Origin: Escherichia phage A5-4
DNA: 64,000 nucleotides
Sequence record: OP744025
Reading direction: 5' to 3' (one strand)
Shown here: positions 1-64,000 of the stretch, one piece after another
Position numbering within the stretch: the first letter of the stretch is position 1
Layout: every line of letters starts with the position of its first letter
The notes under the pieces: generated by a model
The model's database searches: none
Told to the model about the DNA's origin: nothing
Seen by the model: only the letters and a program-made list of their open reading frames with translations
Made by a program: the position numbers and the translations under genes

Positions 1-185
1 TTACTACAACTTATGAGCAAGATCGCCGTTGGATTAATCCGGCCTGTATTGCATCGCCTGAGGTTGAAGCTATGCCGGAAGGTGAGGAATTGACAGAAGA
101 AGACTTGCAAGAAGTAAAAGAAGTTATGAGTTACATGATTGATAATCTGGACGCTGAAAACTTGCAACGTGCCTTACAAAAATAA
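1..185 (+). CDS. 3' end of an upstream gene (partial), hypothetical protein
   Basis: Open frame 3 runs from window edge to TAA at 183-185; acidic C-terminus; co-oriented with following early block. Confidence 0.35.
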   Translation, partial: TTTYEQDRRWINPACIASPEVEAMPEGEELTEEDLQEVKEVMSYMIDNLDAENLQRALQK

Positions 186-199
186 TTTTAAAAAAGTAG

Positions 200-256
200 T
201 TGACTCGAAGAAACAAAACAAGTAAATTAATCACATGAGGCGGGGAATGGCCCCGC
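200..256 (+). promoter_or_regulatory. TTGACT box plus downstream GC stem-loop (cggggaatggccccg), promoter/stem-loop cassette
   Basis: -35-like hexamer at 200-205, hairpin 240-256 immediately upstream of ORF 273. Confidence 0.45.
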
Positions 257-272
257 TGAACAAAAAGAGATT

Positions 273-653
273 ATGAAAATGGCTAAAAATACTAACGTTT
301 GTGATTACGCTGATCTGGTTACTCTGAATGCAGATTCTAAAATCAACCTGTCAAACGTGGAAGCGGTGCACGTCCTGGCCCGCCGCTGGTTCCAAAAGTT
401 ATATGGTAATACTTATTTCTCTTTAAGTGTGGATGTGGAGATCGCTGGTAAATTGGTAGAAGTAGTTAACGTCCCGTTTAAATATGGTTATGGTGATCAT
501 TTCGATACCGTGGCACTGGAAGAATTTAGCAAGGTTATCAACATGGAAGGAAAAGAGTTTTCAGAGTATAGTTACCTTTCCCGTTTTTGCCGTGACAATA
601 ACATCCCTGTTTATTCGAACGCTGTTGATGTTAAACGCAAAAAAGATATGTAA
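273..653 (+). CDS. hypothetical early protein
   Basis: ORF track; preceded by promoter/stem-loop cassette; no recognisable motif. Confidence 0.6.
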   Translation: MKMAKNTNVCDYADLVTLNADSKINLSNVEAVHVLARRWFQKLYGNTYFSLSVDVEIAGKLVEVVNVPFKYGYGDHFDTVALEEFSKVINMEGKEFSEYSYLSRFCRDNNIPVYSNAVDVKRKKDM

Positions 654-659
654 TTATTA

Positions 660-718
660 TTGACAGTACATAGAAAACAAGTAAACTGTATTACATAGAA
701 AGCGGGAACACTTCCCGC
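660..718 (+). promoter_or_regulatory. TTGACA box plus stem-loop (gcgggaacacttcccgc) cassette
   Basis: TTGACA 660-665; perfect 7-bp stem hairpin 702-718 just upstream of ORF 741. Confidence 0.5.
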
Positions 719-740
719 TTATATTTCAGGAATAAGAGAA

Positions 741-992
741 ATGATCGAACAAATCAAAACTACGACGGCTAACGTAACGGGTACAATATCGCACTTTATT
801 AGTGATGAATCGCGGGGCGTTCCTTATTGTGCAGTACATGTAAACAAAAATGGCGACTACTGGTTAACGGCGTATGGATCTTATTCTTTCGGACGTAGTG
901 CACACCAAAAGATCCTGGATAAAGTACAACCAACGGGTAAAAATATTACCGCTGAGATGTTTAATAAATCACTTGCAAAGTTAAAAGCGTAA
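741..992 (+). CDS. hypothetical early protein
   Basis: ORF track; RBS-like aagagaa upstream of ATG. Confidence 0.55.
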   Translation: MIEQIKTTTANVTGTISHFISDESRGVPYCAVHVNKNGDYWLTAYGSYSFGRSAHQKILDKVQPTGKNITAEMFNKSLAKLKA

Positions 993-1053
993 AGTATAAT
1001 ACATCACATCAGGCGGGGAGTGTTTCCCCGCCACAAAATGAAAGGCCAACAAA

Positions 1054-1233
1054 ATGAAATCAAGCATGATGGTAGCGACTGTAAACATTATCATTGGTAA
1101 CGGAACTGGACACCACGAAATCATAAAAAACAAGGCTTACTCTATTAGCTCCCTCAAAAACGACATGCGTTTATCTTTGGGCCAAATCCGCGCTTACTTT
1201 CGTGAAGGCTATCAGAAAAAAGTAGCAAATTAA
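1054..1233 (+). CDS. hypothetical small protein (59 aa)
   Basis: Hand-translated ORF MKSSMMVATVNIIIGNG...; preceded by hairpin ggcggggagtgtttccccgcc at about 1012-1032; below the 60-aa track cutoff. Confidence 0.4.
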   Translation: MKSSMMVATVNIIIGNGTGHHEIIKNKAYSISSLKNDMRLSLGQIRAYFREGYQKKVAN

Positions 1234-1293
1234 TAGTTGACGCAAAGGTCATTTTAATTTAATCTATAACAAATCGACAAATGAGGCATAATC

Positions 1294-1596
1294 ATGTTTA
1301 CCAAAGCAAATGAGTATTTCTTTTTAGATTTACTTGATGAAAGTATCTTTGTAGCTATGGGCAAAAAGTCAATGGTCTTTAAACGCAAAAAAGATAATGG
1401 TGACTTTGAAGATAGCGAAGCCGTGCTAACAGTCAAGGAAGGTAGAGATCCTGCTACGTCTGTTTTAATCTACACCTTGACCAACGGCGGTGAAGTTATC
1501 GCATCAGGTAGTAGCCATCCGATCCCAAAATCGGAAGTGAACACTGTAATTATTGGTTTTGTTGTAGCTTGTTTCTACGAGGAAAAAAGCAAATGA
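1294..1596 (+). CDS. hypothetical early protein
   Basis: ORF track; TTGACG box about 55 nt upstream. Confidence 0.55.
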   Translation: MFTKANEYFFLDLLDESIFVAMGKKSMVFKRKKDNGDFEDSEAVLTVKEGRDPATSVLIYTLTNGGEVIASGSSHPIPKSEVNTVIIGFVVACFYEEKSK

Positions 1597-1757
1597 ATCC
1601 GCAAAATTTATCTTATGTAAACTGGCCCAATAAGGCTGAGAAGAAAGAAAACTTGAAACGTCTGGTTAACTTTTATCGTGAAGCTGGTCATAGTAAAGTA
1701 ACAGCGGTTAAAATGGCAAAGCGCCACCTTAACAAGCCAAGTACTAAACTAATTTAA
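1593..1757 (+). CDS. hypothetical small basic protein
   Basis: Internal Met of track ORF 1569..1757; ATGA stop/start overlap with the preceding gene suggests translational coupling. Confidence 0.45.
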   Translation: MNPQNLSYVNWPNKAEKKENLKRLVNFYREAGHSKVTAVKMAKRHLNKPSTKLI

Positions 1758-1764
1758 AAACTTG

Positions 1765-1800
1765 TTGACGTTGGCTTGTGCCGTACCTATAATGGACGGC
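1765..1800 (+). promoter_or_regulatory. sigma70-like promoter TTGACG-N17-TATAAT with the -10 inside an inverted repeat
   Basis: TTGACG 1765-1770, TATAAT 1788-1793; inverted repeat gccgt...acggc 1780-1800. Confidence 0.55.
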
Positions 1801-1828
1801 ATAGGCAAACGAAATAGGATTTATAGAA

Positions 1829-2035
1829 ATGAAAAAGAAAATTGTATATAATATTATTAGCTTTATCGCAACTATCCTCCTGGCTATTGCTGGTCTATCT
1901 TTGATTGTTGCAGTAGGATCTCTGTTTCCTGGGGCAATAAGTATTAGCATAGCTTTCGCCGCATTGTCTGTTTTTACAGGGTATGCAGGGATTAAAGTTA
2001 CTTATTGGTCAGAAGATTACAAATATTCAAACTGA
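1829..2035 (+). CDS. small membrane protein (two predicted TM helices)
   Basis: ORF track; protein almost entirely hydrophobic. Confidence 0.55.
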   Translation: MKKKIVYNIISFIATILLAIAGLSLIVAVGSLFPGAISISIAFAALSVFTGYAGIKVTYWSEDYKYSN

Positions 2036-2048
2036 ATTGAGGTGTAAG

Positions 2049-2198
2049 ATGTACAAGCTATTAACCTGGGAAACAGAATCATCGTCACCGATCAGCCGGA
2101 CCTTTTTTGATTTGTGCACGGCTTACAGGCTGGCAAAGGGAGGGTATCATAAGGCCCAAATCATTGATGAATTTAATGTTATCCTTTATGAATTTTAA
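2049..2198 (+). CDS. hypothetical small protein
   Basis: Internal Met of track ORF 1983..2198, chosen to avoid overlap; gaggtgtaag RBS-like run before ATG. Confidence 0.4.
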   Translation: MYKLLTWETESSSPISRTFFDLCTAYRLAKGGYHKAQIIDEFNVILYEF

Positions 2199-2327
2199 TC
2201 AATTCATATACTTAAAAGAAAGTTAGAAAAAGTTTTAAAAAGTGGTTGCAACAGGTATTGGATAGTAGTATAGTACTTTCAACGGGGCGAGATGGCCCAA
2301 AACGAAAAAACTTGAAAGGTGATTATC

Positions 2328-2420
2328 ATGATGGCAATTTTCTTAATTTCTCTTCTGGTCGCTGTATGTTCTGCCACTGCTGCCGCTGTACTTTATGACA
2401 CCCGCTACAATGAGGAATAA
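2328..2420 (+). CDS. hypothetical 30-aa hydrophobic peptide
   Basis: Hand-translated MMAIFLISLLVAVCSATAAAVLYDTRYNEE; aaggtga RBS; coordinates approximate. Confidence 0.3.
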   Translation: MMAIFLISLLVAVCSATAAAVLYDTRYNEE

Positions 2421-2425
2421 TAAAA

Positions 2426-2644
2426 ATGAATATTGTCAACATTACAGGTAAGACCGAGATCCTTAAGAATCTTGCGCCAGGTGAGTCCACCGTATGGATC
2501 TGCAAAGATGGCGAAGTAGAAAAACAAATGAGATTGTTTACCGCTATTTGTTGTCGGTTAAATATGAAAGTTACACAAATCCGATCGATGATTGTTAGTG
2601 TGGGAAACATTCCGACTGAATGCATAATTCTTACAAAGATTTAA
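2426..2644 (+). CDS. hypothetical early protein
   Basis: ORF track; co-oriented, tight spacing. Confidence 0.5.
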   Translation: MNIVNITGKTEILKNLAPGESTVWICKDGEVEKQMRLFTAICCRLNMKVTQIRSMIVSVGNIPTECIILTKI

Positions 2645-2720
2645 AAATAGCTTTACAACAACGATAAAATCAGTACAATACAAATCAGGCAATAAAGCCA
2701 ACTAAAGAAAGGTAAAGACC

Positions 2721-2960
2721 ATGCAAACTATTATCACTAAATTTCTTCCTCCTACGAATACCCGTGGCGCTCGCATCAAAGCAAAATGTTGGTTGACAGA
2801 TATCACTATCGCCTATCCGGTAGCCGAGATCAACGAAGCCCATAAACTGGCGGCAGAAGTGTTAATTACAAAATTGAAGATGACAACAGATATTGATTGG
2901 AAAATTGTTGCAAGTGGTGAAACACCGGACGGATCAGGTTATGCATTTATCATCAAATAA
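2721..2960 (+). CDS. hypothetical early protein
   Basis: ORF track; aaggtaaag RBS-like run. Confidence 0.55.
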   Translation: MQTIITKFLPPTNTRGARIKAKCWLTDITIAYPVAEINEAHKLAAEVLITKLKMTTDIDWKIVASGETPDGSGYAFIIK

Positions 2961-2963
2961 TTG

Positions 2964-3019
2964 TTGACAACAGCAAAGTAAGCGCGTAGTATTCATTTTA
3001 CAGGGGCGACAAGCGCCCC
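2964..3019 (+). promoter_or_regulatory. TTGACA box plus stem-loop (ggggcgacaagcgcccc) cassette
   Basis: TTGACA 2964-2969; hairpin 3003-3019; ORF starts 3029. Confidence 0.5.
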
Positions 3020-3028
3020 GCTTATCAG

Positions 3029-3310
3029 ATGAGACAAATCATGAAAATATCATTGGACGTTGCAATCAAGGCCATCGAATCCGGTTACACTCTGGTTAAG
3101 GACGATAAGGCTAAAATCGTGCATCACGTTAACAAGGAAACAGGCGAAAGCATGATCACATATAAAGCCGCCTACTTTCTCCAATCAGTAGCAGATCCGC
3201 GCCTGCAACGCCAGGTTACGGCGGCTATCGCTAAAAAATTATGTGCTTTACAGGGTACAAGTTTTAACGAGATCGCCCCGTGTTTTGATTGGTCAAGCTT
3301 GAAAAAATAG
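3029..3310 (+). CDS. hypothetical early protein
   Basis: ORF track. Confidence 0.55.
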   Translation: MRQIMKISLDVAIKAIESGYTLVKDDKAKIVHHVNKETGESMITYKAAYFLQSVADPRLQRQVTAAIAKKLCALQGTSFNEIAPCFDWSSLKK

Positions 3311-3311
3311 T

Positions 3312-3368
3312 TTGACAATACGCAGTTATCTGGTAAAGTGTACTACATAGCGCGGAAATACTTCCCGC
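3312..3368 (+). promoter_or_regulatory. TTGACA box plus stem-loop cassette
   Basis: TTGACA 3312-3317; hairpin gcggaaatacttcccgc about 3352-3368. Confidence 0.45.
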
Positions 3369-3387
3369 CATTAATGAGGATAATTTA

Positions 3388-3525
3388 ATGAAAACTTTCA
3401 ACGCAACAGCCTCGACAATTGGTTATATTATTACAGTGCAAGCCGTAGATCTGGTAGCAGCAGCAAACAAGATTAAAAGAATGATCCCGCTAGGTAGTGA
3501 ATTTTCCGTTTGGGAAGTAAAATAA
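3388..3525 (+). CDS. hypothetical small protein (45 aa)
   Basis: Hand-translated ORF ending TAA 3523-3525; aggataat RBS-like. Confidence 0.4.
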   Translation: MKTFNATASTIGYIITVQAVDLVAAANKIKRMIPLGSEFSVWEVK

Positions 3526-3528
3526 TTC

Positions 3529-3590
3529 TTGACAATAGTTTGTTACTTGATAGAATGTATTTCGTAGGGCGGGGCAATGGAGCAACGCCC
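3529..3590 (+). promoter_or_regulatory. TTGACA box plus stem-loop cassette
   Basis: TTGACA 3529-3534; hairpin gggcg...cgccc 3568-3590. Confidence 0.45.
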
Positions 3591-3608
3591 ATTAATGAGG
3601 CTAGCATC

Positions 3609-3713
3609 ATGTTAGAGAAAATTTTCACGGTTGCAGTGGTTGGCCTGGCGTTATCGGTTGGAGTGGTTGCAACTATGGCTAATATGATCCTATCTTCCCA
3701 CGGTATCGGTTAA
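3609..3713 (+). CDS. small single-TM membrane peptide (34 aa)
   Basis: Internal Met of track ORF 3510..3713, downstream of the promoter cassette; hydrophobic. Confidence 0.4.
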   Translation: MLEKIFTVAVVGLALSVGVVATMANMILSSHGIG

Positions 3714-3725
3714 GAGAGACACATC

Positions 3726-4112
3726 ATGAAAACAGAAATCATTATTGAAATCATCAACGGTTACAAAGAGGCTTTTATCTTTGCTGAATCAGCCAGGAAT
3801 CACGAAGGTGATTTTATAGATGACATGACTGATTATGATTTTTCAGATCAAGCCCAGCAACGGATCATTCGTGACGTGGCGGCTTTTTGTGACGCCAATG
3901 ATGCCGCTATCTCTGAGGCAATGAGCGACGGCGCAACAGCCAACCAGATCGGGAATGATTTACATTTTACCCGTAACGGTCACAGCGTAGGCTTTTGGGA
4001 TCGCCCTGAGATATACACTACTAACACGGCTAACCGTTTGACCAATGCCGCTAAATTTATGCCAAACGTGTCAGCCTACATTGGGAAAGATAATCTGATT
4101 TATATTGAATAA
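3726..4112 (+). CDS. hypothetical early protein
   Basis: ORF track; acidic protein. Confidence 0.55.
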   Translation: MKTEIIIEIINGYKEAFIFAESARNHEGDFIDDMTDYDFSDQAQQRIIRDVAAFCDANDAAISEAMSDGATANQIGNDLHFTRNGHSVGFWDRPEIYTTNTANRLTNAAKFMPNVSAYIGKDNLIYIE

Positions 4113-4118
4113 AAAGTA

Positions 4119-4173
4119 TTGACAAGCTGAATCAACCTGACAAGATGTATCACATAGGGGCGATAAACGCCCC
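4119..4173 (+). promoter_or_regulatory. TTGACA box plus stem-loop (ggggcgataaacgcccc) cassette
   Basis: TTGACA 4119-4124; hairpin 4157-4173. Confidence 0.5.
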
Positions 4174-4193
4174 ATAACAGAAAGGGTAATCTT

Positions 4194-4388
4194 ATGACGT
4201 TAGCAACATGTACCGGATCAAAAATTGCTTGCTTTGAGTTTATGGAAGACTACCACACGACCGCAATCACTGACCAATATATTACAGTGATCACGCGTGA
4301 CGGTATCGCCTGGCATGTTCCGGTTTATGATGGGGATACCTATGAAGTCACCGACAGCGACGGCAATACAGCTATCTTTGTTGTCTAA
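4194..4388 (+). CDS. hypothetical early protein
   Basis: ORF track. Confidence 0.5.
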   Translation: MTLATCTGSKIACFEFMEDYHTTAITDQYITVITRDGIAWHVPVYDGDTYEVTDSDGNTAIFVV

Positions 4389-4400
4389 GGGGGAAACACT

Positions 4401-4628
4401 ATGCACAATAACATCATTACCGATCGTGCCGCCACTATGCGCCCTGGCGATCGGGCACGTTTACAGGTTGGCGCTTATCCGTTCCCTACTTATGACTTTT
4501 GCAAGGTGACGGCAGTCGAAAACAATCCCTTTGATCCTGATACCGTGATCATCTGGTACGAAGGAAGGGGAAATAAGTATGAAGATGTTTTATGGCGGGA
4601 TGAGCATATCAACATTATTCGTTACTAA
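4401..4628 (+). CDS. hypothetical early protein
   Basis: ORF track; gggggaaacactATG RBS. Confidence 0.55.
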   Translation: MHNNIITDRAATMRPGDRARLQVGAYPFPTYDFCKVTAVENNPFDPDTVIIWYEGRGNKYEDVLWRDEHINIIRY

Positions 4629-4746
4629 TCGCCACCTAACAGCCTAAATAGTAGGAGGTAATGCAATCCCCTACTCAATGAGAATGGAGCGCCCTGGCTT
4701 ATGCTGGGGCGTTTTATGTTGTATGGAAATAATTTAGAAAATAAGC

Positions 4747-4803
4747 TTGACGCCGGGAATGTTAGCGCGTATAGTTTATCACATAGGGCGGCAATAGTGC
4801 CGC
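4747..4803 (+). promoter_or_regulatory. TTGACG box plus stem-loop (gcggcaatagtgccgc) cassette
   Basis: TTGACG 4747-4752; hairpin 4788-4803. Confidence 0.5.
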
Positions 4804-4823
4804 TCATAATTGGAGTAGAGATC

Positions 4824-4997
4824 ATGGCAATTCTGGCGAAAGATGTAAAAGTAGGTATGACCTTTAATGATTGTGAAGTTGTCTATGTTGCCGCGCACGG
4901 CGACGGTATCATTACCATTGAAACAGAACACTTTGATCGAGATTGTGGCGAGATGGAATATTTTTCTTGCGAGTATCATGAAAACGATGAGTTTTAA
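4824..4997 (+). CDS. hypothetical small protein
   Basis: Internal Met of track ORF 4701..4997, chosen because the promoter cassette lies inside the longer ORF. Confidence 0.4.
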   Translation: MAILAKDVKVGMTFNDCEVVYVAAHGDGIITIETEHFDRDCGEMEYFSCEYHENDEF

Positions 4998-5001
4998 ACT
5001 A

Positions 5002-5056
5002 TTGACACTGTAAGTAATTGTGTTAATATTTTTGTGTAGGGCGGCAATGTTGCCGC
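5002..5056 (+). promoter_or_regulatory. TTGACA box plus stem-loop (gcggcaatgttgccgc) cassette
   Basis: TTGACA 5002-5007; hairpin 5041-5056. Confidence 0.5.
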
Positions 5057-5077
5057 TCACTGACTGGAGCTATCACC

Positions 5078-5479
5078 ATGACCTTTACAATCACCTCTTA
5101 CACTGACGTTGCCAGCATTGCTAAAACTTTCGGCCCTGAAGCCCTTAAATATGCGGTATCCAATGGTAATCTGACAAAAGAGGAATGTTATCTGATTGGA
5201 AGCTGTAAACGTTGGGCGGTATCTCGTAACATCGAGATTGAAAACGTAAATGATGGCAACATCGAATATAGCGTTGATGCAGTATTCCAAGTTGTTGATT
5301 TAGGTGGTATCTATAATACCAATCTTAATGATGTGCGTATCGTTCGCACTGGCTTTGGGGCTTATGATGTTCCAGTTCGTGAAGCTATGGAAAAAGGTTA
5401 TATTAATCCAGCCATTTTAAGCATGATCATGACTGAGGCCAAACAACGTAACGAGATACGGGCTATCCTGGGCCTGTAA
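5078..5479 (+). CDS. hypothetical early protein
   Basis: ORF track. Confidence 0.6.
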   Translation: MTFTITSYTDVASIAKTFGPEALKYAVSNGNLTKEECYLIGSCKRWAVSRNIEIENVNDGNIEYSVDAVFQVVDLGGIYNTNLNDVRIVRTGFGAYDVPVREAMEKGYINPAILSMIMTEAKQRNEIRAILGL

Positions 5480-5500
5480 TGAAATATTAATGGAAAACTA

Positions 5501-5552
5501 TTGACACGGATCGTCAATATGCTAATATTTATCACGTAGGGCGGCAACGCCC
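5501..5552 (+). promoter_or_regulatory. TTGACA box plus stem-loop (gggcggcaacgcccc) cassette
   Basis: TTGACA 5501-5506; hairpin 5539-5552. Confidence 0.5.
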
Positions 5553-5578
5553 CAGATTAATAAAAATAGGAAATAAAT

Positions 5579-5785
5579 ATGACTACTTCAATGATCAGAT
5601 CTTCCGACATTAAAAAGGCTTTATCTGCATTGCGTTATCATCATAGAATGAAAGTAATCAACGATGAGAGCTATCTAGATTCATCGTTAGAAAGCGATAC
5701 GTTGGAAGCCATTTCAAAATTATCTGATTTGCATAAACGCATGACCGAAAGCAACCGATCCGACTTCATAGGGGGCGAAATATGA
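5579..5785 (+). CDS. hypothetical early protein
   Basis: ORF track. Confidence 0.5.
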   Translation: MTTSMIRSSDIKKALSALRYHHRMKVINDESYLDSSLESDTLEAISKLSDLHKRMTESNRSDFIGGEI

Positions 5786-6042
5786 GCATTGCAATGTTAA
5801 TCAATACCGTAGAAGAGGCGAAAGCATTAAAGTTACGTGTTGAACTGATTGATCAGCCAGGTGGAGATCTCCTTGTACAAATCTATCCCCCAAAGGATGA
5901 TTCTGGCGCTTATGATTGGTGCTACTCTGACACGTTCGAACAAGTAGACATTAAAGCAATAACATCATTTATCAATAGGGCTATACTTGAGCAAACGATA
6001 GAACTTAACGGGATGTTAAAAACACCCTGGCACATTTACTGA
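5782..6042 (+). CDS. hypothetical early protein
   Basis: ORF track; 4-nt overlap with the previous ORF. Confidence 0.5.
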   Translation: MSIAMLINTVEEAKALKLRVELIDQPGGDLLVQIYPPKDDSGAYDWCYSDTFEQVDIKAITSFINRAILEQTIELNGMLKTPWHIY

Positions 6043-6053
6043 GTTCGACAAAA

Positions 6054-6079
6054 GGGCTTGACTTGTTCAGCCCTTTTTT
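6054..6079 (+). terminator. intrinsic terminator (gggct...agccc then T6)
   Basis: Hairpin 6054-6073 followed by TTTTTT immediately after the stop of ORF 5782..6042. Confidence 0.6.
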
Positions 6080-6219
6080 GCTATTCTTATCAAACGGGCG
6101 GCACCTGGGAACAGGGGGGAGGTAATCACTGGACGACTCCGCTATATAGTGATAGTAAATAGCTATCAATAATCTCCAAAAATAAAATAAAACCTATCGA
6201 GTCTTTACAATTCTTTCTA

Positions 6220-6265
6220 TTGACACAACAACCGCATTACAGTATTATTTATCTCGTAGGGCAGC
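6220..6265 (+). promoter_or_regulatory. TTGACA promoter-like box with conserved upstream ttacaattct motif
   Basis: ctattgacac at about 6218-6227; same upstream motif recurs at about 7246. Confidence 0.4.
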
Positions 6266-6521
6266 GAAGCAGTGATGTAAAGTAGTTACTCTATGATGTA
6301 AGTTCTGAGAAGTCGAATCCGATAAAGTATCAGAAAGTTTCTAAGTTTTCGAATCGTCCAGATGAAAAAGGCTGGCAAGTGTTGAGAAAGGGCACGTTGA
6401 GTAAGTCCTGAACAGGGGCGCTCCTAGACACCTTCTACTGAGATTGCGATCGAAGTGTTAAACTGTGAGAAACGATAAAGAGTACCAGGAAAGAAAGAAG
6501 TAAAAGAAGTGAAAAAGATTG

Positions 6522-6570
6522 TTGACACGAAGGTAAGTTTTGTACTATTATCTATCTTGTAGGGCAAACT
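6522..6570 (+). promoter_or_regulatory. TTGACA promoter-like box
   Basis: gttgacacg 6521-6529; tactattat -10-like; ORF at 6596. Confidence 0.45.
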
Positions 6571-6595
6571 TCAAGAACATTAAAAAGGGTACAAA

Positions 6596-6871
6596 ATGTT
6601 ACAGCTTAACGCCAAATTAGACAAAGAAATCACTGAGTTTTGGGATATGGTAGTGGCTACAGATGTTGACGGTGTAGCAAGTCCTTACCTCAATAACATT
6701 GAGTATCATAATGTTGCAGCTATGAATGCAGAATACGCAGAAGAAGGCGGCGCGGATAAGTTTGCTAAAAGCAACGGTTTCACTGATGCTAACGACATGA
6801 TGCAATCAGTTTTGTGGCAAGCCCAGGAAGATTTTGAAGAAAAAACTCTTGAATTCGCCAGACGTTCATAA
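6596..6871 (+). CDS. hypothetical protein
   Basis: ORF track; aaaaagggtacaaaATG. Confidence 0.55.
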   Translation: MLQLNAKLDKEITEFWDMVVATDVDGVASPYLNNIEYHNVAAMNAEYAEEGGADKFAKSNGFTDANDMMQSVLWQAQEDFEEKTLEFARRS

Positions 6872-6926
6872 TAGAATAATCAAACGGGCCGAAAGGCCCA
6901 CTAATTGACCTAACAGGATTAACATC

Positions 6927-7196
6927 ATGAATCGCATCGACCAGCTTAAAGTAGTTCAGCATATGGCTTACCGTATCCTTGAAGTTCAGAAAGGGAGCAA
7001 AAAAGAAGTATGTGAGAAGGCTTATAAGGTATTCAGCCACAAAGCTGATGATTGGAAGTTGCAGAAAGTAAAAAAGGCCGATATCCTGGGATACCTTGAA
7101 GAAGAGATCCGCATTGCAGACCAAAAACAGATTCGTCGTGATGAAGCAGAACATAACCAGGCCTGGCAAGAATGGTTTAAAGGCTACACTAAGTAA
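6927..7196 (+). CDS. hypothetical protein
   Basis: ORF track. Confidence 0.55.
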   Translation: MNRIDQLKVVQHMAYRILEVQKGSKKEVCEKAYKVFSHKADDWKLQKVKKADILGYLEEEIRIADQKQIRRDEAEHNQAWQEWFKGYTK

Positions 7197-7259
7197 AATT
7201 GAAAACGGGGGGCCATATGGTCCCTTTGTAAATATTCCATTAATTTACAATTCTCCCTA

Positions 7260-7290
7260 TTGACAAGAAAGTCAATTTTGCAGTATAGTT
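7260..7290 (+). promoter_or_regulatory. sigma70-like promoter TTGACA-N18-TATAGT
   Basis: TTGACA 7260-7265, TATAGT 7284-7289; conserved upstream ttacaattctccctat. Confidence 0.5.
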
Positions 7291-7329
7291 ATATCTCTAG
7301 CAGCAAACAACAAAACAAAGGACAACGAC

Positions 7330-7749
7330 ATGAACATCAAATCAACTAATCCGGCTTACTCTTTCGATAACGCTTTTTGTCACGGTAGCGCCGCCAAAGG
7401 TTTTGAAATTGATGGTAAACTGGTTATCGTCAATGTTGATGGGGAAGAGGTTGCAGTTTATCCAGTGGCAGACGTTAAAAGCCGTTTACAATGTCGCATG
7501 GACGTTAATGAATACCGCCTTGATCCGGTTCGTGTCGTTGCCCTGGTCCTGGAAGAAGAAATTAAAGCAATGCAGCACGGTAATAAGTTTATTGGTGATG
7601 CACAGGACAACATGAAAGTAAGCCGCCACAAAGTTAATGAAGCACTGAAAGATTTTGGCTTTAAAGACCTGATTATCAAACGTGATGAAAAATTCCGCTT
7701 TCGTAATGATCTGGCAAATCGCTACTATGAAATCTATGAAGCACTTTAA
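7330..7749 (+). CDS. hypothetical protein
   Basis: ORF track. Confidence 0.6.
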   Translation: MNIKSTNPAYSFDNAFCHGSAAKGFEIDGKLVIVNVDGEEVAVYPVADVKSRLQCRMDVNEYRLDPVRVVALVLEEEIKAMQHGNKFIGDAQDNMKVSRHKVNEALKDFGFKDLIIKRDEKFRFRNDLANRYYEIYEAL

Positions 7750-7764
7750 GAGGTAAGACAACAA

Positions 7765-7787
7765 GGGGCCGCAATAGCGGCCTTTTC
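7765..7787 (+). terminator. intrinsic terminator (ggccgc aata gcggcc then TTTT), overlapping the next TTGACA box
   Basis: Hairpin 7767-7782 and T-run 7783-7786, directly after the stop of ORF 7330..7749. Confidence 0.5.
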
Positions 7788-7869
7788 TATTGACACCTGC
7801 TAACCATTCCTTTAATATGCATCTTGTAGGGCAAGCAATAACGCAAGCCCACAAATAGGACAAACCATC

Positions 7870-8067
7870 ATGACCATCGCTAATCAACTGATCGCCGTAT
7901 TGAATGAAGCCAAATCTAATGAAATCGATGTACAGATCAAAGAATTGCCCAATGGCCTGATCGGTTGCACTTGCACCTGCTTCGGAAGTGACTACACAGA
8001 GGTAAGCTCTCTAGAATCTCTCATTCGTCACTTGAAATCAATAGTTGAAGATTGGAGAATCATCTAA
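7870..8067 (+). CDS. hypothetical protein
   Basis: ORF track; last plus-strand gene before the non-coding region. Confidence 0.5.
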   Translation: MTIANQLIAVLNEAKSNEIDVQIKELPNGLIGCTCTCFGSDYTEVSSLESLIRHLKSIVEDWRII

Positions 8068-8075
8068 TCAACCAG

Positions 8076-8093
8076 GGGCCGCAATAGTGGCCC
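8076..8093 (+). terminator. stem-loop (gggccgcaatagtggccc), near-copy of hairpin at 7767
   Basis: Same hairpin sequence family after the stop of ORF 7870..8067; weak T-tract. Confidence 0.4.
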
Positions 8094-17283: not shown

Positions 17284-17622
17284 TTATAATTCTTCAGTAT
17301 TTTCCACAGCATGAGCCAGTTCACTCAAGAAGTCTTTCAAGCTAATGGTGTACGATTCAACAAGAGCTTCTGCAATTTGGCTCTTAAACTCCGAATCGGC
17401 TAACTCTTCCATCCGGCTATGTACGCTGATGTTCGTAATCAGAAACTTAACGATATAGCTCGCCTTGTAGAGCAAAGGGAAGTAATCTTCTACCATGTTT
17501 TCAATACGGAAGTATTTTTCTGCGTTGTATTCCCACATAAAAACAGCCGTCAGTTCTTTGGCAAGTTCATGGTCTTTTTTAGCCATTGCAATCAGATGTT
17601 CTATCTCTGCTTGTTCAACCAT
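17284..17622 (-). CDS. hypothetical protein
   Basis: ORF track. Confidence 0.55.
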   Translation of the reverse strand: MVEQAEIEHLIAMAKKDHELAKELTAVFMWEYNAEKYFRIENMVEDYFPLLYKASYIVKFLITNISVHSRMEELADSEFKSQIAEALVESYTISLKDFLSELAHAVENTEEL

Positions 17623-17849
17623 TAAATGACCTCCTCTTTAAGAATCTCGCGATGATCTGCGCTGTACCATCCTTTCATCGTATTAACTACACCAACAGCC
17701 TCGCCGTATGTTTCAAATTTCGATTCTTCATGTGGGCCAATACGGACAGTTACCCAAAACAAGTTAAATACTTTACGATGAACTTCGTAATGCGTTGATT
17801 CACCTTTCCGAACTTTAACGATCCGAACTTTCATTATACCACCCTCCAA
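17622..17849 (-). CDS. hypothetical protein
   Basis: ORF track. Confidence 0.5.
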   Translation of the reverse strand: MEGGIMKVRIVKVRKGESTHYEVHRKVFNLFWVTVRIGPHEESKFETYGEAVGVVNTMKGWYSADHREILKEEVI

Positions 17850-18030
17850 AAGTCATAAATGCTTGATCAACCATATCTTTCCACTCAGGGTAGAGAGCAC
17901 AAATCATGATGTAGACCTCTTCATCAATGTCTTCACACTCCTCCATTTCCAAATACTCTACCACAGGTATGGGCAGAAGGCAATTTATTTCTTTACCCCT
18001 GAATTTCAGACCCTTAACTAATTTTAGCAT
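17815..18030 (-). CDS. hypothetical protein with ALYPE motif
   Basis: Contains EDIDEEVYIMICALYPEW, the motif shared by several neighbouring ORFs. Confidence 0.5.
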   Translation of the reverse strand: MLKLVKGLKFRGKEINCLLPIPVVEYLEMEECEDIDEEVYIMICALYPEWKDMVDQAFMTFGGWYNESSDR

Positions 18031-18031
18031 A

Positions 18032-18271
18032 TCAATCCTTAATCACGTAGAATCCTGATTCGTTCATCAGGACAAAGGACTTGCCGAAGAAATCCTTACG
18101 ATTATCCAAAACAAGGTAGAATCTTCGCTCAGACGAGAGGTGATGTGGGTCAGCCATATAGCTTACCCTCGCCGTCATGCCCTTATTCTTGCCCCTCGTG
18201 ATCCTTACCCTTGTACCATTCTCATATTTAATAGACACCGAACCTCCCTTGCAACTCTTTATGAACCGCAT
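18032..18271 (-). CDS. hypothetical protein
   Basis: ORF track. Confidence 0.5.
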   Translation of the reverse strand: MRFIKSCKGGSVSIKYENGTRVRITRGKNKGMTARVSYMADPHHLSSERRFYLVLDNRKDFFGKSFVLMNESGFYVIKD

Positions 18272-18731
18272 CTAATCCTGGCTTCAGTTTTGGAAGATCT
18301 CTTATAAACTCAGGGTATAGGATATTAACGAACTCAATCTCATCATCAGTAGGCTTTTGGGTATCTTCAAAATACTCGTCAAGATTGAATATCTGCCAAT
18401 CCTTATGCCTTGCCTTTCGTATAGCTATGAAGATTTCATTGTTGCAGGTAGCCATCCAGGAAATCCTAGAACCTTCACCTTTACCACTTGGTAGTGTGGA
18501 AACACAGAAGCGTGGTACTTCCCGAACCTTAAAACCCTCGTCATAGTATCCACGACCACGTTGAAATTTAAACTTGGTCTTCCCCACTCTCTGACTAATC
18601 TTCATGTCACGACGAAAGCTGTGGTCAGAAGTATAAATAAGTGGCCTAATGTATCCCGTATGACGGATCTTTTTCCAATTCCAATCTCGAATCAGTATCT
18701 CATAAACTTCCTTAAATGCTTCATACGCCAT
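18228..18731 (-). CDS. hypothetical protein with ALYPE-type motif
   Basis: Contains KPTDDEIEFVNILYPEF. Confidence 0.55.
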   Translation of the reverse strand: MAYEAFKEVYEILIRDWNWKKIRHTGYIRPLIYTSDHSFRRDMKISQRVGKTKFKFQRGRGYYDEGFKVREVPRFCVSTLPSGKGEGSRISWMATCNNEIFIAIRKARHKDWQIFNLDEYFEDTQKPTDDEIEFVNILYPEFIRDLPKLKPGLDAVHKELQGRFGVY

Positions 18732-18960
18732 CGAACGATTCCTTATCTAGAGCACCAACAATCTCGAACTTTGCTACGCCTAAAACAACCACATGACCCA
18801 AGGATTGTACACCTGTCCACGGAGTACCATTCCTCTTAGGTCGCTTACCAGTTACATCGCAGAAATCATTCCGCATTTCTGTTGCATCAAACAACTCGCC
18901 TTTCGGAAAAACATCTTTGAAGTCAGCGATCACGTTAAGACATTTCAGTTTCATATTCAA
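18721..18960 (-). CDS. hypothetical protein
   Basis: ORF track. Confidence 0.5.
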   Translation of the reverse strand: MNMKLKCLNVIADFKDVFPKGELFDATEMRNDFCDVTGKRPKRNGTPWTGVQSLGHVVVLGVAKFEIVGALDKESFDGV

Positions 18961-19297
18961 ACACTCCTCTCTCTAATCTTTGTTTGGCAAGTAACTCCCT
19001 TTGTGCTCTAAGTGGCATCCTGAAAAATATCACAACATTCTCCAAATCTGCCGCCCGTTTTTTAAGCTCTTTGGTGAATTTACCTTCCCGCTTAATTGCA
19101 TCGTATATCTCTCTATACTCATATTCGATAGAGTTGTCTTCAAATATCCGGTTGGCGACCATATTATCAATCTCCATACCGATAGCTTCAAAGCTATACC
19201 AGTCTACATGTTCTTCTGTAACAGGACCTCTTTCTTTGTACACTTGTCCAGTTATTTCATTAACTACGATCGTTGTCATTGGAGTATCTCCTTGCAT
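18935..19297 (-). CDS. hypothetical protein, FFRMP-motif paralog A
   Basis: Shares GMEI...FED.S and FFRMP motifs with the 19260 gene. Confidence 0.5.
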   Translation of the reverse strand: MQGDTPMTTIVVNEITGQVYKERGPVTEEHVDWYSFEAIGMEIDNMVANRIFEDNSIEYEYREIYDAIKREGKFTKELKKRAADLENVVIFFRMPLRAQRELLAKQRLERGVFEYETEMS

Positions 19298-19604
19298 TAT
19301 ACGGCATCCTGAAAAAGTTTAAAAGGTTGTAGATAGCAGCAACCCTCTCTCTTACCTTTTCGTCAGAGAAACAATCAGGACCTTCGCTGCAAAGTTTAAA
19401 ATCTATATCTTCCCACTCAGCGACCACAGATTCGTCTTCGAAAACTCCCTTTTCAAACATCATTCGAATCTCCATCTCCATACCCTTGAAGATTGTAAAA
19501 GTAACATCTTCAGGATCAAGGTATGATACATTGTCTATAAAGAGGCCCCTTTCGGGATAAATGACCATATGCAAAATAATCCTCCTGTGTCCAATATAAT
19601 CCAC
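19260..19604 (-). CDS. hypothetical protein, FFRMP-motif paralog B
   Basis: See paralog A; the DNA repeat ggcatcctgaaaaa occurs in both genes. Confidence 0.5.
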   Translation of the reverse strand: MDYIGHRRIILHMVIYPERGLFIDNVSYLDPEDVTFTIFKGMEMEIRMMFEKGVFEDESVVAEWEDIDFKLCSEGPDCFSDEKVRERVAAIYNLLNFFRMPYNARRYSNDNDRS

Positions 19605-19692
19605 CCAGAAGCGATTTTGACGAGGTTTTCTTAAGATAATGATAAATCACCTTACCTCGTCGTAGACCTCGTTAGAATCGTTCTGAGAGCGT

Positions 19693-19947
19693 TTAAGCCA
19701 TACCGAGCAAATTCATCTCTTTTAACAGGCCTTCCAAGGTAGCATTAAACAACACTGGCTTGCCTTCCTCCAGCTTATTGAAGAAGATTTCATGAGTTTC
19801 ATTATCTATCTTCTCCATCTCTTTTACCACTTCCTCTGACAAAAAGATATCACTACCTTTTAAACCAGGAAACATCAAGAGAATTGCAGTTTTTGCATTT
19901 GTTGCCCAACCCTGACCACCATTCAGACTGAATATCTTAATCATCAT
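19693..19947 (-). CDS. hypothetical protein
   Basis: Internal Met of track ORF 19693..20025 with RBS tggagg. Confidence 0.5.
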   Translation of the reverse strand: MMIKIFSLNGGQGWATNAKTAILLMFPGLKGSDIFLSEEVVKEMEKIDNETHEIFFNKLEEGKPVLFNATLEGLLKEMNLLGMA

Positions 19948-20245
19948 TTTCCTCCAAATTAACCAGTGCAGTTCGGACTTCAAGAAGAGTTGCTGCCCTT
20001 GCCTCGTTTCTCTCTGAGAAATCACGAATCATCATCTTGTACTTCATTTCTTCTTCAGTACGAAGAATTTTCTGTTCGATCAGTTTGTAAACTTGGCCTG
20101 CTCTTTCTGGAAACAACGCTGCAAAGAGATTCCAATCTTCCAATCTACCTTCGTAAGACTCTCCAGAAGTAAAGTACCGATCTCTTTCGATACTGTCAAC
20201 AAAATAGTAGCCGAATTCACCATAACGCCAAGTTTCATTTTTCAT
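19937..20245 (-). CDS. hypothetical protein, paralog of 20407..20646
   Basis: Shared YFTS...EGR.EDW...PE motif. Confidence 0.55.
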   Translation of the reverse strand: MKNETWRYGEFGYYFVDSIERDRYFTSGESYEGRLEDWNLFAALFPERAGQVYKLIEQKILRTEEEMKYKMMIRDFSERNEARAATLLEVRTALVNLEENDD

Positions 20246-20403
20246 TTGATGTACCGAGCAGCAGCCGTACCGATAAGGAAGCCAGCAGGAACTGCGACAA
20301 TGATAGCTTCAATCATTTTAAGATCTGCTGCAACACATGCTGCACCAACAACAACAGAACCAGCCCAGATAGCAATTACACGTTTCAAAAATTTAGTATT
20401 CAT
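20242..20403 (-). CDS. small membrane protein (53 aa)
   Basis: Hand-translated MNTKFLKRVIAIWAGSVVVGAACVAAD...; RBS aggaga; ATGA overlap with downstream start. Confidence 0.5.
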   Translation of the reverse strand: MNTKFLKRVIAIWAGSVVVGAACVAADLKMIEAIIVAVPAGFLIGTAAARYIK

Positions 20404-20406
20404 TCG

Positions 20407-20646
20407 TTAGTCTCCTGATTTTGTTAAGTTTTCTTTTATTTTTACGTACTCGATTAAAGATTTTGCGAGATCACCATCGATTTTCTCACAAACCATGAGT
20501 ATCTCTCTTACCTTTTCGGGATGAACAGATTCATAAAATTTCCAATCCTCTGTTCTCCCCTCTGTGGTTTGGGAAGTGAAGTATTCTTCTCTGTCTCGCT
20601 CCGGTAAGAGATAATATACAAGACTTAGCTTCCTCTCGTCAAGCAT
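20407..20646 (-). CDS. hypothetical protein, paralog of 19937..20245
   Basis: Shared motif. Confidence 0.55.
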   Translation of the reverse strand: MLDERKLSLVYYLLPERDREEYFTSQTTEGRTEDWKFYESVHPEKVREILMVCEKIDGDLAKSLIEYVKIKENLTKSGD

Positions 20647-20655
20647 TTTATCACC

Positions 20656-21027
20656 TTATTCGTAAAAAACCTTATCCGCTTGTTCTTTTAACCAACCCCG
20701 TCGGAAAGCACTCTTAAGTATTTCTGCCCACTTCGGATTTGCTGCCTCTAAGAGAAGTACCTCTTCTTTCTCTATGTTCATAGGATCAGCAAAGAAATCC
20801 AAAATCTCCTCATTGAAGACACCCTCTATCAAGATCCCTTTATATTTCAACGTCAAAAGTTTTGCCATAAAACCTTGAGATATTGCTCCCTCTCTATCAA
20901 TTGTCGTAGTTGGGGGATTTGGAAAAGGGAAACCCTGCATCGGTGTTGGTGATGCACCTGTCTTCACAAAAGTGTTCCCGCCAGTGTTATTGAAGAAACC
21001 TTTCATATTTTTATCGTACAATGACAT
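20656..21027 (-). CDS. hypothetical protein with ALYPE-type motif
   Basis: Contains FADPMNIEKEEVLLLEAANPKW. Confidence 0.5.
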   Translation of the reverse strand: MSLYDKNMKGFFNNTGGNTFVKTGASPTPMQGFPFPNPPTTTIDREGAISQGFMAKLLTLKYKGILIEGVFNEEILDFFADPMNIEKEEVLLLEAANPKWAEILKSAFRRGWLKEQADKVFYE

Positions 21028-21466
21028 TTTCTACCCTCTCTTGAATTTTTATCTCTGCCTCATCTAAAGCTTCCCCCATTGCAAGGATATACCTTGAAAT
21101 TTCAGGGAACAACGCTTCAAACATCTCTATCTCCTCTTCAAGTATATCTGTTGGATCGAAGAAATACTCTTCAAGGACTATTCGCTTTGTCACGATCTTG
21201 TTGCCGTAAGTAACAAAAACGAAACGATCAGGTTTCCCAATAGAATCTTTGGAGGTTCTCCATTGGAAAAGATGCCTGTTTGAACTTATGTTTATCCTTT
21301 TGTCAGCCTTGTCCAGCGGGATTCTAAAACTTACGGATGCTGACATTCCTTCGGATTGAGTCCATTTTTCACTCTTCTTAAAAATATTGTTCCGGTATCT
21401 GTTTTTACCTAAGGCATTAAAAGTCCACTGCCTGCTCAATCTCTCGATTATCTCTTTAGTTTTCAA
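21011..21466 (-). CDS. hypothetical protein with ALYPE-type motif
   Basis: Contains FFDPTDILEEEIEMFEALFPEI. Confidence 0.55.
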   Translation of the reverse strand: MKTKEIIERLSRQWTFNALGKNRYRNNIFKKSEKWTQSEGMSASVSFRIPLDKADKRINISSNRHLFQWRTSKDSIGKPDRFVFVTYGNKIVTKRIVLEEYFFDPTDILEEEIEMFEALFPEISRYILAMGEALDEAEIKIQERVENVIVR

Positions 21467-22014
21467 AACGGTATGTCCTCGTCAACAATAAATTTTATAG
21501 CATTCTTTACAGCCGCTTTATTCAGATGTTGAACACGCTGGAAGAACATTAGGTTCAAGTCAAGAAGAATATCATCATCTCCGTACAACGCCGTGAAAAG
21601 ATCAAGCTCTTCATCTGTCGGATGCGTGGGATTCTCAAATAAGCCCTCAAACACCACCTGGGCCTCATTTCTTTTAGCCAGCGTGGTTGAGTCTCGATAG
21701 ATATTTAATACCGTGTGTACATCATCTACGCTTAGGATTTTGACACATTCCAGATCTCCTGTGTCACCATCGAGATAAAGAGTGATCGCAGGAGTTGACC
21801 AATTTGATTCACTTATTGCATAAACGTAGATGCTTTTGCGATTACCAACTGCAATAGACTCTTCAATTTTCTTTTCTGCCGCCTTAAAGAAAGGTTGGTG
21901 TTTGATCCAATGCTCCCAACCAATCCAACGAGCACCCTTACCATACGCATTCAGCACATGATTCTCAATGTTACGTTTACTCTTTAAAACCTCCATAAAA
22001 GAAAAGCCAGCCAC
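21463..22014 (-). CDS. hypothetical protein with ALYPE-type motif
   Basis: Contains NPTHPTDEELDLFTALYGDD. Confidence 0.55.
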   Translation of the reverse strand: MAGFSFMEVLKSKRNIENHVLNAYGKGARWIGWEHWIKHQPFFKAAEKKIEESIAVGNRKSIYVYAISESNWSTPAITLYLDGDTGDLECVKILSVDDVHTVLNIYRDSTTLAKRNEAQVVFEGLFENPTHPTDEELDLFTALYGDDDILLDLNLMFFQRVQHLNKAAVKNAIKFIVDEDIPF

Positions 22015-22035
22015 CTTTCGGTGACTGGCCTAGAG

Positions 22036-22503
22036 TTAGCTACTAATCACCACGAATGCAGTAACTATAGCATACAGAAATCCAATTGCAACAAAAATTA
22101 TCATAATGGGGTCAGAGGTTACTCGCTTAAGTTTTCCTAAGAAAGTTGATCGGTATTTGTGTTCCTTCTCCATTTTGTTTATCAAAATGATGAAAGAGTT
22201 GATATGAATATCTTCAGCACTCTCTGCAAAAGGTGTGTACTTGAACGTACCTTCTGTATTTGCAACAAAGCTGCGATGATACTTTTTACCGTCATAACTT
22301 TCTATAAGAAGACCATCCTTTGTCACCCGATAACTAACTGAACGGAACTTGTCATAAAAAACGTATGCCCTGAATCCATCTTGATCGGGAACAGCCTTTC
22401 TGACGTAGCCGTCAAAAAACTCCAATCTCTTTCCAGAATTCAGTTCCAAGTTGTCAGCTAACATAGGGAGTTGACTTACGTATGTAAAGTACATAATGAT
22501 CAT
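22036..22503 (-). CDS. hypothetical protein with C-terminal TM helix
   Basis: ORF track; hydrophobic C-terminus. Confidence 0.5.
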   Translation of the reverse strand: MIIMYFTYVSQLPMLADNLELNSGKRLEFFDGYVRKAVPDQDGFRAYVFYDKFRSVSYRVTKDGLLIESYDGKKYHRSFVANTEGTFKYTPFAESAEDIHINSFIILINKMEKEHKYRSTFLGKLKRVTSDPIMIIFVAIGFLYAIVTAFVVISS

Positions 22504-22695
22504 CCTTCCACTAAGCTGAAATCATTTTATCATATTATGAAAAAATACAACAGCGAAGATCGGTCATGAACACTATGTTGTTAATTTTTACAACAGGACT
22601 CCAAAAAAGTATTTAAATCACTTAAATCGATTTTAATACATAGAAAATACCTATGGACCAGATCTGACCCATAGGCTATACCTTAATGTGAAATT

Positions 22696-23274
22696 TTATT
22701 CATTTCCCCGATATTTTTGAATTGCGATCGAAGTCCTTGGTTCAGCCAGTCCAGTTCCATATGCATACCATTTGCCAGTGAGTGTTTTTCGAGCACCGTA
22801 GGACCCAATCTCCATGTCGTCACAATAAACATCGTAACCGATCGGGGTCTTAACTAAAAAGAGTACATTACGAGGAATCCCTAAGAGGGTAAACATCGAT
22901 ATGGCATCTTTTGCGATCTCGTGAGAAATCTTCTCTGCATTCTTTTTACTGGTTGCACTTCTAAACAGTTCCATCTTTAAGAAGATATTGAAATGAATAT
23001 CATCAAGAACCATCTCATCACGGAAGCATGGGGTCACAGCCATCCAACTGCCATCTTCCAACTTCCCTTCTTTGTCGAGTTGGAGGAATGATTGCTCTGC
23101 GGAAGCCACTGCATATTTCCCGTTCTGGACAATTCGAAGATCAGTAACATCTTCGGGGCATGTATGATCCATAGCATCATCATCCACATAGCTTGGGACA
23201 ACCTTATCATTGAAACCTTTACATTTCCACCAACTGTGGGCATCAATAAACAATGTGAAGTCGATGTTTGACAT
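22696..23274 (-). CDS. hypothetical protein
   Basis: Internal Met (MSNIDF) of track ORF 22696..23304, removing overlap with the upstream gene. Confidence 0.5.
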   Translation of the reverse strand: MSNIDFTLFIDAHSWWKCKGFNDKVVPSYVDDDAMDHTCPEDVTDLRIVQNGKYAVASAEQSFLQLDKEGKLEDGSWMAVTPCFRDEMVLDDIHFNIFLKMELFRSATSKKNAEKISHEIAKDAISMFTLLGIPRNVLFLVKTPIGYDVYCDDMEIGSYGARKTLTGKWYAYGTGLAEPRTSIAIQKYRGNE

Positions 23275-23275
23275 T

Positions 23276-23779
23276 TTAGCCTCGCTTACCATTCTGGAAT
23301 GCACGTTTAGTAATTTTTGACATAACCATCAGGTCTTCTATTGAAGTGCTTGGATGATACTTATTCAGGTAGGCTTCCATAGCGCCGACCAGATCAGAAA
23401 GCTCTACCAACTCCATGATCTTACATTTTTGTTTAGCTGCATCCTTGAGTTCATCAAGTTCTTCTTGAATCTTAGTGATCTCTCCAAGCTCTCCGCGAGG
23501 GAAAGTATCCAGATGATAACCAGGTTTTTGTTCTTCAATGCCCTCATGTCCGACAACACGAAATTTTCCGGCAGCGAAACGCCAAACACCTTCAAAATAC
23601 ACAATGTAATGTTCCGACTCTGCAATGAAGATAGTGTCGAAATTTTTAAATTTAAAAAATCCTTCGATAAGATTATCTTCTGTACTGAAACTTCCTAAGA
23701 AGTTGAGTTCTTGCTCCGTATGAAATTCCATAACCATATTTTCGTTCTGGAGTTTCGTCAGCAATTTTAAAATTTTCAT
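23276..23779 (-). CDS. hypothetical protein, possibly MazG-like all-alpha pyrophosphohydrolase
   Basis: Internal Met with RBS aggagag; C-terminal ELGEITKIQEELDELKDAA...LVELSDLVGAMEAYL loosely resembles the MazG EExxE motif. Confidence 0.35.
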   Translation of the reverse strand: MKILKLLTKLQNENMVMEFHTEQELNFLGSFSTEDNLIEGFFKFKNFDTIFIAESEHYIVYFEGVWRFAAGKFRVVGHEGIEEQKPGYHLDTFPRGELGEITKIQEELDELKDAAKQKCKIMELVELSDLVGAMEAYLNKYHPSTSIEDLMVMSKITKRAFQNGKRG

Positions 23780-23790
23780 TTTCTCTCCTC

Positions 23791-24279
23791 TTATGGGCAA
23801 CACCGTGGAGATCTTCCACAGAAGAATTGCCAATTGGTTTCTGAGTCTTTGTAATTTACAAACCCTATCCTTCCGCACCCTTTCCCACTACAAACCGCTT
23901 CACGAGGATGATAGTCTATACTGCAAGAGTGGGGATGATCAAACGCTTCTCGTATTTCAACACAGAGTCTACTTAACCAAGCGAACATTTTTGGCATAGA
24001 AGCTTCAAGGAGTTTAAGTTCATCGACCGTAGGTTTGTCTTTCTCCATGAAGAAGTCATTTATCTCGGAAAACAAAATCACGTTTTGAACTATACCGCTG
24101 CTTACCTTGTAAGAGAACTCCTCAGTAAGTCTCACAGTAACTTCCTCTATCAATTCTTTTTCATTATCTTGATCTTTTGCTAATCTTTCTTCAATCCATC
24201 GGATAACGAAGAATCTTTCTCTCTGAACATCCATGTTCAAAGTATTGATTATTTTTTCATAGATTAGGTTTCCTTCCAT
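23791..24279 (-). CDS. hypothetical Cys-rich protein with ALYPE-type motif
   Basis: Contains KPTVDELKLLEASMPKMF; N-terminal cysteine cluster. Confidence 0.5.
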   Translation of the reverse strand: MEGNLIYEKIINTLNMDVQRERFFVIRWIEERLAKDQDNEKELIEEVTVRLTEEFSYKVSSGIVQNVILFSEINDFFMEKDKPTVDELKLLEASMPKMFAWLSRLCVEIREAFDHPHSCSIDYHPREAVCSGKGCGRIGFVNYKDSETNWQFFCGRSPRCCP

Positions 24280-25391
24280 ACCTTGTCTTGTGCCTCCAGG
24301 ATAAGTTTTTCAACAATCTTCAGATCTGTTTTCTTTGGTAAGCTCGATTGCTTATAAAGAACATCTGTGATCATTTTATCTTTTTCTTCAGCCCAGTCAA
24401 CAATTTCTTCATAGCGGTATTCACCATTTCGGATTGCGAGGAGTTCTTCAGCGTCTGGTCGATTAACTAAAACTTTACCTTCTGTGAGGATTTCTTCACC
24501 CATCCGAAGAAGCCGGACCAAATGCATAGCATGTTTAGTGTCGTAACCGAACTTCTCTTCCAGTTCATGACGCTTCTCGTTACGATTCTTAACCCATTCC
24601 CAATAGTTGTGGTGTTTCTCCTTGGCCCATTTATGATCGTCAGCACAATACTTAACAATCATCAGTGTCTTACCTCTTTTAACTTCATCTGGGATTTCTT
24701 CATAGTCCAGCTTACGGATAGAACCATCTTTGTTAAACATAGGTTCAACATTTTCACGACGATCCTCTACAACGCCGTAAATGTTACTGCCGTAATGAAC
24801 CAAAGTACAGAAGCCTTCCATGTTTTTAAATTTACGAACAAAGTCTTCGTACTTCAACTCACCTTCTCCGAGATAGCTCTGCACCAGACGGAAATAGTCA
24901 AATTGAGTTGGTGGCTCTTTTGGTTGCGGATTATTAATGTGTTTGTTGTGACCCTTGATCCGCTTTAACTGAGACATTGCATAACCACTGAAGCGAAATG
25001 CAACTTCACGAGACAGTAAGGAGTAGAAATGTTCTTTCATCTCTTTCCAAGCTTCGTGCTCGTACAATGTGGCTTTCGGATCAGTAAAACCCAGTTCAAT
25101 GATATTTGGGTTCATCTTCGAAAACAGTTGAAGGAAAGTTCCCAATTCGTAGATCTTGGCATCCTCTTCACCAGGGATGTTTAATTCAGTAACCTCTTTG
25201 AATGGGGTACGAACCACATTTGGGGTTGCAACAAAAACCCCACGGATATCAATATCACTACCTTCGTTATTCGTACCATACGCATGAGATCCTGCCAGAC
25301 TCAACATCAGTACCTTCGCCACGTCTGGATGATTTTCCATCTTCTCTACGATACTTTTTACCTTTCCAGCACTCACAACTGAATTTTCCAT
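24264..25391 (-). CDS. Pol-beta superfamily nucleotidyltransferase
   Basis: N-terminal motif LSLAGSHAYGTNNEGSDIDIRGVF (hG[GS]...D.D signature). Confidence 0.6.
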   Translation of the reverse strand: MENSVVSAGKVKSIVEKMENHPDVAKVLMLSLAGSHAYGTNNEGSDIDIRGVFVATPNVVRTPFKEVTELNIPGEEDAKIYELGTFLQLFSKMNPNIIELGFTDPKATLYEHEAWKEMKEHFYSLLSREVAFRFSGYAMSQLKRIKGHNKHINNPQPKEPPTQFDYFRLVQSYLGEGELKYEDFVRKFKNMEGFCTLVHYGSNIYGVVEDRRENVEPMFNKDGSIRKLDYEEIPDEVKRGKTLMIVKYCADDHKWAKEKHHNYWEWVKNRNEKRHELEEKFGYDTKHAMHLVRLLRMGEEILTEGKVLVNRPDAEELLAIRNGEYRYEEIVDWAEEKDKMITDVLYKQSSLPKKTDLKIVEKLILEAQDKVWKET

Positions 25392-25481
25392 TTATCCTCC
25401 AATCATGTAAGTCACACAAGCCAACCCAGTTGGCCTGTTTAATCTTTATAAAGTTTACGCAGCTTGTGCAGTCTTTTTTAT

Positions 25482-25877
25482 TTATAGGCATTTCACACCA
25501 TAAATGATCATCAATACAACAAGTGTCAGTGTATAGATCAAACTCCCATAAAGTCCATGACTGGTGATTTTAAGCTTTTTCTTAAAGCACATCATTGTAC
25601 TATAAATTACACCAGTCCAGTGAATCACTAAAATCGCGGTGGCAATATCTGAAACATTACCCGCCCAAAGCATCAAAGAGTATGAGAGGTACATTGCAAA
25701 ACCTGATAGTAGGAATGTAAACAAATAACCAATTACACTTTTCTTTTTCTGATCTACGATTTTATTTTTCATGGTATCGATGTTCAGATTGTAATAGGCA
25801 ACTGCCACTATCTGGATAATCAGCCCCAAAATAAAGAAAGAGATCAGTGTAACGTATTCAAAAATTGGTGCAGTCAT
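25482..25877 (-). CDS. integral membrane protein (about 4 TM helices)
   Basis: Highly hydrophobic ORF. Confidence 0.55.
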   Translation of the reverse strand: MTAPIFEYVTLISFFILGLIIQIVAVAYYNLNIDTMKNKIVDQKKKSVIGYLFTFLLSGFAMYLSYSLMLWAGNVSDIATAILVIHWTGVIYSTMMCFKKKLKITSHGLYGSLIYTLTLVVLMIIYGVKCL

Positions 25878-26275
25878 TATAATTTCTCCTCAATAATTTC
25901 AGAAATGAGATTCGAGATCTCGAAAGTTTCTAACTCTTCGACGTGTGACAAGCGCTGGAGGCGCTCGATAACAAAGTCTTTCTTCACAAACACATCCGAC
26001 AGATGCTCAATGTCCTGCTTACCACGCATTCCGCTAACCAACTGCTTGTATCGGATGAGTTCAATATACTCCTCTTTAGACATTACTGTCAAGCGTTCAT
26101 CTGCACAAATATGCAAAAATACTTGCTTGCTGTCCCAGTCAAATCCTCTGTACACTGCCTCTACTTCACGGCGTGGTGTCCCGCCCAGTGTTACATGACC
26201 AACCTCAACAGGGATAGATACCTGATCATCAGGTCGGCACTGCTGCAACTCCTCAATCAATTCAGATACTTTCAT
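25877..26275 (-). CDS. hypothetical protein
   Basis: ORF track. Confidence 0.55.
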   Translation of the reverse strand: MKVSELIEELQQCRPDDQVSIPVEVGHVTLGGTPRREVEAVYRGFDWDSKQVFLHICADERLTVMSKEEYIELIRYKQLVSGMRGKQDIEHLSDVFVKKDFVIERLQRLSHVEELETFEISNLISEIIEEKL

Positions 26276-26277
26276 AG

Positions 26278-26733
26278 TTACCCCTGTTTAAGCTTAAAAG
26301 ATTTAAAGGCTTCGATAAAGTCCATTTCTTTTTGCGTGTATTTGTGGTCAATTGTATCAGAGAAAAGAGGGCAACGACCATCAACCAACTTCACATCCCA
26401 CAGATGTTGAGGGAGAATAAATGCAATGGCTGTAAGTGCACCATTCAAAGAATCATTCTCCTCGCAGAAAAATGCGTAAGGAATCTTCTCTATGTTTGGA
26501 GCTAAAAATCCTTCTGCAAAATTAAGCATCTTCGATTGATAGCCTCCGTTCAACAAGATCATTGTTTGGTCTTTGCTTTGCCACTGATCTACAAGGTTGT
26601 ATCTGTCATCATATCGATCGGCATAGGCAAATCCATAATGACCTACAAGGTTTGCTGCTGCATGTGCTGCTTGGATACCTGCTTGGATTCCCATCATGTA
26701 GCTGTTTACCAATACGTACATCCGAGTTTTCAA
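26278..26733 (-). CDS. hypothetical protein
   Basis: ORF track. Confidence 0.55.
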   Translation of the reverse strand: MKTRMYVLVNSYMMGIQAGIQAAHAAANLVGHYGFAYADRYDDRYNLVDQWQSKDQTMILLNGGYQSKMLNFAEGFLAPNIEKIPYAFFCEENDSLNGALTAIAFILPQHLWDVKLVDGRCPLFSDTIDHKYTQKEMDFIEAFKSFKLKQG

Positions 26734-27050
26734 TTCTTACCTCCAAAAATTCGTTTTGCAAACTTTTCATTACCAATCGTTAGATTATAAACAACCATAG
26801 TTGAATAAACAATCCACGCAAGAGCATAAAACAAAATCAAGAAAGGCCACCCTACAAACCAGAATACAGTCATTATTAACCAACCTAGCATCAGGAGTTT
26901 ATAATTAACATTTCCGTGATTTAAAGGGTCGAGTAAGTTACTGTTTTCTGGCAAAGGGATACGAAACCCGCCCTGGCGAAGCTTGATTAACAAGAACCAA
27001 GCGGCAGAACTTATAATGCAACATAAAATATACGTTAATAAACTTGTCAT
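26730..27050 (-). CDS. membrane protein, tandem paralog 1
   Basis: Shares WFLLIKLRQ.GF.IP.P motif with the adjacent 27047 gene. Confidence 0.55.
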   Translation of the reverse strand: MTSLLTYILCCIISSAAWFLLIKLRQGGFRIPLPENSNLLDPLNHGNVNYKLLMLGWLIMTVFWFVGWPFLILFYALAWIVYSTMVVYNLTIGNEKFAKRIFGGKN

Positions 27051-27376
27051 TTTTTAACCCCAAAGATCTTAGTTAGTAATTTATCATTCCCTATAGTAAG
27101 GCCACATAAACTTTTTATACCGAACACCAAGTACGACCCAATTGTAACACAGATAATAATTGGGTAAACAAGATACCAGAAGAATGTTGCACATAGCCAA
27201 CCAACCATGACCATACGTAAATTTACATTTTCATTGTTCAGGGGTTCTAGGATATACAGGTCTTCACTATCCTTGGGGAAGGGGATGTTGAACCCCTTCT
27301 GCCGTAATTTGATCAATAAGAACCAAAGTGGACAACTGATCAAACAACCTATTAAATAACCTTCAACCATTTTCAC
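27047..27376 (-). CDS. membrane protein, tandem paralog 2
   Basis: See paralog 1. Confidence 0.55.
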   Translation of the reverse strand: MKMVEGYLIGCLISCPLWFLLIKLRQKGFNIPFPKDSEDLYILEPLNNENVNLRMVMVGWLCATFFWYLVYPIIICVTIGSYLVFGIKSLCGLTIGNDKLLTKIFGVKK

Positions 27377-28613
27377 TCTCCTTCAACTTGTCAAGGTATT
27401 GTGTAACGTATCTTACTTTTACATTTCGGATTCTGCTCTTGATCTCATTTGGACGTCCCGCGAATTTTTCAGAAATCTCTTTACTTTCTTTTGAGATTGC
27501 AACACTGTTCTGGATAATCCCTGCCAGTGCTGAGAATAATACCAAAGGCTGAGTGTAACTGTCAAACATTTTTTCAGGACCACGACCACGAGAATCACAG
27601 ATGCAAGCATCAATGAATTCAGAAAGGAATGCTTGGTCCTTTTCACCACGTAAGGCTACTAACAAGTCATAAACTTTCTTCGGCTTCATTTCTTTGATAC
27701 GGTGGAGTCGCGTATGATGCTCAGTCACAGCTAAAGCCAACTTCTTCCAACTATTGGGGACACCAAAGCGATCACAAACTTGTTCAGTTAACTTGATACC
27801 GTGCTCTTCGTGACCGTGCAGTTTACCCGTTACCCAGTAAATACATTTACCTAAGTCGTGACACAGAACTGCCCACTTCACAGCTTCACTTGCACGAGTC
27901 GCCTGGGCATAATCCATGCAAAGTAAAGTGTGAACAAATGCATCACCTTCAGGATGGTGCTCCTTGGGTTGAACAACATCGTATAAATCCACAAGCTCAG
28001 GAAATTCTCCCAGTTGAGTCAACATACGGATCATTACCGAAGGTTTATTCATTTCTGACTGATCACTAAAGCATTTCTTAATCTCTGCAAATTTACGCTC
28101 TTTTGGAAGTGCACTTAAGTCTACATTTTGGCACATTCCCCAAGTGTCATGATCAATTGTAAACTCACCGCCGTATCGGGCGTGTAGTCTGGCTAATCGG
28201 TATACACGTAAAGGGTCTTCGATAAATGCTTTAGTGGATACACAACGTAACCGACTATTTTCAATATCAAGTACACCACCACAAGGGTCAATAATTTCAC
28301 CCGTGGAAAGATCCTTGGCAATAGCATTAATGGTCAAATCTCTTCGCATCAGATCTTGTTCGATTGTAACGTCTGGAGAGAACACAACCTCGAAGTCGTG
28401 ATAACCAGGGCCTGTTGATCTTTCTGTCCGAGCAAGAGCGTACTCTTCTTTGGTGTCTGGTTCAAGGTACACAGGGAAAGCTGCACCAACCTTAGTGAAT
28501 CCTTTTTCAATCATCTCTTCGTGGGTCGCACCAACAACCACGTAGTCTCGATCCTTACTTTCAACGCCCATTAGTTCATCACGAACTGCTCCACCTACCA
28601 AGTAAACTTTCAT
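27363..28613 (-). CDS. cca: tRNA nucleotidyltransferase (CCA-adding enzyme) with HD domain
   Basis: N-terminus MKVYLVGGAVRDELMG..DRDYVVVG matches bacterial Cca; HD motif LCHDLGK; start set at internal Met with RBS gaggag. Confidence 0.8.
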   Translation of the reverse strand: MKVYLVGGAVRDELMGVESKDRDYVVVGATHEEMIEKGFTKVGAAFPVYLEPDTKEEYALARTERSTGPGYHDFEVVFSPDVTIEQDLMRRDLTINAIAKDLSTGEIIDPCGGVLDIENSRLRCVSTKAFIEDPLRVYRLARLHARYGGEFTIDHDTWGMCQNVDLSALPKERKFAEIKKCFSDQSEMNKPSVMIRMLTQLGEFPELVDLYDVVQPKEHHPEGDAFVHTLLCMDYAQATRASEAVKWAVLCHDLGKCIYWVTGKLHGHEEHGIKLTEQVCDRFGVPNSWKKLALAVTEHHTRLHRIKEMKPKKVYDLLVALRGEKDQAFLSEFIDACICDSRGRGPEKMFDSYTQPLVLFSALAGIIQNSVAISKESKEISEKFAGRPNEIKSRIRNVKVRYVTQYLDKLKESENG

Positions 28614-28875
28614 ACTCTTTCTCCTCTTAAGTTTAAAGACCAATCTTTTATTTCTTCTTTCCAGTTTGTATTTCTCTCAATGTCTTGCTTTTGACCACGA
28701 AGATAGTTGATGATCTCAAGCGGGTCTTGCTTAACAAAAGAAATATTATCGATCGGACACTCAACTAACTTAAGCATCCTTTCAAAACGATTATACTCAT
28801 CTTCTGACTTTGATGCAACAGGAATAACATCGTAATCTTCAAGATTATTGAGAGTTTCAAGAGTGACCTTCATCT
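28610..28875 (-). CDS. hypothetical protein
   Basis: Internal Met of track ORF 28610..28939; ATGA coupling to cca. Confidence 0.45.
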
Positions 28876-28993
28876 CGTAACCTTCTAATTTCTTTGTCTT
28901 GATACCAAACACTCTTCGAAAGTAAATGTAATATTTCATTATGTTCTCCTAGTTGATGACTATCATTATACACATCTATGAATTCAAGTCAAT

Positions 28994-29029
28994 AAAAAAA
29001 AAAAAAAAAAGGCCACCCGAAGGTGACCT
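28994..29029 (-). terminator. intrinsic terminator (hairpin then about 17-nt T run on minus strand)
   Basis: ggccaccc gaag gtgacc hairpin 29011-29029 next to A17 on the plus strand; downstream of the stop of gene 29036..29545. Confidence 0.55.
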
Positions 29030-29035
29030 TTAAAT

Positions 29036-29545
29036 TTAAGGGTGAATCCAGTAAAAAGGTTTTGTTAAACCAAGTTTACCTTTTTTATCCCAAATAAAAT
29101 AACCATATGCTGCACCATCTGTTTTACCATCGTCAGTAAAAGAAGGTCGCTTAGATAAAGTAACTAAGTGATCAACAGGGTATTGCTTCCAGAACTCAAC
29201 ACGTTTGGTACTCTCAAGGAAACCTAAACGAAGAAGCATGATCACTACATCAGCATCCTTGTGCGCTTTTTCTACAAACTCTTGAGCTAAATTGTAAGGT
29301 GGATTAGTTAACACACAATCTACCTTATTGTATTTAGTTGCAAGATAATCAACACCTTCTTGAATCTCTCCCCAGGCTGAACCAATTGGCATTTCATTAT
29401 AAAAACTTCCAGAGGCTCTGCAAGGTTCCAGATAAGTCCAATCCTGACGGATTGGAACTAAATTCAAGAAAGCATCTACTGCCCATTTCGGAGTTTCATA
29501 GCGATCATTTTCACGGCGCTCTGCTTTAGGTTTCAATGCTGCCAC
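29036..29545 (-). CDS. putative N6-adenine-type methyltransferase (NPPY motif)
   Basis: Motifs EPCRASGSF (SAM-binding-like) and TNPPY (catalytic motif IV). Confidence 0.5.
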   Translation of the reverse strand: MAALKPKAERRENDRYETPKWAVDAFLNLVPIRQDWTYLEPCRASGSFYNEMPIGSAWGEIQEGVDYLATKYNKVDCVLTNPPYNLAQEFVEKAHKDADVVIMLLRLGFLESTKRVEFWKQYPVDHLVTLSKRPSFTDDGKTDGAAYGYFIWDKKGKLGLTKPFYWIHP

Positions 29546-29547
29546 TC

Positions 29548-30393
29548 TTATTTGCCCCCTTCTTTCGCCGCAGTGATGATCTGTTCAATTAACTCGTCAC
29601 GATAATAAACGTACTGTTCAACACCGAAACATTCCGCAATCTCGTCTAGTTCGTCGAGGTTGTACTCGTCAAAGTCTCGTGGGTTAAGAGTAAAGATGTT
29701 GAATTTTTTGGCGTAGCCTTCGTCGAGGACGATTTCAAATTCTCCCTCTCCGATTTCCTTCGCATCATCAACATCACTCGATTCGATTGACCCTTCAACC
29801 TTAATCCCCCCTGTATTTTGTTGATCGGCTTCCATTTGCTTTTTAATTGCTTCATCTTCAGCGGTCAAACGGGCTTGCATCTGAGAGGAAGTGAAGTAAA
29901 TTTCGCCAGCACGATCAAACAGTTCAACGAGTTCATCTTCTGTCATAACACCCTTGTACAGATCGTAGTATTTCTCTTTGAACAGGTCTTTGTAGAAATC
30001 GCTACGTTTAAATACCAGCGCCGAGTCACCACCCATACTCATCTGAACGTTGTGGAACATATAATGAGAACCTGGACGACAAATTCGAACATGACCAGAT
30101 AAGAAGATCATTGTTGCAGCACTTGCCACTTCACCAATGCCGTGTGTCACAACAGTCGCCTTAGCTTCAGAGATCGCTGTCATGTACATATCTGCGATAT
30201 CACAATAACCACCGCAAGAAGTAATGTATAGATTTACAATATCACCTTCTGGTGCTGAACGAATCAGATCAACAGCCTCAATATGTGCTTCAGGTGAGTT
30301 GTGCAGATCGGTAACATAGATACGCCAATCGTTAGAAGTTACTGGAGATACCCAAATGTTTTTTGCTGGACCATTCATTACGATTTCTTCCAT
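29548..30393 (-). CDS. ClpP-like serine peptidase with acidic C-terminal tail
   Basis: ClpP-like segments NLYITSCGG, GEVASAATMIFLSG, HYMFHNVQ. Confidence 0.45.
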   Translation of the reverse strand: MEEIVMNGPAKNIWVSPVTSNDWRIYVTDLHNSPEAHIEAVDLIRSAPEGDIVNLYITSCGGYCDIADMYMTAISEAKATVVTHGIGEVASAATMIFLSGHVRICRPGSHYMFHNVQMSMGGDSALVFKRSDFYKDLFKEKYYDLYKGVMTEDELVELFDRAGEIYFTSSQMQARLTAEDEAIKKQMEADQQNTGGIKVEGSIESSDVDDAKEIGEGEFEIVLDEGYAKKFNIFTLNPRDFDEYNLDELDEIAECFGVEQYVYYRDELIEQIITAAKEGGK

Positions 30394-30405
30394 ATTAATT
30401 CCCCC

Positions 30406-30876
30406 TTAGCTGATTAAAGTACGGATGCGGGTAGCGTTTTGCAGAACCCAGTCTACTACGATAGAATGGTCAGAGTCAACAATTACTTCATGATGACGTT
30501 TGAACATATCAAGAATCTTTGCTGCTTCGGCAGTATAAAGTGCCGCACGATCTAAAAAGATAATCTGCTCTTTAAGTTCTTCTGTAATCGGACATAACTT
30601 ACTTGGGACCTTGATGGCTGACAAATGTTCTACCAACTCTTTTCGAGTAGAGAACATAATATCAACCTCCTGATCGATACTAAGAGAGCCTAAGAATAAG
30701 CGAGAAAACCATCCACGATACTCATCGTTGTTTTTACGCAAAGTCTTAATTCCAAATATTAACTCTTCGAACAGGGCTGTTGCAATTTCTTCAATACGAT
30801 CAGGAACAATAGCCCCACAATTTTTCAATTCCATCAGTTTACGATGATCAACTGTTGCGTACATACCCTTATCCAT
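30406..30876 (-). CDS. hypothetical protein
   Basis: ORF track. Confidence 0.55.
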   Translation of the reverse strand: MDKGMYATVDHRKLMELKNCGAIVPDRIEEIATALFEELIFGIKTLRKNNDEYRGWFSRLFLGSLSIDQEVDIMFSTRKELVEHLSAIKVPSKLCPITEELKEQIIFLDRAALYTAEAAKILDMFKRHHEVIVDSDHSIVVDWVLQNATRIRTLIS

Positions 30877-30884
30877 ATCACCCC

Positions 30885-31202
30885 TTAAATTCCGATTAAA
30901 TATTTAAACTTCCCGTCGTTCTCTGCGATCTTGTGGATTACATAGAACCAATTTTCAATTCCGTCTTCATCTTCCTCTTTCACACGATCACCAGTTTTCA
31001 ACTCAACCTCGGAAACGTACTCCTTACTTTCAAGAAAATACTTCCACTGAACCATGTCTTTAAAATTACAGATTAGTTTATTTTTGCCATCTGTCGTCCA
31101 AAGGTCCTGATTGACCCACATACCAACAACGAAATTCTTTTCTTTTTTAGGACGACCAAGTGCATAAGTGTTGTTTAACATCTTTGCTTTATCTAAGACC
31201 AC
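30885..31202 (-). CDS. hypothetical protein
   Basis: ORF track. Confidence 0.5.
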   Translation of the reverse strand: MVLDKAKMLNNTYALGRPKKEKNFVVGMWVNQDLWTTDGKNKLICNFKDMVQWKYFLESKEYVSEVELKTGDRVKEEDEDGIENWFYVIHKIAENDGKFKYLIGI

Positions 31203-31842
31203 GTTTTGACTCCAAGTTAACTAAGAAATTCTCAAGCACTGTGATGTTGTCTTCTTTCCAAAGATTAAGTGTTCTTACTCCACTCTTCTTTGCAAGATTG
31301 ACTGCTGTAGCAGTGCCGCCCTTGGGATTGCCCGTTCTTGTTTCCTTTGCGTAGTATATCACAAACTTACTTTGCATCAAGTATGCATTTGAAAGATTTT
31401 TACCAAAAATCTGGTGTACGTTTCTTTCGTGCAACTTCCTTGCCCCCTGACTCAACTTATCCCAACCACCATGAACTTCCTTTATCCATTCCCACCTCAT
31501 TTCCTTATGTTCTGGAAATTCTATATCAATCGCGTTTAGTGAGATATTATACAGATCTTTAAGTCCCTGTCCACCTTTAAAGTTGTCCCAAGGAACATAT
31601 ACCTCTGCAAGTTTGCTCGGCGATTGAGCCATATTACAATCTTCATGAAACCTCTGCATACCCCTTTGGAAGGCTGCATCTGCACCACCTGCACCACCAG
31701 ATCGTAATGTGTACCCAACCCTTGCTAATCTCCAACCTGCATCTTCCATAATTTTTAATATTTCTTCAGGAGTCTCCCTTGAACCTATTCCTGTATAAGC
31801 TGGCACTTTAACCTCCTTCATCTTCAGTTGACCAGTACCCAT
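31189..31842 (-). CDS. DprA/Smf-like (SLOG-type Rossmann) protein
   Basis: Motifs YTGIGSRETP, TLRSGGAGGADAAFQRG and GGTATAVNLAKKSG; start approximate (internal Met). Confidence 0.4.
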   Translation of the reverse strand: MGTGQLKMKEVKVPAYTGIGSRETPEEILKIMEDAGWRLARVGYTLRSGGAGGADAAFQRGMQRFHEDCNMAQSPSKLAEVYVPWDNFKGGQGLKDLYNISLNAIDIEFPEHKEMRWEWIKEVHGGWDKLSQGARKLHERNVHQIFGKNLSNAYLMQSKFVIYYAKETRTGNPKGGTATAVNLAKKSGVRTLNLWKEDNITVLENFLVNLESKRGLR

Positions 31843-32290
31843 TAACTTTTTTCCAAAGCCTTTGGTTATCTGATCCCCTGAATCTTTTAGTTGTAGGTTT
31901 GTTTTCATTATACTTACCGTCCATGATTAAGTCAACGTGTTTCTTTATTTCCTCATCCAAGTCTTCAAAAAGATACCCTGTCCACACCATGATATCTTTA
32001 CTCTCACCAAAGCACAACTTTACTTCCTTGATGATTCTTTTTACAATATCAATATTCTCAGGGTCAAGAGGTTCTCCACCCATAATTGACAATCCACTGA
32101 TAAAGTTTCGAGAAAGATCTTTTTTCAATCTCTCCATATCTTCATCTGTGAATTCTTTTCCATACCTGTATGACCAAGCCTTTTGGTTAAAACAGCCTTT
32201 GCACTTATGGCTGCATCCACTAACCCACAGGGAGGTTCTTACACCCTCCCCGTTGATGAAGTCTGTGCTTTCATACCCGCAGATGTTCAA
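31808..32290 (-). CDS. nrdG: anaerobic ribonucleotide reductase activating protein (radical SAM)
   Basis: Cys cluster GCSHKCKGCFN; position immediately downstream of nrdD. Confidence 0.8.
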   Translation of the reverse strand: MNICGYESTDFINGEGVRTSLWVSGCSHKCKGCFNQKAWSYRYGKEFTDEDMERLKKDLSRNFISGLSIMGGEPLDPENIDIVKRIIKEVKLCFGESKDIMVWTGYLFEDLDEEIKKHVDLIMDGKYNENKPTTKRFRGSDNQRLWKKVNGYWSTEDEGG

Positions 32291-34365
32291 ACGTGTTTTT
32301 CCCTTTGTAAGACCTCCTGCATCTTACCCTTATTATAAGGTCTTGCATTCGGAGCCGATAAATAACCAGAAACCCGTCGGATTACTGAAATTGTTCCTTC
32401 TTCTTTATTCCCGCAACAAGGGCATTCAAAACCTTTTGCTGTTGCATGGAATTCACCACTAAAGTTACACTTAAAGCACTGGTCCACAGGTTGATTGACA
32501 CCAAAGTAAGGTATCATTTTATAACCGTAATCGATCAATGTTTCAAGTGCCTTCATATTATTTTTCAAGTTTGGCGTTTCAACATAACCAATATTACCGC
32601 CTGAACTTATTGTTGCGAAACCGGATTCATACTTCCACTTAGCGAAAGGATCTGAATGTTCCCAAACAGGTACATGAAAAGAGTTTGTAAGGTAGTCTCG
32701 CTTAATGGCTTCTGGATATTTTTCCTTCAGCTTTGTGGCGAAACGATAGCACAGACTCTCCGCAGGTGTTCCATAAAGACTGAAAGAAAGGTGTGAACGA
32801 TCTCTGAACTCGTCACACTTAAGTTTCATATGATTAAGGATCATTATCGCTAAACCCTTATGCTTTTGCCCCAAGATAATATCAACTGCTTCCGATAAGC
32901 CTACATATCCAATACTGATCGATGCGTACCCGTCATAGAATAACTTACTAATCTTTTCATCAGCGCCCAACCTTGCTAAAGCACCCTCCATAAACAGGGT
33001 TGGGTTTTGAGATGCTTTCACATTCTTGAGTCTATTGACACGAACCATGTGAGATTCGTATGCCTTTTCCATATGCTCGTCAAGGAAAGCGTAAAAATCA
33101 CCACCTTTTGCTTTGTACTCTGCTGCAATCAGCGGTAAATTTATAGAGACAACACCTAAATTGAATCTACCATCATACTTCTCTCCATGTTCTGTCGTAA
33201 ATTTGGAAAGGAAGCTCCTACAACCCATACTTGTAACTTTCCCATCTGAAGATCCAGTAACCTCTTTATTTAATGGCACAGAGATGAAGTCAGGATAGAT
33301 CCTTTCAACACAGCACTGCATTGCCATTTGTTTAAGGTCATAATTAACATCACCAGGTTTCAGGTTTACACCATCTTGCAAAAAGAAGACAACCTTCGGA
33401 AAAACTGGAGTTACCTTATCCTTGCCAAGCCCCTCAGTATGGACCTTTAGATAGTTTTTGGTAATCATTCTACCAAACTCTGAAGTTTCAAGACCCATAC
33501 TGATCGTAATGAAAGGCGATTGACCGTTAACACTCATTAAAGTATTAACCTGATAAACCAGAGTCTGCATTGCATCATACACATCTCGGTCTGTCATTTC
33601 CATTGCTAAAGATTCATTAGGTTTTCCGATCTTTTCTAAAAACTCGATATTCTTTTTGTGACTCATCTCAACATATGTTTTCAAACCCTCATCGATATGA
33701 GCACATGTTTGTCCTCCGTATTGACTGGATGCTACAGCCTGAATGATTTGAGTCAGAACTGTTGTTGCAACACCAATCGACTTAGGTTTTTCGATCTTTG
33801 CATTTCCAATCTTAAAACCATTTTCAAGCATGTCCCGATAGTTAACAAGACAACAGTTAGTTAATGGACTAACCAAATAATCCAAGTCGTGAATGTGACC
33901 ATAACCTTCATTGTGCCAAGCAGCGAGGTCTTTTGGCAAGATCTGATTAATACTGACATGCTTGCTTAAAATACCTGCCAGCAAGTCCCGATGAGTATTT
34001 ACCAAATTGCTAGGTTTGTTTGCATTCTCACGAGTAAATTCTTCAGCCGTTTGATCCAAAAATCCGCTAATATCTGAATAAAGTTTACCTTTGCCTTCAC
34101 GAACTGAATCCCGATCATGACGGTATTCAATATAGCATCTGGCAGCATCTTGAAGATTTTTCTGACTCATTAAGGTATTCTCAACAACCTTATGAATCTC
34201 TTCTACAGATATACGATCTTTATCTTCAATCTGACTAACGACTTCAGTAATGAGTTTATCAACATCGGCTTTAGTGCCTGCGGATAAAAGAGCGCCCCGA
34301 AGGGCTGCTCCGATCTTATCCGTGCACAAGGTTTCTTCACGCCCGTCACGTTTTGCAATAATCAA
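32287..34365 (-). CDS. nrdD: anaerobic ribonucleoside-triphosphate reductase (class III)
   Basis: 692 aa; C-terminal glycyl-radical motif RRVSGYL and zinc ribbon CFKCNFSG...CPCCGN. Confidence 0.85.
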   Translation of the reverse strand: MIIAKRDGREETLCTDKIGAALRGALLSAGTKADVDKLITEVVSQIEDKDRISVEEIHKVVENTLMSQKNLQDAARCYIEYRHDRDSVREGKGKLYSDISGFLDQTAEEFTRENANKPSNLVNTHRDLLAGILSKHVSINQILPKDLAAWHNEGYGHIHDLDYLVSPLTNCCLVNYRDMLENGFKIGNAKIEKPKSIGVATTVLTQIIQAVASSQYGGQTCAHIDEGLKTYVEMSHKKNIEFLEKIGKPNESLAMEMTDRDVYDAMQTLVYQVNTLMSVNGQSPFITISMGLETSEFGRMITKNYLKVHTEGLGKDKVTPVFPKVVFFLQDGVNLKPGDVNYDLKQMAMQCCVERIYPDFISVPLNKEVTGSSDGKVTSMGCRSFLSKFTTEHGEKYDGRFNLGVVSINLPLIAAEYKAKGGDFYAFLDEHMEKAYESHMVRVNRLKNVKASQNPTLFMEGALARLGADEKISKLFYDGYASISIGYVGLSEAVDIILGQKHKGLAIMILNHMKLKCDEFRDRSHLSFSLYGTPAESLCYRFATKLKEKYPEAIKRDYLTNSFHVPVWEHSDPFAKWKYESGFATISSGGNIGYVETPNLKNNMKALETLIDYGYKMIPYFGVNQPVDQCFKCNFSGEFHATAKGFECPCCGNKEEGTISVIRRVSGYLSAPNARPYNKGKMQEVLQREKHV

Positions 34366-34367
34366 CC

Positions 34368-35114
34368 TTAATTACCTCCTTTAAGATCCTTTTCACGAGC
34401 CTTGACAACTGCCTTACAGAATGGACTACGAACGATTTCTTCACTAGTCGCTTCAACATAATCGGCAAAGTCGTAAAGTTCATGACGATCAATGAATTCG
34501 ATTGCCCATTCTAATCCAGTTTCACGATTACGCATATCGTTCTGTGTGATATCGCCTAAGCAGAACAGCTTAGAACTTTCACCTTTACGAGTCATGATCG
34601 TGTAAGCCGTATCTTCATCTGTGTTCTGAAACTCATCGACAATAACAACCGCATTATCGAAAGAACGCCCACGGATATATTCCAGAGGAACAAATTCAAT
34701 GTTACCACAACCCAACTGAGTTTCAAAGAAACCGTGACCGTAGCGTTGCTGAATAACCTGAATAAGTGCCTGAAGGAAAGGCTCGAATTTCTCACGGATA
34801 GTCCCAGGTAGTAACCCGAGGCTGTTCCCCATTCCCAATGTTGGTCGAGTAAGGACGATCTTTTCAATCTTACCTTGCTTCAGCCAATCAATAACGGTAC
34901 TCATAATGACAAATGTCTTACCTGTACCCGCCGGAGCGTTAACGAAAACAACTTCCTTCTCGTTAACCAGAGATAACAATTCCTTTTGGAATCGGTTCTT
35001 TGGAGTAATAGGTTTTTTCAACTCTTCATAGGCTTTAGGTGTTACCTGACGGCCTTTTGAACGCTTCTCTTCACGACGATCCTGACGAGATTTACGATTA
35101 GTATGACGTTGCAT
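34368..35114 (-). CDS. phoH: PhoH-like ATPase
   Basis: Walker A NAPAGTGKT; length and motif order typical of phage PhoH. Confidence 0.8.
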   Translation of the reverse strand: MQRHTNRKSRQDRREEKRSKGRQVTPKAYEELKKPITPKNRFQKELLSLVNEKEVVFVNAPAGTGKTFVIMSTVIDWLKQGKIEKIVLTRPTLGMGNSLGLLPGTIREKFEPFLQALIQVIQQRYGHGFFETQLGCGNIEFVPLEYIRGRSFDNAVVIVDEFQNTDEDTAYTIMTRKGESSKLFCLGDITQNDMRNRETGLEWAIEFIDRHELYDFADYVEATSEEIVRSPFCKAVVKAREKDLKGGN

Positions 35115-35129
35115 AGAGTACCTCGCTTC

Positions 35130-35513
35130 TTAAGGGTAGAGTTTATGAGGGAGTTGGAAATGAGGACCATCTTTAAATGAAGTCCAATCACCGCCCCACT
35201 CAATCGGGATGTTTAATTCTTTTGCTGCATCCTTAACAGCTTCTGCCATCGGGTAATAATATTTCCAGTCCCAAGTAACCGATCCGTTAACCAAAGGCCA
35301 CAAATCTACAGCATGTCCGGTCAGATGACGACTGTTCATCGTCTTACTCTTACCTTCTGCAACATACTTACGTTGGGTTTCTATTGTACGTAGACCTTCA
35401 CCAACAGTAAAGTCAATCGTACTCTTTTTGATTGCCAGTTTCACAACTTCAACCAAGTCGGGATGAACGCCCTTAAGACGTTCAATACTCCGTTTACCTA
35501 ATACAAATCCCAT
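35130..35513 (-). CDS. peptidase M15-family cell-wall hydrolase (candidate endolysin)
   Basis: Motif SRHLTGHAVDL typical of VanY/M15 L-alanyl-D-glutamate peptidases. Confidence 0.6.
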   Translation of the reverse strand: MGFVLGKRSIERLKGVHPDLVEVVKLAIKKSTIDFTVGEGLRTIETQRKYVAEGKSKTMNSRHLTGHAVDLWPLVNGSVTWDWKYYYPMAEAVKDAAKELNIPIEWGGDWTSFKDGPHFQLPHKLYP

Positions 35514-35521
35514 TAAGTCTC

Positions 35522-35932
35522 CTAGTGAGTAACTTCAGTTTTTACATACCCCAAGATCAAATCATCTTGGATCTCTTTCATCGCCACAGACATTTTCAAC
35601 TGAACTTCAGCGATAGCTTCTGAATATTCAATTTCGTCTACAAAGCGTTGAAGATGTTCAGTGGATAACGAATCCATATTTTCCACGATCGCATTCTGCA
35701 TTACCTTTTCGTAATTTTCAGAAGTCATCGCTTCAACGATCTTCTGTTGATTTCGGACCTTAATGATATCTTCTTCTGTCTTATCTTCAATACCTTTCAG
35801 GAAGTCCAGCGTCATCACTGCCACTTCAAGGTTTGCGTCAATTGCCTTACCAACAACGTACTTTGCAATTTTATGAAGCAGACGCTCACGATCAGTCAGT
35901 TCTTTTTCAATTTTATCAACGGTATTAGTCAT
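35522..35932 (-). CDS. hypothetical protein
   Basis: ORF track. Confidence 0.55.
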   Translation of the reverse strand: MTNTVDKIEKELTDRERLLHKIAKYVVGKAIDANLEVAVMTLDFLKGIEDKTEEDIIKVRNQQKIVEAMTSENYEKVMQNAIVENMDSLSTEHLQRFVDEIEYSEAIAEVQLKMSVAMKEIQDDLILGYVKTEVTH

Positions 35933-36225
35933 TACAGATCTCCCAGGTCATCGTTATTGAAGTCAAGTTCTACTTTGCTCGGCAAATTCTTTGCTACCAG
36001 TTCAGTGTAGCCTCCAACGTACTCGCTGTCAATAAAAATCTGAGGAACTGTACGTGGAACATAACCAACAGCATCGCTTACCTTTTTAACCATCTCTTGC
36101 AGATTGCCAGAGTTTGCACCCACGTCAATATACTCATACTCATAACCTTTCTGATCAAGGAGGGTTTTTGCATTGTCACAGAATGGGCAGTTTACTTTAC
36201 CATAAATCACATTACTCATTATCAA
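35932..36225 (-). CDS. nrdC: glutaredoxin (NrdC-like)
   Basis: CPFC active-site motif; sits between nrdB and nrdD. Confidence 0.7.
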   Translation of the reverse strand: MIMSNVIYGKVNCPFCDNAKTLLDQKGYEYEYIDVGANSGNLQEMVKKVSDAVGYVPRTVPQIFIDSEYVGGYTELVAKNLPSKVELDFNNDDLGDL

Positions 36226-36256
36226 TCTCCTTTATCCAGAAAACAAAACTATTTAA

Positions 36257-36451
36257 TCACACTTCTTTGAACGTTGCAAGCACTGTTGATTCAATTTCGT
36301 AATAATTTTCACGAACTTTGATATCTTCATTCAATGCCCAAGGTACACCAAGGTCAGTGCTTACATATTGGAGATCATCTGATCCATCATAAACAGAATT
36401 CTGTTCAAACACAAAACCTTCCACTGCAAAAGTACAAATAAGTTTTTTCAC
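36257..36451 (-). CDS. hypothetical small protein (possible GTG start)
   Basis: Track ORF 36257..36520 overlaps nrdB; GTG with RBS ggaga after a hairpin gives a non-overlapping start. Confidence 0.35.
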   Translation of the reverse strand: MKKLICTFAVEGFVFEQNSVYDGSDDLQYVSTDLGVPWALNEDIKVRENYYEIESTVLATFKEV

Positions 36452-36491
36452 TTTTAGAATCTCCAGGTTAAGGGCCTTTCGGCCCAGCTTA

Positions 36492-37589
36492 TTAAAGTTC
36501 GAAATCGAAGTCAGATGCACTTACTGAAGAGTCAACCTGACCAGACAGATATTGACCATTTTCTAGTTCCTGTGGAGTCACCTGGACGTTTTTAGTATTC
36601 AGGTGGCTATTGATCCAAGGGATCGGGTTCTTCAGTGGCTTACCGATGAAACTATCTAAACCAACTGCTCGCATACGTTGGTCAGCCATATAATCTACGT
36701 ATTGCCACAGGATCTCTTTATTCAGTCCAACCATCGAACCATCTTTGAACAGGTATTCTGCCCAATCACGTTCTTGCTGTCGTGCCTGTAAGAACAACTC
36801 ACGGGCTTCATCTTTACAATCTTCTGCGACTCGTGCAATAAGGTCACCTTCACGACCACTCTGCATTTCGTTCAGAATATACTGAGTACCCGACAAATGC
36901 AATGCTTCATCACGAGCGATCAGTTCGATAATGTTGGTGTTGCCAGTCATGATACTACGCTCACCAAATGCAAACGAACATGCAAAACTCACATAGAAGC
37001 GGATTGCTTCCAAAGCATTAATACTGTGCATACACAGATACAGTGCTCGTGCATGTGCATAACGATCGACTGGCAAGTTCAAAGCGTAACGACTGTTCAA
37101 CTGGAATAAATCGTCATACAGCTTCGTAACTGCATCTGCACGTTCCAGAATTTCTGGAGTTTTCATGATCTCATCAAGAATTGCAGAAGGATCACTAAAT
37201 ACATTTCGAATAATGTGTGTATATGAACGGCTGTGGATTGTTTCACTGAAACCCCAAGTCTCAATCCAAGTTTCCAAAGCTGGGTCAGAAACAATTGGAA
37301 GTAATACTGCATTCGGGCCACGCCCTTGAACTGAATCAAGCAATGTTTGATACTTAAGGTTACTAATGAAAATATGTTTTTCATGATCAGGTAATCCCAT
37401 AAAGTCAATTCGGTCACGGGTCACATCGATTTCTTCCGGTCGCCAGAAGAATGCCAACTGCTTTTCTGTCAGCTTTTCAAATTTGTTGTGTTTTTGCTTG
37501 TCGTAACGAGAAACGTTAACAGACTCACCAAAGAACATCGGTTGTTCCATGAAATCAAACTGGTTTTTATTAAAAGTCGTGTAGCTCAC
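36492..37589 (-). CDS. nrdB: ribonucleotide reductase class Ia beta subunit
   Basis: N-terminus [33 protein letters not shown]...[13 protein letters not shown] closely parallels E. coli/T4 NrdB. Confidence 0.9.
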
Positions 37590-37644
37590 TTATTATCTCC
37601 TCTTCGTTAATCTGAAAACCATTATACCTGAACTTACCAAGAAA

Positions 37645-37986
37645 TCAATAGTTATTTCTTAAAATTTCAATTCCGTATCGCTTAAAAACTTCCTTCGCTG
37701 CCATAAACTTCTGTGCTGCACTTGGATTTGAAGTATGAACAAACAGAACAGCAGGATACAGGATCGGCTTCCCAAATACAAGCTTTTCTTCTAACATTTC
37801 TAAACAACGGTAGCCTTCTTTTGAATCTTCACCAAGGTCATTGTCGAAGTGCCATTCTGTTACCCGACGATACATTTTATTGGGGTCATCAAGGAACTCG
37901 ATAAACTGGTCAGAATTTTTAAACCAGATGGCATCATCATGCCCGTAATCTTTTGGATCTCTCAAATCATCAAGCCAAATCTTCAT
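37645..37986 (-). CDS. hypothetical protein between nrdA and nrdB
   Basis: ORF track. Confidence 0.55.
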   Translation of the reverse strand: MKIWLDDLRDPKDYGHDDAIWFKNSDQFIEFLDDPNKMYRRVTEWHFDNDLGEDSKEGYRCLEMLEEKLVFGKPILYPAVLFVHTSNPSAAQKFMAAKEVFKRYGIEILRNNY

Positions 37987-38044
37987 CTTTTCCTCCTGTC
38001 TCGTTTATGTGGTTTATTATACGGATTACCTTACCGAAGTCAAT

Positions 38045-38066
38045 AAAAAACCGCCCCGAAGGGCGG
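38045..38066 (-). terminator. intrinsic terminator (ccgccc cgaa gggcgg then T run on minus strand)
   Basis: Hairpin 38051-38066; A-run on plus side; downstream of the stop of gene 38073..38261. Confidence 0.65.
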
Positions 38067-38072
38067 TTAATT

Positions 38073-38261
38073 TTAATTGTACTTGTTGAGAATGTTAAAC
38101 ATATCTTTTGCAATATATTTATTGTCTCGACAACCAGCAAGGTTGTTACGAAGTGCAGCCATATAGATCTCTGTGCCGCAACCTGGGTAGGATGTGCCGA
38201 ATCTTTTTGCCTGTCGTTTAAATGTCCAACGATCAATAAAGAACCACGAGATAAATTTCAT
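38073..38261 (-). CDS. hypothetical small protein in a terminator-flanked cassette
   Basis: ORF track; strong RBS ctgaggagg; identical terminator hairpins on both sides. Confidence 0.55.
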   Translation of the reverse strand: MKFISWFFIDRWTFKRQAKRFGTSYPGCGTEIYMAALRNNLAGCRDNKYIAKDMFNILNKYN

Positions 38262-38269
38262 ATTCCTCC

Positions 38270-38291
38270 TCAGAACCGCCCCGAAGGGCGG
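38270..38291 (-). terminator. intrinsic terminator (ccgccc cgaa gggcgg)
   Basis: Hairpin 38276-38291 followed on minus strand by a T-rich run; downstream of the nrdA stop. Confidence 0.65.
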
Positions 38292-38301
38292 TTATTTATT
38301 G

Positions 38302-40560
38302 TCACAGTTTACAAGCACCTGATTCGCAGCCTTCATCCTCTTCATCTTCACCATCACGAGTTTCTTGATAGTAAACAGTCTTCAGGCCAATCTTGTAAGC
38401 ATACATCAGGTCACGCAGTACAATCTTAATCGGCAGTTTGCCACCTGGATAATCCCAAGGTTTGTAGAAGGTATTGGTCGAGATCGACTGGTCAATAAAC
38501 TTCTGGATGATAGCCATCAGGTTAAGATAAGCTGTCGGTCCGTTCATATCCCATTTGTACTCGTATACCACACCTTCCTCACCAACACCAGGAACCAGCG
38601 TCGGAAGCATACCCGCAGGTGACTTCTTAAACGTCACTGGACCACGAGGAGGTTCAATGCCGTTGGTAGAGTTAGTGATCTGGCTCGATGTTTCACAAGG
38701 CATCATTGTGGACAACGTTGAGTTACGTAATCCGTGCAATGCGATATCCAGACGCAAACTTTCCCAATCTTGTTGCAATTCTGCGGTATGCAACTGATCA
38801 ACTTCTTTCTTGTAGCGATCGATAGGTAAGATGCCACGAGAATAAGATGTTTGATCGTACCACTCACAAGCACCACGCTCTTTCGCCAACTGAACAGAAG
38901 CTTTCAGCAGGTAGAACTGGAATGCTTCCGCGAGTTTATGAACTTCATTGGCAGCTTCCGGCGAACTATATTTAAGTCCACGTTTAGCCAAGTAATACGC
39001 CAAGTTAGTCCAGCCAATACCTAAAGTACGACGCAGTAACGTTTTCTCTGCTGCAAGAACAGGGTAGTTCTGATAATCAAGCAGGTTATCAAGAGCACGT
39101 ACCGTGATCATAACAGGTTCTTCTAAATCTTCAAGCTTCTCGATCTTTCCGAGGTTGATTGCTGATAAAGTACACAGTGCAACTTCACCAGAATCTTTCG
39201 GGTCCTTAATGTTATTGATCGGAGCCGTAGGTAATGCAATTTCCATACACAGGTTAGACTGCTTAATCGGAGCCACTTCAGGAAGGAACGGACTGTTGCT
39301 ATTGCAATGGTCAACGTTCTGAATATAAATACGACCCGTCTGGCTACGTTCTTGAGCTAAACGAGTGAAAGCATCAGTCGCTTCAAGCTCTTTGCGAGGA
39401 ATGGAAGGATCTGCTTCCAATTTCTCATACAGTTCTGCAAATGCTTCTTGATCCGAGAAGAAGTATTTATACAGATCACCGTTTGCTACGTTTGGATGGA
39501 AGAAACTGATCTTGCCACCTTTCTGTAAGCGAGTATAGAAGAACTTGTTGATCTGAACACCATAATCAACATGTCGTGCACGGGTGCTTTCAGTACCACG
39601 GTTGTTCTTCATTACGATCAGGTTTTCAAAGTCCCAGTGCCAAATCGGGTAGAAGTAGTTAGCTGAAGCTTTACGCAGACCACCTTGAGATGCCCAACCT
39701 AAAGATTCTTGATACATTCGAACAATGCCAACCGTACCTGCATGTTTAACTTCCCCGCCGCGAATAGGAGCGTCCTGTCCACGAATAGCACCAAAGTTCA
39801 AACCGATACCTGCTCGCTGTGCTGCATACTTACCTTGTGCTTCAACTGCTGCAAAGATCTGGTTAATATCATCACCGGACTCAATCAGTACACAAGAACT
39901 GAATTGTCGAGTCGGGGTTCGTACCCCACCCATAATCGGAGTAGGCAGAGAAACCTTCATGGTAGAAACCATATTGTACAGATCAATCACTTTTTGTAAA
40001 CGCTTCTTAGGATCTTCTTTACTCATCAAACACATTGCGATCAGCATCAGTGCTGTCTGAGGGGATTCAAAGATTTCACCTGTTACACGATCCTTGACCA
40101 AATACTTATCTTCATACTGACGCATAGCTGCGTAAGTGTAATCAAAATCACGGTCATGATCGATAACTGTATCTAAGAATTCAATCTCTTCCTTCGTATA
40201 ATCTGAAATCAGATGTTCATCGTATTTACCGCGAGCCACAGTCATAAGAATGTGAGCATACAGTGGACGAGGTTCAAAACCACCATAAGCCTGCTTACGC
40301 AGTTTAAACAGAAGCAGACGTGCTGCTGGATACTGATAGTTTGGACTTTCTACACTAATTAGGTCCGCTGCGGACTTGATCAGGGTATCGTGGATCGCGT
40401 CTGTTTCTACACCATCATACATCTGAATCTGAGATTTCATCAGGATATCAGAAGGACTTACATCATTAACCCCTTCACAAGACCAAACTACAACACGGTT
40501 TATTTTCTCAGCTTCGAATTTCTCTACAGAACCATTACGCTTACGAACAGTAATACCCAA
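38302..40560 (-). CDS. nrdA: ribonucleotide reductase class Ia alpha subunit
   Basis: 752 aa; N-terminal ATP-cone-like region; C-terminal redox cysteine pair CESGAC. Confidence 0.9.
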   Translation of the reverse strand: MGITVRKRNGSVEKFEAEKINRVVVWSCEGVNDVSPSDILMKSQIQMYDGVETDAIHDTLIKSAADLISVESPNYQYPAARLLLFKLRKQAYGGFEPRPLYAHILMTVARGKYDEHLISDYTKEEIEFLDTVIDHDRDFDYTYAAMRQYEDKYLVKDRVTGEIFESPQTALMLIAMCLMSKEDPKKRLQKVIDLYNMVSTMKVSLPTPIMGGVRTPTRQFSSCVLIESGDDINQIFAAVEAQGKYAAQRAGIGLNFGAIRGQDAPIRGGEVKHAGTVGIVRMYQESLGWASQGGLRKASANYFYPIWHWDFENLIVMKNNRGTESTRARHVDYGVQINKFFYTRLQKGGKISFFHPNVANGDLYKYFFSDQEAFAELYEKLEADPSIPRKELEATDAFTRLAQERSQTGRIYIQNVDHCNSNSPFLPEVAPIKQSNLCMEIALPTAPINNIKDPKDSGEVALCTLSAINLGKIEKLEDLEEPVMITVRALDNLLDYQNYPVLAAEKTLLRRTLGIGWTNLAYYLAKRGLKYSSPEAANEVHKLAEAFQFYLLKASVQLAKERGACEWYDQTSYSRGILPIDRYKKEVDQLHTAELQQDWESLRLDIALHGLRNSTLSTMMPCETSSQITNSTNGIEPPRGPVTFKKSPAGMLPTLVPGVGEEGVVYEYKWDMNGPTAYLNLMAIIQKFIDQSISTNTFYKPWDYPGGKLPIKIVLRDLMYAYKIGLKTVYYQETRDGEDEEDEGCESGACKL

Positions 40561-40571
40561 TTTATTTCTCC

Positions 40572-40820
40572 TTATTTAGTTTCAGTTTTAGTTGCAGACT
40601 TGTTGATCAGGGTATCATATTTATCGACATTTTCAAGTGTCGGTTCACCTAATCGAACAGTTAATCCAGAATATTGATCGTGGTAAGTGTCGTCATAACC
40701 AAACGAGTCATCAACCAGATCATTAAACTGCAACCAACCTAAGTATTCATGCTTACTTGCAAAACCACGCTGGAACCATTTAGTTTGTTCAACCGGAACT
40801 GTTAATTTAGATTTACCCAT
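40572..40820 (-). CDS. hypothetical protein
   Basis: ORF track. Confidence 0.5.
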   Translation of the reverse strand: MGKSKLTVPVEQTKWFQRGFASKHEYLGWLQFNDLVDDSFGYDDTYHDQYSGLTVRLGEPTLENVDKYDTLINKSATKTETK

Positions 40821-40834
40821 AATATCTCTCCTTA

Positions 40835-41329
40835 TTATTTAATCAGTGTTTCAGAAAACTCAGGAAGATCCATAACGATTGTTTCGGAACGATCTTCTTT
40901 TCGTGTGTACTTACGGGTATTCACCTTTTCAACAACCGGAATATCAAAATCTAAAGAGTTAACAAAAGCTGTTGCTTTTGAACTTCTAACATCCAGAATG
41001 TCCATCTTTTCATAGATATCTACCAGCGGGAATTCTGATTTGTCACGTAGACGTCCAGAAAACACTGTTGTTTCACGGCAAAGGTACGGCTTGTCGATAC
41101 AACGCACATTCACTCGGTTAATTCGGTCAATCTGGCAAGGTTTATATTCACCAGTCTCTTCATTCAGAATTGAAACTTGGAAACCGATCAGGTGAAGGAC
41201 TTTACGAAGAGTTTTGTCATCCTTCGGGTCGAAGTTCATGATTTTTGCACATTCCAAAATGAAATCCAGAGTTACTGCACCGTATTTAACTTCTTTCTTA
41301 AAACCCATTTTAATCTCCTCGTACAACAT
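40835..41329 (-). CDS. hypothetical protein
   Basis: ORF track. Confidence 0.55.
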   Translation of the reverse strand: MLYEEIKMGFKKEVKYGAVTLDFILECAKIMNFDPKDDKTLRKVLHLIGFQVSILNEETGEYKPCQIDRINRVNVRCIDKPYLCRETTVFSGRLRDKSEFPLVDIYEKMDILDVRSSKATAFVNSLDFDIPVVEKVNTRKYTRKEDRSETIVMDLPEFSETLIK

Positions 41330-41395
41330 TTTAAAAGTGGGGCAACATGCCCCAGCGCCGATAATGATATAAAATTAACTAACCAATGTCAATAA

Positions 41396-42418
41396 TTATT
41401 TTGCAACATGTCCAGGAATTAACTGACGATGTTGAACAAACCCTTTCAGGTTACCACTCCAGAAGTTACCGTCGCGATCTACGTGAGTAATGCCTTCTTC
41501 CCAAGATTCTGGACACCACGGCACGTTCACCATGCTCTGCCCTTCTTCAACATCCTCACACGTTTCCTGGATCTCCTTCGCCTGATGCTCGAATGGAGAA
41601 GCGTGAACCTTTTTACCCGATACAAGCTTGGCATAAATATCCAGAGCCTTATCTTTCGTATTGTTAAGACGACGATAACTTACCTGCCCACAACAAGAGG
41701 AAGAGATAGACAAAGCTTCTTCTTCAGACAGCATAATATGATTACCATCTTCATCCTGTACACAATACCCTGCGAAAATATGTCCATCGCCCAAAGGTCC
41801 AGAGTCGAAGCAATGATCTACGTAAGGAGTATGCCACACCCCAGGCTGTAACCATTCTGGAGTAGAAGCTTTATAAGCTTCGTGCATTTTCTTAGCCAAT
41901 ACTTCGATCGTTGGATCTGCATCTGCATCAACACGTAGCCAGAAGAAGTTTTCAAATTCCGTTGCTGTAACGATAGTCTTCATCATCTGGAACGGTTCGA
42001 TCAATCGGTTAGCAATCTGCTTATGGAACCCTGCCGTCTCGAAACGTTCTGCCCATTCACAGGCATTTTCCGCAGCCTTGGCCCAAGCTTCTCGTCCGGT
42101 ACAGTACAGTTCATGACACACGCCACTTGTATCTTCCACCCAATCATACCATACTTTACCATCATGTTCTGTTCCTTTATCCTGCATACCAGGTTGGTTA
42201 GCACCAAATCGAACAGGCATTGCCATATTTTCACGGATCAGTTTAACCATTGTCTTGATCGGCACTGCACGAGAAGACATTGCATTTCGGCTAAACAGTC
42301 GGTGCGTCATAAGTTCTGAGTGAATGAATCGAGGATAGGTCAATTCAAACGTGGTGATACGAGCTTTACTACGATAGCCAACAGAATCTGCAATAATACG
42401 GGCTTCAATCATGGACAT
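41396..42418 (-). CDS. ThyX-like protein (flavin-dependent thymidylate synthase family) with atypical motif
   Basis: ELMTHRLFSRNAMSSRAVP resembles the ThyX RHR-x7-S signature but the first Arg is Thr; 340 aa is longer than typical ThyX. Confidence 0.5.
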   Translation of the reverse strand: MSMIEARIIADSVGYRSKARITTFELTYPRFIHSELMTHRLFSRNAMSSRAVPIKTMVKLIRENMAMPVRFGANQPGMQDKGTEHDGKVWYDWVEDTSGVCHELYCTGREAWAKAAENACEWAERFETAGFHKQIANRLIEPFQMMKTIVTATEFENFFWLRVDADADPTIEVLAKKMHEAYKASTPEWLQPGVWHTPYVDHCFDSGPLGDGHIFAGYCVQDEDGNHIMLSEEEALSISSSCCGQVSYRRLNNTKDKALDIYAKLVSGKKVHASPFEHQAKEIQETCEDVEEGQSMVNVPWCPESWEEGITHVDRDGNFWSGNLKGFVQHRQLIPGHVAK

Positions 42419-42434
42419 TCAAATCTCCTCTCTA

Positions 42435-42641
42435 TTAATTTAAATCTTCAACAAATTGTGGCAAGTAATCTTCAATTGGGCTACTCAAATCATTTTCTCT
42501 TACAATTTCCAAGTTAGCAAGTCTTTTCTTTGCCAAGTAAGAAATAAATTCCTTAGTATCTACCCTGTGTCCTTCTAGTGCCAACTTACCGTCAATATAA
42601 ACACCTTCCCAATCTTCACCTTCGAAAAATACTATTTTCAT
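42435..42641 (-). CDS. hypothetical protein
   Basis: ORF track. Confidence 0.5.
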   Translation of the reverse strand: MKIVFFEGEDWEGVYIDGKLALEGHRVDTKEFISYLAKKRLANLEIVRENDLSSPIEDYLPQFVEDLN

Positions 42642-42823
42642 TTTATTTTCCTGATTTTGTAATCAACACGAACATCATACATAACGTGAAGATACATGTC
42701 AAACATTTCTTTGCACATATCGCTTTTTACTTTGAAGGAAGCCAAAAGGCTTCCATTTTCTTTAGAAAGGATCTCTACATAATCCCCTTCCCTAACTACC
42801 CACCTTCCTTTACCACATCTCAA
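42638..42823 (-). CDS. hypothetical protein
   Basis: ORF track. Confidence 0.45.
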   Translation of the reverse strand: MRCGKGRWVVREGDYVEILSKENGSLLASFKVKSDMCKEMFDMYLHVMYDVRVDYKIRKIK

Positions 42824-43425
42824 GATTCTCTCTCCAAAATAAATTCAGCAATCGATGCCCAATCGCTAGTTACCAAGTCGTAACATCCGATCTCTTCTTC
42901 ATCTTGACTGAAGGGTGTATCATACTTGATTTTTACTACCTTGTCACTAAATTGATTCAAAAATTTATTACGATCATCAATGATGTAATCACCCGAAACT
43001 CCAGCCTTGTACTTTGTAGCATAAAAACCACACCCGTCTGTTCCATTTTCAAGGTCCAGGTTAGGGAAGTGTCGCTTCAAGAAACGAACCTTACTGCTAA
43101 AATGACCTTTCTTGCAATAAGAAACAAACCGAATAGGGAATCCTGCGGCATGTAACTTGTTGATTGCATCTACCGCTCCCGCAATAGGGAACATCTTATC
43201 ATACAAGAAAGGATCTTCCCAATAATCATACGGAGGGATAGCCTTCTTACAGCGATCAGGGAAGTACCGAGAAAGATTGTAATCAAAATACCCATTCTCG
43301 CTAATGTCCTTTTCCATAAGGTCAGAATCAGCCTCCATATTATAGATGCTTTCCATCCAGTGCAACCAAGGCCATCCAGAATCAACGATAGTTAAGTCAA
43401 CATCCACAATGATCGCTTTTTTCAT
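42820..43425 (-). CDS. HAD-superfamily hydrolase (nucleotidase-like)
   Basis: N-terminal IIVDVDLTIVD (DxDxT) motif. Confidence 0.55.
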   Translation of the reverse strand: MKKAIIVDVDLTIVDSGWPWLHWMESIYNMEADSDLMEKDISENGYFDYNLSRYFPDRCKKAIPPYDYWEDPFLYDKMFPIAGAVDAINKLHAAGFPIRFVSYCKKGHFSSKVRFLKRHFPNLDLENGTDGCGFYATKYKAGVSGDYIIDDRNKFLNQFSDKVVKIKYDTPFSQDEEEIGCYDLVTSDWASIAEFILERES

Positions 43426-44064
43426 TTACTCTTTCCCCTCTGAGAGTTTGATAATTAATTTTGCAGTTTCAGTTAGCTTACCATTAACGTTTTCAACGTC
43501 GAAATCTCTAGGTCGTGCACTTTCAGGGAAATTCTCAGAGTAAATATAATTACGAGAATCACCTTCAAAAGTTAATTTATTACCTGTTCGTGGATCAGTA
43601 CGATGTAAACGGATCAGGGTGTAATCACCATTTACCGCTTTAACTACCGGAACACTTTCATGAATAAATCCACCATCAGAGCTAATAAATGTACAAGTAT
43701 AACCATCCATTTCCATACTTTTCGCAATATCTTTAACACGCTTGGCAAGAGCAACACCGAAGTATTCTTCCCCGAAGAGAGGCTTCGCAACATTCTCCGA
43801 GATGTGGATCAGCCAGTTACGTGGGGACACTTGTTTACCTGCAACATTAAAATATGGTTGAGGTACTTCTTTATAATCACGGTGGTAAAGTGCATCCCAC
43901 AGTTCACGATTAATACCTGCAATACGAATAGCTAGATCGATAAGGGAACCTTTAAACTCCACATGAATACCCACGTTGTTGCCTACGGTAACTAACTGAG
44001 CGATCTCACCAGCAAGAGCATCTTTACCAGAAAAAGCAGGACCATTCAAATTGATAAATTTCAT
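43426..44064 (-). CDS. deoxynucleoside monophosphate kinase-like (T4 gp1-type)
   Basis: P-loop-like GPAFSGKD resembles the T4 Dnk G..RSGKD motif. Confidence 0.5.
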   Translation of the reverse strand: MKFINLNGPAFSGKDALAGEIAQLVTVGNNVGIHVEFKGSLIDLAIRIAGINRELWDALYHRDYKEVPQPYFNVAGKQVSPRNWLIHISENVAKPLFGEEYFGVALAKRVKDIAKSMEMDGYTCTFISSDGGFIHESVPVVKAVNGDYTLIRLHRTDPRTGNKLTFEGDSRNYIYSENFPESARPRDFDVENVNGKLTETAKLIIKLSEGKE

Positions 44065-44089
44065 ATTAATCTCCTCTCAGTTTCACAAT

Positions 44090-44111
44090 AAAAAACCGCC
44101 CCGAAGGGCGG
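44090..44111 (-). terminator. intrinsic terminator (ccgccc cgaa gggcgg)
   Basis: Same hairpin as at 38051 and 38276; downstream of the stop of gene 44123..45217. Confidence 0.65.
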
Positions 44112-44122
44112 TTAAATCAAAA

Positions 44123-45217
44123 TTACAGAATGTTTGCCAGCGTTTTCTTCATCGCTGCCTTCTCGCGAACATTCTGACGATCTCGTGCACAAGAACCACA
44201 TTCTTGACAACGATAAATCTTGAACTTAGACAAGAACGTTACTGCTGACTTACCTTCCTCAATAACCAAGTCGTCACTACCACAACGAACACAACGCATT
44301 GCCGTCTGATCTTTGTGGAACAATGCAATGTTCGGATGTTTACGCATGAAAGGTCGTACAGTCAGATACAGTTCTTCCAGCGTTGGAATATCACCAATGT
44401 TATATTCTTCCATCTCTTCAAATGCGGTTGGGTCACCTTCAACACAACGTCGCCACAGACTGAAACCTTCGTGCGACAGCTTACGACTATCAAGTTCAAA
44501 ATAGTTACATGCTGCTTCAAGTGCATTTGAAGGAAGAGAGAAAGCTTCTTTCAGTGCAGCCAATGTATCGATCGTAATGTAAGGACTTGGTGGTTGCATA
44601 CCGTAATATGCGAAACGCTGATTTGCCCAACCACGGTCAAAGCGAGCATTATGTGCGATGAAGATATCACATTCATCCAGAACTTTCCACAGGTCTTCGA
44701 TCAACTTACGATCTGACTGGTGATCTCGTGCAAACTCTTCTGGATAATCCGTCAGCTTACGGCTGAAGATCGACGGGTTGTGCAACCACTTACCAGCAAA
44801 TGTCAGCATGTACGGTTCCATAATTACCTGCTTCGGTGCAATGAACTGTTTAAATCGTCCAAACGAATATGCAACAGAAGGAGATGTTTCAACGTCACCA
44901 AGGAAAACTTTAGCACCTGGGTTCTGCTCTTTGATCTTTTCAATGAAATCTTTTTGAATCTTAGCAACAGGTTCACCACCCGACTCTTTCTGCTGCATAT
45001 ATTCTGCATAGTTTTCGTAATCTTCATACGCCGGAGTGATTTCAAGGAGTTCTTTAACGCTTGAAACATCATTCTTTTCAATTTCACGACGGATCATATT
45101 ACGAACCGTGGATTCCTGAGACTCTTTACCCAATTGGCGAGCTACTTCGCGCTGAGACAGACCGTGTTTCATCAGTTGCAGAACTTGTTCAACAGTAAAA
45201 GTTACTTTATTAGTCAC
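44123..45217 (-). CDS. DEDD-family 3'-5' exonuclease with N-terminal HTH and C-terminal zinc ribbon
   Basis: Exo motifs FLGDVETSP, IAHNARFD, YNIGDIPTLEELY; C-terminal CVRCGSDD...CQECGSC. Confidence 0.55.
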   Translation of the reverse strand: MTNKVTFTVEQVLQLMKHGLSQREVARQLGKESQESTVRNMIRREIEKNDVSSVKELLEITPAYEDYENYAEYMQQKESGGEPVAKIQKDFIEKIKEQNPGAKVFLGDVETSPSVAYSFGRFKQFIAPKQVIMEPYMLTFAGKWLHNPSIFSRKLTDYPEEFARDHQSDRKLIEDLWKVLDECDIFIAHNARFDRGWANQRFAYYGMQPPSPYITIDTLAALKEAFSLPSNALEAACNYFELDSRKLSHEGFSLWRRCVEGDPTAFEEMEEYNIGDIPTLEELYLTVRPFMRKHPNIALFHKDQTAMRCVRCGSDDLVIEEGKSAVTFLSKFKIYRCQECGSCARDRQNVREKAAMKKTLANIL

Positions 45218-45227
45218 TAAAAACTCC

Positions 45228-45473
45228 TTATTTAAAAAATTCGATTACATCGGCAACAGCAAAGTCACGGATATCTTGTTTATCTACATCATACGCTTTC
45301 ATAAACCACTGTTCGCCACGATGATACGGCGATTCACCATACCACATCACTGGCGTTCCAGTTACAGTACGATAACCACACTCACCTTTCCAATTGCGGT
45401 AATAAAACCGCAAGGTTGGTAAACCGTAGGTGTTATGGTCAACTTCTTGACTCATACAAATAACCCTCCTCAA
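45228..45473 (-). CDS. hypothetical protein
   Basis: ORF track. Confidence 0.5.
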   Translation of the reverse strand: MRRVICMSQEVDHNTYGLPTLRFYYRNWKGECGYRTVTGTPVMWYGESPYHRGEQWFMKAYDVDKQDIRDFAVADVIEFFK

Positions 45474-46017
45474 GTTTATCGATAAACGCTTTCACATAAA
45501 GAGTTATCATCTCTCCTTTATCCAAACCCTCATCGATAACTACATTGTACCTCAATAAAGCGTTCGTTGCAATTGTTTCTTTCTTTAATCTCTTCAAATA
45601 TTTTTTCAGGTCAGCAACAATCTCACCATGAAACTTTCTTGAAGAGTAATCCCTTTCGAGATAGTCAGCCATTCTACGCAGAACTTCACTCATTGTCAAG
45701 TCTGTTTTATCTTCCATGTGCTTAGACCAAAGTTTTTGTACACCACCTTCGAAAAGGTTCAGTGTGCTTCCAATAACACCTCTGACCTTTCCGTCAAAGT
45801 GATCATGGTCTAAACAAGGCTTCTCCATAACTTCACCCAGTATAGCACAAACTCCTTGTTGGTCAAGCAATATTTCATCACGATATTTTGCTATTTCTTT
45901 TGACCCACTTACCCAAAGATCCTTATTTAGTTTCACACGGATAGGTGTAGTCGCCTTATCCTTTGCTGTGAATAGAGGCTTCTTTGACCGCCGCTTCCTC
46001 ACTCTCGGTACTCGCAT
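45439..46017 (-). CDS. endonuclease VII-like protein
   Basis: CLDHDHFDGKVRGVIGSTLNLFEG parallels T4 endo VII HLDHDH...GKVRGLLCNLCNAAEG but the second Cys pair is missing. Confidence 0.5.
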   Translation of the reverse strand: MRVPRVRKRRSKKPLFTAKDKATTPIRVKLNKDLWVSGSKEIAKYRDEILLDQQGVCAILGEVMEKPCLDHDHFDGKVRGVIGSTLNLFEGGVQKLWSKHMEDKTDLTMSEVLRRMADYLERDYSSRKFHGEIVADLKKYLKRLKKETIATNALLRYNVVIDEGLDKGEMITLYVKAFIDKLEEGYLYESRS

Positions 46018-46624
46018 GTACTCCCTCCAAGGCTAAAGCCATTAAGAACTCACCATGTGTTGGTTCAAGAGGGTTTTCAAAATACTCTTCCATTCCGAAA
46101 CGATAAAGTGACATTGGGAAGTTTATACTACTAAACAAGCTGTTGTCAACATTATTTTTAAATTCCGGTGGGACGTTCGTATCAAATTCCCTAAAGAATT
46201 CAGATCGACTAGAGTTTATAAAAACCCTTAGAGCATTATCAAAAATTGGATTACCTTTTTGCTTAGTCAGATAAAGCAATTCTTTTAGCGAAGCCTTATC
46301 AGAAACAGACTTAAAAGAATATCCACTAATAATGATCTCGTCAAAACACATACCTCTAACTTTTTGCCAAAAAGACCACTGTGCAGAACTGATCGTCTGA
46401 ATGTGCATGTTCAGCTTAGACCGTTCATTAAACAGGTTTATATCGTAACCACTACGATCTTTCTGATAAGAACCAAACCCCAAGCTATTTGCAGTGTGCT
46501 TCAGTTTAGCAATGAAATCCCCCCTTTCGAGGGTATTCCAACAGATCACTAATTTCTTACTTTGGTAAAACTCTTCCGATTCGTATCGTTCAATAACCGT
46601 TTCGTTCAAGGTAGCATCTCCCAA
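45956..46624 (-). CDS. hypothetical protein
   Basis: ORF track; overlaps the neighbour so the true start may be internal. Confidence 0.45.
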   Translation of the reverse strand: MGDATLNETVIERYESEEFYQSKKLVICWNTLERGDFIAKLKHTANSLGFGSYQKDRSGYDINLFNERSKLNMHIQTISSAQWSFWQKVRGMCFDEIIISGYSFKSVSDKASLKELLYLTKQKGNPIFDNALRVFINSSRSEFFREFDTNVPPEFKNNVDNSLFSSINFPMSLYRFGMEEYFENPLEPTHGEFLMALALEGVHASTESEEAAVKEASIHSKG

Positions 46625-47168
46625 TTAAGTAGGCATCTGCAAGGTCTGTAGATCCACCGTTCTTACCCGTCTTTGAATATCCGGCTAAAAACCCAGGCTG
46701 CATCAACTCGCACACCTTCATCATCTGATCTTTATCCATTTTAATTTTTTCCATCTTTGTACCTTTTGCATTCATCACTTCTTGTTCTTCACCAGGTAAC
46801 TTACCTCGCGCCCAAGATTTAACGGATGTTGGTGCAATTGTGTGTATGTTGTCCATACTATACCCATCTCGAAGTAGTGTCAACTGAATACAGAAAAATA
46901 ATCCTGCAAGATCCCTTGTCGCATTACCAGCAGAGCCGAAACTCAAAGACTCCAATACGATCTTCTCAACATTAAAAGATTCACAAATATCTGCAATGTG
47001 TCTAGAGATGTATGCCATCTGCTCGACAGGGTTGTCAAATCGAATCTGCCAGTCCTTGGCATTTGCAGATCCGGTGGTTTTTAATACCTCTTTAAAGATC
47101 GGTTCATTACCGTCAAAAACTACACATGCACAAGAAGCCATACTCTGATCGATGGATAAAATTTTCAC
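46590..47168 (-). CDS. RuvC-like Holliday junction resolvase (RNase H fold)
   Basis: N-terminal KILSIDQS, KIVLESLSFGS and C-terminal DLADAYLIG fit the RuvC catalytic pattern. Confidence 0.5.
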   Translation of the reverse strand: MKILSIDQSMASCACVVFDGNEPIFKEVLKTTGSANAKDWQIRFDNPVEQMAYISRHIADICESFNVEKIVLESLSFGSAGNATRDLAGLFFCIQLTLLRDGYSMDNIHTIAPTSVKSWARGKLPGEEQEVMNAKGTKMEKIKMDKDQMMKVCELMQPGFLAGYSKTGKNGGSTDLADAYLIGRCYLERNGY

Positions 47169-47476
47169 GCTGATTCCCCTTCTTCGGTATTATCAAGATA
47201 ATGATACTGGTCGATTAAGAACACATAGTTCTTTACTTCTCCGTCCATGTAAACCATAAAAGTTACATATTTCTCATCATAGAACGGATCACCAACAACA
47301 TAGATCTGGCAGATAGAATCAACACGTTTGTCAAACCACTGGATTCGCCAAGGCTCCTCAATCATAGTCCAAGGTTCTTCAATCTTGTAGACCTGGCGCT
47401 TTGCGCCAGGAACGAGTGCTGCACGAATTTCGTCAGCGATCATAACATCATCAAAACTCTCAGAAAAACCCGACAT
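47165..47476 (-). CDS. hypothetical protein
   Basis: ORF track. Confidence 0.5.
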   Translation of the reverse strand: MSGFSESFDDVMIADEIRAALVPGAKRQVYKIEEPWTMIEEPWRIQWFDKRVDSICQIYVVGDPFYDEKYVTFMVYMDGEVKNYVFLIDQYHYLDNTEEGESA

Positions 47477-48585
47477 TAAATACCTACCCGTTTTAAAGTT
47501 GAGGCTAATGTTGTCTTATCATTTTCTGTACGCTTCATATAAACACACTGGAAAATGACAGAAGCCCACTGACCCGCCGAAAACTTACGATGATTCCCTA
47601 AGTGGTCTGTATATTCAACACCCTCAGGAAACCACTTCTTATACTGATCAATAATAGCTAACCACATACTCTTCTCGTCTGCACAAGGGGAGATGACCTG
47701 GAAAGCCGATGTTTCACCAAAGCGAAGACCCTCGAAGGTTTGATATGGTTTAACGTTATCCGCTGCATCACCAAATAGCATTTGGTAACCGAAGAATTTC
47801 TTACCCCAACCTTTTACCTTACCAGACTCCATCCAGATCTCACCCATAGAATCATCGATCAACCAAAGTTCAGGATGTTTCCATGTACGCTCTGTTGAGT
47901 CACGCATTGTGTTAAACAACAAAGAAGGAACCTGGACCTGATCCTTATCGAATGATGCCACAATATGACTAAACTTTCCAGTCTTCCGATAATTTAAATA
48001 TCCTTTATATCCAAGGATCGATAAATAATCATCTGCCTCAATACCATCCACAATGATCGCACCATACTTCTGCTGAACATATCGACGAGTCTCCCCAAGC
48101 AACAAAGGACGTAAAGTATCTTCACGGTTACCCTTATAGACCTCGGGGGTCGGGAGTGCAAGACGGAAGTTACCACTCCCACCTAAAACACCAAGCCCGT
48201 TTGCTGATCCTACGTGCTCAAGAATAGCATTGATCTTAATCTTCAATAAGTGAAGACAGTTCTCAACTGGTTCTGGAGTTTGCTTTTCAATGATCTCGAA
48301 ATCATCACGAGTCCACGGAGTAAATTCTTTTCCGCGAGCAACCGCTTTTGCTTCCATATTAATGTTTTGGTCTTTTAACCACCCACCAACAACATTCTTT
48401 TGGCGACCCCAGAACTCTGTTCGATTTTTAAACTCTTTCTCTCGGCCTGTTTCTTTGTGCCGAGCAATGATCGTTCGCTTCTCTGCACCTGCCGCAGCCA
48501 CGTATGCTGTCTGGTCAAGATCCAGAGCTACTACAACATTATCTTCTACAATGCCGGACCAATCTTTTACTTTAGGATATCCCAT
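47476..48585 (-). CDS. rnh: RNase H / flap endonuclease (T4 rnh-like 5'-3' exonuclease)
   Basis: VVALDLDQTAYVAAA and GIEADDYLSIL parallel T4 RNase H ICLIDFSQIALSTAL and YEADDHIAVL. Confidence 0.55.
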   Translation of the reverse strand: MGYPKVKDWSGIVEDNVVVALDLDQTAYVAAAGAEKRTIIARHKETGREKEFKNRTEFWGRQKNVVGGWLKDQNINMEAKAVARGKEFTPWTRDDFEIIEKQTPEPVENCLHLLKIKINAILEHVGSANGLGVLGGSGNFRLALPTPEVYKGNREDTLRPLLLGETRRYVQQKYGAIIVDGIEADDYLSILGYKGYLNYRKTGKFSHIVASFDKDQVQVPSLLFNTMRDSTERTWKHPELWLIDDSMGEIWMESGKVKGWGKKFFGYQMLFGDAADNVKPYQTFEGLRFGETSAFQVISPCADEKSMWLAIIDQYKKWFPEGVEYTDHLGNHRKFSAGQWASVIFQCVYMKRTENDKTTLASTLKRVGI

Positions 48586-49079
48586 TATAACTCCTTACCG
48601 TGATTTTCATGAAAGCCGTATTTAATCTCTGCTGCTTTTCTTGCAGCAATTGCATCCTCTTTATCTTCGAAGCGTCCTAGGTATACTCTAACACGATTTA
48701 CAGTTATAGATGCAAGCCATTTTTGCTCTTTTTCCCTCCACATGACCCCTGTGTATCCACTTTTATTACGAGAACTCTTCTTGTTGTTTCTCATATTGTC
48801 TATCTGAGATACCATACGAAGATTACTCATCCTGTTATCCCAAGGTACGTGGTTTATATGGTCAATTACCTTATTGTCCGGTATTTCTCCATTGTTAATT
48901 TCCCACGCTACACGATGACCGAGATGAAGAACGCCATCTAACCATATGTGTATATAACCCCTTTTCTTATTTCTTTTTCCTGCAACGTCACCAGGATAAA
49001 TACCATTATGTCTTCTAACTTTCCAGTACATAACCCCAGTTTCTTGATCGTAAATAAGATAATCATGCCAATTTACCAT
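48585..49079 (-). CDS. HNH homing endonuclease with AP2 DNA-binding domain
   Basis: HNH motif HLGHRVAWE...IDHINHVPWDNRMSNLR; AP2-like GYTGVMWREKEQKWLASITVNRVRVYLGRFEDKEDA. Confidence 0.7.
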   Translation of the reverse strand: MVNWHDYLIYDQETGVMYWKVRRHNGIYPGDVAGKRNKKRGYIHIWLDGVLHLGHRVAWEINNGEIPDNKVIDHINHVPWDNRMSNLRMVSQIDNMRNNKKSSRNKSGYTGVMWREKEQKWLASITVNRVRVYLGRFEDKEDAIAARKAAEIKYGFHENHGKEL

Positions 49080-49582
49080 CAGAAAGCCTCGCCGTAATCT
49101 TCGTCTTCTTTAACTTCTTTTACTGGTCGCTTGAATTTGAAATCTTTACCCATATATTCATACAAATAATCAATATTCAAAGACCATTCTTGCTTACTTC
49201 TTTGTCGCCACAATGCCGCAGCTTGCATAATGTATTCTTCAGCAGCCTTCTTGTCAACACCGTTAACTTTCATAAAGTGTCGTATTGCACGAGCCATGTT
49301 ACCAGTTGCTTGAGCACGACCGATGTGTTTTACTTCATGGCAAGGAGGGCATAAAGCAATCACGCCTCGTAACACAACTTCACTATTAACAAAGTCCCAC
49401 ACTTCGTGGGCCTCTACCGGATGCTTACGACCGTTCCCGCCTTTTCCACCACAAACTTCACAAGTGTAGTTGGCCTCTTGATAACATTTACGACGAACTT
49501 TGTCCCATCCCGCTTGGGTAAGGTAAGATCGAAGGTTGTTGTCCCAAGCTGTGCTTGGGATTAATTCGATAGTTAATTTCAT
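49079..49582 (-). CDS. zinc-binding HNH-like nuclease (tentative)
   Basis: Cys/His pattern CEVCGGKG...HPVEAHEVW...CPPCHEVKH. Confidence 0.35.
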   Translation of the reverse strand: MKLTIELIPSTAWDNNLRSYLTQAGWDKVRRKCYQEANYTCEVCGGKGGNGRKHPVEAHEVWDFVNSEVVLRGVIALCPPCHEVKHIGRAQATGNMARAIRHFMKVNGVDKKAAEEYIMQAAALWRQRSKQEWSLNIDYLYEYMGKDFKFKRPVKEVKEDEDYGEAF

Positions 49583-50134
49583 TTAGTATGCCTCACATTT
49601 ACCAATCATATTCATAGCTTCAGAAACATCGATAATCATATCGGTTGCTTCGTCCCAAGCTTTCCCCAAGAGATTCTCACCATACCAGAAACTTTCATCA
49701 TCTACCATAGGGTGATTCTCATCCATACCGATCCCCCATATACGATCTCTCGGAGAAGCCTCTACAAACTTTAAACCCTTTTTACGGTAACCTACCGCAA
49801 GTTCACGGAGATTACCATTATCACACATACGACTATACACTAAACGGGTTACAATGTTAAATTTATTTTCATCCCAAACTGCCTGATCAAAATCCTTAAC
49901 TTTACGACCTAGCCTTTTAGCACCTTGTGGAGTTACAGATTTAAGGATTCTTTCCGCTGAAGCTTTGTCACCGAAAAGCATAGCCTTTTCATACATCATG
50001 TAATGCTCACCTGTGTGGAAATAAACCCCTTTCATCTTCTGGTCGAAGTTTGAAAACGGAGAGATCTCCTGGTAATGATTACTAAAAACATCACGAAAAG
50101 AATAAAAGAACACATGTTTATCAGTGACTCGCAT
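49583..50134 (-). CDS. NADAR-domain (YbiA-like) protein
   Basis: Motifs FFYSF, FSNF, GEHYMMYEKAMLF, LGRKVKDFD, WGIGMDENHP typical of NADAR/DUF1768; start set at internal Met. Confidence 0.6.
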   Translation of the reverse strand: MRVTDKHVFFYSFRDVFSNHYQEISPFSNFDQKMKGVYFHTGEHYMMYEKAMLFGDKASAERILKSVTPQGAKRLGRKVKDFDQAVWDENKFNIVTRLVYSRMCDNGNLRELAVGYRKKGLKFVEASPRDRIWGIGMDENHPMVDDESFWYGENLLGKAWDEATDMIIDVSEAMNMIGKCEAY

Positions 50135-50270
50135 AAAAACTCCTATAGATCTAATGCAGATATTGAAATCAAGAATAGCACTACCGAAAGTAATCCGTCC
50201 GGCGTACTGAAAAATCCAATCCAGCACGCCCTTGTGAACAGGTAGAATGCCAGTATTAAAACGATAACCC

Positions 50271-50507
50271 CTAAGAATGTTTCGATTTTTCTAACTCCCG
50301 AGCCATAATCTTCGTAATGTCAGCAAACGCAACATAAGCATGTTTGTAACAACCTACATCAACATTGAGAGACTTGATCTCCTCTTCTAATGAATTTATT
50401 ACATGAAGTGTTTGACGAATAAGATCAACATCCTTAGTCGTTACATTAGGAGAATCCGTCATCAACTTAAGCCTTTCTTTAATCGTTTCGATATCTTGAT
50501 TATACAT
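50271..50507 (-). CDS. hypothetical protein
   Basis: Internal Met of track ORF 50271..50663 with RBS ggag. Confidence 0.45.
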   Translation of the reverse strand: MYNQDIETIKERLKLMTDSPNVTTKDVDLIRQTLHVINSLEEEIKSLNVDVGCYKHAYVAFADITKIMARELEKSKHS

Positions 50508-50832
50508 TAACAATCTCCAGTAAAGATCCAGGAATTGAAACAGAACAGTTTTCTGCCATCGGGAATTTAGCAATCCAATCTGAAAGGCTGCAATAGGCAG
50601 ACCAATCAAAGTCTTCGTCGAAAACGACAATATTATTAAATTCCACACCATCAAGATTAACAATCTTTTTAATAATCAGGTCTTCGATCTGACTTGCCTT
50701 AAAAAGACCACAGATTTTGGATGGCAAGTTAAGTCCCCACCGTTCACGAAATTCAGAATCTTCAAACTTGAAGAAACCAACTGCCTTTGCCAAGTCTGCT
50801 GCACGGACCTCTAAAATAACCAATTTACTCAT
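50500..50832 (-). CDS. hypothetical protein
   Basis: ORF track. Confidence 0.5.
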   Translation of the reverse strand: MSKLVILEVRAADLAKAVGFFKFEDSEFRERWGLNLPSKICGLFKASQIEDLIIKKIVNLDGVEFNNIVVFDEDFDWSAYCSLSDWIAKFPMAENCSVSIPGSLLEIVNV

Positions 50833-51081
50833 TTAATTTCCTCCTCGATCTGTGTAGTGCTGTATAATCTCATTTAAACATTTACCTGTCAACGAAAATT
50901 TCTTAGCTACATAACACTCAGCAATGTGTTCTTTCAAATCCTTAGAGTCTGTGTAGCCCATCTCTACAATGAAGTTACGAATCTTAGCCTTATCTTTATC
51001 ATTTAAAGAATTAAAATAATCACTTTTAGAATTAATTATCCTCATTTTCAAGTTTCCTGATCTGATAGTAAAGAGAGTCAA
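50833..51081 (-). CDS. hypothetical protein
   Basis: ORF track. Confidence 0.5.
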   Translation of the reverse strand: MTLFTIRSGNLKMRIINSKSDYFNSLNDKDKAKIRNFIVEMGYTDSKDLKEHIAECYVAKKFSLTGKCLNEIIQHYTDRGGN

Positions 51082-51304
51082 TGATCTCTTCGTTGGCCTT
51101 AATGTACATATCCCGTAAGAAAGGTTTCAACCCATCACGCAAAATATTTCCATCACAAGCATCGTTCAGGTATGGATGACCTAGAGCCTCCCAAGCAGGC
51201 TGATTAGTATACGTACCCCAACCCTCTTTCATCATCTGGTTAAGATGCTCGATTTGTTTTATCTTAAGCTGTAAAGCTTCAATAGTAAGCTGTTTAATGT
51301 TCAT
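51032..51304 (-). CDS. hypothetical protein
   Basis: ORF track; overlap suggests the true start may be internal. Confidence 0.45.
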   Translation of the reverse strand: MNIKQLTIEALQLKIKQIEHLNQMMKEGWGTYTNQPAWEALGHPYLNDACDGNILRDGLKPFLRDMYIKANEEIIDSLYYQIRKLENEDN

Positions 51305-51768
51305 CAGTAAAGGTCCTCCGAGTAAAGTTCTTTCTCACTTCCACCACGTTCGATACGTACCTGTCCGGCATAAGTTGCAATAACCATTGCTTCTTCACGA
51401 GTCCAGTAATTTGAATATTGATCAATAAAGCCTTGGTCGTCACCACAGACTTGTTGTGAAACTAATTGGGGACCCACCACATCAAGCACTTCAGCCATAT
51501 CTTTAGAGTAATGACGAGCACCAGGAATAACCAGAGTTCCACCACCCTTCAATTTAAACCGATTAGCAGCACATACAATAGTACGTTGAACTTTTTGATC
51601 ATTATTCCAATGACATGTTTGCCAACAGATCTCAGGAATATCGTCCATCATATCTTCGAAAGAGTAATCAGCATTTCCGTATGACTGTAGTTTTTCAAAC
51701 AAACTCTCTGGAGTTTCACGAGACAAAGCTTTATCCAATAATTCCAGGCGTTCTTTAAAAGTTTTCAA
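51304..51768 (-). CDS. hypothetical protein
   Basis: ORF track. Confidence 0.55.
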
Positions 51769-51772
51769 TTGA

Positions 51773-51961
51773 TCACCACTCTGTAGTAGAATCTTGCTTG
51801 GTCATTTCACGAAGAATAAGTGCTCCAACATTTTCAAGAAGTGTTACGAGAGAGTCAACTTCAGGTAACTTAATACTCTTAGATTCTTTACTCATCCCAT
51901 CACGAACTGACGAAATTTGCATAAACACGGCGATCATTTCTTTTGTAAGCTTAATATTCAT
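51773..51961 (-). CDS. hypothetical protein
   Basis: ORF track. Confidence 0.45.
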
Positions 51962-52036
51962 TTTATCCTCTTTAGTTAGTAGATGAATCGTTGATCATGG
52001 TTGTGGCCCAAGTTGAACAATCTGAAGTAATTTATA

Positions 52037-52258
52037 TCAATTTCTCTTGATGTGTTTACTAGGACAGGCTCCCGCACCGTCTTTATATACCACAGCAGAC
52101 GATCGACCGTTGCTATAAACGCAGACAGTTTGGCTACCGTCGCGGTATGAATCTTCTAAGTCTAACGTCTGACTGGCGTGAGCCTCGGGGAAGTTCAGTA
52201 CACTCGTAATTAGGCAACCGAGTGCAAAACCCATAACCAGTGCTCTATTTTTGCTCAT
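52037..52258 (-). CDS. small secreted protein (signal peptide)
   Basis: N-terminal MSKNRALVMGFALGCLITSVLNFPEAHA looks like a cleavable signal peptide. Confidence 0.5.
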   Translation of the reverse strand: MSKNRALVMGFALGCLITSVLNFPEAHASQTLDLEDSYRDGSQTVCVYSNGRSSAVVYKDGAGACPSKHIKRN

Positions 52259-52337
52259 CGTTTCATATCCTCTTCGTTGGTTGATATAAGGATTATACAG
52301 GATTTGTGGTGGGTGTCAACAGGCAGATAAAGAAAAA

Positions 52338-52353
52338 CCGCCCCTAAGGGCGG
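52338..52353 (-). terminator. intrinsic terminator (ccgccc ctaa gggcgg)
   Basis: Variant of the recurrent terminator hairpin, downstream of the stop of gene 52365..52607. Confidence 0.6.
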
Positions 52354-52364
52354 CTTAAAAATTT

Positions 52365-52607
52365 TTACCAATTCGCATAACCATCTTGTTCATCAGTATC
52401 ACGATCTACGATTCGTGGCTTTGGAGTAAGATCCATATGAGCAAGAGGCGTACCTTCTGGAATATCATTCAGTGAATATTCAACATTAACCAGTTGACCT
52501 GTGAGTTCATCCATCTTTTGGGAGATATACGCTGCAACTGATCGGCCTTCCAGAGTAGCCAGGTATTTCAGTTTTTCGTAAGTCGCGTCATTAAAATTAA
52601 TATTCAT
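52365..52607 (-). CDS. hypothetical protein, possible ribbon-helix-helix DNA binder
   Basis: N-terminal ATYEKLKYLATLEGRSVAAYISQ resembles an RHH beta-strand/helix. Confidence 0.4.
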   Translation of the reverse strand: MNINFNDATYEKLKYLATLEGRSVAAYISQKMDELTGQLVNVEYSLNDIPEGTPLAHMDLTPKPRIVDRDTDEQDGYANW

Positions 52608-52669
52608 ATTTGTATCTCCTTTTTGTATTTTTCATTATAAGGGCCACACTAACGTGGCCCGATCGTTAC

Positions 52670-52891
52670 TTAAGCTACCAGTTCTAAATCTTCAGCTTCT
52701 GCGTAGAAACCATCGACGATAACACCGTCCTGACGTGTGAATGCAACAATAACATCTTTACATTCTTCATCAACGAATTCAACAACACCTGTATCTCCAA
52801 CTTGAACACCTGACAAACTGTAGCGATCCTCATAATTACCCAGTGGATTGAACTTAACTGTCTGACCTGGATTAACTTCTTTGATATTCAC
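52670..52891 (-). CDS. hypothetical protein
   Basis: ORF track. Confidence 0.5.
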   Translation of the reverse strand: MNIKEVNPGQTVKFNPLGNYEDRYSLSGVQVGDTGVVEFVDEECKDVIVAFTRQDGVIVDGFYAEAEDLELVA

Positions 52892-52931
52892 AGAATTTCT
52901 CCTTATACAAATTTAAGATATTAACTTTATA

Positions 52932-53243
52932 TTATTCTTCACCAACTTCACGGCCCATCAAGATATCAAGTTCGTTCAGTTGTTCAATCTGGCTTTCAAG
53001 CGCTGCACGTTTCTTCTCTGCTGCATCTTGCTTATCGTATTCACCGTTGATCAGGGTACGTAGGAATTTAGGGTCGATGTTCAGGTCTTCTTTAGTGATC
53101 GCCAGGATGCTTTTCAGATCTTCAGCAGCATCTTTCTGACGACGAACAGCTTCAACACCTTCCTGAACAATGTTAGCCAGACGCTTACGAACTTCCAGGT
53201 CAGAAGGCAGGGTAGTGATCAGGTCAGTTTTAGATTTAGCCAT
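52932..53243 (-). CDS. hypothetical protein
   Basis: Internal Met of track ORF 52932..53315 with strong RBS aagaggag. Confidence 0.5.
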   Translation of the reverse strand: MAKSKTDLITTLPSDLEVRKRLANIVQEGVEAVRRQKDAAEDLKSILAITKEDLNIDPKFLRTLINGEYDKQDAAEKKRAALESQIEQLNELDILMGREVGEE

Positions 53244-53328
53244 TTTGTATTTCTCCTCTTTAATGTTTAAATAGTAAGTTAACTTCTTTGCTTCGATGCG
53301 GTAAGAATACCCCATTCAATATCTTATG

Positions 53329-53673
53329 TCAAGCAGGATTTTTAAGTTCTTTAAAAACAACCTGGAAGACTGGGATTTCATCACTGATCTCTGACACAAG
53401 CAGAGCTACAGTTTCACAAGGTAAAGTACACGTTGCAAATGTTTCATAACCCGTATGGATCTTCAAGGTTAAATTACCTTTTAGTCCAATTTGGAACTGA
53501 CGGACAAAAGGACTTAATGCACTGACATAGATCTCATGATAACCGTTTGGACGACGAGCATATTTTTTACCACTCGCAAGACCTGTAATAACTAAACCAT
53601 CAAAAGAAATTTTAGTCTGAGAACCATCATACACAGGTAAGCCAGGTTTTTCAACATCTTTTTCTTGATTCAT
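53329..53673 (-). CDS. hypothetical protein
   Basis: ORF track. Confidence 0.5.
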   Translation of the reverse strand: MNQEKDVEKPGLPVYDGSQTKISFDGLVITGLASGKKYARRPNGYHEIYVSALSPFVRQFQIGLKGNLTLKIHTGYETFATCTLPCETVALLVSEISDEIPVFQVVFKELKNPA

Positions 53674-53681
53674 AATTCCCC

Positions 53682-53858
53682 CTATCGTACAAACATTTTA
53701 CCCTGGTCACAATAACCGTTTTTAATTCCTCGTGGAGCAGACAAACATTTTACTGCAATCTCTCCACACTTGCAAGGAGCATTTTCACGTTCTGCAATCT
53801 TTCGGTTCTGATCGAAAACTTCACCACATTTTTCACATTTGTAAGAATACAACGGCAT
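53682..53858 (-). CDS. zinc-ribbon protein (FmdB-like)
   Basis: Hand-translated MPLYSYKCEKCGEVFDQ...PCKCGE; CxxC...CxC pattern. Confidence 0.45.
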   Translation of the reverse strand: MPLYSYKCEKCGEVFDQNRKIAERENAPCKCGEIAVKCLSAPRGIKNGYCDQGKMFVR

Positions 53859-53861
53859 TAA

Positions 53862-54599
53862 TTACATACCCTCCAGGTTTGCTTCAAAATAAGTGATTGG
53901 CTTCATGATCTTGCCATTCTTATCTTTAAATACTACACGATCCATACCATCACCACCTTTTACGATGCTTCCCTTTACACCTTGATAACGGTTACGGTTA
54001 CGCAGTTCAATCTGTTCAGCTTCCAAACGCAACATGGCATCAAGATCAAAATCAGCTTCTGCAAAAAAGTAATACGTCTTGTAGAAACATTCCGTAAATT
54101 CTTTCACGGTTGGGATCTTTGAATCATTTGAATCCAAAACCTCATTTAAAGCACGACGAGCATTGAAGTTGGAGTTCTGCATGATTGCAACAACCGCCAT
54201 AACGATCCCGTTTGTATTGTCACTCTCGATAAATTGATCAAGAGTTCGATAAAGCGAAGTCAGATTATACGTACCCATATTGTCAGCAGGGCAGATGTTT
54301 TCAGAACCACCTTTTAGGAAGTTGTAATATGATCCAACTACAAACAAGTCGCAAAGTGCATCTATGATTTCCTTACGATTCTTTTTAGTTAAACCAAGAT
54401 CATAAAGTTCATTGTACTCTTCCATAACAAGAGTTTTTTGGAATTTTGAAATATCTTCAGAGAAGTCATGAAAACCACGAGCAACAAAATTCCAATTTTT
54501 TACTCGCTCTGCTGCTTCCCGAAAGAAGCTATTGCCCTTAACATCAATCATCTCGGAAATAAAGGTTTTTTGATCAGTACTCAATTCATTGTATTTCAA
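53862..54599 (-). CDS. hypothetical protein
   Basis: ORF track. Confidence 0.55.
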   Translation of the reverse strand: MKYNELSTDQKTFISEMIDVKGNSFFREAAERVKNWNFVARGFHDFSEDISKFQKTLVMEEYNELYDLGLTKKNRKEIIDALCDLFVVGSYYNFLKGGSENICPADNMGTYNLTSLYRTLDQFIESDNTNGIVMAVVAIMQNSNFNARRALNEVLDSNDSKIPTVKEFTECFYKTYYFFAEADFDLDAMLRLEAEQIELRNRNRYQGVKGSIVKGGDGMDRVVFKDKNGKIMKPITYFEANLEGM

Positions 54600-54652
54600 T
54601 TTAATCTCCTTTCGTTTAACTTGGGGCCATTATACATGACCCCTTATCATTG

Positions 54653-55114
54653 TCAACAGTCTTTATAAGTTTCTAGTGCAACTTTACGTGCTTCATCCTT
54701 TTCAATCTCAAACTTAGATCGCTTGTCCTTTCTTGAAGCCTTGTTACGGCGTTTAATGATCCGACGGCAAGCATGATAAAGGCGTGTACCTTCGTAATCA
54801 TTCATCCAGAACAGATCGCCATTTACAAAAAGGCTGTCGGAGAAAATACCACAAACCTTTTCAATGTAAGTAACCTTGCCTGTGACCGTATCAACAATTG
54901 TATAATCAACATACCAAAGATCATCATTATCCTCGCATGGGTCTTCATGACCTTCAGGAACAAAAACTCCAGAATGTATCTCAAACCGAGGAGATCCTTT
55001 ACGAATCAACTTCAAGATCTTACCTGCTGGCTTACGAGTCATCAGCACAGGAGCGCCCAAAATTAAAGAAAGGTAAAGCGCAATCCCCACAACAGCGATA
55101 ATTAAAGCTTCCAC
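54653..55114 (-). CDS. hypothetical protein with N-terminal TM anchor
   Basis: N-terminal MEALIIAVVGIALYLSLILGAPVL. Confidence 0.55.
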   Translation of the reverse strand: MEALIIAVVGIALYLSLILGAPVLMTRKPAGKILKLIRKGSPRFEIHSGVFVPEGHEDPCEDNDDLWYVDYTIVDTVTGKVTYIEKVCGIFSDSLFVNGDLFWMNDYEGTRLYHACRRIIKRRNKASRKDKRSKFEIEKDEARKVALETYKDC

Positions 55115-55116
55115 TA

Positions 55117-63900: not shown

Positions 63901-64000
63901 TGTTGACAAGGTCAGTGCTTTTATGCATTGGCCTTTATTTTTTATCCTTTTTATGGTAATATACCTTTTATCGGTTCAAGTCAAGAACTAAAGGAGAATT

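What the first reader, a model, noticed from the sequence alone, without database searches (positions are those of the whole stretch)
31189..31842. DprA/SLOG-like Rossmann protein overlapping the end of nrdG
The protein carries GIGSRETP and SGGAGGADAAFQRG, resembling the nucleotide-binding loops of the DprA/Smf-LOG (SLOG) superfamily. Placement directly after nrdD-nrdG suggests a nucleotide-processing or ssDNA-binding role not found in canonical T4.
Basis: inference. Interest (0 to 1): 0.45.

Follow-up and report, generated by a model that had tools for sequence, protein, structure and literature searches.

The report
Phage DprA-like SLOG nucleotide-pocket protein
This is a real gene for a small phage protein of the already catalogued "DprA-like" branch of the SLOG nucleotide-binding superfamily; its position after nrdD-nrdG comes from a local cassette insertion, and its true role (probably in the NAD/ADP-ribose arms race with the host) has never been tested.

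Summary
The ORF and both motifs are real, on the minus strand. The likely start is GTG at 31806 (AAGGAGG 5 nt upstream, 1 nt after the nrdG stop), giving 205 aa. On that start it does not overlap nrdG.

The window is from an rV5-like phage (Vequintavirinae), not a T4-like one. Relatives at 51-69% identity have PhoH directly upstream, so nrdD-nrdG is a lineage-specific insertion. nrdG lies within 5 kb in 0 of 67 loci.

Informative context points elsewhere:
- fusions to NADAR and DUF4326 domains;
- placement beside phage NAD+-reconstitution operons (Adps-Namat-Macro) in several lineages;
- a stand-alone NADAR gene 18 kb away in this window.

Best reading (about 0.4): a DprA-type pocket protein acting on ADP-ribose-linked nucleotides in counter-defence. 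No experimental data exist. The family and this prediction are already published, so novelty is low.

The parts
31189..31806 (-). CDS of the 205-aa phage DprA-like SLOG protein (GTG start, TAA stop)
   Evidence: ORF. The start is supported by homologue N-termini, the SD sequence and the A73 annotation. PHROG 768 E=9.6e-63. AF2 pLDDT 94.9.
31812..31818 (-). Shine-Dalgarno sequence AAGGAGG, 5 nt upstream of the GTG start, inside the last codons of nrdG
   Evidence: Read directly from the sequence.
31768..31791 (-). Codons for residues 6-13, GIGSRETP. This is DprA motif 1 (G-S/T/A-R), the loop after strand 1; R10 aligns with HpDprA Arg52.
   Evidence: G8 99%, S9 95%, R10 99% in 150 diverse representatives. 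Aligned to GTR of HpDprA. Motif definition from PMC3950713.
31660..31701 (-). Codons for residues 36-49, SGGAGGADAAFQRG. This is the S-G-x-A-x-G-x-D loop/helix after strand 2, shared with DprA (HpDprA SGGALGVD).
   Evidence: S36 97%, G37 100%, A39 98%, G41 100%, D43 100%. The hhalign alignment covers this segment.
31420..31434 (-). Codons for residues 125-129, LHERN. This is DprA motif 2 (F/L/Y-x-x-R-N/D), the pocket helix; R128/N129 align with HpDprA Arg143/Asn144.
   Evidence: L125 89%, H126 98%, R128 100%, N129 100%. The relaxed hhalign run places LHERN on FLARN. Numbering checked.
31303..31323 (-). Codons for residues 162-168, KGGTATA. This is the Gly-rich loop after strand 4; G164 aligns with HpDprA Gly164. 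It occupies the place of the LOG motif PGGxGTxxE, but without the Glu.
   Evidence: G163, G164 and T165 are 100% conserved. Aligned to KSGS of HpDprA.
31808..34365 (-). nrdD (32287-34365) and nrdG (31808-32290): a lineage-specific cassette inserted between PhoH and the SLOG gene. It is context, not part of a conserved unit.
   Evidence: A73 annotation. Absent at this position in L012-L016 and L002. nrdG 0 of 67 and nrdD 1 of 67 loci.
34368..35114 (-). PhoH-like ATPase, the ancestral upstream neighbour of the SLOG gene in this phage group
   Evidence: PhoH ends within 10 nt of the SLOG start in L012-L015. Pfam PhoH match for the neighbour cluster.
30885..31202 (-). Downstream 105-aa gene (PHROG 5456, unknown function) that overlaps the SLOG stop by 14 nt. 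It is syntenic in relatives down to 51% identity.
49583..50134 (-). Stand-alone NADAR-domain gene in the same phage, 18 kb away. NADAR is the most frequent identifiable fusion partner of this SLOG family.
   Evidence: Own NADAR profile E=3e-7. Pfam PF08719 E=4.1e-37, 128 bits against a cut-off of 35.

Best explanation
The gene encodes a single-domain, 205-aa member of the phage 'DprA-like' family (PHROG 768). This is a distinct branch of the SLOG Rossmannoid superfamily whose nearest solved relatives are bacterial DprA domains.

Shown:
- It retains the DprA pocket elements: the G-S-R loop, the L-x-x-R-N helix and the G-G-T loop. In H. pylori DprA these hold one inserted base and the flanking phosphates.
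- It adds family-specific invariant polar residues: R35, W73, H112, H126, Q132, T165 and N181.

Inferred:
- The protein uses this pocket to hold one nucleotide unit.
- That ligand is an ADP-ribose-type nucleotide, either a soluble NAD+-derived product or signal, or an ADP-ribosylated base on ssDNA. The basis is the family's repeated fusion to NADAR and DUF4326 domains and its placement next to phage NAD+-reconstitution operons.
- The protein binds or hydrolyses this ligand as part of counter-defence against NAD+/ADP-ribose-based host immunity.

In this phage it is translated from a tightly packed polycistronic block (PhoH, NrdD, NrdG, SLOG, p105 and onward). It acts without a NARP1 operon, but the genome does carry a separate NADAR gene. 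It is not a functional partner of NrdDG.
For: Family and fold:
- PHROG 768 E=9.6e-63.
- AF2 pLDDT 94.9.
- Foldseek: HpDprA E=3e-5.
- The family forms its own viral cluster (TM 0.7-0.83), distinct from viral YspA/DUF2493 and LOG proteins.

Pocket:
- hhalign against DprA/ShosA/Smf gives E=5e-5 and aligns GSR with GTR (Arg52), LHERN with FLARN (Phe140-Asn144), and KGGT with KSGS (Gly164).
- These residues are 89-100% conserved in 150 diverse representatives.
- Their role in DprA is described in PMC3950713.

Link to ADP-ribose:
- Of 10 multidomain relatives scanned, 4 carry NADAR and 1 carries DUF4326.
- Within 5 kb, a Macro gene occurs in 6 of 34 lineages and NAMPT/Namat in 4 of 34. Pakpunavirus-like phages share a conserved block Prs/Adps, Namat, Macro, a ~100-aa gene, then SLOG. 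Namat sits 1-2 genes upstream in three further lineages.
- That block corresponds to the experimentally shown NARP1-AP operon (bioRxiv 10.64898/2026.01.28.702374).
- A NADAR gene is present in this window.
- Independent published prediction: Iyer et al. 2022, PMC9503650.
Against: - No experiment exists on any member; none was found in 9 literature searches.
- The NAD-related neighbours occur in a minority of lineages (4-6 of 34). They could simply reflect clustering of accessory genes in early regions.
- This phage has no NAMPT, Prs, Macro or DUF4326 gene, and its NADAR gene is 18 kb away.
- The conserved pocket is the one that binds ssDNA in genuine DprA, so plain ssDNA binding is not excluded.
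- Pocket equivalence rests on a relaxed-threshold profile alignment (probability 67%), not on a structural superposition.
- Iyer et al. assign most viral SLOGs to the YpsA-like clade, whereas this family scores closer to DprA. Their prediction may therefore not have been made for this family specifically.
Confidence: 0.4

Rival explanations
1. It is what its PHROG name says: a minimal DprA-type ssDNA-binding protein. It would protect phage single-stranded DNA and mediate loading of a RecA/UvsX-type recombinase during replication-coupled recombination.
For: - DprA proteins are the top structural hits.
- Both DprA-defining motifs and Gly164 are conserved.
- The DprA domain alone suffices for ssDNA binding in HpDprA.
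- The conserved upstream neighbour is PhoH, a nucleic-acid-dependent ATPase family.
- An RNA ligase lies directly upstream in two T4-like lineages.
- Iyer et al. 2021 proposed phage DprA as an extra ssDNA binder.
Against: - Pfam DprA scores 16.9 bits against a cut-off of 29.6, and TIGR00732 scores 14.2 against 191.
- There are no SAM or winged-helix accessory domains.
- The family carries invariant His, Gln, Asn and Trp residues absent from DprA, which suggests a different or more specific ligand.
- Identifiable fusion partners are NADAR and DUF4326, not recombination proteins.
- No conserved linkage to recombinase genes was seen in 67 loci.
- Dimerisation and RecA-binding determinants could not be tested.
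Confidence: 0.25
2. This is the first reader's idea: a LOG/PpnN-like nucleotide N-glycosidase or nucleotide-processing enzyme that works with NrdD/NrdG in remodelling the deoxynucleotide pool.
For: - Nucleotide-metabolism genes (RNR subunits, glutaredoxin, PhoH) recur within 5 kb in 3-5 of 34 lineages.
- The gene is translationally packed behind nrdG in this window.
Against: - The LOG catalytic motif PGGxGTxxE is absent. The position reads KGGTATAV with no Glu.
- nrdG lies within 5 kb in 0 of 67 loci and nrdD in 1 of 67, and nrdDG is an insertion in this clade only.
- DprA outranks LOG in both fold searches.
Confidence: 0.08
3. It is an orphan antitoxin mimic. The phage protein would substitute for the DprA-like antitoxin ShosA/PsyrA and so keep the ShosT/PsyrT phosphoribosyltransferase toxin silent. 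This would be analogous to phage orphan NADARs that neutralise DarTG1.
For: - The only PADLOC hit is PsyrA (E=4e-4).
- ShosA's antitoxin activity depends on ssDNA binding and RecA binding rather than on binding the toxin (PMC12961424), so a surrogate could in principle work.
- There is a precedent for orphan antitoxin counter-defence (PMC11825919).
Against: - The PsyrA match covers only residues 7-47, the motif region shared by all DprA-type domains.
- ShosA is a weaker structural match than DprA, the Moco carrier protein or LOG.
- The family is far more widespread (1,419 phage records across many host genera) than a counter to a single system would suggest.
- There is no direct evidence.
Confidence: 0.07

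Closest known systems
PHROG 768, 'DprA-like DNA recombination-mediator protein' of phages (e.g. PaoP5_014, KP15_208, ESCO5 gp067, Presley_17)
   Same: Full-length match (residues 37-236 of the long ORF against profile positions 5-186 of 191, E=9.6e-63). Same size, same invariant motifs and the same single-domain architecture. The window protein is a member.
   Different: Nothing substantive. The closest GenBank orthologues (A73, UPEC06; 94.6% amino-acid identity to UPEC06) are labelled 'hypothetical protein'. Placement behind nrdG is peculiar to this clade.
Bacterial DprA/Smf DNA-processing domain (Pfam PF02481; HpDprA 4LJK/4LJR, RpDprA 3MAJ, SpDprA 3UQZ)
   Different: - Below the Pfam and TIGRFAM cut-offs, with TM only about 0.5.
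- A ~20-residue insertion after strand 3 carries invariant P72-W73-x-x-F76.
- Extra invariant residues R35, H112, H126, Q132, T165 and N181.
- The third Arg of DprA's 'RNR' is V/I here.
- No SAM or DML1 domains.
- ssDNA binding, dimerisation and RecA binding are all untested.
ShosA/PsyrA, the DprA-like antitoxin of the ShosTA defence system (8ZVA, 9VZO)
   Different: ShosA is 308-331 aa with an N-terminal extension and is encoded next to the ShosT PRTase toxin. The phage protein stands alone with no such partner, and the sequence match is limited to residues 7-47.
Viral SLOG domains of the NAD+-ADPr network (Iyer, Burroughs, Anantharaman, Aravind 2022, PMC9503650)
   Same: Same contextual signature: fusions to NADAR, Macro and DUF4326, co-occurrence with NADAR, and placement among early or host-takeover genes. 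The published prediction is that they sense or process ADP-ribose derivatives. I found the same fusions and neighbours independently.
LOG / PpnN nucleotide N-glycosidases and the cADPR-sensing SLOG domain of ThsA
   Different: The LOG motif PGGxGTxxE is absent. No sequence-level match to either. ThsA ligand-contact residues were not compared.

Membership tests
SLOG (Smf/DprA-LOG) Rossmannoid superfamily | Three-layer alpha/beta fold with a five-stranded parallel sheet, most similar to solved SLOG members | tested here: met
SLOG (Smf/DprA-LOG) Rossmannoid superfamily | Conserved Gly-rich or polar loops after strand 1 and after strand 4 that contact the nucleotide | tested here: met
   G6-x-G8-S9-R10 follows strand 1, and G163-G164-T165 follows strand 4. 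These are 92-100% conserved in 150 representatives.
PHROG 768 (phage DprA-like) | Full-length significant match to the family profile | tested here: met
   E=9.6e-63, 212 bits, profile positions 5-186 of 191.
DprA domain (Pfam PF02481 / TIGR00732) | Score above the curated family cut-off | tested here: not met
   PF02481 scores 16.9 bits against 29.6 and matches residues 22-82 only. TIGR00732 scores 14.2 bits against 191. No precomputed Pfam domain on any of the 120 listed homologues.
DprA domain (Pfam PF02481 / TIGR00732) | Motif 1, G-S/T/A-R, in the loop after the first core strand (HpDprA Gly50-Arg52; Wang et al. 2014) | tested here: met
   G8-S9-R10 aligns to GTR in both hhalign runs. Conservation is 99%, 95% and 99%. 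Definition.
DprA domain (Pfam PF02481 / TIGR00732) | Motif 2, F/L/Y-x-x-R-N/D, in the pocket helix (HpDprA Phe140-Asn144) | tested here: met
   L125-H-E-R128-N129 falls on F-L-A-R-N in the relaxed hhalign alignment (E=5e-5, probability 67%, 149 columns). R128 and N129 are 100% conserved and L125 is 89%. Caveat: the default local alignment stops before this motif.
DprA domain (Pfam PF02481 / TIGR00732) | Binds ssDNA through the pocket; forms dimers; interacts with RecA | not testable with these tools
   This needs EMSA or MST, SEC-MALS and pull-downs. Net charge and pI do not discriminate: DprA references have pI 5.75-9.2 and the family median is 7.9.
LOG / PpnN phosphoribohydrolases | Catalytic motif P-G-G-x-G-T-x-x-E | tested here: not met
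   The corresponding segment is K-G-G-T-A-T-A-V with no Glu. It is invariant as G-G-T across the family. No Pfam Lysine_decarbox hit.
ShosA/PsyrA antitoxin of ShosTA | Full-length match to the PsyrA model, and a gene adjacent to a ShosT PRTase toxin | tested here: not met
   PADLOC PsyrA E=4e-4 over residues 7-47 only. The neighbours here are nrdG and a 105-aa PHROG of unknown function.
YpsA-like / YspA (YAcAr, DUF2493) viral SLOG clade | Sequence or structural affinity greater than to other SLOG clades | tested here: not met
   nrdG 0 of 67 loci and nrdD 1 of 67 loci within 5 kb. PhoH is directly upstream in L012-L016 and L002.

The most novel reading that the evidence does not exclude
PHROG 768 could be an uncharacterised enzymatic or sequestering arm of phage counter-defence against NAD+-derived nucleotides. 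It would use a DprA-type base pocket plus family-specific His, Gln and Asn residues in one of two ways:
(a) to convert non-canonical NAD+ breakdown or signalling products (for example cyclic ADPR isomers) into forms that NARP1 can recycle. This would parallel the recently shown Macro phosphatase Adpp, next to which the gene sits in several lineages.
(b) to recognise ADP-ribosylated bases on ssDNA and present them to NADAR-type de-ADP-ribosylases, the domain it is repeatedly fused to. That would be an anti-DarTG function.
Probability: 0.3. Interest if true: 0.6.

Novelty: already known. Interest (0 to 1): 0.3.

Why it matters
The gene itself is ordinary: it is a member of a catalogued family present in more than a thousand sequenced phages. 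It matters in two ways.

First, as a correction.

Second, as a pointer. This is one of the most widespread phage accessory families with an intact, invariant nucleotide pocket and no experimental data. Its fusions and neighbours tie it to the NAD+/ADP-ribose arms race (NARP1, NARP1-AP, AdfN/NADAR), where new counter-defence activities are currently being found. A binding or activity assay on one member would settle the function for thousands of proteins.

Tried and rejected
- PDB sequence searches with the protein and with the family profile gave only chance-level hits (phycocyanin, pyruvate kinase). Fold search was needed.
- hhalign in default local mode aligned only 43 N-terminal columns, and the global mode was meaningless (probability 1.5%). 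Only the relaxed-MAC local run spanned both motifs, so motif-2 equivalence is moderately, not strongly, supported.
- Net charge and pI as a proxy for ssDNA binding do not discriminate, because genuine DprA domains range from pI 5.75 to 9.2.
- Single-sequence phmmer with NADAR domains missed the window's NADAR gene. A 4-sequence profile found it.
- The non-SLOG parts of five other fusion proteins had no Pfam match.
- Other conserved neighbours (p105, p156, c35, c40 and the ~100-aa gene between Macro and SLOG) are PHROGs of unknown function.
- I first read the neighbouring Macro protein as DarG-like, because its best PDB hits are in the TARG1/DarG/BT1257 group. The 2026 Osterman preprint shows that NARP1-associated Macro proteins are Poa1p-like ADPR-1''-phosphatases. 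That explains the neighbour better and weakens the anti-DarTG reading.
- Literature checks found no experimental work on this family: DprA-like + phage, SLOG + anti-defence, SLOG + gcADPR, NADAR + SLOG, Tad3 and the Migulavirinae hotspot.

Full report
**The observation**

The region holds a genuine ORF on the minus strand. Its longest form is 31189..31908, 239 aa.
- Thirty-six homologues begin 1-4 residues before the conserved Y-T-G-I-G-S-R motif (A1).
- A strong AAGGAGG Shine-Dalgarno sequence lies at 31812-31818, five bases upstream of a GTG at 31806.
- Phage A73, 96.5% identical at the nucleotide level, annotates the same 618-nt CDS.

The protein is therefore 205 aa (31189..31806). It starts one base after the nrdG TAA stop (31808-31810) and does not overlap nrdG. 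Its stop overlaps the next gene by 14 nt.

**Source and abundance**

The window is from an rV5-like myovirus of the subfamily Vequintavirinae (A73, W70, UPEC06, A7_1, LTH01; 94.7-96.5% identity over 6 kb). It is not a T4-like phage. The protein family is very large:
- tblastn finds it in 1,419 of 50,697 phage records, across Klebsiella, Pseudomonas, Escherichia, Vibrio, Aeromonas, Acinetobacter and other hosts.
- An exhaustive profile search finds 5,545 clusters at 50% identity.
- Many T4-like Straboviridae carry it, including KP15, ECD7 and Aes508. Absence from T4 itself was not tested.

**What it is**

Sequence searches:
- PHROG 768, 'DprA-like DNA recombination-mediator protein', matches over the full length at E=9.6e-63.
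- Pfam gives only sub-threshold N-terminal matches: DprA 16.9 bits against a cut-off of 29.6, and SLOG cluster 4 at E=0.18.
- TIGR00732 scores 14.2 bits against 191.
- No solved structure is detectable by sequence.

Structure:
- An AlphaFold2 model built on a 37-sequence alignment is confident, with pLDDT 94.9 and pTM 0.90.
- Foldseek ranks HpDprA chains first, at E about 3e-5 and TM about 0.5.
- In the viral structure library the family forms its own tight cluster (E=1e-14, TM 0.7-0.83). It is well separated from viral YspA/DUF2493 and LOG proteins (TM about 0.4).

**Test of DprA membership**

Wang et al. 2014 (PMC3950713) define the DprA domain by two motifs: G-S/T/A-R (HpDprA Gly50-Arg52) and F/L/Y-x-x-R-N/D (Phe140-Asn144). 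They show that Arg52, Tyr108, Phe140, Arg143, Asn144 and Gly164 form a pocket that takes one base of ssDNA.

I built a reference alignment of four solved DprA/ShosA sequences plus E. coli Smf and compared profiles:
- The default local run aligns 43 N-terminal columns (E=9e-5, probability 59%).
- A relaxed-threshold run aligns 149 columns (E=5e-5, probability 67%).
- The relaxed run places GSR on GTR, SGGAGGAD on SGGALGVD, L125-H-E-R128-N129 on F140-L-A-R143-N144, and K-G-G164-T on K-S-G164-S. Numbering was checked.

Conservation across 150 diverse representatives:
- DprA-pocket positions: G8 99%, S9 95%, R10 99%, L125 89%, R128 100%, N129 100%, G164 100%.
- Family-specific positions that DprA lacks: R35 100%, W73 91%, H112 92%, H126 98%, Q132 99%, T165 100%, N181 93%.

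The LOG catalytic motif PGGxGTxxE is absent.

Verdict: this is a distinct phage family on the DprA side of the SLOG superfamily. It keeps the DprA nucleotide pocket, but it is not a DprA orthologue by curated thresholds, and it has no SAM or winged-helix accessory domains.

**The nrdDG context is not informative**

- In 67 related loci falling into 34 lineages (SLOG proteins grouped at 60% identity), nrdG is within 5 kb in none and nrdD in one.
- In the nearest relatives outside the window's clade (65-69% identity, L012-L015) and in the 51%-identical Klebsiella group (L016, L002), the order is PhoH, SLOG, p105, p156, ClpP-like, methyltransferase, CCA-adding enzyme. In L012-L015, PhoH ends within 10 nt of the SLOG start.
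- nrdD-nrdG (31808-34365) is therefore a cassette inserted between PhoH and the SLOG gene in this clade only.

**Context that is informative**

Fusions. Among the best 150 representatives, ten clear multidomain proteins were scanned:
- four carry NADAR (two ~330-aa NADAR-SLOG proteins and two ~1,480-aa polyvalent proteins that also hold YAcAr and LDcluster4 SLOG domains);
- one carries DUF4326;
- five have no identifiable partner.

Neighbours within 5 kb, by lineage:

| Neighbour | Lineages (of 34) |
|---|---|
| ClpP-like protease | 7 |
| Macro | 6 |
| PhoH | 5 |
| RNR large subunit | 4 |
| RNR small subunit | 4 |
| NAMPT-family | 4 |
| Glutaredoxin | 3 |

- Pakpunavirus-like Pseudomonas phages share the block Prs, NAMPT, Macro, a ~100-aa gene, then SLOG.
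- NAMPT is 1-2 genes upstream in three further lineages, and close by in pf16 and KP15.
- Prs plus NAMPT homologues are the Adps and Namat enzymes of the NAD+ reconstitution pathway NARP1. The associated Macro protein was recently shown to be an ADPR-1''-phosphatase that extends NARP1 (bioRxiv 10.64898/2026.01.28.702374).
- In two T4-like lineages an RNA ligase is immediately upstream.

This phage:
- It has no NAMPT, Prs, Macro or DUF4326 gene in the window or in the first 100 kb of A73, which together cover essentially the whole genome.
- It does have a stand-alone NADAR gene at 49583-50134 (Pfam E=4e-37).

**Literature**

- Iyer et al. 2022 (PMC9503650) had already surveyed viral SLOG domains. 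They noted fusions to Macro, NADAR and DUF4326 and predicted that these domains sense or degrade ADP-ribose derivatives.
- The same group earlier suggested that phage DprA might be an extra ssDNA binder (PMC7824862).
- Phage NADARs such as T4 gp30.3 (AdfN) remove ADP-ribose from guanine in DNA and defeat DarTG1 (PMC11825919, PMC11125620).
- The DprA-like antitoxin ShosA binds ssDNA and RecA (PMC12961424).
- I found no experiment on any member of this phage family.

**Mechanism**

Shown: fold, family, conserved pocket, the insertion origin of the nrdDG adjacency, and the fusions and neighbourhoods.

Inferred: the pocket holds one nucleotide unit. The recurrent links to NADAR, DUF4326 and NARP1(-AP) make an ADP-ribose-type ligand, free or on ssDNA, the most likely one. 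The probable role is counter-defence. I put this at about 0.4.

Rivals:

| Rival | Confidence | Comment |
|---|---|---|
| Plain DprA-like ssDNA binding or recombinase loading | 0.25 | Uses the same pocket and cannot be excluded without an assay |
| LOG-like nucleosidase coupled to NrdDG | 0.08 | Disfavoured by the missing catalytic motif and the non-conserved adjacency |
| ShosA-mimicking orphan antitoxin | 0.07 | Speculative |

My initial reading of the Macro neighbour as DarG-like is better explained by the NARP1-AP phosphatase. That lowers the anti-DarTG version of the idea.

**Verdict**

The start coordinate and the claimed overlap are probably wrong. The nrdDG-based functional inference is not supported. 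The family, its database name and the ADP-ribose hypothesis are all already public, so novelty is low. The remaining interest is that a very widespread phage family with an invariant nucleotide pocket is still experimentally untouched.

Noticed in passing
window 49583-50134 (- strand): A stand-alone NADAR-domain gene (Pfam PF08719, E=4.1e-37). NADARs of phages such as T4 gp30.3/AdfN are experimentally shown anti-DarTG1 de-ADP-ribosylases. This one is not of the Phage_30_3 type by Pfam. A73's annotation of this stretch was not retrieved (A73 was read for 1-100,000 and 103,580-115,578 only).
   Followed up: partly
window 31808-34365 compared with L012-L016 and L002: nrdD-nrdG is a 2.56-kb cassette inserted precisely between PhoH and the SLOG gene in the A73/UPEC06 clade. 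Relatives at 51-69% identity have PhoH abutting the SLOG gene. Where those relatives keep anaerobic RNR genes, if they have them, was not examined.
   Followed up: partly
window 48585-49582 (- strand): Two ORFs sit directly downstream of the NADAR gene. The 164-aa one looks by eye like an HNH/AP2-type homing endonuclease and was not scanned. The 167-aa one is Cys/His-rich and has no Pfam hit. They may mark a mobile insertion next to NADAR.
   Followed up: no
window 26730-27376 (- strand): Two adjacent paralogous small ORFs (106 and 109 aa) with similar hydrophobic sequences ('WFLLIKLRQ.GF.IP.P'). This looks like a tandem duplication of a putative membrane protein just downstream of the CCA-adding enzyme gene.
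   Followed up: no
L032, L034, L038, L061, L044 (about 5000-9900); also PaoP5 L005 and pf16 L007: A conserved same-strand block Prs/Adps, NAMPT/Namat, Macro ('phosphatase', PHROG 335), a ~100-aa gene (PHROG 37348), SLOG, PHROG 11764, PHROG 3360. In other words, the SLOG gene and three families of unknown function travel with the NARP1-AP operon. They are candidates for further NARP1 accessory or anti-defence genes.
   Followed up: partly
proteins P0130 (1475 aa) and P0133 (1488 aa): Giant polyvalent proteins that combine this DprA-like domain, a YAcAr/YspA SLOG domain, an LDcluster4 SLOG domain and a C-terminal NADAR domain in one polypeptide. That is three different SLOG clades plus a de-ADP-ribosylase.
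   Followed up: partly
KP15 L004 2959-4549; Roth51 L010 2479-4034: In two T4-like lineages the SLOG gene abuts or overlaps the 3' end of an RNA ligase gene and lies near the head-gene cluster (gene 24 region). This hints at a link to RNA or nick repair, or at a hyperplastic insertion site.
   Followed up: no
window 29548-30393 (- strand) and the neighbour cluster in 7 of 34 lineages: A divergent ClpP-like protease (Pfam CLP_protease, E=4e-8) with a long acidic C-terminal extension is the most widely shared neighbour of the SLOG gene. Its role is unknown.
   Followed up: no

Follow-up and report, generated by a model that had tools for sequence, protein, structure and literature searches.

A hairpin-flanked small gene at the nrdA-nrdB junction of a Vequintavirinae coliphage as putative terminal cistron of the nrdA transcription unit

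Genes and hairpins at the junction

The window, the 64-kb stretch of DNA analysed here, belongs to a Vequintavirinae coliphage in which all genes of the nrdA-nrdB block lie on the minus strand. Region 37000-39500 was 96.5-97.5% identical to Escherichia phages A7_1, vB_EcoM-LTH01, UPEC06, W70 and A73 (Vequintavirinae), and in these five records the genes of the block all occupy the strand matching the minus strand of the window. The features below are all on this strand and are given in the direction of transcription. The nrdA gene (38302..40560), assigned from the open reading frame list and the annotation of 97%-identical relatives, encodes the class Ia ribonucleotide reductase (RNR) alpha subunit of 752 aa; its orthologue in L013 carries the Pfam ATP-cone/Ribonuc_red domains. 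The TGA stop of nrdA is followed by CAAUAAAU and then by hairpin 1 (AACCGCCCUUCGGGGCGGUU, 38274..38293), after which CUGAGGAGGAAU leads to the ATG (38261..38259) of the next cistron, ORF62 (38073..38261). The Shine-Dalgarno sequence GAGGAGG (38265..38271) begins 3 nt after hairpin 1, and the whole gap between hairpin 1 and the ATG measures 12 nt. The UAA stop of ORF62 and the nucleotides AAUU precede hairpin 2 with its U-tract (AACCGCCCUUCGGGGCGGUU UUUUAUU, 38040..38068), assigned by terminator scan, T-score and synteny, of which the UUUUAU leads straight into a sigma-70-type promoter, TTGACT-16-TATAAT (38016..38043; 11/12 matches in a promoter scan). It is followed by a cREC_REC gene (PF20274, Pfam 5e-18; 113 aa, 37645..37986) and by a second sigma-70-type promoter, TTGATT-16-TATAAT (37621..37648; 10/12 matches, kept in six relatives), directly 5' of nrdB (36492..37589). 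The latter encodes the class Ia RNR beta subunit of 365 aa, as judged from the open reading frame list and the annotation of relatives.

Both hairpins fold at about −15 kcal/mol and carry a C(UUCG)G tetraloop; loops of this type are exceptionally stable. Hairpin 1 (38293..38274, −15.1 kcal/mol) lies between the nrdA stop and the ribosome-binding site of ORF62 and has no U-tract. The sequence right after it is CUGAGGAGGAAUAUG, its tail on the minus strand, UUCUGAGGAGG, runs into the AUG, and the tail as scored, UUCUGAGG, has 3 T among its first 8 positions. Hairpin 2 (38068..38049, −15.7 kcal/mol) is followed on the minus strand by UUUUUUAUU. Efficient intrinsic termination needs a U-tract after the hairpin. 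When an intrinsic terminator is taken as a G+C stem-loop with an immediate U-tract on the transcribed strand, hairpin 2 is a predicted terminator; hairpin 1 has an adequate stem and fails on its tail. An earlier note on this DNA had described a 62-codon gene with a strong ribosome-binding site between two identical terminators with T-runs. The gene is real and reads on the minus strand, and its ribosome-binding site was confirmed as the GAGGAGG at 38271..38265. The flanks, however, differ from that description: only hairpin 2 has a minus-strand U-tract (T-score 4.86 versus 2.15 for hairpin 1), and the T-runs seen on both sides are those of the plus strand, on which none of the genes lies.

Together, hairpins 1 and 2 form a repeat of 20/20 nt (AACCGCCCTTCGGGGCGGTT), or 23/24 nt with the flank, at a spacing of 225 bp, and this direct repeat of 23/24 nt encloses precisely one ribosome-binding site, one open reading frame and one hairpin. 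Across the window, the 16-mer CCGCCCCGAAGGGCGG has three exact occurrences, at 38051, 38276 and 44096, and one more at 52338 that carries a single loop change, so that the reuse of the hairpin claimed earlier was confirmed at both distant sites. Allowing up to two mismatches gave five matches where 0.04 are expected, and none of 100 shuffled sequences reached five; the two-mismatch match at 34292 falls within the coding region of the open reading frame 32287..34365 and was rejected as a hairpin copy of the family. The third exact 20-nt copy (44094..44113), which has a U-tract, stands directly 5' of a ribosome-binding site and a gene. It is conserved at the corresponding position in A7_1 and W70, and no promoter was evident at this copy. 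The loop variant (UUAG; 52335..52356) has a U-tract and an adjoining promoter, TTGACA-17-TATAAT. A shorter relative, AAACCGCCUUCGGGCGGUUU, with a T12 tail, expected from the earlier note near 12814, was located at 12811..12830, and UUCG terminators with a shorter or different stem occur at 12811 and 29008. The d'Aubenton-Carafa-type T-scores of the minus-strand copies at 44094, 52335, 12811 and 29008 range from 4.8 to 7.2. ORF62, its GAGGAGG site and the hairpin copies are thus real and well above chance.

The protein family of ORF62 is small and confined to phages. The only PHROG match of ORF62 was phrog_14771 (3.6e-5), a family without assigned function; Pfam returned nothing credible (Herpes_TK_C at 18 bits, under its cut-off), and neither Pfam nor PHROGs revealed a nuclease domain. 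The AF2 model shows three helices (pLDDT 74.6), and a fold search of the PDB with this model found nothing better than E = 7. A profile built from four sequences yielded 52 clusters of homologous 49-80-aa proteins, and an exhaustive HMMER search of 1.84 billion representatives retrieved 46 family representatives, the matches being proteins of 55-80 aa and one repetitive 849-aa match that is probably spurious. Residues F7, R11, C44, R45, I50, D53, M54 and I57 are invariant in the family. A Cys/His zinc site was considered and rejected, since C44 alone is kept throughout the family, and H47 and C55, present in most members, are missing in ORF62. Likewise, an RNR-specific role, as the position after nrdA might suggest, is unlikely, because most family members reside in phages or regions without RNR genes. 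The family, of about 50 clusters as defined here, recurs beside nrdA and in lambdoid nin regions.

Codon variants of ORF62 across the six close relatives comprise 10 synonymous and 3 non-synonymous changes, which points to purifying selection and suggests that the gene is probably expressed. The GAGGAGG (38271..38265) and its position relative to hairpin 1 are invariant in six relatives. Base composition does not set the gene apart: its GC content is 37.6% against 40.8 +/- 3.6% for local 189-nt windows, and its GC3 is 39.7% against 39.6% for nrdA. Homologues were found in the small-ORF clusters of Mulvp2 and Jedunavirus KpTDp1. Leaving aside the window clade and L013, the nearest homologue, at 45% identity, comes from a lambdoid nin region, with DnaB on one side and NinX/NinB/NinG on the other. 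In 12 of the 14 IMG/VR loci of the family the gene stands without a flanking G+C hairpin; the hairpin bracket is therefore a property of the nrdA-nrdB locus rather than of the gene.

The nrdA-nrdB junction in related phages

In a module alignment of eight lineages, two of which have a gene-free spacer between nrdA and nrdB, the stem of hairpin 2 and its T5 run were invariant at the same syntenic position, and the −35 TTGAC and the −10 region (CCGTATAAT..ACCACA) were conserved. The promoter at 38016..38043 is orthologous to the nrdB promoter of the Certreviruses. This conservation of hairpin 2 and promoter in eight lineages identifies them as the ancestral nrdA-nrdB junction, and hairpin 2 is predicted to end the nrdA transcription unit as its conserved intrinsic terminator. 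A terminator and a sigma-70 promoter divide nrdA from nrdB in every relative, by which arrangement the two genes are predicted to form distinct transcription units in all these phages. The earlier placement of ORF62 inside an nrdA-nrdB operon is not compatible with this arrangement.

The nrdA-nrdB region measures 3.4 to 7.6 kb in the 30 records that cover it. The spacers, which were read directly, hold zero, one or two genes. In CR9 and SSBI34 the spacer is gene-free, and nrdA is followed by the hairpin with its U-tract, the TTGAC...TATAAT promoter and nrdB. CR8 and KaOmega carry a 56-aa open reading frame 8 nt past the nrdA stop, followed by the same terminator-promoter module, and in the metagenomic L015 a 58-aa open reading frame overlaps the nrdA stop (ATGA) ahead of the same module. 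No upstream hairpin was present before the small open reading frame in KaOmega, CR8 or L015. In P7_Pc, a poor-tailed hairpin (CUUUGGAG) comes after nrdA, and then an HNH endonuclease gene (phrog_953, 1e-66), a 56-aa open reading frame and the terminator-promoter; the T-run of the hairpin upstream of the endonuclease gene is poor and interrupted, and its stem is of the same kind as in the window. L013, with a NrdA 90.6% identical to that of the window, has the gene order of the window including cREC_REC. The spacer of the window clade holds ORF62 and the cREC_REC gene; the latter is missing from the spacers of CR9, SSBI34, CR8, KaOmega and P7_Pc and is a second accessory gene, inserted 3' of the conserved promoter. 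The nrdA-nrdB junction is thus an ordinary accessory-gene hot spot of the Vequintavirinae and not a self-contained inserted unit.

Presence and absence of ORF62, which the earlier note proposed to compare between related phages, does differ at this larger distance, with CR9 and SSBI34 lacking the gene, but not at close range, as all six close relatives carry it and so does the more distant L013. The Certrevirus 56-aa open reading frame is homologous to ORF62 (31% identity, E = 4e-8). Small-ORF identity falls with that of NrdA, from 96.8% at a NrdA identity of 99.7% to 58% at 90.6%, 59% at 89% and 29% at 76%, as expected of a fast-evolving, vertically inherited gene of long residence. ORF62 is, on the other hand, 39-45% identical to homologues in unrelated phages versus 27-31% to the Certrevirus open reading frame, which fits replacement by a foreign allele; with some 60 residues to compare, this is weak evidence either way.

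The hairpin itself varies at the upstream position. Hairpin 1 is identical to hairpin 2 in the window and A7_1 only; in UPEC06, LTH01, W70 and A73 it reads CCACCCUUUGGGGUGG. A compensatory change from G-C to A-U keeps the stem in these four of six relatives, with a fold of −13.6 kcal/mol. In L013 hairpin 1 has decayed to background (−6.9 kcal/mol, z = 0.2). As a site of recombination, the hairpin received divided support: a 24-nt direct repeat does flank ORF62, but the three insertion-type indels examined after blastn comparison of the window with W70 and A7_1 are plain insertions of open reading frames at gene junctions, with the hairpin at none of them. In more distant relatives the spacer differences do involve the hairpin. 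A junction with ORF62 deleted (nrdA 3' flank, hairpin and T-run) gave zero matches in IMG/VR, where the intact junction was also unmatched, and a pattern covering both the deleted and the intact junction gave zero matches for either form in JGI metagenomes.

Expression of ORF62 and origin of hairpin 1

The anatomy, synteny, homology and sequence features of the junction are direct readings of the genomes. From them we infer, with a probability of about 0.6, that ORF62 is the terminal cistron of the nrdA unit, that hairpin 1 is read through and likely a scar of recombination, and that transcription terminates at hairpin 2. A promoter scan of the minus strand found no sigma-70-like site from 38262 to 39106; given this and the gap of 12 nt in front of the ATG, transcription of ORF62 is expected to come from upstream, through hairpin 1. 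A phage-specific promoter of a type other than sigma-70 could, however, be located in the 3' end of nrdA. Since termination needs a U-tract and hairpin 1 has none, read-through is the probable outcome. Efficient termination at hairpin 1 would preclude expression of ORF62, yet the gene appears to be under purifying selection, which argues against its being insulated by terminators, as the earlier note had it; the terminator downstream is, moreover, the resident, syntenic one of nrdA. After nrdA, the host RNA polymerase would thus pass the U-tract-less hairpin 1 and transcribe ORF62, translation of which would be independent, from its own strong Shine-Dalgarno sequence. Hairpin 2, as the ancestral nrdA terminator with its U-tract, would then stop transcription, and the ancestral sigma-70 promoter fused to it would restart transcription toward nrdB.

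As to origin, the terminator-promoter junction would be a permissive site at which accessory genes have repeatedly been gained, lost and swapped. Hairpin 1 would be a duplicate of the terminator stem, left behind by recombination at this site, either by insertion of a cassette or by replacement of an allele, in the ancestor that the window clade shares with L013. Its lack of a U-tract would explain why it is tolerated, and in the window clade it may have been kept as a weak attenuator or mRNA-stability element. A repeat that encloses ribosome-binding site, open reading frame and one hairpin is what would be expected if a circle or donor with one stem had recombined with the resident stem. The vertical signal, however, suggests that the open reading frame is older than the duplication of the hairpin, which is awkward for an origin by cassette insertion. 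With the open reading frame already in place, a hairpin of about 30 nt must have joined upstream of it by another route. P7_Pc offers a parallel, as there an HNH gene with an upstream poor-tail hairpin sits between nrdA and the small open reading frame.

Alternatively, hairpin 1 may be a selected RNA element, an attenuator or a processing or stability determinant that sets the ratio of NrdA to ORF62 expression, a possibility to which we give lesser weight. With its UUCU tail, hairpin 1 could still halt a useful share of polymerases, and, if an endonuclease cut the A/U-rich tract beside it, it could cap the 3' end of the nrdA mRNA or the 5' end of the ORF62 mRNA. The G-C to A-U change together with a G.U wobble preserves the stem in UPEC06, LTH01, W70 and A73, a UUCG or UUUG tetraloop is kept, the position relative to the Shine-Dalgarno sequence is invariant in six phages, and the layout of hairpin and ribosome-binding site before the HNH gene of P7_Pc is analogous; the compensatory change could equally well denote a functional hairpin 1 as a scar. 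Against selection, hairpin 1 is at background stability in L013 despite the same gene order, and the Certrevirus relatives have the homologous open reading frame without such a hairpin. The compensatory change is, in addition, a single event, which gene conversion from hairpin 2 could mimic, and the identical copies in the window and A7_1 could themselves be hairpin 2 recopied in this way. An Rfam scan of 37400-38500 gave sub-threshold chance matches and no family for the element.

The scar may, more specifically, reflect a process that is still at work. By analogy with systems discussed below, terminator stem-loops of 20-24 nt could act as portable recombination sites, with ORF62 and one hairpin excising and re-integrating as a mini-circle. 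We regard this as doubtful. If it were true, the HNH cassette of P7_Pc would have arisen in the same way, as a second case.

It is improbable that the hairpin copies are the result of convergence on an optimal compact terminator, with a 6-bp G+C stem and a C(UUCG)G loop, and so uninformative on recombination. Convergence would account for the same stem at the non-homologous sites 44094 and 52335 and beside an endonuclease gene of P7_Pc, for the UUCG terminators of other build at 12811 and 29008, and it would agree with the established stability of the loop. The 20/20 identity, however, covers the A-U pairs as well and the 23/24 identity also the flank, the copy without a U-tract has no cause to approach a terminator optimum, and a stem identical across phages whose nrdA genes share only about 72% DNA identity speaks for conservation or copying.

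Finally, a reading along the lines of the earlier note, in which ORF62 is a moron-like, autonomous unit that entered an nrdA-nrdB operon recently and is insulated by two working terminators, keeps in its favour the variable spacer content, the presence of the family in unrelated phages, the flanking direct repeat and the terminator-like appearance of both hairpins on the plus strand, but is very improbable for a gene that has no promoter of its own in the sigma-70 scan, no U-tract at hairpin 1 on the coding strand, a resident downstream terminator and no deviant GC, that is found in each of the six close relatives as well as in L013 (NrdA 90.6%) and has homologues at the same site in Certreviruses and, overlapping the nrdA stop, in L015, and that lies between genes which appear as separate transcription units in all relatives.

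If ORF62 is the terminal cistron of the nrdA unit, as we favour, the annotation of the locus would be corrected from an insulated cassette within an operon to a transcription unit of nrdA and ORF62 with a conserved terminator-promoter module at its end.

Relation to known systems

The closest known analogue of the locus would be the PeSL elements of T4-type phages, in which a terminator stem-loop and promoter motifs flank ORFans (Arbiol et al. 2010, PMC2839356; Comeau et al. 2014, PMC4122927) and for which excision and insertion through mini-circles have been proposed (PMC2839356). Hairpin 2 with TTGACT-16-TATAAT, and likewise the copy at 52335, combine a stem-loop with a sigma-70-type promoter, small open reading frames without assigned function and a variable gene content occur nearby, and two copies around one small open reading frame correspond to the proposed substrate of the mini-circle. 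The window phage, on the other hand, belongs to the Vequintavirinae and is not T4-type. Its repeat is 20-24 nt long, with three exact copies and one loop variant per 64 kb, whereas PeSL measure about 100 bp and are found at many intergenic sites of hyperplastic regions. Further differences are that hairpin 1 is without the promoter part and none is evident at the copy at 44094, that the presence of ORF62 is not polymorphic among the six close relatives, and that the hairpin borders none of the three indels inspected in comparison with W70 and A7_1. Were the hairpins portable recombination sites, PeSL-type shuffling would extend beyond T4-type phages, to promoter-less repeats consisting of a hairpin only. 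A demonstration of hairpin-mediated cassette exchange would thus broaden the PeSL concept; otherwise the locus represents ordinary phage genome architecture.

Morons are recognised by their own promoter, their own terminator and a deviant GC content (the concept of Hendrix, summarised in PMC2920897). ORF62 resembles them as a small gene added between two conserved ones, where relatives differ in content: CR9 and SSBI34 lack it, and the window clade, L013, CR8, KaOmega, L015 and P7_Pc carry it. The family is, moreover, common to unrelated phage classes, including the lambdoid nin region. This much of the moron-like description stands. ORF62 departs from it in lacking a promoter of its own in the sigma-70 scan and a deviant GC content, in residing in a lytic phage, and in its apparently long residence there. 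A good predicted terminator does follow the gene, but it belongs to the resident unit and is also found in the gene-less CR9 and SSBI34.

The same junction is a known landing place of selfish and accessory genes, and both it and RNR genes are targeted by mobile elements in T4-type phages and Certreviruses. In T4, the free-standing homing endonuclease gene mobE lies between nrdA and nrdB (PMC2790892), RNR genes are frequent targets of mobile elements (PMC3045599), and Certrevirus CB7 carries a load of HNH genes (PMC7344957). The HNH gene of P7_Pc occupies exactly this spacer. ORF62, in contrast, has no HNH, GIY-YIG or LAGLIDADG domain, and there is no evidence of its homing. The comparison documents the nrdA-nrdB junction as a hot spot of accessory genes in the Vequintavirinae too, as it is in T4-type phages.

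With respect to the hairpins themselves, the window copies are intercistronic G+C stems with a C(UUCG)G loop or a one-base loop variant, four of them with U-tracts. Hairpins with C(UUCG)G tetraloops were reportedly described by Tuerk and co-workers in 1988 from intercistronic regions and intrinsic terminators of phage T4. The copies in the window are of the same kind, the only oddity being the copy without a U-tract that stands 3 nt before a Shine-Dalgarno sequence.

Genes of the nrdA|nrdB spacer and their counterparts

Beyond the clade of the window and the more distant relative L013, the closest homologue of ORF62, the 62-codon gene that follows nrdA, was found at 45% identity at L021 3001-3186 (IMGVR_UViG_2617271201_000010). 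This homologue is located in a lambdoid nin region, its neighbours being a DnaB-type helicase gene on the one hand and NinX, NinB and NinG on the other. The second gene of the spacer (37645-37986, minus strand) encodes a cREC_REC domain protein (PF20274, 5e-18) and is inserted ahead of nrdB, on the downstream side of the ancestral nrdB promoter, with a second promoter after the gene. In rV5-like phages its DNA homologue sits elsewhere, adjoining an RNA ligase gene. The label 'RNA ligase 1 and tail attachment protein' carried by this gene in the relative UPEC06 looks like a mis-annotation.

At the 3' end of nrdA, the 56-aa ORF present in CR8 (L006) is cleanly missing in CR9 (L003). The CR9 junction reads CTGTAAG|TAAACCGCCC, whereas that of CR8 reads CTGTAAG|GGGCTGT...AAAATAG|TAAACCGCCC. 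Comparison of the two junction sequences suggests an exact deletion or insertion at the short microhomology (T)A(A/T)AG.

Hairpin copies, their flanks and other extra genes

Hairpin 2, the conserved terminator of the nrdA unit, has a counterpart in Pectobacterium phage P7_Pc (L035 1495-1535; record 41468-41504), where AAAATTAACCGCCCTTCGGGGCGGTTTTTTATT matches the window hairpin and its flanks at every position of a 33-nt stretch. The site is unrelated to the spacer: it is 3' of a putative restriction/HNH-type endonuclease gene that neighbours the DNA polymerase gene, and a TTGAC promoter again comes next after it.

The hairpin copy at 44094 (window 44060-44113, minus strand) is followed by a ribosome-binding site and gene start that read CTGAGAGGAGATTAATATGAAATTTATC, close to the CTGAGGAGGAATATGAAATTTATC that follows hairpin 1, upstream of ORF62 (window 38250-38293, minus strand); both proteins begin with MKFI. 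This likeness, which is not present in L013, could reflect chance or a common junction.

Three extra-ORF sites were seen when the close relatives W70 and A7_1 were compared with the window: about 195 bp extra at window 28610 in both, a 517-bp ORF immediately 3' of the promoter 53257-53285 in W70, and a 330-bp ORF with an ATGA junction at window 58221 in A7_1. The terminator hairpin bounds none of the three.

Other stem-loops of the window

Closely spaced G+C-rich hairpins of another kind than the terminator stem of the nrdA unit occupy window 239-8650 on the minus strand (for example 240-256, 1012-1032, 3003-3019, 4157-4173, 4788-4803, 5041-5056 and 5537-5554). No more than 0-3 nt after each of them comes a motif resembling (C)TATGTGAT, TGATGTGAT or CGTGATAAAT, and the counterpart of this region in relatives is crowded, according to their annotation, with small hypothetical ORFs. 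The series looks like a repeated hairpin-plus-motif element with a putative regulatory role.

Finally, sigma-70-type promoters with stem-loops inside them were observed on the minus strand at 54623-54643 and about 53290-53340. One of the two stem-loops is GGGGTCATGTATAATGGCCCC, the loop of which holds TATAAT; in the other, TTGACA-N17 is followed by a GGGGTATT..CCCC stem covering the -10 box, and in W70 this stem is perfect. Both match the 'stem-loop overlapping the -10 box' subclass of PeSLs, the promoter-early stem-loops of T4-type phages (PMC2839356, PMC4122927).

Follow-up and report, generated by a model that had tools for sequence, protein, structure and literature searches.

A predicted rearranged ThyX-family protein as the probable thymidylate synthase of Escherichia phage A5-4

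The thymidylate synthase ThyX has been validated as a target for antibacterials and serves as a model of flavin-mediated methylene transfer, in a chemistry that releases H4folate. The first Arg of its RHR motif and a Tyr lid are regarded as core parts of the active site. In the canonical proteins used here as references (T. maritima TM0449, 1KQ4/1O26; PBCV-1 A674R, 4FZB; H. pylori, 3AH5; and M. tuberculosis, 2AF6) the order is colinear, with the HxxPFEH helices followed by the strand, the RHR helix, and the C-terminal helices, and every ThyX protein solved so far has the HxxPFEH helix pair ahead of the core. A ThyX paralogue of polyoxin biosynthesis, the UMP/dUMP C5-methylase PolB (PDB 4P5A), appears to be colinear with ThyX as well, since a colinear ThyX query aligns over nearly the whole of PolB. 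The ThyA-type enzymes and the phage dUMP/dCMP hydroxymethylases have the role that is also expected of the phage protein described below, namely the transfer of a C1 unit to C5 of a pyrimidine dNMP, but their fold and mechanism are unrelated to it; the ThyA family is the known source of phage base-modifying enzymes. In a review of the M. tuberculosis and H. pylori structures (PMC6514825), the ThyX RHR motif contacts the phosphates and the ribityl of FAD, with its first Arg also hydrogen-bonding the isoalloxazine and dUMP, while Ser71 and Arg190 of a second subunit contact the same parts of the flavin. According to the same source, dUMP is held by R199 and by three residues that a third subunit contributes (R87, S105, and R107), and Tyr108 forms a lid over C5/N5 (PMC6514825).

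The protein considered here is encoded by Escherichia phage A5-4 in the window, by which we mean the whole 64,000-nucleotide stretch that was analysed (record OP744025). The window is of the Septuagintavirus (Vequintavirinae) type and is close to Escherichia phages A73 and W70. The coding sequence lies at 41396..42418 on the minus strand and starts with an ATG, 6 nt 5' of which an AGGAG ribosome-binding site can be read directly from the sequence (42425..42429, minus strand); its product of 340 aa is described in this study as a rearranged ThyX-family protein. The gene is the orthologue of A73_203, a 'putative thymidylate synthase', with 99.9% nucleotide identity and with flanks that are 91%–98% identical to those in A73, and the W70 counterpart is likewise annotated 'putative thymidylate synthase'. 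The paper on Septuagintavirus merely lists the gene as a thymidylate synthase (PMC11370258). Around it are genes for glutaredoxin (35932-36225), class Ia RNR beta (36492-37589) and class Ia RNR alpha (38302-40560), an NT5C-type 5'(3')-deoxyribonucleotidase of the HAD superfamily (42820-43425; PF06941, E=2e-8), and a dNMP kinase (43426-44064; phrog_139, E=1e-32), with a class III RNR farther along; the RNR identities are taken from the annotation of the near-identical phage A73. This block of RNR, glutaredoxin, deoxynucleotidase, and kinase is a phage dNTP-supply module, and the neighbours named in the initial annotation, namely a dNMP kinase, a HAD nucleotidase-like hydrolase, and RNR genes, were borne out by PF06941, phrog_139, and the A73 annotation. 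PolB, in contrast, belongs to an antibiotic gene cluster.

The motif region of the phage protein reads E35-L-M-T38-H39-R40-L-F-S-R-N-A-M-S48-S49-R50-A51, that is THR-x7-SSR, and it aligns without gaps with the T. maritima ThyX signature R78-H79-R80-x7-S88-G89-R90-Y91. Because four independent methods (Pfam PF02511, NCBIfam TIGR02170, hhalign, and phmmer/hmmsearch against PDB chains) produce this same gapless alignment, the THR-x7-S match reflects homology and not chance. The TM0449 sequence was verified against PDB 1KQ4, and the canonical profile was built from 20 Thermotogota ThyX sequences. The initial annotation had seen an HR-x7-SSR in the context of the ThyX signature with its first Arg replaced by Thr; this proved to be genuinely homologous, position for position, to RHR-x7-S, and the possibility of a spurious motif match was not borne out. 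The strict RHR-x7-S signature is absent from the phage protein itself. Conservation was read from a sample of 129 diverse family members that are 33%–58% identical to it. H39, S48, and the spacing between them are invariant in this sample, R40 is found in 105 of the 129, and the T38 position is occupied by Thr in 125, by Arg in two, and by Lys in two. The canonical RHR is present in two family members, and T38 is invariant in 30 close relatives.

The Pfam Thy1 model (PF02511) scores the protein at 42.1 bits against a gathering cut-off of 24.8, matching profile positions 60-191 of 191 alone, and phrog_85 'thymidylate synthase' is matched with E=3e-103. The protein has the ThyX three-dimensional fold, and a BFVD fold search returned only the models of other phage 'thymidylate synthase' proteins. 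The thyX equivalog model TIGR02170, by contrast, gives 43.2 bits, below its cut-off of 87.9. We assign the protein to the ThyX superfamily, yet not to standard ThyX, because it falls short of the equivalog threshold, lacks both an exact RHR and the Tyr lid, and departs from the colinear order. The proposal of a divergent ThyX is supported, with superfamily membership given by the Pfam threshold and the fold.

The colinear ThyX order is not followed. In the native order, Pfam and TIGR02170 match from profile position 60 to the end only, within residues 22-188, and PDB sequence searches with the native single sequence and with the native family profile returned no ThyX match. By eye, residues 244-278 (GQVSYRR...KVHASPFEH) resemble T. 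maritima 26-59 (AARVSF...GHETPFEH), and in the alignment QVS247Y corresponds to RVS30F and H272-A-S274-P-F-E277-H278 to H53-E-T55-P-F-E58-H59 of T. maritima. When the 129-sequence family profile was compared in native order with canonical ThyX by hhalign, two significant non-colinear matches were obtained, one of residues 13-214 with T. maritima 48-214 (82% probability) and one of residues 209-338 with T. maritima 6-141 (90% probability). In the latter, the part aligned with confidence is 237-281 against T. maritima 20-62 (94.9%, E=4.5e-8). The helix pair with the HxxPFEH loop, which corresponds to T. maritima 20-59 and precedes the core in canonical ThyX, is thus placed by alignment at residues 237-281 of the phage protein, after the core at 20-195.

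Re-ordering the chain in silico, by putting residues 196-278 or 236-278 before residues 20-195, raised the Pfam score from 42.1 to 59.4-60.4 bits in a single stretch over profile positions 17-191 and the TIGR02170 score from 43.2 to 61.3 bits, which is still under 87.9. With the re-ordered sequence, phmmer matched the T. maritima ThyX structures (E=7e-4) in an alignment that crosses the artificial junction, where ...KVHASPFEH is joined to RITTFELTYPRFIHSELMTHR..., and the re-ordered family profile matched 14 ThyX-family PDB sequences, down to E=8e-6. Against the canonical profile, hhalign gave 7.7% probability and E=0.0045 in native order and 94.2% and E=1e-7, colinear over 186 columns, after re-ordering. 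A control graft in which the tail 279-340 was moved instead scored 39.6 bits in Pfam, with no gain. It follows that the native PDB searches lacked a ThyX match because of the rearrangement and not for lack of homology. Neither residues 1-14 nor residues 196-235 extend the Pfam/TIGR02170 match into profile positions 1-16, and since neither stretch can be matched demonstrably to canonical beta1/beta2 we call the layout a rearrangement that is circular-permutation-like. The AlphaFold2 (AF2) pLDDT of the relocated segment is low (49-68), and we infer its place at the active site from sequence only.

At 340 aa, the protein is longer than canonical ThyX (~190-250 aa), with 220 aa in TM0449 and 191-245 residues in the solved ThyX chains, so that the unusual length noted in the initial annotation holds. 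That reading of a divergent, extra-long ThyX was right on both counts but missed the specific cause, which we find in the relocated segment, a conserved ~45-aa insertion, and a ~60-aa tail. Relative to canonical ThyX, the insertion, a connector with H196 and P198, and the tail with R331 are extra, and these family-specific additions account for the ~100 extra residues. All parts of the protein are given here on the minus strand. Residues 1-19 (42362..42418) form an N-terminal beta-strand (IIADS, with S12 near-invariant; AF2 strand 5-14); grafting them onto the re-ordered construct left the Pfam score unchanged, and an equivalence to canonical beta1/beta2 is not demonstrable. Residues 20-195 (41834..42361) are the ThyX core, equivalent to T. 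maritima ~60-205 by Pfam, hhalign, and phmmer. Within the core, residues 64-107 (42098..42229) make up the family-specific insertion, which follows the S48-R50 loop and faces a gap in canonical ThyX in hhalign. The insertion opens with a highly conserved loop, MPVRFGANQPGMQDKG, in which P68, G77, and M78 are invariant or nearly so, and AF2 gives residues 64-88 a pLDDT of ~60 and no regular secondary structure. The connector at residues 196-236 (41711..41833), with three beta-strands and the invariant H196 and P198 (WHTPYV), has no detectable counterpart in canonical ThyX. It is followed by the putatively relocated canonical N-terminal segment at residues 237-281 (41576..41710; T. maritima 20-62 by hhalign and the re-ordering tests) and by the family-specific C-terminal tail of ~60 aa at residues 282-340 (41399..41575), which holds Q329 (124 of 129) and the invariant R331. 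No homology of the tail was detectable, either with ThyX or with the N-terminus of the protein itself. Its 'VQHRQ' was considered as the vestige of a second RHR helix that a tandem duplication had left behind, and this was rejected as unsupported, as hhalign of the tail gave E=0.2-0.5 with canonical ThyX and with the N-terminus and core of the same protein, and there was no Pfam gain.

By sequence alignment, the dUMP ligands of ThyX are kept apart from the first Arg, the flavin ligands are kept in part, and the Tyr lid is missing. In T. maritima numbering, the alignment pairs T38 with R78, H39 with H79, R40 with R80, S43 with S83, N45 with N85, A46 with E86, S48 with S88, R50 with R90, and A51 with Y91, and farther along R138 with R147, T153 with R165, N157 with N169, L161 with L173, R162 with R174, and D166 with H178. 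Judging from the numbering offset, R30 would correspond to R66 of H. pylori and R87 of M. tuberculosis. The residues kept are H39, R40, S43, N45, S48, R50, R30, and R138, as well as N157, L161, R162, H272, S274, E277, and H278. Five of the six dUMP-ligand positions (M. tuberculosis R87, R95, S105, R107, and R199 and T. maritima R147) are kept by alignment, with R30, S48, R50, R162, and R138 as the predicted ligands, and these are invariant or nearly so; the exception is T38 in place of M. tuberculosis R95/T. maritima R78. Among the flavin-ligand positions (RHR, M. tuberculosis S71/T. maritima T55, M. tuberculosis R190/T. maritima R165, and T. maritima H53 and E58), H39, R40, S274, H272, and E277 are kept as predicted ligands, while R78 is replaced by T38 and R165 by T153. 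The lid (T. maritima Y91, M. tuberculosis Y108) is replaced by A51 in 129 of 129, and further substitutions in the family are E86 to A/S, N163 to T/S, and H178 to D/A. Both lost Arg residues contact the phosphate/ribityl region of the flavin, which suggests that the cofactor site may be remodelled relative to canonical ThyX. R331, H196, K133, and the conserved 64-88 loop are candidates to compensate for the lost contacts, and the loop of the 64-107 insertion is a candidate stand-in for the missing Tyr91 lid.

Over the whole length of the protein, H39, R50, A51, M78, R162, H196, P198, S247, H272, and R331 are invariant in the 129 sequences, and R30, E35, S48, K133, Q134, R138, E141, T153, N157, L161, S274, E277, H278, and Q329 are near-invariant. 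The family is large. There are ~5400 matching proteins in a collection clustered at 90% identity, and the best 120 of these ~5400 matches are 315-356 aa long; of those 120 that lie on long contigs, most are on contigs of ~130-155 kb. A profile search of 50%-identity representatives gave 5419 matches at E<=1e-3, of which 3015 reached E<=1e-30. Among phage records there are 1035 with a match, and in 1007 the match spans 80% of the length or more. Carriers include the Vequintavirinae, rV5-like phages, Vibrio phage ICP1, Pseudomonas PAK_P1/KPP10-like phages, Pakpunavirus, N4-like podophages, phiCbK-like phages, and Flavobacterium phages. Members of 520-680 aa were considered as fusions to another enzyme, which was ruled out, as their extra length is due to inteins that contain HNH or LAGLIDADG endonucleases. 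The intein insertion points (H33/S34, R40/L41, F42/S43, ~S48, just past R162, and H272/273) all adjoin motif residues, those of the relocated motif included. Inteins are expected at functionally constrained sites of important enzymes, and their positions here suggest that these are conserved functional sites.

No ThyA, canonical ThyX, DHFR, dUTPase, or dCMP deaminase was detected by tblastn in either the window or the complete A73 genome (best E=0.59). The queries were the E. coli proteins ThyA, FolA, and Dut together with T4 Cd and T. maritima ThyX, of which TM0449 alone was checked against a database, and very divergent versions could escape a search of this kind. The gene is therefore the only thymidylate synthase candidate of the phage, and the absence of DHFR fits ThyX chemistry because that chemistry releases H4folate. 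We conclude that the protein belongs to a rearranged ThyX clade and most likely converts dUMP to dTMP to supply the replication of phage DNA, a reading to which we give a probability of about 0.7. Ordinary dTMP synthesis is favoured because the gene is the sole thymidylate synthase candidate and because the DNA of the Vequintavirinae is highly restriction-sensitive.

The chain begins with the ThyX core, comprising the strand, the T38-H39-R40 helix, the S48/R50 loop, R138, N157, and R162, and the HxxPFEH helix pair comes after it. The subunits would assemble as in canonical ThyX and draw the nucleotide and flavin ligands from several subunits, with H39/R40 and R162 contributed by one subunit, S274 and probably H272/E277 by a second, and R30/S48/R50 by a third. 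The methylene would pass from CH2-H4folate to N5 of the reduced flavin and from there to C5 of dUMP, releasing H4folate and making DHFR unnecessary, and the dTMP product could feed the adjacent dNMP kinase. The contacts lost through R78 to T38 (flavin ring, phosphates, and dUMP), R165 to T153 (flavin phosphate/ribityl), and Y91 to A51 (lid) might, speculatively, be replaced by the invariant H196, P198, and R331, by K133, and by the M78 loop of the 64-107 insertion.

It is conceivable that the protein is an ordinary colinear ThyX core joined to an unrelated C-terminal domain, in which case the canonical N-terminal segment would be absent and the relocation a chance similarity. The C-terminal fragment by itself has no Pfam match and AF2 confidence is low for residues 241-280, as such a reading would have it. 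Against this, re-ordering brought a large and reproducible gain in four methods, amounting to 18-20 bits in Pfam and TIGR02170 and to a fall of the hhalign E from 4.5e-3 to 1e-7, with PDB matches appearing and an alignment that spans the junction, while the control graft brought none. The C-terminal region alone also matches T. maritima 20-62 with 94.9% and E=4.5e-8; H272, S274, E277, H278, and S247 vary little or not at all in the 129 members; and inteins target the H272/273 junction. We therefore regard a chance similarity as very improbable. Another alternative, a catalytically dead ThyX relic kept for nucleotide binding, for regulation, or as a scaffold of a dNTP-synthesis complex, would account for the loss of several canonical catalytic and ligand residues in a phage whose E. 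coli host already has ThyA. Such a relic is hard to reconcile with the very strong conservation of ligand-equivalent positions, which extends across thousands of clusters and to identities as low as 33%, with repeated intein invasion at the ligand motifs, and with the retention of the gene as the only thymidylate synthase candidate by many large lytic phages, and its probability appears close to negligible.

An enzyme of the ThyX fold whose chemistry or substrate has changed, and which could feed DNA modification or a nucleotide-derived product, deserves more weight and is still unlikely. It could carry out dUMP C5-hydroxymethylation or another C5 transfer, methylate another nucleotide, as PolB does with UMP, or use a different flavin or reductant. 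Its attraction is that the first RHR Arg, Arg165, and the Tyr91 lid are replaced family-wide, clustered round the flavin/C5 reaction centre, that H196, P198, M78, and R331 are newly invariant, and that the score lies under the thyX equivalog cut-off. However, neither the uracil ligand R162 (equivalent to R174) nor any of the phosphate ligands R30, S48, R50, and R138 shows more than slight variation, the phage lacks any other dTMP route of its own, and the retention of RHR in a few members argues for the same basic reaction. Relatives with the same gene also appear to have canonical DNA, and here the evidence concerns related genera and not phage A5-4 itself: the Vequintavirinae are 'exceptionally susceptible' to restriction-modification systems (PMC8594841), they do not figure among the targets of the modification-dependent GrwAB system (PMC12137116), and rV5 DNA is cut by XbaI (PMC3606486). 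The features of phage base-modifying C5 transferases, namely the ThyA fold, a partner kinase, glycosyl- or aminoacyl-transferases, and modified DNA, appear not to be those of this phage, which has no ThyA-like sequence and highly restriction-sensitive relatives. Moreover, the family occurs in many well-studied phages, and we know of no thymine modification in ICP1 or in the N4-like and PAK_P1-like phages. The earlier suggestion that the protein is repurposed for a non-canonical pyrimidine is accordingly lowered, in view of the kept uracil and phosphate ligands, the sole thymidylate synthase candidate, and the restriction-sensitive relatives, and it is not refuted because the evidence, drawn from relatives, is indirect. 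A broader view also arises from the rearranged topology, from the absence of the first RHR Arg, Arg165, and the Tyr lid, and from the new invariant H196, P198, M78 loop, and R331; in this view the family would be a mechanistically distinct branch of flavin-dependent C5 transferases with altered handling of the flavin or methylene donor, or with a product other than dTMP in at least some lineages. Such a branch could use FMN for FAD or another reductant, or could release 5-hydroxymethyl-dUMP, and we hold it to be quite unlikely.

The rearranged layout is common to the 1007 phage records with full-length homologues, and we found no prior description of it in the literature searched, nor any description of a permuted or rearranged ThyX topology, nor any biochemical or structural study of a member of the rearranged family; the papers that mention members repeat the annotation. 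What emerges is a very large natural family without the first RHR Arg or the Tyr lid and with an altered chain order. If its members are active thymidylate synthases, they would reveal which features of ThyX are truly essential and would provide a natural test of the roles proposed for R78, R165, and Y91. Equivalog-level models miss the family, and partial domain matches conceal its architecture. One published ThyX survey used a motif filter that allowed two mismatches, and filters stricter than this would miss the family too. Inventories of thymidylate synthases in phages and viromes may thus be incomplete.

As for the transcription of the gene, a hairpin at 41338-41354, past the stop codon, did not satisfy the terminator scan. 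On the minus strand, a sigma-70-like promoter match (TTGACA-17-TATGAT, 11/12), identified by consensus match alone, is located at 42674..42702, upstream of a 68-aa open reading frame at 42435-42641 and of the ThyX-like gene.

Within the rearranged ThyX family, the arginine opening the RHR motif has not been lost in every member. At the position occupied by T38 in the 340-aa ThyX protein of A5-4 (41396-42418, minus strand), two members, P0336 and P0349, keep Arg and thus an intact RHR, while two others, P0262 and P0310, carry Lys (KHS/KHR). Despite the Arg or Lys at this position, T153, A51, and the family-specific R331 are still present in all four proteins. We consider these members to be natural "revertants" that are useful for probing what the first arginine of RHR contributes.

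Inteins were present in approximately 18 of the 150 best representatives of the family, and the length of these proteins (520-680 aa) is explained by the inteins they carry. The intein domains consist of Intein_splicing together with HNH, or of LAGLIDADG, and the bearers include P0252, P0256, P0257, P0263, P0286, P0317, P0364, and P0367. The inteins occupy no fewer than five or six different sites, each adjoining motif residues: between H33 and S34, between R40 and L41, between F42 and S43, near S48, after R162, and between H272 and residue 273.

The WonAB defence system has been reported to act against ICP1 and all Vequintavirinae of the BASEL collection (PMC12137116). Both of these targeted phage groups carry a rearranged ThyX, an overlap that is probably coincidental.

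Directly upstream of the ThyX-like gene, two adjacent minus-strand genes (42820-44064) encode enzymes with formally opposing activities, a deoxyribonucleotidase of the NT5C type and a dNMP kinase, and two tiny conserved ORFs (phrog_4903 and phrog_19048) are located between this pair and the ThyX-like gene. Elsewhere in the nucleotide-metabolism block, a minus-strand gene (37645-37986) separates the RNR alpha and beta genes; its 113-aa product carries the domain cREC_REC, a "cyclic-phosphate processing receiver" (PF20274, E=5e-18).

Two near-consensus (11/12) sigma-70-like promoter matches were found on the minus strand. One, a consensus match only, lies at 42674-42702, upstream of a 68-aa ORF and the ThyX gene. 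The other (41364-41392) begins 4 nt past the ThyX stop codon and faces a 164-aa ORF and the RNR genes; it is followed by a GC-rich hairpin (41338-41354) that was not classed as a terminator in the terminator scan.

Set against the related phage A73, the window shows a mosaic pattern. Identity between the two ThyX genes is 99.9%, but other stretches (2961-4166, 8724-11710, and 48567-49579) are 84-96% identical or unaligned, one of them located near the homing-endonuclease gene A73_191 of A73. The GC skew of the window changes sign near 10 kb (~10000) and at 59-60 kb (~59000), and of the genes between these switches, those examined (about 36-48 kb) all lie on the minus strand.

Follow-up and report, generated by a model that had tools for sequence, protein, structure and literature searches.

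Two nucleases of junction-resolvase type, built on unrelated folds, are encoded at one locus of Escherichia phage A5-4 (OP744025), and the locus raises the question of whether both are working enzymes and, if so, how their roles would differ. The DNA analyzed, called the window hereafter, was the whole stretch of 64,000 nucleotides from this phage. Both nuclease ORFs were found on its minus strand, one endonuclease VII-like (EndoVII-like) and one RuvC-like, each encoding 192 amino acid residues. Coordinates of the features discussed are given in Table 1.

The phage and its nuclease locus

The source phage is a Septuagintavirus (Vequintavirinae) myovirus of E. coli. Its nucleotide identities to Escherichia phages A7_1, A73, W70, UPEC06, and LTH01, relatives that are classed in Vequintavirinae, were 95–98%. 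Both nuclease genes are set in a tightly packed minus-strand operon for replication, recombination, and nucleotide metabolism. The flanking genes include those for a FEN-type 5'-3' exonuclease (phrog_107; primer removal), which is two genes upstream of the RuvC-like gene, a 3'-5' exonuclease/DNA polymerase exonuclease subunit (phrog_403), and a dNMP kinase. Ribonucleotide reductase genes (phrog_84 and phrog_86) are ~5–9 kb from the nuclease pair, and the annotations of relatives at this locus add deoxyribonucleotidase and thymidylate synthase. No further copy of either nuclease gene was found elsewhere within the window. No RuvB-type partner ATPase was found among the neighboring genes scanned, and viral RuvC usually lacks such a partner (PMC7824862). 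PADLOC matched neither nuclease, and a defense-system origin was therefore dropped.

The two genes had been predicted to lie side by side. They do share a strand and a locus, but an ORF of 217–222 amino acid residues lies between them and overlaps both. For this ORF the TTG at 46609 (217 residues), which has GGGAG upstream, is more likely to be the start than the TTG at 46624, as read from the sequence. Searches of Pfam, NCBIfam, PADLOC, and PDB gave no match to the intervening ORF, and it is missing in rV5-type relatives, in which the nuclease genes abut. Its identities between clades were 27–30%, compared with 62–79% for the flanking genes, which marks it as fast-evolving.

Table 1. Features of the nuclease locus, with positions in the window
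Feature	Position	Strand	Evidence
T4 endonuclease VII-family (His-Me/beta-beta-alpha-metal) nuclease, 192 aa, predicted to lack the structural zinc site	45439..46017	-	PF02945, phrog_423, gp49 profile, Foldseek
N87-L-F-E90-G91: metal ligand N87 (= T4 N62), E90 (= T4 E65)	45745..45759	-	N87, E90, G91 invariant in close homologs
G83-S-T-L86: T4 C58/C61 positions (second zinc knuckle), both non-Cys	45760..45771	-	T4 alignments
G76-K-V-R79-G80: second beta-strand of His-Me finger, R79 = T4 R54	45778..45792	-	R79, G80 invariant
C68-L-D70-H71-D72-H73: metal ligand D70 (= T4 D40), catalytic H71 and H73 (= T4 H41, H43)	45799..45816	-	Columns invariant or nearly so
C57-A-I-L60: remnant of first zinc knuckle, C57 = T4 C23, T4 C26 within a 4-residue deletion	45838..45849	-	T4 gp49 alignments
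Intervening ORF, overlapping both nuclease genes, 222 aa from TTG 46624	45956..46624	-	phrog_12410 (unknown function)
Strong Shine-Dalgarno GGAGGG, 5 nt upstream of ATG 46017	46023..46028	-	Direct sequence reading
RuvC-family (RNase H fold) putative structure-selective endonuclease, 192 aa, GTG start	46590..47168	-	phrog_159, AF2 model, Foldseek, tetrad
Codons of D175-LA-D178, third and fourth catalytic carboxylates	46635..46646	-	Invariant in motif DLADAY
Codon of E73, second catalytic carboxylate	46950..46952	-	Invariant
Codon of D7, first catalytic carboxylate	47148..47150	-	Invariant column
Shine-Dalgarno-like GGGGA, 6 nt upstream of the RuvC-like GTG	47175..47179	-	Direct sequence reading

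The EndoVII-like protein

The EndoVII-like protein passed the gathering threshold of Pfam PF02945 Endonuclease_7 (29.5 bits against a cut-off of 23.6, E 7.2e-7) and matched phrog_423 at E 1.3e-31. By sequence, its sole relative in the PDB was T4 endonuclease VII (gp49), with E values of 4e-6 when the protein alone was searched and 4e-13 with its profile, and the profile alignment spanned residues 8–149 of the 157 residues of T4 gp49. T4 endonuclease VII was also the only significant fold relative (Foldseek prob 1.00 to 1e7l, 156 columns aligned). In the model, five helices are predicted to follow the finger, which points to a gp49-type C-terminal helical domain rather than an isolated HNH module. 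Confidence of the monomer model was lowest at residues 81–100, around the lost zinc knuckle (pLDDT 72–77).

The Shine-Dalgarno sequence upstream of ATG 46017 supports the long form of this protein with its basic N-terminal tail. The tail of ~34 residues is basic, disordered, and clade-specific, and it is kept in four homologs (P0004, P0006, P0008, and P0019). The annotation of A7_1 gives a shorter form that is truncated at the N-terminus. A reading of the gene as a homing endonuclease or mobile element was rejected, because the protein is full-length and gp49-like and its syntenic position is constant in >250 phages, unlike those of the neighboring HNH genes.

All three motifs in which the endonuclease VII core had been recognized are present. 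The residues D70, H71, H73, R79, N87, and E90 are intact and were invariant in close homologs. The assignment of D70, H71, and H73 follows the residue roles described for T4 endonuclease VII, for which the conservation of R54 has also been remarked (PMC6083498). Across 150 representatives, the D, H, H, and N of the His-Me finger were invariant. In the column of E90, E alternated with L, I, V, or M. Many zinc-less relatives have a hydrophobic residue at this position, while the EndoVII-like protein of the window keeps E.

The second pair of zinc-binding Cys is gone, as had been noticed, and the first knuckle is damaged as well. The protein thus lacks three of the four T4 zinc ligands (C26 deleted, C58 replaced by G83, C61 by L86), C57 alone is left, and even this residue is Asp in rV5- and PVP-SE1-type relatives. 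The state predicted for the protein is zinc-less. An alternative zinc site, made of C68 and the Cys residues in 'GKCRG' and 'SQC' of rV5-type proteins, was ruled out for the window protein since it has only C68 of these. In an alignment of 152 sequences, which consisted of the window protein, T4 gp49, and the 150 representatives of clusters at 50% identity, 129 sequences had 0–1 Cys at the four ligand positions, so that most sequences in this branch of EndoVII have the Cys-less form. The Cys4 zinc site is, by this alignment, a defining feature of T4 gp49 and not of the Pfam family PF02945.

Both knuckles were also absent in 65 of 80 IMG/VR loci. Among these 65 loci, 25 had an adjacent RuvC-like gene and 40, including those of 121Q- and RaK2-type jumbo phages, had no RuvC-like gene within 6 kb. 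A tie between zinc loss and RuvC pairing was rejected on these counts. Moreover, one paired relative (L009) retains both CxxC knuckles, and RuvC pairing is therefore independent of zinc loss. The C23S and C61S mutants of T4 endonuclease VII are inactive and do not bind DNA (PMC6083498); given the Cys-less fold here, their inactivity counts against the explanation that we favor below.

The dN/dS value was ~0.03 for the EndoVII-like gene and 0.04 for the RuvC-like gene (range for the pair, 0.03–0.045), which shows strong purifying selection on both genes. The original prediction that the EndoVII-like protein is degenerate and may have changed its function does not agree with these results. Its catalytic residues are invariant, and its dN/dS value together with the zinc-less majority in its branch argues against degeneration. 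From its sequences, zinc-less EndoVII is a large natural subfamily rather than a decaying copy. The substrate preference of the EndoVII-like protein may be altered.

The RuvC-like protein

The RuvC-like protein matched phrog_159, 'RuvC-like Holliday junction resolvase,' at E 1.4e-32. It scored below the Pfam RuvC threshold, with no Pfam family at E <= 0.1, and had no NCBIfam match. Because searches of the PDB by sequence, with the protein and with its 33-sequence profile, also gave no match, fold comparison was needed. PF02075 is carried by homologs at 31–37% identity (E 1e-8 to 1e-16) and not by the protein itself, so that its link to PF02075 is only transitive. The AF2 model had a pLDDT of 96 and a pTM of 0.91. 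Foldseek ranks 1–14 for this model were all RuvC (E 6e-9 to 2e-5), and RNase T and other RNase H-fold proteins ranked far lower. The top PDB matches were RuvC of D. radiodurans, T. thermophilus, E. coli, and P. aeruginosa as well as that of phage bIL67, with target-normalised TM scores of 0.64–0.80.

The tetrad of D7, E73, D175, and D178 was invariant among 33 homologs. In local HMM and HH alignments, E73 aligned with E66 of E. coli RuvC; D7, D175, and D178 were matched by inspection of motif position and presumably correspond to E. coli D7, D138, and D141. The RNase-H-fold, RuvC-like pattern proposed for this gene was upheld by the model, its best matches, and the tetrad. In addition, the protein has two insertions, at residues ~33–46 and ~122–145, that are specific to the Vequintavirinae-like clade and absent from the PF02075-bearing homologs, the second of which is predicted to form a beta-hairpin.

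The N-terminus, MKILSIDQS, agrees with those of homologs, and the whole protein has the same sequence as A54_178 of Septuagintavirus sv54 (100% identity). The UPEC06 annotation of this gene begins at an internal ATG, with which the catalytic D7 would be lost. The GTG start overlaps the TGA stop of an upstream gene of 103 codons for amino acid residues (GTGA), which suggests that the RuvC-like gene is translationally coupled to this upstream gene.

Distribution of the gene pair

This RuvC-like gene is present in 274 phage records, and in 255 of them an EndoVII-like gene follows it on the same strand; a record was counted among the 255 if one place in it covered >=80% of a RuvC-EndoVII fusion query. 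The tandem pair is thus the rule in this lineage. That carrying both nucleases is unusual, as was first thought, holds for jumbo phages, in a survey of which the distributions of RuvC and EndoVII were 'nearly complementary' (PMC7824862), but not for the relatives of this phage.

In most relatives from IMG/VR, the EndoVII ORF starts between -66 and +71 nt from the end of the RuvC ORF. In one relative, a single contig carries the two nuclease genes (L012 and L097) at a distance of ~12 kb from each other, and related RuvC-like genes also occur without EndoVII within 6 kb. The tandem endures among relatives diverged to 33–45% protein identity, and some GenBank records label the adjacent genes 'RuvC-like Holliday junction resolvase' and 'endonuclease VII.' Judged from this conservation, the RuvC-like and EndoVII-like genes have long formed a conserved two-gene module in Vequintavirinae and in related ~115–150 kb myoviruses. 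Profile searches moved neither protein to an unrelated family, and their assignment to junction-resolvase-type families stands. Both genes are ordinary members of known families, already annotated in published genomes, and their pairing, standard in the subfamily, is a mild curiosity. The literature search found no paper on the pairing or on the zinc-less state and found the two genes mentioned only separately.

Proposed functions

The reading that we consider probable, by analogy with characterized enzymes, is that the two genes encode intact, metal-dependent, structure-selective endonucleases of unrelated folds, which would cut branched intermediates of replication and recombination and prefer different substrates. 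Both enzymes would act as homodimers on the branched DNA produced by recombination-dependent replication, as do T4 gp49, a domain-swapped homodimer, and bacterial and phage RuvC, which nick four-way junctions symmetrically. The EndoVII-type enzyme would serve as a debrancher of broad specificity and rid concatemers of their Y-junctions, Holliday junctions, and heteroduplex loops, both ahead of headful packaging and while it is under way, and the RuvC-type enzyme would resolve true four-way junctions in recombination and fork restart. Their roles would overlap without being identical, given that both enzymes have been retained in the long term. For T4 endonuclease VII, roles in mismatch repair and in branch removal before packaging have been cited (PMC11370258), and phage RuvC acts on various branched substrates (PMC3864405). 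Since phage RuvC enzymes are promiscuous and the division of labor is proposed by analogy only, the roles could instead be swapped or largely redundant.

Plain redundancy, unlikely as we judge it, survives best among the alternatives. Both enzymes would then debranch DNA and resolve Holliday junctions, as back-ups against host inhibition or sensing or with host- or condition-specific optima. T4 EndoVII and phage RuvC are both junction nucleases of broad specificity (PMC5714182; PMC3864405). Furthermore, either enzyme seems to be sufficient alone, because each family occurs without the other within 6 kb, zinc-less EndoVII at the 40 loci mentioned above. Set against this, the two families are nearly complementary in jumbo phages (PMC7824862). 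The tandem has also persisted in 255 of 274 records, down to 33–45% protein identity and with dN/dS values of ~0.03–0.045. True redundancy is rarely retained over such long divergence.

We are doubtful of a more far-reaching proposal, in which zinc-less EndoVII would form an uncharacterised subfamily of its own, with no fewer than ~130 clusters at 50% identity, that folds and binds DNA without the knuckle needed by T4 gp49. In Vequintavirinae-like phages, its co-evolution with a RuvC-type partner dedicated to it would have produced an obligate debranching system of two nucleases, in which each enzyme would have its own substrate class or the two might even form a complex, and neither enzyme alone would support packaging.

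It is rather improbable that the EndoVII-like protein has moved off junction resolution to nicking of mismatches or heteroduplexes, degradation of host DNA, or an accessory role in packaging through its basic tail, with the RuvC-like protein as the sole resolvase. The loss of three zinc ligands, the clade-specific disordered tail, and the neighboring RuvC-like gene would fit such a change, as would the abolished DNA binding of T4 proteins mutated at C23 and C61 (PMC6083498) and the hydrophobic residue at the E65 position of many zinc-less relatives, though not of the window protein. However, no catalytic residue has been lost, and the C-terminal region alignable with gp49 is retained as well; the zinc-less form is the majority, also where no RuvC-like gene lies within 6 kb, as in 121Q- and RaK2-type jumbo phages; and L009, although paired with RuvC, has both knuckles.

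Very improbable, in our estimate, is that the RuvC-like protein is not a junction resolvase but a different nuclease with the RNase H fold, for example an RNase H that removes primers or an enzyme attacking host DNA. Its lack of a direct Pfam RuvC match, its two clade-specific insertions, and the label 'RNaseH' or 'ribonuclease H' in several records are outweighed by the 14 top structural matches, all to RuvC resolvases, by the invariant full RuvC-type tetrad, and by the continuous grading of this family into PF02075 members; moreover, the phage encodes the FEN-type exonuclease for primer removal. That the two nucleases form one physical complex, a heteromeric 'resolvasome,' is scarcely credible: it would explain the fixed order of RuvC before EndoVII and the overlapping or abutting ORFs of most relatives, with the RuvC-like insertions or the basic tail of EndoVII as candidate interfaces, but an ORF of 217–222 residues is tolerated between the genes in this clade, the genes are ~12 kb apart in one relative, and both families are known homodimers.

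Should the roles of two intact enzymes with different preferred substrates indeed be separate, rV5-like phages would offer a natural system in which the resolution of Holliday junctions in recombination can be split from debranching for packaging; T4 uses a single enzyme for both. The BASEL collection includes several of the rV5-like phages, which are amenable to genetic work. If this EndoVII works without structural zinc, there would be another way to stabilise the His-Me finger. The main practical results of this study are corrections: the pair is typical of its lineage, the EndoVII-like protein is not degenerate, and two deposited annotations are truncated at the N-terminus.

Comparison with known systems

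Of the known systems, T4 endonuclease VII (gp49; PDB 1en7, 1e7d, and 2qnc; PF02945) is the counterpart of the EndoVII-like protein. The alignment over residues 8–149 covers the N-terminal helix, the His-Me finger, and the C-terminal helical region, and equivalents of T4 D40, H41, H43, R54, N62, and E65 are all found in the window protein. The two proteins are, however, only ~24–28% identical. The window protein lacks the Cys4 zinc site, possesses a nearly invariant Cys68 where T4 has H38, and carries the extra basic tail of ~34 residues. Moreover, T4 has no RuvC-like gene, whereas the EndoVII-like gene of the window is paired with one.

The RuvC-like protein shares its RNase H fold (Foldseek prob 1.00) and the four catalytic carboxylates with RuvC of Lactococcus phage bIL67 (4ktw) and bacterial RuvC (1hjr, 4ld0, 7xhj, and 6lw3; PF02075). 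Different from these solved structures, to which its identities were only 13–15%, it contains the two clade-specific insertions.

The pair of Escherichia phage rV5 and other Vequintavirinae (DQ832317: 74910-75506 and 75566-76027) is an orthologous module with the same order on the same strand, and the rV5 type (L013 and L104) also lacks the classical Cys4 site. The protein identities to rV5 were 37–45%. A gap of 60 bp separates the rV5 genes, whereas the window phage has an additional ORF at this place, and proteins of rV5 type differ in having Asp at the position of C57 and no basic N-terminal tail. Finally, the homing endonuclease F-CphI of cyanophage S-PM2 illustrates that the His-Me core of EndoVII can be recruited to another function (PMC6083498). 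F-CphI, however, is a site-specific homing enzyme that has the motif at its C-terminus and retains the Cys motifs, whereas the window protein is gp49-like over its full length.

Gene neighborhood of the two nuclease genes

Nucleotides 43000–50000 of the window were 95–98% identical to Escherichia phages A7_1, A73, W70, UPEC06, and LTH01, which are classified as Vequintavirinae, and A54_178 of Septuagintavirus sv54 was 100% identical to the RuvC-like protein. Nearly all window genes from about 10 to 58 kb are on the minus strand, and both nuclease genes are found within a dense run of genes for replication, recombination, and nucleotide metabolism. In the UPEC06 annotation, the dNMP kinase gene is followed by genes for a putative deoxyribonucleotidase and then thymidylate synthase. 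Moreover, genes for ribonucleotide reductase subunits are ~5–9 kb from the nuclease genes, within the window.

Features of the window discussed in this section
Feature	Coordinates	Strand	Family or position
Three tandem paralogues (380, 414, and 410 aa)	12846..16377	-	phrog_4219
dNMP kinase			phrog_139; after the phrog_403 gene
3'-5' exonuclease/"DNA polymerase exonuclease subunit"	44123..45217		phrog_403
81-aa ORF	45228..45473	-	phrog_3715
EndoVII-like gene	45439..46017	-	PF02945, phrog_423
EndoVII residues 1–34	45916..46017	-	
Intervening ORF (217–222 aa)	45956..46624	-	phrog_12410
RuvC-like gene	46590..47168	-	phrog_159
RuvC-like insertion ~122–145	46734..46805	-	
RuvC-like insertion ~33–46	47031..47072	-	
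103-aa gene, function unassigned			between FEN-type and RuvC-like genes
FEN-type 5'-3' exonuclease	47476..48585		phrog_107
HNH_3 + AP2 gene	48585..49079	-	
Second HNH gene	49079..49582		

The ORF between the two nuclease genes overlaps each of them and is confined to the Septuagintavirus- and Certrevirus-type clade. Its identity between clades was 27–30%, vs. 62–79% for the flanking nuclease genes, and no match was found in Pfam, NCBIfam, PADLOC, or PDB.

The 81-aa ORF overlaps the 3' end of the EndoVII-like gene by 35 nt; its resemblance to WYL domains was weak and below threshold (Pfam E 0.0011; PADLOC WYL E 0.0034). Between the genes of the FEN-like exonuclease and the second HNH protein lies a free-standing gene for a homing-type endonuclease with HNH_3 and AP2 domains. 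This ~500-bp segment is an insertion polymorphism, since UPEC06 and A7_1, the closest relatives, have no counterpart of it at this site. The three tandem paralogues matched PHROGs labeled "regulator of chromosome condensation" (RCC1-like repeats).

The RuvC-like protein

The RuvC-like pattern noticed in the original prediction was confirmed. The protein matched phrog_159, "RuvC-like Holliday junction resolvase" (1.4e-32); no direct sequence match was found in Pfam, NCBIfam, or PDB, and homologues 31–37% identical to it carried PF02075. Residues D7, E73, D175, and D178 were invariant among 33 sequences of the PF02075-bearing and Vequintavirinae-like groups. E73 aligned with E66 of E. coli RuvC. 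The AF2 model was very confident (pLDDT 96, pTM 0.91), and its best 14 PDB matches were all RuvC, from D. radiodurans, T. thermophilus, P. aeruginosa, E. coli, and Lactococcus phage bIL67. That this nuclease is something other than a resolvase is very improbable.

A GGGGA lies 6 nt upstream of the GTG start codon, which itself overlaps the stop of the gene before it. The corresponding CDS of UPEC06 (6591..7142 of its locus) begins at an internal ATG, by which the catalytic D7 is lost from the annotation.

The EndoVII-like protein and its zinc site

The EndoVII-like ORF and its quoted motifs are also real. The protein scored 29.5 bits against Pfam Endonuclease_7 (gathering score 23.6) and matched phrog_423, "endonuclease VII" (1.3e-31). 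Its sole PDB relative was T4 endonuclease VII, with E values of 4e-6 for the single sequence and 4e-13 for a 20-sequence profile. Because the profile aligned T4 residues 8–149 of 157, the protein is of full-length gp49 type, beyond a bare HNH module. T4 endonuclease VII was also the sole significant Foldseek match of the AF2 model (pLDDT 83). Residues D70, H71, H73, R79, N87, and E90 correspond to T4 D40, H41, H43, R54, N62, and E65, whose roles have been summarized (PMC6083498), and were invariant in close homologues.

A strong GGAGGG, 5 nt upstream of the ATG at 46017, supports the predicted 192-aa form with a basic N-terminal tail. Residues 1–34 include 13 Lys/Arg and are predicted to be disordered. 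The tail is kept in Septuagintavirus- and Certrevirus-type homologues, whereas the T4 and rV5-type proteins lack it; it may offer an additional means of binding DNA or a partner. The A7_1 CDS (3440..3937 of its locus) begins 27 codons late, despite an upstream ATG with a strong GGAGGG.

The reported loss of the second zinc-binding Cys pair was correct (T4 C58 and C61 are G83 and L86) but understated, as T4 C26 falls inside a 4-residue deletion. C57, equivalent to T4 C23, is retained and is replaced by Asp in rV5- and PVP-SE1-type relatives. [quoted passage not shown] More generally, the zinc knuckle is absent from many His-Me fingers (PMC5714182).

To place the protein in its family, it was aligned with T4 endonuclease VII and the best 150 cluster representatives at 50% identity from a family-profile search among 1.84 billion proteins. 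Of these 152 sequences, 129 had 0–1 Cys at the four zinc-ligand positions, 16 had CCCC, and 5 had CCHC; the catalytic D, H, H, and N positions were invariant. Both knuckles were also absent at 65 of 80 IMG/VR loci. Thus, zinc-less EndoVII proteins form a large natural subfamily. Given this majority state, the invariant catalytic positions, and a dN/dS of 0.03 (vs. UPEC06 and A7_1), the sequences indicate that zinc loss is not decay, contrary to the proposed degeneration.

Distribution of the pair

In a comparison of 224 jumbo phages, EndoVII-like and RuvC-like resolvases were "nearly complementary" (PMC7824862). Carrying both is therefore somewhat unusual in general, as originally suggested, but is the rule in the lineage of this phage. 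The RuvC-like protein was present in 274 phage records (tblastn), and in 255 of them a single same-strand place covered at least 80% of a RuvC+EndoVII fusion query. These phages, of ~115–150 kb, include rV5 and other Escherichia vequintaviruses, PVP-SE1- and Seunavirus-type phages, Certrevirus (CR3, CR8, and PBES 02), and Klebsiella, Erwinia, Proteus, Enterobacter, and Aeromonas phages. The two genes are separated by 60 bp in rV5 and abut or overlap in most IMG/VR relatives.

Some GenBank records already label neighboring genes "RuvC-like Holliday junction resolvase | endonuclease VII." EndoVII is mentioned in the Septuagintavirus paper (PMC11370258) and the RuvC-like resolvase in the KEC4 paper (PMC12942863); the literature search found no paper discussing the pair or the absent zinc site.

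Zinc loss and RuvC pairing are independent. A RuvC-like gene was directly upstream at 25 of the 65 zinc-less loci; the other 40, including 121Q- and RaK2-type jumbo phages, had none within 6 kb. None of 14 loci with both knuckles had a RuvC-like gene nearby, and one paired relative (L009) retains both CxxC knuckles. These data argue against a scenario in which the arrival of RuvC freed EndoVII to degenerate or shift function. In the 136-kb contig IMGVR_UViG_3300045988_163358 (L012, L097), the two genes are ~12 kb apart; therefore, the tandem is breakable without loss of either gene.

Implications

The analysis shows one intact nuclease of the RuvC family and one of the EndoVII family, encoded in a conserved co-oriented module and both under purifying selection. 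By analogy with T4 gp49 and with bacterial and phage RuvC, both would be Mg-dependent homodimers cutting branched DNA. Probably, with these identities counted in, the two enzymes divide the work on branched intermediates that arise in recombination-dependent replication: the EndoVII type would be a broad-spectrum debrancher and mismatch nuclease required for packaging, and the RuvC type a four-way-junction resolvase. Simple redundancy, to which their common action on branched DNA would also point, is unlikely. A shifted EndoVII function, suggested by the missing zinc ligands and opposed by the invariant catalytic residues, is less likely still, and a heteromeric complex, which adjacency might suggest and the separated genes do not, is the least probable.

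Overall, the original observation stands, and its interpretation holds in part. Each gene is recognizable as belonging to a known family and had already been annotated, the phage genus is published, and possession of both genes is typical for the lineage. Two aspects had no discussion in the papers found, namely the conservation of the tandem and the wide occurrence of zinc-less EndoVII proteins as a subfamily; they are of modest interest and easily tested. Compared with PF02075-bearing RuvC homologues, the insertions at ~33–46 and ~122–145, the latter modeled as a β-hairpin, were found only in the Vequintavirinae-like clade.

Follow-up and report, generated by a model that had tools for sequence, protein, structure and literature searches.

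In an rV5-like coliphage, the 164-aa gene at 48585..49079, here called HEG-A, is very probably a homing endonuclease gene, free-standing and of the HNH(HNN)-AP2 type. It is lodged where relatives have a 13-nt spacer, with a resident gene of putative HNH fold on one side and the gene for a 5'-3' exonuclease on the other. It lies in a 64-kb window, by which we mean the whole stretch of DNA analysed (64,000 nt of Escherichia phage A5-4). The initial annotation had likened this gene to those of T-even-like phages; the phage is instead rV5-like (Vequintavirinae). Because relatives keep the empty site, HEG-A can be regarded as an ordinary but well-supported phage homing endonuclease.

Gene order and domain architecture

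Both open reading frames between the exonuclease gene and the NADAR-family gene, 48585..49079 (164 aa) and 49079..49582 (167 aa), are real and lie on the minus strand, co-oriented with their neighbours. The features of the locus, with the basis of each assignment in brackets, are as follows.

47476..48585, minus strand: gene for a 5'-3' exonuclease, part of the conserved core and directly downstream of the insertion (phrog_107 'exonuclease', 2e-66)
48150..49213, minus strand: tract of about 1.06 kb, about 100% identical to the metagenomic Logan contig L009 (sliding identity)
48386..48585, minus strand: hypervariable patch of mostly synonymous changes over the exonuclease 5' end, first ~200 nt (identity comparison)
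48583..48604, minus strand: downstream junction, with the TAATG stop/start overlap of HEG-A and the exonuclease gene at 48583-48587 (sequence)
48585..49079, minus strand: HEG-A, very probable free-standing HNH-AP2 homing endonuclease gene, 164 aa (ORF, Pfam and PHROG)
48627..48761, minus strand: AP2-type DNA-binding domain of HEG-A, residues 107-151 (Pfam, profile and model)
48789..48917, minus strand: HNH_3 catalytic core of HEG-A (His-Me finger, HNN-type), residues 55-97, including D73, H74, N86 and N95 (Pfam and profile)
49077..49081, minus strand: upstream junction TGATG, in which the stop of the 167-aa gene overlaps the HEG-A start (sequence)
49079..49582, minus strand: resident 167-aa gene of CxxC type with a putative HNH fold, outside the mobile element (phrog_5200 and motif)
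49583..50227, minus strand: NADAR-family gene, upstream neighbour of the 167-aa gene (Pfam NADAR, 6e-37)

The exonuclease gene has homologues in 613 phage records. Searches against Pfam and PDB sequences returned no match for it, and its identity rests on the PHROG match together with the annotations of relatives; the label 'rnh' given to it initially holds only as an analogy. The NADAR gene is annotated in relatives as a 552-nt version, and its true start is probably the ATG at 50134.

HEG-A is a separate ORF between two complete genes, with a one-base overlap at each end. The upstream junction of the window (TTCTGATG) recurs in phiTE and DU_PP_I. The Shine-Dalgarno sequence of the exonuclease gene, AAGGAG, lies within the last HEG-A codons at the downstream junction; where the NADAR gene meets the 167-aa gene, an ATG adjoins a TAA at 49580-49585. 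The abutting start and stop codons described in the initial annotation are thus present at all three junctions. Matches to promoter and terminator consensus sequences for HEG-A were no commoner than in shuffled sequence. An Rfam search of 47000-51000 gave no match at E<=1, which argues against a group I intron or structured RNA around HEG-A, and the lack of terminal inverted repeats and of a target-site duplication argues against a transposon or IS-type insertion. Mobile elements of a type other than a homing endonuclease gene (HEG) are therefore unlikely here.

HEG-A matches Pfam HNH_3 (PF13392) at E=6.3e-16 (58.2 bits; cut-off 24.8) and phrog_99 'HNH endonuclease' at 4e-66. As a single sequence it matches Pfam AP2 at E=2.4e-4, with 21.8 bits, which is below the gathering cut-off of 33.3. 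A family profile of 54 homologues matches I-HmuI (1U3E) at 9.3e-9 over residues 29-103, the plant AP2 protein WRI1 at 2.4e-7 over residues 103-155, and the AP2 domain of TEM1 at 0.003. Residues D73, H74, N86, N95 and N98 are present in HEG-A and invariant across the 54 homologues, and in the profile alignment the catalytic residues align with the DH...N...N motif of I-HmuI.

The AF2 model of HEG-A (pLDDT 87.1) finds as its top Foldseek matches I-HmuI and the AP2 domains of ERF1 and TEM1. The first of these, 1u3e_M, was returned with prob 1.00 and a whole-chain TM of only 0.43, a low value because the C-terminal domains differ. The C-terminal domain of the model consists of strands 112-115, 120-127 and 130-137 and a helix at 140-154, the three-stranded sheet plus helix of the AP2 fold, and it matches AtERF1 (1gcc; TMt 0.70, 35% identity, prob 1.00) and TEM1 (prob 1.00). 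Profiles and model together indicate that HEG-A is a predicted nuclease in which an I-HmuI-like HNH_3 nuclease domain precedes an AP2 DNA-binding domain, in agreement with the pairing first proposed for this free-standing gene.

In comparisons with L011 and phiTE, HEG-A shows a dN of 0.18-0.21, with dS saturated and hence no computable dN/dS ratio, and amino-acid identity exceeds nucleotide identity. The ORF is intact, and these comparisons indicate purifying selection. Neither HEG-A nor the 167-aa gene has a paralogue elsewhere in the 64-kb window, and we found in the literature no published cleavage, nicking or homing measurement for HEG-A or its lineage.

Empty sites and the resident 167-aa gene

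The close relatives UPEC06, LTH01 and A73/W70 have an empty site, with a 13-nt spacer in the position of the 495-nt ORF of the window; in UPEC06, LTH01 and A73, 17 bp stand in place of 497 bp. The site is also empty in Cronobacter phage CR9 and in 16 of the 19 IMG/VR loci that carry the same gene pair (gap 12-22 nt). At the downstream junction, which in the window takes the place of the spacer, the sequences read ...GGTAAGGAGTTATAATGGGA... in the window and ...TTTTAATAAGGAGAGGTCTATGGGT... in UPEC06. The initial annotation had proposed insertion at an intergenic site and named empty alleles in related phages as the means of checking it, and these alleles bear the proposal out.

Occupied junctions are found in the window, L009, L011, phiTE, CB7 and P7_Pc. 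All six homologues of at least 60% identity whose context was read lie at this same junction (L009, 99%; L011, 78%; phiTE, CB7 and P7_Pc, 72-75%; L010, 60%), and homologues of 54% identity or less lie in other phages at other sites. In A7_1, HEG-A is absent from the slot and a 60-aa ORF is found there; in rV5 the occupants are gp088 and gp089. All three are unrelated small ORFs, and none is a degenerate HNH-AP2 gene. From these alleles, the 13-nt gap between two conserved replication-region genes is well supported as the HEG-A insertion site.

The 167-aa gene matches phrog_5200 'HNH endonuclease' at 1e-70, with no match in Pfam, and its family shares the invariant residues CxxC...H-E...CxxCH...H, which confirms the second Cys/His nuclease-like pattern noted earlier. 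It is syntenic in every Vequintavirinae locus examined, with or without HEG-A, in relatives ranging from E. coli phages to Cronobacter CR9, Klebsiella KNP2 and rV5, and no presence/absence polymorphism was seen among the close relatives examined. The initial annotation had placed both genes in a single mobile cassette, inserted as one unit between the exonuclease and NADAR genes. The two genes are indeed adjacent and co-oriented with a one-base overlap, both are nuclease-like, and the occurrence of the 167-aa family on 290 IMG/VR contigs, in many unrelated phage contexts, suggests that it may once have been mobile. However, the 167-aa gene stands at the same position beside an empty HEG-A site in UPEC06, LTH01, A73, CR9 and the 16 IMG/VR loci, and the boundaries of the insertion map exactly to the HNH-AP2 ORF alone. 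Moreover, no more than the final 131 nt of the 167-aa gene fall within the tract shared with L009, and the one free-standing HNH gene that Pectobacterium phage CB7 has in common with CR3 is the middle member of its homologous trio (PMC7344957). The empty-site alleles refute a two-gene cassette for this clade, and we consider such a unit highly improbable. As the 167-aa gene is resident in every relative examined, the insertion lies between it and the exonuclease gene: the exonuclease side of the original placement stands, and the NADAR side does not.

The other junction of the 167-aa gene is also used. A second HNH_3 gene, HEG-B, is found there in A73 and phiTE. It is accompanied by a divergent 167-aa allele that resembles the one in phiTE, and in L009 a deletion remnant of HEG-B is fused to NADAR. 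Pectobacterium-type alleles occur in the E. coli phages A73 and L009. Both junctions of the 167-aa gene are insertion hot-spots. A bolder reading, which we regard as rather doubtful, would make the 167-aa gene the centre of a small 'HEG island', in which two different HNH_3 HEGs home into its two junctions and, by co-conversion, carry whole 167-aa alleles, together with the 5' end of the essential exonuclease gene, from phages of one host genus to those of another. The resident HNH gene would then have started as a HEG and long since become fixed, or else be a nuclease that through its own activity turns its flanks into recombination hot-spots.

Flank mosaicism and a proposed homing mechanism

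Sequence identity around HEG-A is uneven. The tract shared with L009 runs from 131 nt before the end of the 167-aa gene, through HEG-A, to about 440 nt into the exonuclease gene; sliding identity between the window and L009 is 96-100% in the tract and 92-96% in the backbone, but falls to about 55% towards the 5' end of the 167-aa gene. We infer that 48150..49213 is a recently exchanged segment comprising the HEG and its flanks. Within the exonuclease gene, identity is 67-77% in the 5' patch and 98-100% deeper in the gene, and the first 75 nt (48511..48585) differ even from A73. Compared with A73, mismatches number 14 in these 75 nt and 16 in the other 1035 nt (Fisher p=8e-10), and codon changes are 11 synonymous versus 2 non-synonymous. 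The same concentration of divergence at the 5' end is found against the other relatives (p=5e-11 to 6e-26). Taken together, the empty sites, the site fidelity, the L009 tract and the exonuclease patch are the marks that homing with co-conversion would be expected to leave. The mosaic tracts would also fit the biased inheritance of flanking markers that the initial annotation ascribed to such elements.

Part of this pattern may have another history. A73 lacks HEG-A, yet has its exonuclease sequence in common with the window from nt 73 on, and part of the flank mosaicism therefore predates the insertion or is independent of it. Likewise, HEG-A has diverged from its phiTE counterpart (75% aa identity) about as far as the exonuclease has (~74-75%), so that a long vertical association, in which the gene was lost repeatedly, accounts for part of the distribution no less well than horizontal homing. 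In its full form, this explanation holds that the gene entered an ancestor of the Vequintavirinae long ago and is now an inactive or tolerated passenger whose patchiness reflects repeated loss and not ongoing homing. The matching divergence from phiTE fits such a history, as does the fact that the locus does degenerate, with the HEG-B remnant of L009 as an example and unrelated small ORFs filling the slot in A7_1 and rV5. An inactive relic is harder to reconcile with an intact ORF that retains all the invariant catalytic residues under purifying selection, or with a stretch of HEG and flanks that is about 100% identical to L009 when the backbone around it reaches just 92-96%. In addition, phiTE and DU_PP_I, members of one genus, hold in the same slot two HNH-AP2 genes that are only 47% identical, and empty sites in different genera have the same short spacer with its ribosome-binding site, which looks ancestral and not like the outcome of precise deletions. 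On balance we find this explanation unlikely.

Purifying selection could also mean that HEG-A is kept for the benefit of the phage, through the cutting of competitor or host DNA or as an AP2-type regulator, instead of for its own propagation; the literature records the co-option of HEG domains and notes that HEGs can shut out competitors or influence defence. Against this, HEG-A is dispensable, as the nearest relatives lack it, its distribution follows the site and not a function, and there is no sign of a regulatory target. Exclusion of competitors by cutting their empty alleles would moreover be the same mechanism as homing. A domesticated role therefore seems very unlikely.

Under the homing that we favour, co-infection by a HEG-A phage and an empty-site relative would bring the HEG-A protein, which is predicted to cleave and may be active today, into contact with the DNA of the relative. 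The AP2 domain would bind a specific sequence close to or at the junction, with the opening ~75-200 nt of the exonuclease gene as its most likely place; the I-HmuI-like His-Me finger would then nick or cut the recipient DNA. Recombinational repair templated on the HEG-carrying genome would copy the HEG, with a variable length of flank, into the recipient. The carrier genome would be protected because the insertion and the adjacent synonymous recoding change the target. HEG-A would be co-transcribed with its neighbours, and its insertion would leave the host operon undisturbed because of the one-base overlaps and the exonuclease ribosome-binding site within the last HEG-A codons.

The exonuclease gene is the probable carrier of the HEG-A target site. 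Across genera, we found no nucleotide pattern by which alleles with and without the HEG are cleanly or consistently told apart. In the Certrevirus exonuclease gene, a GC-rich stretch some 90 nt from the start, GCGGCGGCGGGCGCGG, encodes the conserved motif VAAAGAE and is degenerate in E. coli phages. As it resembles a GCC box, we speculate that it is a candidate AP2 target.

Relation to known systems and significance

I-HmuI of phage SPO1 is intron-encoded, nicks one strand and binds DNA through helical or HTH-type C-terminal modules. Like I-HmuI (PDB 1U3E) and the HNH_3 family, HEG-A has an N-terminal His-Me finger with the D-H...N...N arrangement and without zinc-binding cysteine dyads; unlike I-HmuI, it is free-standing, with no intron, and carries an AP2 domain instead of those C-terminal modules.

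HNH-AP2 (HNN-AP2) genes are a recognised class of phage HEGs, described from RB16, RB43 and JSE, from T5 (hegG and hegJ) and from the Xanthomonas phages Xp10, OP1 and Xop411 (Magnani 2004; PMC2993671; PMC2248197). HEG-A resembles them in two-domain architecture, size (~160-170 aa), patchy distribution and a setting among DNA-metabolism genes, at sequence identities below 50%. The contrast drawn in the study of Xoo phages between dispersed HNN-AP2 genes and a single-copy CxxC-type HNH gene in a fixed context matches that between HEG-A and the 167-aa gene. In that study no conserved flanks were found and sequence-independent transfer was proposed, whereas the HEG-A lineage is strict to one junction, with empty-site alleles and co-conversion-like tracts visible.

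The closest counterparts are the Certrevirus trios CB7_219/220/221 and phiTE_172/173/174, whose genes are direct homologues and keep the order of the window: phiTE_172 lies at the same junction and has 75% identity to HEG-A, phiTE_173 corresponds to the 167-aa gene and phiTE_174 to the HEG-B of A73. They differ from the present locus in host genus and phage genus, and of the two flanking HEGs just one is present in the window. The CB7 genes of the Pectobacterium phage have already been listed as free-standing HNH genes (PMC7344957, Table 3), in a list given without analysis of empty sites, flank mosaicism or targets.

HEG-A also shares with the T4-type Seg and Mob HEGs, and with the 'HEG island' and 'boundaries of exchange' of Barth et al. 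2023 (PMC10448857), an intergenic position beside a conserved DNA-metabolism gene, co-conversion of flanks and the clustering of HEGs at favoured loci, where they mark exchange boundaries. It is unlike both enzyme groups: Seg proteins are of the GIY-YIG type, and Mob proteins, though HNH enzymes, lack an AP2 domain. The 'IPA-HNH' of ICP1 is too divergent for Pfam HNH_3, of which HEG-A is a canonical member.

The locus reveals no new kind of system, and the 167-aa family is uncharacterised and without a Pfam model. For annotation, it shows that the two adjacent "HNH" genes differ in kind. HEG-A itself is a candidate site-specific nuclease or nickase with an AP2 reader domain. In the rV5-like phages the locus provides a clean natural example of the HEG life cycle, with one junction found empty, occupied, replaced and degenerate, and its flank tracts appear to move conserved exonuclease sequence between phages. 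Because HEGs create local mosaicism, such loci are relevant to the recombination and phylogeny of the Vequintavirinae, phages that are used in phage therapy and biocontrol.

Gene layout and the HNH-AP2 protein

Every gene across 45.4-52 kb of the window is encoded on the minus strand, and those discussed here follow one another in this order:

50227..49583, minus: NADAR gene (Pfam, 6e-37)
49582..49079, minus: 167-aa ORF, second in gene order after NADAR
49079..48585, minus: HEG-A, the 164-aa HNH-AP2 ORF, third in gene order
48585..47476, minus: 5'-3' exonuclease, 369 aa (phrog_107, 2e-66)
46590-47168, minus: RuvC-like resolvase gene, adjoining the pair formed by the next two
45956-46624, minus: 222-aa ORF upstream of the endonuclease VII-like gene (phrog_12410, function unknown)
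45439-46017, minus: endonuclease VII-like gene (Pfam, 7e-07)

HEG-A meets its neighbours in one-base stop/start overlaps on both sides (TGATG and TAATG), and the 167-aa ORF starts directly behind the NADAR stop codon; the coordinates and abutting codons given in the initial annotation are therefore correct. Downstream of the exonuclease gene lie the RuvC-like and endonuclease VII genes, which places two junction-resolving nucleases less than 2 kb from it. The endonuclease VII-like gene and the 222-aa ORF share 62 nt. The NADAR ORF as listed (49583-50227) has a GTG start and 214 aa; in relatives the annotated protein has 183 aa and begins at an internal ATG (window ~50134). Translation probably leaves out the 5' extension. 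For three small upstream genes (50833-51768), the matching Logan contig shows T4 Y16B/Y16C/Y16D-like Pfam families, and the annotation in relatives is 'anti-restriction nuclease'.

The proposed HNH-AP2 architecture of HEG-A is confirmed by several lines of evidence. Against Pfam, HNH_3 scores well above threshold and AP2 below it, while a profile built from 54 homologues matches the homing endonuclease I-HmuI (1U3E, 9e-9) over residues 29-103 as well as two plant AP2 domains, those of WRI1 (2.4e-7) and TEM1, across residues ~103-155. Residues D73, H74, N86, N95 and N98 are present and invariant across the family, and the AlphaFold model (pLDDT 87) retrieves I-HmuI as its first Foldseek match, followed by AP2 domains (AtERF1, TMt 0.70). 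The gene has a G+C content of 37.8% compared with 42.9% in its neighbours. With dN of 0.18-0.21, saturated dS and higher identity in amino acids than in nucleotides, its sequence indicates that HEG-A has evolved under purifying selection. No intron was found around HEG-A, nor were flanking terminal or target repeats, and promoter or terminator signals for the gene did not rise above chance level.

Occupied and empty alleles at the exonuclease junction

The window is ~94-98% identical to the unclassified Vequintavirinae coliphages A73, W70, A7_1, UPEC06 and LTH01, an affinity that identifies the phage as rV5-like and not, as initially assumed, T-even-like. When the junction between the 167-aa and exonuclease genes is compared across relatives, UPEC06, LTH01 and A73 carry a 13-nt spacer, TAATAAGGAGAGGTCTATG, so that the 497 bp at window 48586..49082 have a counterpart of 17 bp in these genomes. 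The slot is also empty in Cronobacter phage CR9 and in 16 of the 19 IMG/VR loci in which a 167-aa homologue precedes the exonuclease gene; the other three hold an HNH-AP2 gene. Empty-site alleles are thus common, contrary to the refuting case named in the initial annotation, a gene present at this site in all relatives. Other contents occur as well. In A7_1, an orphan 60-aa ORF unrelated to HEG-A fills the slot (L001 3087-3266; no Pfam or PHROG match), and the NADAR gene is broken into two ORFs (L001 3767-4410) and is probably a pseudogene. In rV5, two small ORFs lie between gp087, the 167-aa homologue, and the exonuclease gene (L012 1802-2460): gp088 (phrog_6208, function unknown) and gp089 (phrog_14449, labelled 'transposase'), neither related to HNH-AP2.

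The closest homologues of HEG-A are found in the Logan contigs L009 (99%) and L011 (78%), in phiTE, CB7 and P7_Pc (72-75%) and in contig L010 (60%). These six, the close homologues whose context was read, all occupy exactly the same junction; P0003 is a further close homologue (71%). Homologues of at most 54% identity reside in other phages, where their neighbours are different genes of replication or recombination. The genus Certrevirus by itself has two kinds of occupant, the phiTE type and one only 47% identical to it (DU_PP_I, PcCB7V), and Mydovirus phages hold a third type. No coliphage in INPHARED carries the HEG-A lineage; only four records reach at least 60% identity, all from Pectobacterium phages. 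In the RefSeq entry for Klebsiella phage KNP2, the HNH-AP2 gene at the slot is interrupted by a run of N (L013 ~2320-2430), so this copy cannot be judged intact.

The flanks of the slot bear marks of exchange. Between about 49213 and 48150, a tract spanning HEG-A and its flanks, window and L009 are ~100% identical, in a backbone of 92-96% identity; over its 5' three-quarters, the 167-aa gene has an identity of only ~55%. Across its initial 200 nt, the exonuclease gene shows 67-77% identity to close relatives, as against 98-100% further in, mostly through synonymous changes. Relative to A73, excess differences do not reach beyond nt 75 (14/75 versus 16/1035, p=8e-10). The 167-aa gene is likewise recoded over its final 12 nt, which agree with the TTCTGATG junction found in other genomes with an occupied slot.

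The resident 167-aa gene and its NADAR-side junction

The initial annotation had treated HEG-A and the 167-aa gene as a two-gene cassette inserted next to NADAR. The 167-aa gene is found at the same place in all the relatives examined and is therefore a resident gene outside the inserted unit; the element consists of HEG-A alone, inserted between the 167-aa and exonuclease genes.

We read the 167-aa product as an HNH-fold zinc protein because it matches phrog_5200 'HNH endonuclease' (1e-70), its family has a set of invariant residues (C41, C44, H59, E60, W62, C78, C81, H82 and H86), and the family profile weakly matches the HNH domains of group II maturase, GVE2 HNH, IscB and McrA. A further weak match is to the HNH-like zinc protein DotN. 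Nuclease activity is plausible. Pfam and NCBIfam returned no family for this protein. The CxxC-HNH family has no Pfam model, yet it occurs in 290 IMG/VR contigs, some of 250-675 kb, including contexts without the exonuclease gene (loci L034-L093); it is a widespread, uncharacterised family of phage proteins.

The NADAR-side junction of the 167-aa gene is also an insertion hot-spot: A73/W70, phiTE, DU_PP_I and PcCB7V carry there a different HNH_3 gene, HEG-B. In A73, HEG-B (A73_190; L004 3616-4125) is accompanied by a phiTE-like 167-aa allele (L004 3101-3619; compare window 49079-49582) with 66% amino acid identity to that of the window, the last 131 nt of which switch to the window/UPEC06 type. 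In L009 (Logan SRR28047936 contig, 3411-3486), HEG-B has been reduced to its last ~75 nt, joined in frame to a NADAR gene missing its last ~34 nt; this piece is what a deletion has left of a homing endonuclease gene.

Probable homing and a candidate target

Phage homing endonuclease genes include HNH-AP2 genes as a recognised class (Magnani 2004; PMC2993671; PMC2248197). In Xanthomonas phages, dispersed HNN-AP2 genes have already been described against a single-copy CxxC-HNH in fixed context. The homologous trio of Pectobacterium phage CB7 has been tabulated as free-standing HNH genes, with only the middle gene common to CR3 (PMC7344957).

The reading of HEG-A as a single-gene homing endonuclease is supported, and classical homing most likely describes the locus. 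The putative target of HEG-A would lie in the 5' end of the exonuclease gene, since the recoded tract is asymmetric, reaching ~12 nt into the 167-aa gene and ~75-200 nt into the exonuclease gene. In Certrevirus, the conserved exonuclease VAAAGAE motif is encoded by the GC-rich GCGGCGGCGGGCGCGG, whose complement resembles a GCC box (L005-L008, nt ~85-105 of the gene; window ~48481-48500); the stretch is less GC-rich in E. coli phages. We speculate that it may be a candidate AP2 binding site. The HEG-A locus illustrates well the cycle of gain, exchange and decay.

Follow-up and report, generated by a model that had tools for sequence, protein, structure and literature searches.

Introduction

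Does the NADAR-domain gene of Escherichia phage A5-4 protect the phage against a host defence that acts by ADP-ribosylation, or does it belong to a metabolic pathway? NADARs are the antitoxins of DarTG1 systems and hydrolyse guanine-N2-ADP-ribose (Schuller et al. 2023, PMC11543638). This in vitro activity is common to all NADAR subtypes, YbiA and T4 gp30.3 among them, but they differ in the protection of cells, and cells in which YbiA or T4 gp30.3 was expressed alone were not rescued from DarT1 (Cihlova et al. 2024, PMC11125620). T4 gp30.3 (AdfN) has been established as a genuine anti-DarTG1 factor (Johannesman et al. 2025, Nat Commun 16:1598, PMC11825919). The same work showed that two unrelated phage NADARs, AdfN^Bas32 and AdfN^Bas60, each neutralise DarT1 on their own and allow RB69, T5 and Bas25 to plate again on hosts with DarTG1, not on those with DarTG2; AdfN function has been demonstrated for AdfN^T4, AdfN^Bas32 and AdfN^Bas60 only (PMC11825919).

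We analysed a stretch of 64,000 nucleotides of phage A5-4 (sequence record OP744025), which is referred to here as the window. A first-pass annotation of this DNA had linked NADARs with the reversal of guanine ADP-ribosylation by DarT-type toxins, a statement that is borne out by the published work on DarT1 (PMC11543638, PMC11825919), and had proposed a NADAR-domain ORF in the window as a candidate counter-defence factor.

Identification of the NADAR gene

The gene and its putative ribosome-binding site are as follows.

49583-50134, minus strand: NADAR-family CDS, predicted guanine-ADP-ribose glycohydrolase (AdfN-like), 183 aa plus the TAA stop
50140-50143, minus strand: Shine-Dalgarno GGAG, 5 nt 5' of the NADAR ATG at 50134, read from the sequence

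The ATG start codon occupies 50134-50132 and the TAA stop 49585-49583. An upstream GTG, giving a protein of 214 aa, is the start codon in the mechanical ORF list and in the GenBank entries for phages A73 and W70. The frame is open for 31 codons 5' of the ATG up to this GTG (window 50135-50227), and with the GTG start annotated in A73 and W70 there is no intergenic gap. Alignment of homologues revealed a conserved N-terminus, MRVTDKHVFF, which matches the ATG start and for this reason indicates that the ATG is the correct one. The upstream ORF ends near 50271, and the ATG start leaves about 136 nt untranslated between it and NADAR. Searches of this stretch gave no promoter, terminator or Rfam match, and in a consensus scan for a dedicated NADAR promoter or terminator the sites were no commoner than in shuffled sequence. 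The Rfam search gave no family except distant tRNAs. Several tRNA genes (Met, Tyr, Gly, Gln and Pro according to ARAGORN) are clustered at window 61271-63124 on the plus strand, where Rfam added one weak tRNA match, at 61271-61349, that ARAGORN did not call.

The three sequence patterns by which the ORF had been recognised as a NADAR, VFFYSF, TGEHYMMYEKAMLFGD and IWGIGMDENHP, are all present in the translation. The protein matched Pfam PF08719 (NADAR) with 128.4 bits (E 4.1e-37; profile positions 11-158 of 163; gathering cut-off 35.1 bits) and phrog_1017 with an E value of 1.4e-46. It matched the NADAR of Phytophthora nicotianae (PnNADAR, PDB 8BAU) with an E value of 3.6e-13 and YbiA (PDB 2B3W) with 1.2e-5, and it has the alpha-helical NADAR/YbiA fold; the alignment used for the structure left out the Bas60 sequence. 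The first-pass annotation had called the protein YbiA-like. The assignment to the NADAR family holds, while the likeness to YbiA was imprecise, as the protein is closer to the stand-alone 8BAU in both sequence and fold. The GenBank labels "hypothetical protein", "swarming motility protein" and "riboflavin N-glycosidase" leave these genes misannotated or unannotated.

Active site

Previous structural work (Schuller et al. 2023, PMC11543638) has shown that ADP-ribose is held in 8BAU by E43, K50, K75, R79, W89, R93, E125, D130 and W133, and that the E125 position of PnNADAR is catalytically essential; DarG1 has Asp there, and T4-type NADARs have His. The window protein has E43, K50, K73, R77, W87, E125, D130 and W133, with K91 replacing R93. 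In our alignments the first seven of these residues were invariant in 35-37 homologues, and W133 was at least 90% conserved. Their positions in the window are given below.

49985-50008, minus strand: E43 (50006-50008) to K50 (49985-49987), motif GEHYMMYEK, invariant in three alignments
49874-49918, minus strand: K73 (49916-49918), R77 (49904-49906) and W87 (49874-49876), invariant in two alignments
49736-49762, minus strand: E125 (49760-49762), D130 (49745-49747) and W133 (49736-49738), motif VEASPRDRIWGIG, from alignments

E43 and K50 of the window protein correspond to E43 and K50 of PnNADAR and to E36 and K43 of AdfN^T4, and mutation of E36 and K43 in the T4 protein weakens counter-defence (PMC11825919). 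According to the HMMER alignment to 8BAU, K73, R77 and W87 are the equivalents of K75, R79 and W89 of PnNADAR, which bind the pyrophosphate. The predicted set of active-site residues is intact in the window protein, and enzymatic activity as such, transferred from the homologues, is highly probable.

Phage relatives and selection

The DNA of the window region is 93.5-98% identical to that of five E. coli myoviruses of the Vequintavirinae (A73, W70, A7_1, UPEC06 and vB_EcoM-LTH01), which confirms the phage origin of the NADAR gene. A73 and W70 encode the identical protein (100%), and the versions of UPEC06 and LTH01 match it at 96-97% identity. After these, identity falls to only about 56% for the best phage homologues, which come from Certrevirus-type phages of Cronobacter, Pectobacterium and Enterobacter, and then to about 50% for those of PVP-SE1-like phages of Salmonella and Cronobacter. 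A search of a large protein database gave a picture of the homologues that agrees with this phage comparison. In a neighbour-joining tree of 125 sequences drawn from hits to the window protein, which carries no support values, the window protein first joined its top database homologues (about 50-57% identical) and then a set that includes Salmonella phage SSE121.

A comparison of the NADAR genes of the window phage and UPEC06 gave 27 synonymous and 7 non-synonymous differences, with a dN/dS of 0.05; the neighbouring exonuclease gene, with 0.06 in the same comparison, is similar. This strong purifying selection indicates that NADAR is a maintained, functional enzyme gene.

The orthologue in A7_1 (OP795442, 8461-9104, corresponding to window 49583-50134) lacks 1 nt of a CCC run in the middle of the gene, so that it is annotated as two CDS (A71_66 and A71_67), and it also has an L75P exchange at a nearly invariant position. 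It is either a pseudogene or the product of a sequencing error. If it is a pseudogene, the NADAR would be dispensable on K-12. Such dispensability fits a conditional counter-defence role, and equally a gene of little importance.

The ADP-ribose-binding residues, all of which are present in the window protein, would also suit a protein that does not act as an enzyme at all, that is, an inhibitor of an NAD+-consuming defence that works by binding ADP-ribose. The phage NADAR U56 reportedly inhibits Retron-Eco1 in this manner. A passage of PMC11825919 cites Carabias et al. 2024 (Mol Cell 84:2185) for "another phage NADAR" that acts without need of catalysis. However, the catalytic residues E43, K50 and E125 of the window protein are fully conserved under purifying selection, as in an enzyme, and a protein that only binds ADP-ribose could do without some of them. 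We therefore consider a U56-like function quite improbable for the window protein.

Genomic neighbourhood

The NADAR gene is part of a long run of genes on one strand that serve replication and nucleotide metabolism. Their order is DNA ligase, several small ORFs, NADAR, HNH, HNH-AP2, 5'-3' exonuclease, endonuclease VII, thymidylate synthase and ribonucleotide reductases. Pectobacterium phage phiTE (Certrevirus) has the same order, from the ligase through NADAR, HNH gene or genes and exonuclease to endonuclease VII, and PVP-SE1 shares this module order according to notes in the phiTE record. In rV5, the type Vequintavirus, no NADAR was found in positions 40,000-137,947 (best tblastn E 0.4), while the ligase, the phrog_5200 HNH (46% identical) and the exonuclease (55% identical) are kept. 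As rV5 keeps the module without NADAR, NADAR is an accessory gene that was inserted into, or lost from, a conserved module.

Two endonuclease genes separate NADAR from the exonuclease gene.

49079-49582, minus strand: HNH endonuclease (phrog_5200, E 1e-70), whose ATG abuts the NADAR stop (TAA-ATG)
48585-49079, minus strand: free-standing (homing-type) endonuclease with HNH_3 and AP2 (Pfam HNH_3 E 6e-16)

Homologues of the phrog_5200 HNH were found in the same position in UPEC06, A7_1, A73, phiTE and rV5. A functional link between NADAR and this abutting HNH was considered and is unsupported, since rV5 has the phrog_5200 HNH at this position but no NADAR. Its conservation even in rV5 suggests that it may be a core gene and not a homing element. 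The AP2 match of the second endonuclease is weak (21.8 bits, below the cut-off of 33.3). This protein is 75% identical in phiTE and variably present among the relatives; no close homologue (>32%) was found in the A73, UPEC06 and A7_1 loci.

The junction between NADAR and the exonuclease is a hotspot of free-standing HNH endonucleases (window 48585-49582; L005 14808-15832; L008 39939-40442; L009 5036-6556), with two of them in the window (phrog_5200 and HNH_3 plus AP2), one in UPEC06 and three in phiTE. The A73 junction has an unrelated 170-aa ORF and a phrog_5200 copy that is 66% identical.

On the other side of the gene, about 0.7 kb 5' of NADAR and past two small ORFs, there is a block of about 0.9 kb (window 50855-51770) that is about 78% identical in nucleotide sequence to many E. 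coli and Shigella phages of about 166-171 kb (HX01, F2, ESh27 and others), which we take to be T-even-like. The block looks like the result of horizontal exchange between unrelated myovirus lineages. Its three minus-strand ORFs (50833-51081, 51032-51304 and 51304-51768) are annotated as "anti-restriction nuclease" (phrog_4452, phrog_1844 and phrog_839). No Pfam domain was found in any of the three, and the name looks to have been propagated between records. Elsewhere in the window, at 12846-16377 on the minus strand, RCC1-like beta-propeller repeats (matches to WD40_RLD and RCC1_2) occur in a row of three paralogous ORFs, which are 380-414 aa long.

A Pfam search of 30 neighbouring or large ORFs of the window found no DarT, ADP-ribosyltransferase (ART), macrodomain, Nudix, NadV, PRPP synthetase or sirtuin. 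Similarly, tblastn searches of the window returned nothing when the Bas60 NadV, PRPP synthetase, macrodomain, phosphoribosyltransferase and sirtuin or the rV5 Tk.4 and Sir2 served as queries. The NADAR of the window phage is an orphan, with no adjacent DarT toxin gene.

These searches also bear on the suggestion, made in the first-pass annotation, that the protein participates in NAD salvage, in which the phage would reconstitute NAD+ from ADP-ribose or NAD breakdown products. In its favour, the family name carries an old association with "NAD and ADP-ribose", and some related phages have NAD genes elsewhere, such as the NadV and PRPP synthetase genes of Bas60. However, the module around the gene serves DNA replication and recombination, and neither Pfam nor tblastn detected in the window any of the partners that were looked for. 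A context for NAD salvage was therefore rejected, and this function is scarcely credible here. We know of no NARP pathway that uses a NADAR enzyme. In the NARP3 paper, the sole mention of a NADAR is that of AdfN as an anti-DarT factor.

The genes of Bas60 include those for a macrodomain protein, a phosphoribosyltransferase and a HAD protein, with PRPP synthetase and NadV encoded in another part of its genome (L004 9888-12103; L012 43141-45839), a set of ADP-ribose and NAD genes that is absent from the window. The NADAR-less rV5 (NC_011041, L010 31672-32130) carries a Tk.4-like gene, for which no homologue was found in the window. T4 Tk.4 has recently been named AdfM, a macrodomain anti-DarTG2 factor (bioRxiv 10.1101/2025.11.20.689424). 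Different Vequintavirinae may have different anti-DarTG tools.

Comparison with characterised NADARs

The window protein is 39-40% identical to AdfN^Bas60, 32% to PnNADAR, 29% to E. coli YbiA and 21% to T4 gp30.3. Its nearest experimentally tested relative is AdfN^Bas60, the product of bas60_0111, which is the single NADAR gene of Escherichia phage PaulScherrer/Bas60 (Justusliebigvirus; MZ501100). Both are stand-alone NADARs of 183 aa with the N-terminus MR[VI]TDK[HY]VFF, both are encoded by large E. coli myoviruses in the rV5/phi92 supergroup, and they share E43, K50, K73, R77, W87, E125 and D130 as well as an acidic pI (6.2 for the window protein and 5.9 for AdfN^Bas60). Both are outside the YbiA, DarG1 and T4 branches. 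The smallest clade of the neighbour-joining tree (no support values) that contains the two excludes PnNADAR and YbiA, in agreement with the published clustering of AdfN^Bas60 with "non-YbiA, non-DarG1 bacterial NADARs" (PMC11825919).

However, about 60% of the residues differ between the two proteins. AdfN^Bas60 has IYGIK where the window protein has IWGIG, and it has a 7-residue insertion after helix 3. Its gene follows that of an FtsH-like protease, about 50 kb from the exonuclease gene, a locus different from that of the window NADAR. Because of these different loci, the two are homologues but not demonstrable orthologues. AdfN^Bas60 has been characterised by experiment, whereas the window protein is known from its sequence.

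PnNADAR is a stand-alone guanine-ADPr hydrolase of the "NADAR" family, eukaryotic and with no role in phage biology (Schuller et al. 2023). It has an insertion of about 16 residues before the last helix which is not found in the window protein. The latter has a C-terminal helical extension (residues ~165-183) which is not found in PnNADAR; the length of this extension is common to most of its ~26 closest homologues (~50-57% identical).

E. coli YbiA (PDB 2B3W) is an N-glycosidase of riboflavin intermediates which also removes guanine-ADPr in vitro. A housekeeping-type function of this kind, acting on reactive intermediates of riboflavin biosynthesis, is what the databases suggest for the window protein. 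TIGR02464 matched it with 128.1 bits (cut-off 73.7), the UPEC06 orthologue is annotated as "swarming motility protein ybiA", and the Bas60 NADAR as "YbiA-like N-glycosidase". But TIGR02464 is also passed by the anti-DarT1 protein AdfN^Bas60 (109.4 bits) and the guanine-ADPr hydrolase PnNADAR (127.1 bits). The model does not discriminate between them, and for this reason the riboflavin-YbiA label was rejected as uninformative. YbiA differs from the window protein in being basic (pI 9.4) and in having no loop between the WG motif and the last helix. The ybiA gene is chromosomal and lies in a LexA-controlled operon (PMC11125620), adjoining dinG and ybiB. The window gene does not conform to the YbiA type, characterised by fusion or linkage with riboflavin genes, by the dinG/ybiB SOS operon and by closest similarity to E. 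coli YbiA: no riboflavin gene was found near NADAR by Pfam in the scanned ORFs, its context is one of replication and recombination, and its predicted structure is closer to 8BAU. Moreover, it is not evident why a lytic phage would need to control riboflavin damage, and Bas60-type phage NADARs have been placed outside the YbiA housekeeping branch (PMC11825919). We regard a riboflavin-related function as highly improbable.

AdfN^T4 (gp30.3), of T-even phages, is a phage-encoded orphan NADAR against DarTG1, as is proposed for the window protein. Its gene is a few kb from the phage DNA ligase gene, as is the window NADAR. However, gp30.3 had no cross-match to the Pfam, NCBIfam and PADLOC models that the window protein matches. 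It has only the minimal core, with His at the position of Glu125, and its full activity needs the T-even context. The window protein keeps Glu125 and is not of this T4 type.

DarG1, the BC4488-type antitoxin of DarTG1 (represented by the G. lovleyi NADAR, PDB 8BAT), is of the same superfamily, and its chemistry, the reversal of guanine ADP-ribosylation by DarT1, is proposed for the window protein too. The window protein does not conform to the DarG1/BC4488 type, which has an N-terminal extension, a catalytic Asp in place of Glu125 and a darT1 operon. Nor is it among the NADARs of bacterial defence systems: NF053876 (DS-32 "NADAR family anti-phage protein") gave 29.3 bits against a cut-off of 240, and a match to the PADLOC candidate system PDC-M42C (E 3e-25) reflects only the shared domain, the gene being in a phage and not in a bacterial defence operon.

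The window protein and AdfN^Bas60 have a mildly acidic net charge, whereas YbiA and gp30.3 are basic. As this pattern is suggestive only, charge was set aside as a means of predicting efficacy in vivo.

Proposed function

Taken on homology, the window gene is probably an orphan, enzymatically active NADAR glycohydrolase that is used as an AdfN-like counter-defence. The description of the gene as a candidate counter-defence factor was apt, being strongly supported by homology: a predicted NADAR with an intact site, encoded by a phage, for which there are published AdfN counterparts. By its sequence, it is a divergent member of the published AdfN class and not a new kind of system.

The activity, substrate, expression timing and in vivo role that we infer would combine as follows. 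Infection of a DarTG1-type host would unleash DarT1, which would place ADP-ribose on N2 of guanines in the phage DNA and block its replication. The phage NADAR may be expressed together with the ligase, 5'-3' exonuclease and endonuclease VII of the same-strand block. It would bind the pyrophosphate of ADP-ribose through K50, K73, R77, W87 and W133, and the distal ribose through E43, E125 and D130. Hydrolysis of the N-glycosidic bond between ribose and guanine would then yield unmodified DNA, on which replication could proceed.

Several observations weigh against this AdfN-like function. The window protein shares only about 40% of its residues with the validated AdfN^Bas60, and the genes of the two occupy different genomic loci. 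As YbiA and T4 gp30.3 exemplify, activity in vitro is no guarantee of protection in vivo. The A7_1 orthologue has its frameshift and L75P. Promoter-like sites are at chance level.

The enzyme might also be a nucleic-acid de-ADP-ribosylase of broader or different specificity, with guanine-ADPr on RNA, cytidine-ADPr on DNA or RNA, or the adducts of as yet undescribed ART toxins or defences as its main target. NADARs have been found to reverse guanosine-ADPr on RNA, and the stand-alone NADARs of S. coelicolor and a sponge, as well as YbiA-type ones, also remove cytidine-ADPr, which DarG1-type and T4-type NADARs do not. The window protein is closest to the stand-alone PnNADAR branch, and phage NADARs may counter other ADP-ribosylating defences, as suggested by Johannesman et al. 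(PMC11825919). On the other hand, E. coli is without a known defence that ADP-ribosylates cytidine or RNA guanine, an E. coli stand-alone NADAR did not remove C-ADPr according to the literature, and DarTG1 is the only demonstrated in vivo target of a related phage NADAR. We consider this specificity rather unlikely as the main one; it overlaps with the AdfN-like function and does not exclude it. A broad-spectrum base de-ADP-ribosylase, acting on G and C in DNA and RNA and protecting against toxins other than DarT1, including those of undescribed enterobacterial defences, is in our opinion unlikely. Such a broad-spectrum NADAR would possibly act in concert with the adjacent repair and recombination enzymes.

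Significance

Counter-defence to DarTG1 by phage NADARs was already published in 2025 for related NADARs. As the principle was established in 2023-2025, the window NADAR leaves the current understanding unchanged. For annotation, "NADAR-family ADP-ribosylglycohydrolase, AdfN-like" would be a more accurate label than the present ones. If the AdfN-like function is true, the small Vequintavirinae clade of A73, W70, UPEC06, LTH01 and the window phage should resist DarTG1, and the Certrevirus and Seunavirus phages with a NADAR at the same locus should likewise be DarTG1-resistant. This would be useful for annotation and for predicting the host range of therapeutic phage candidates.
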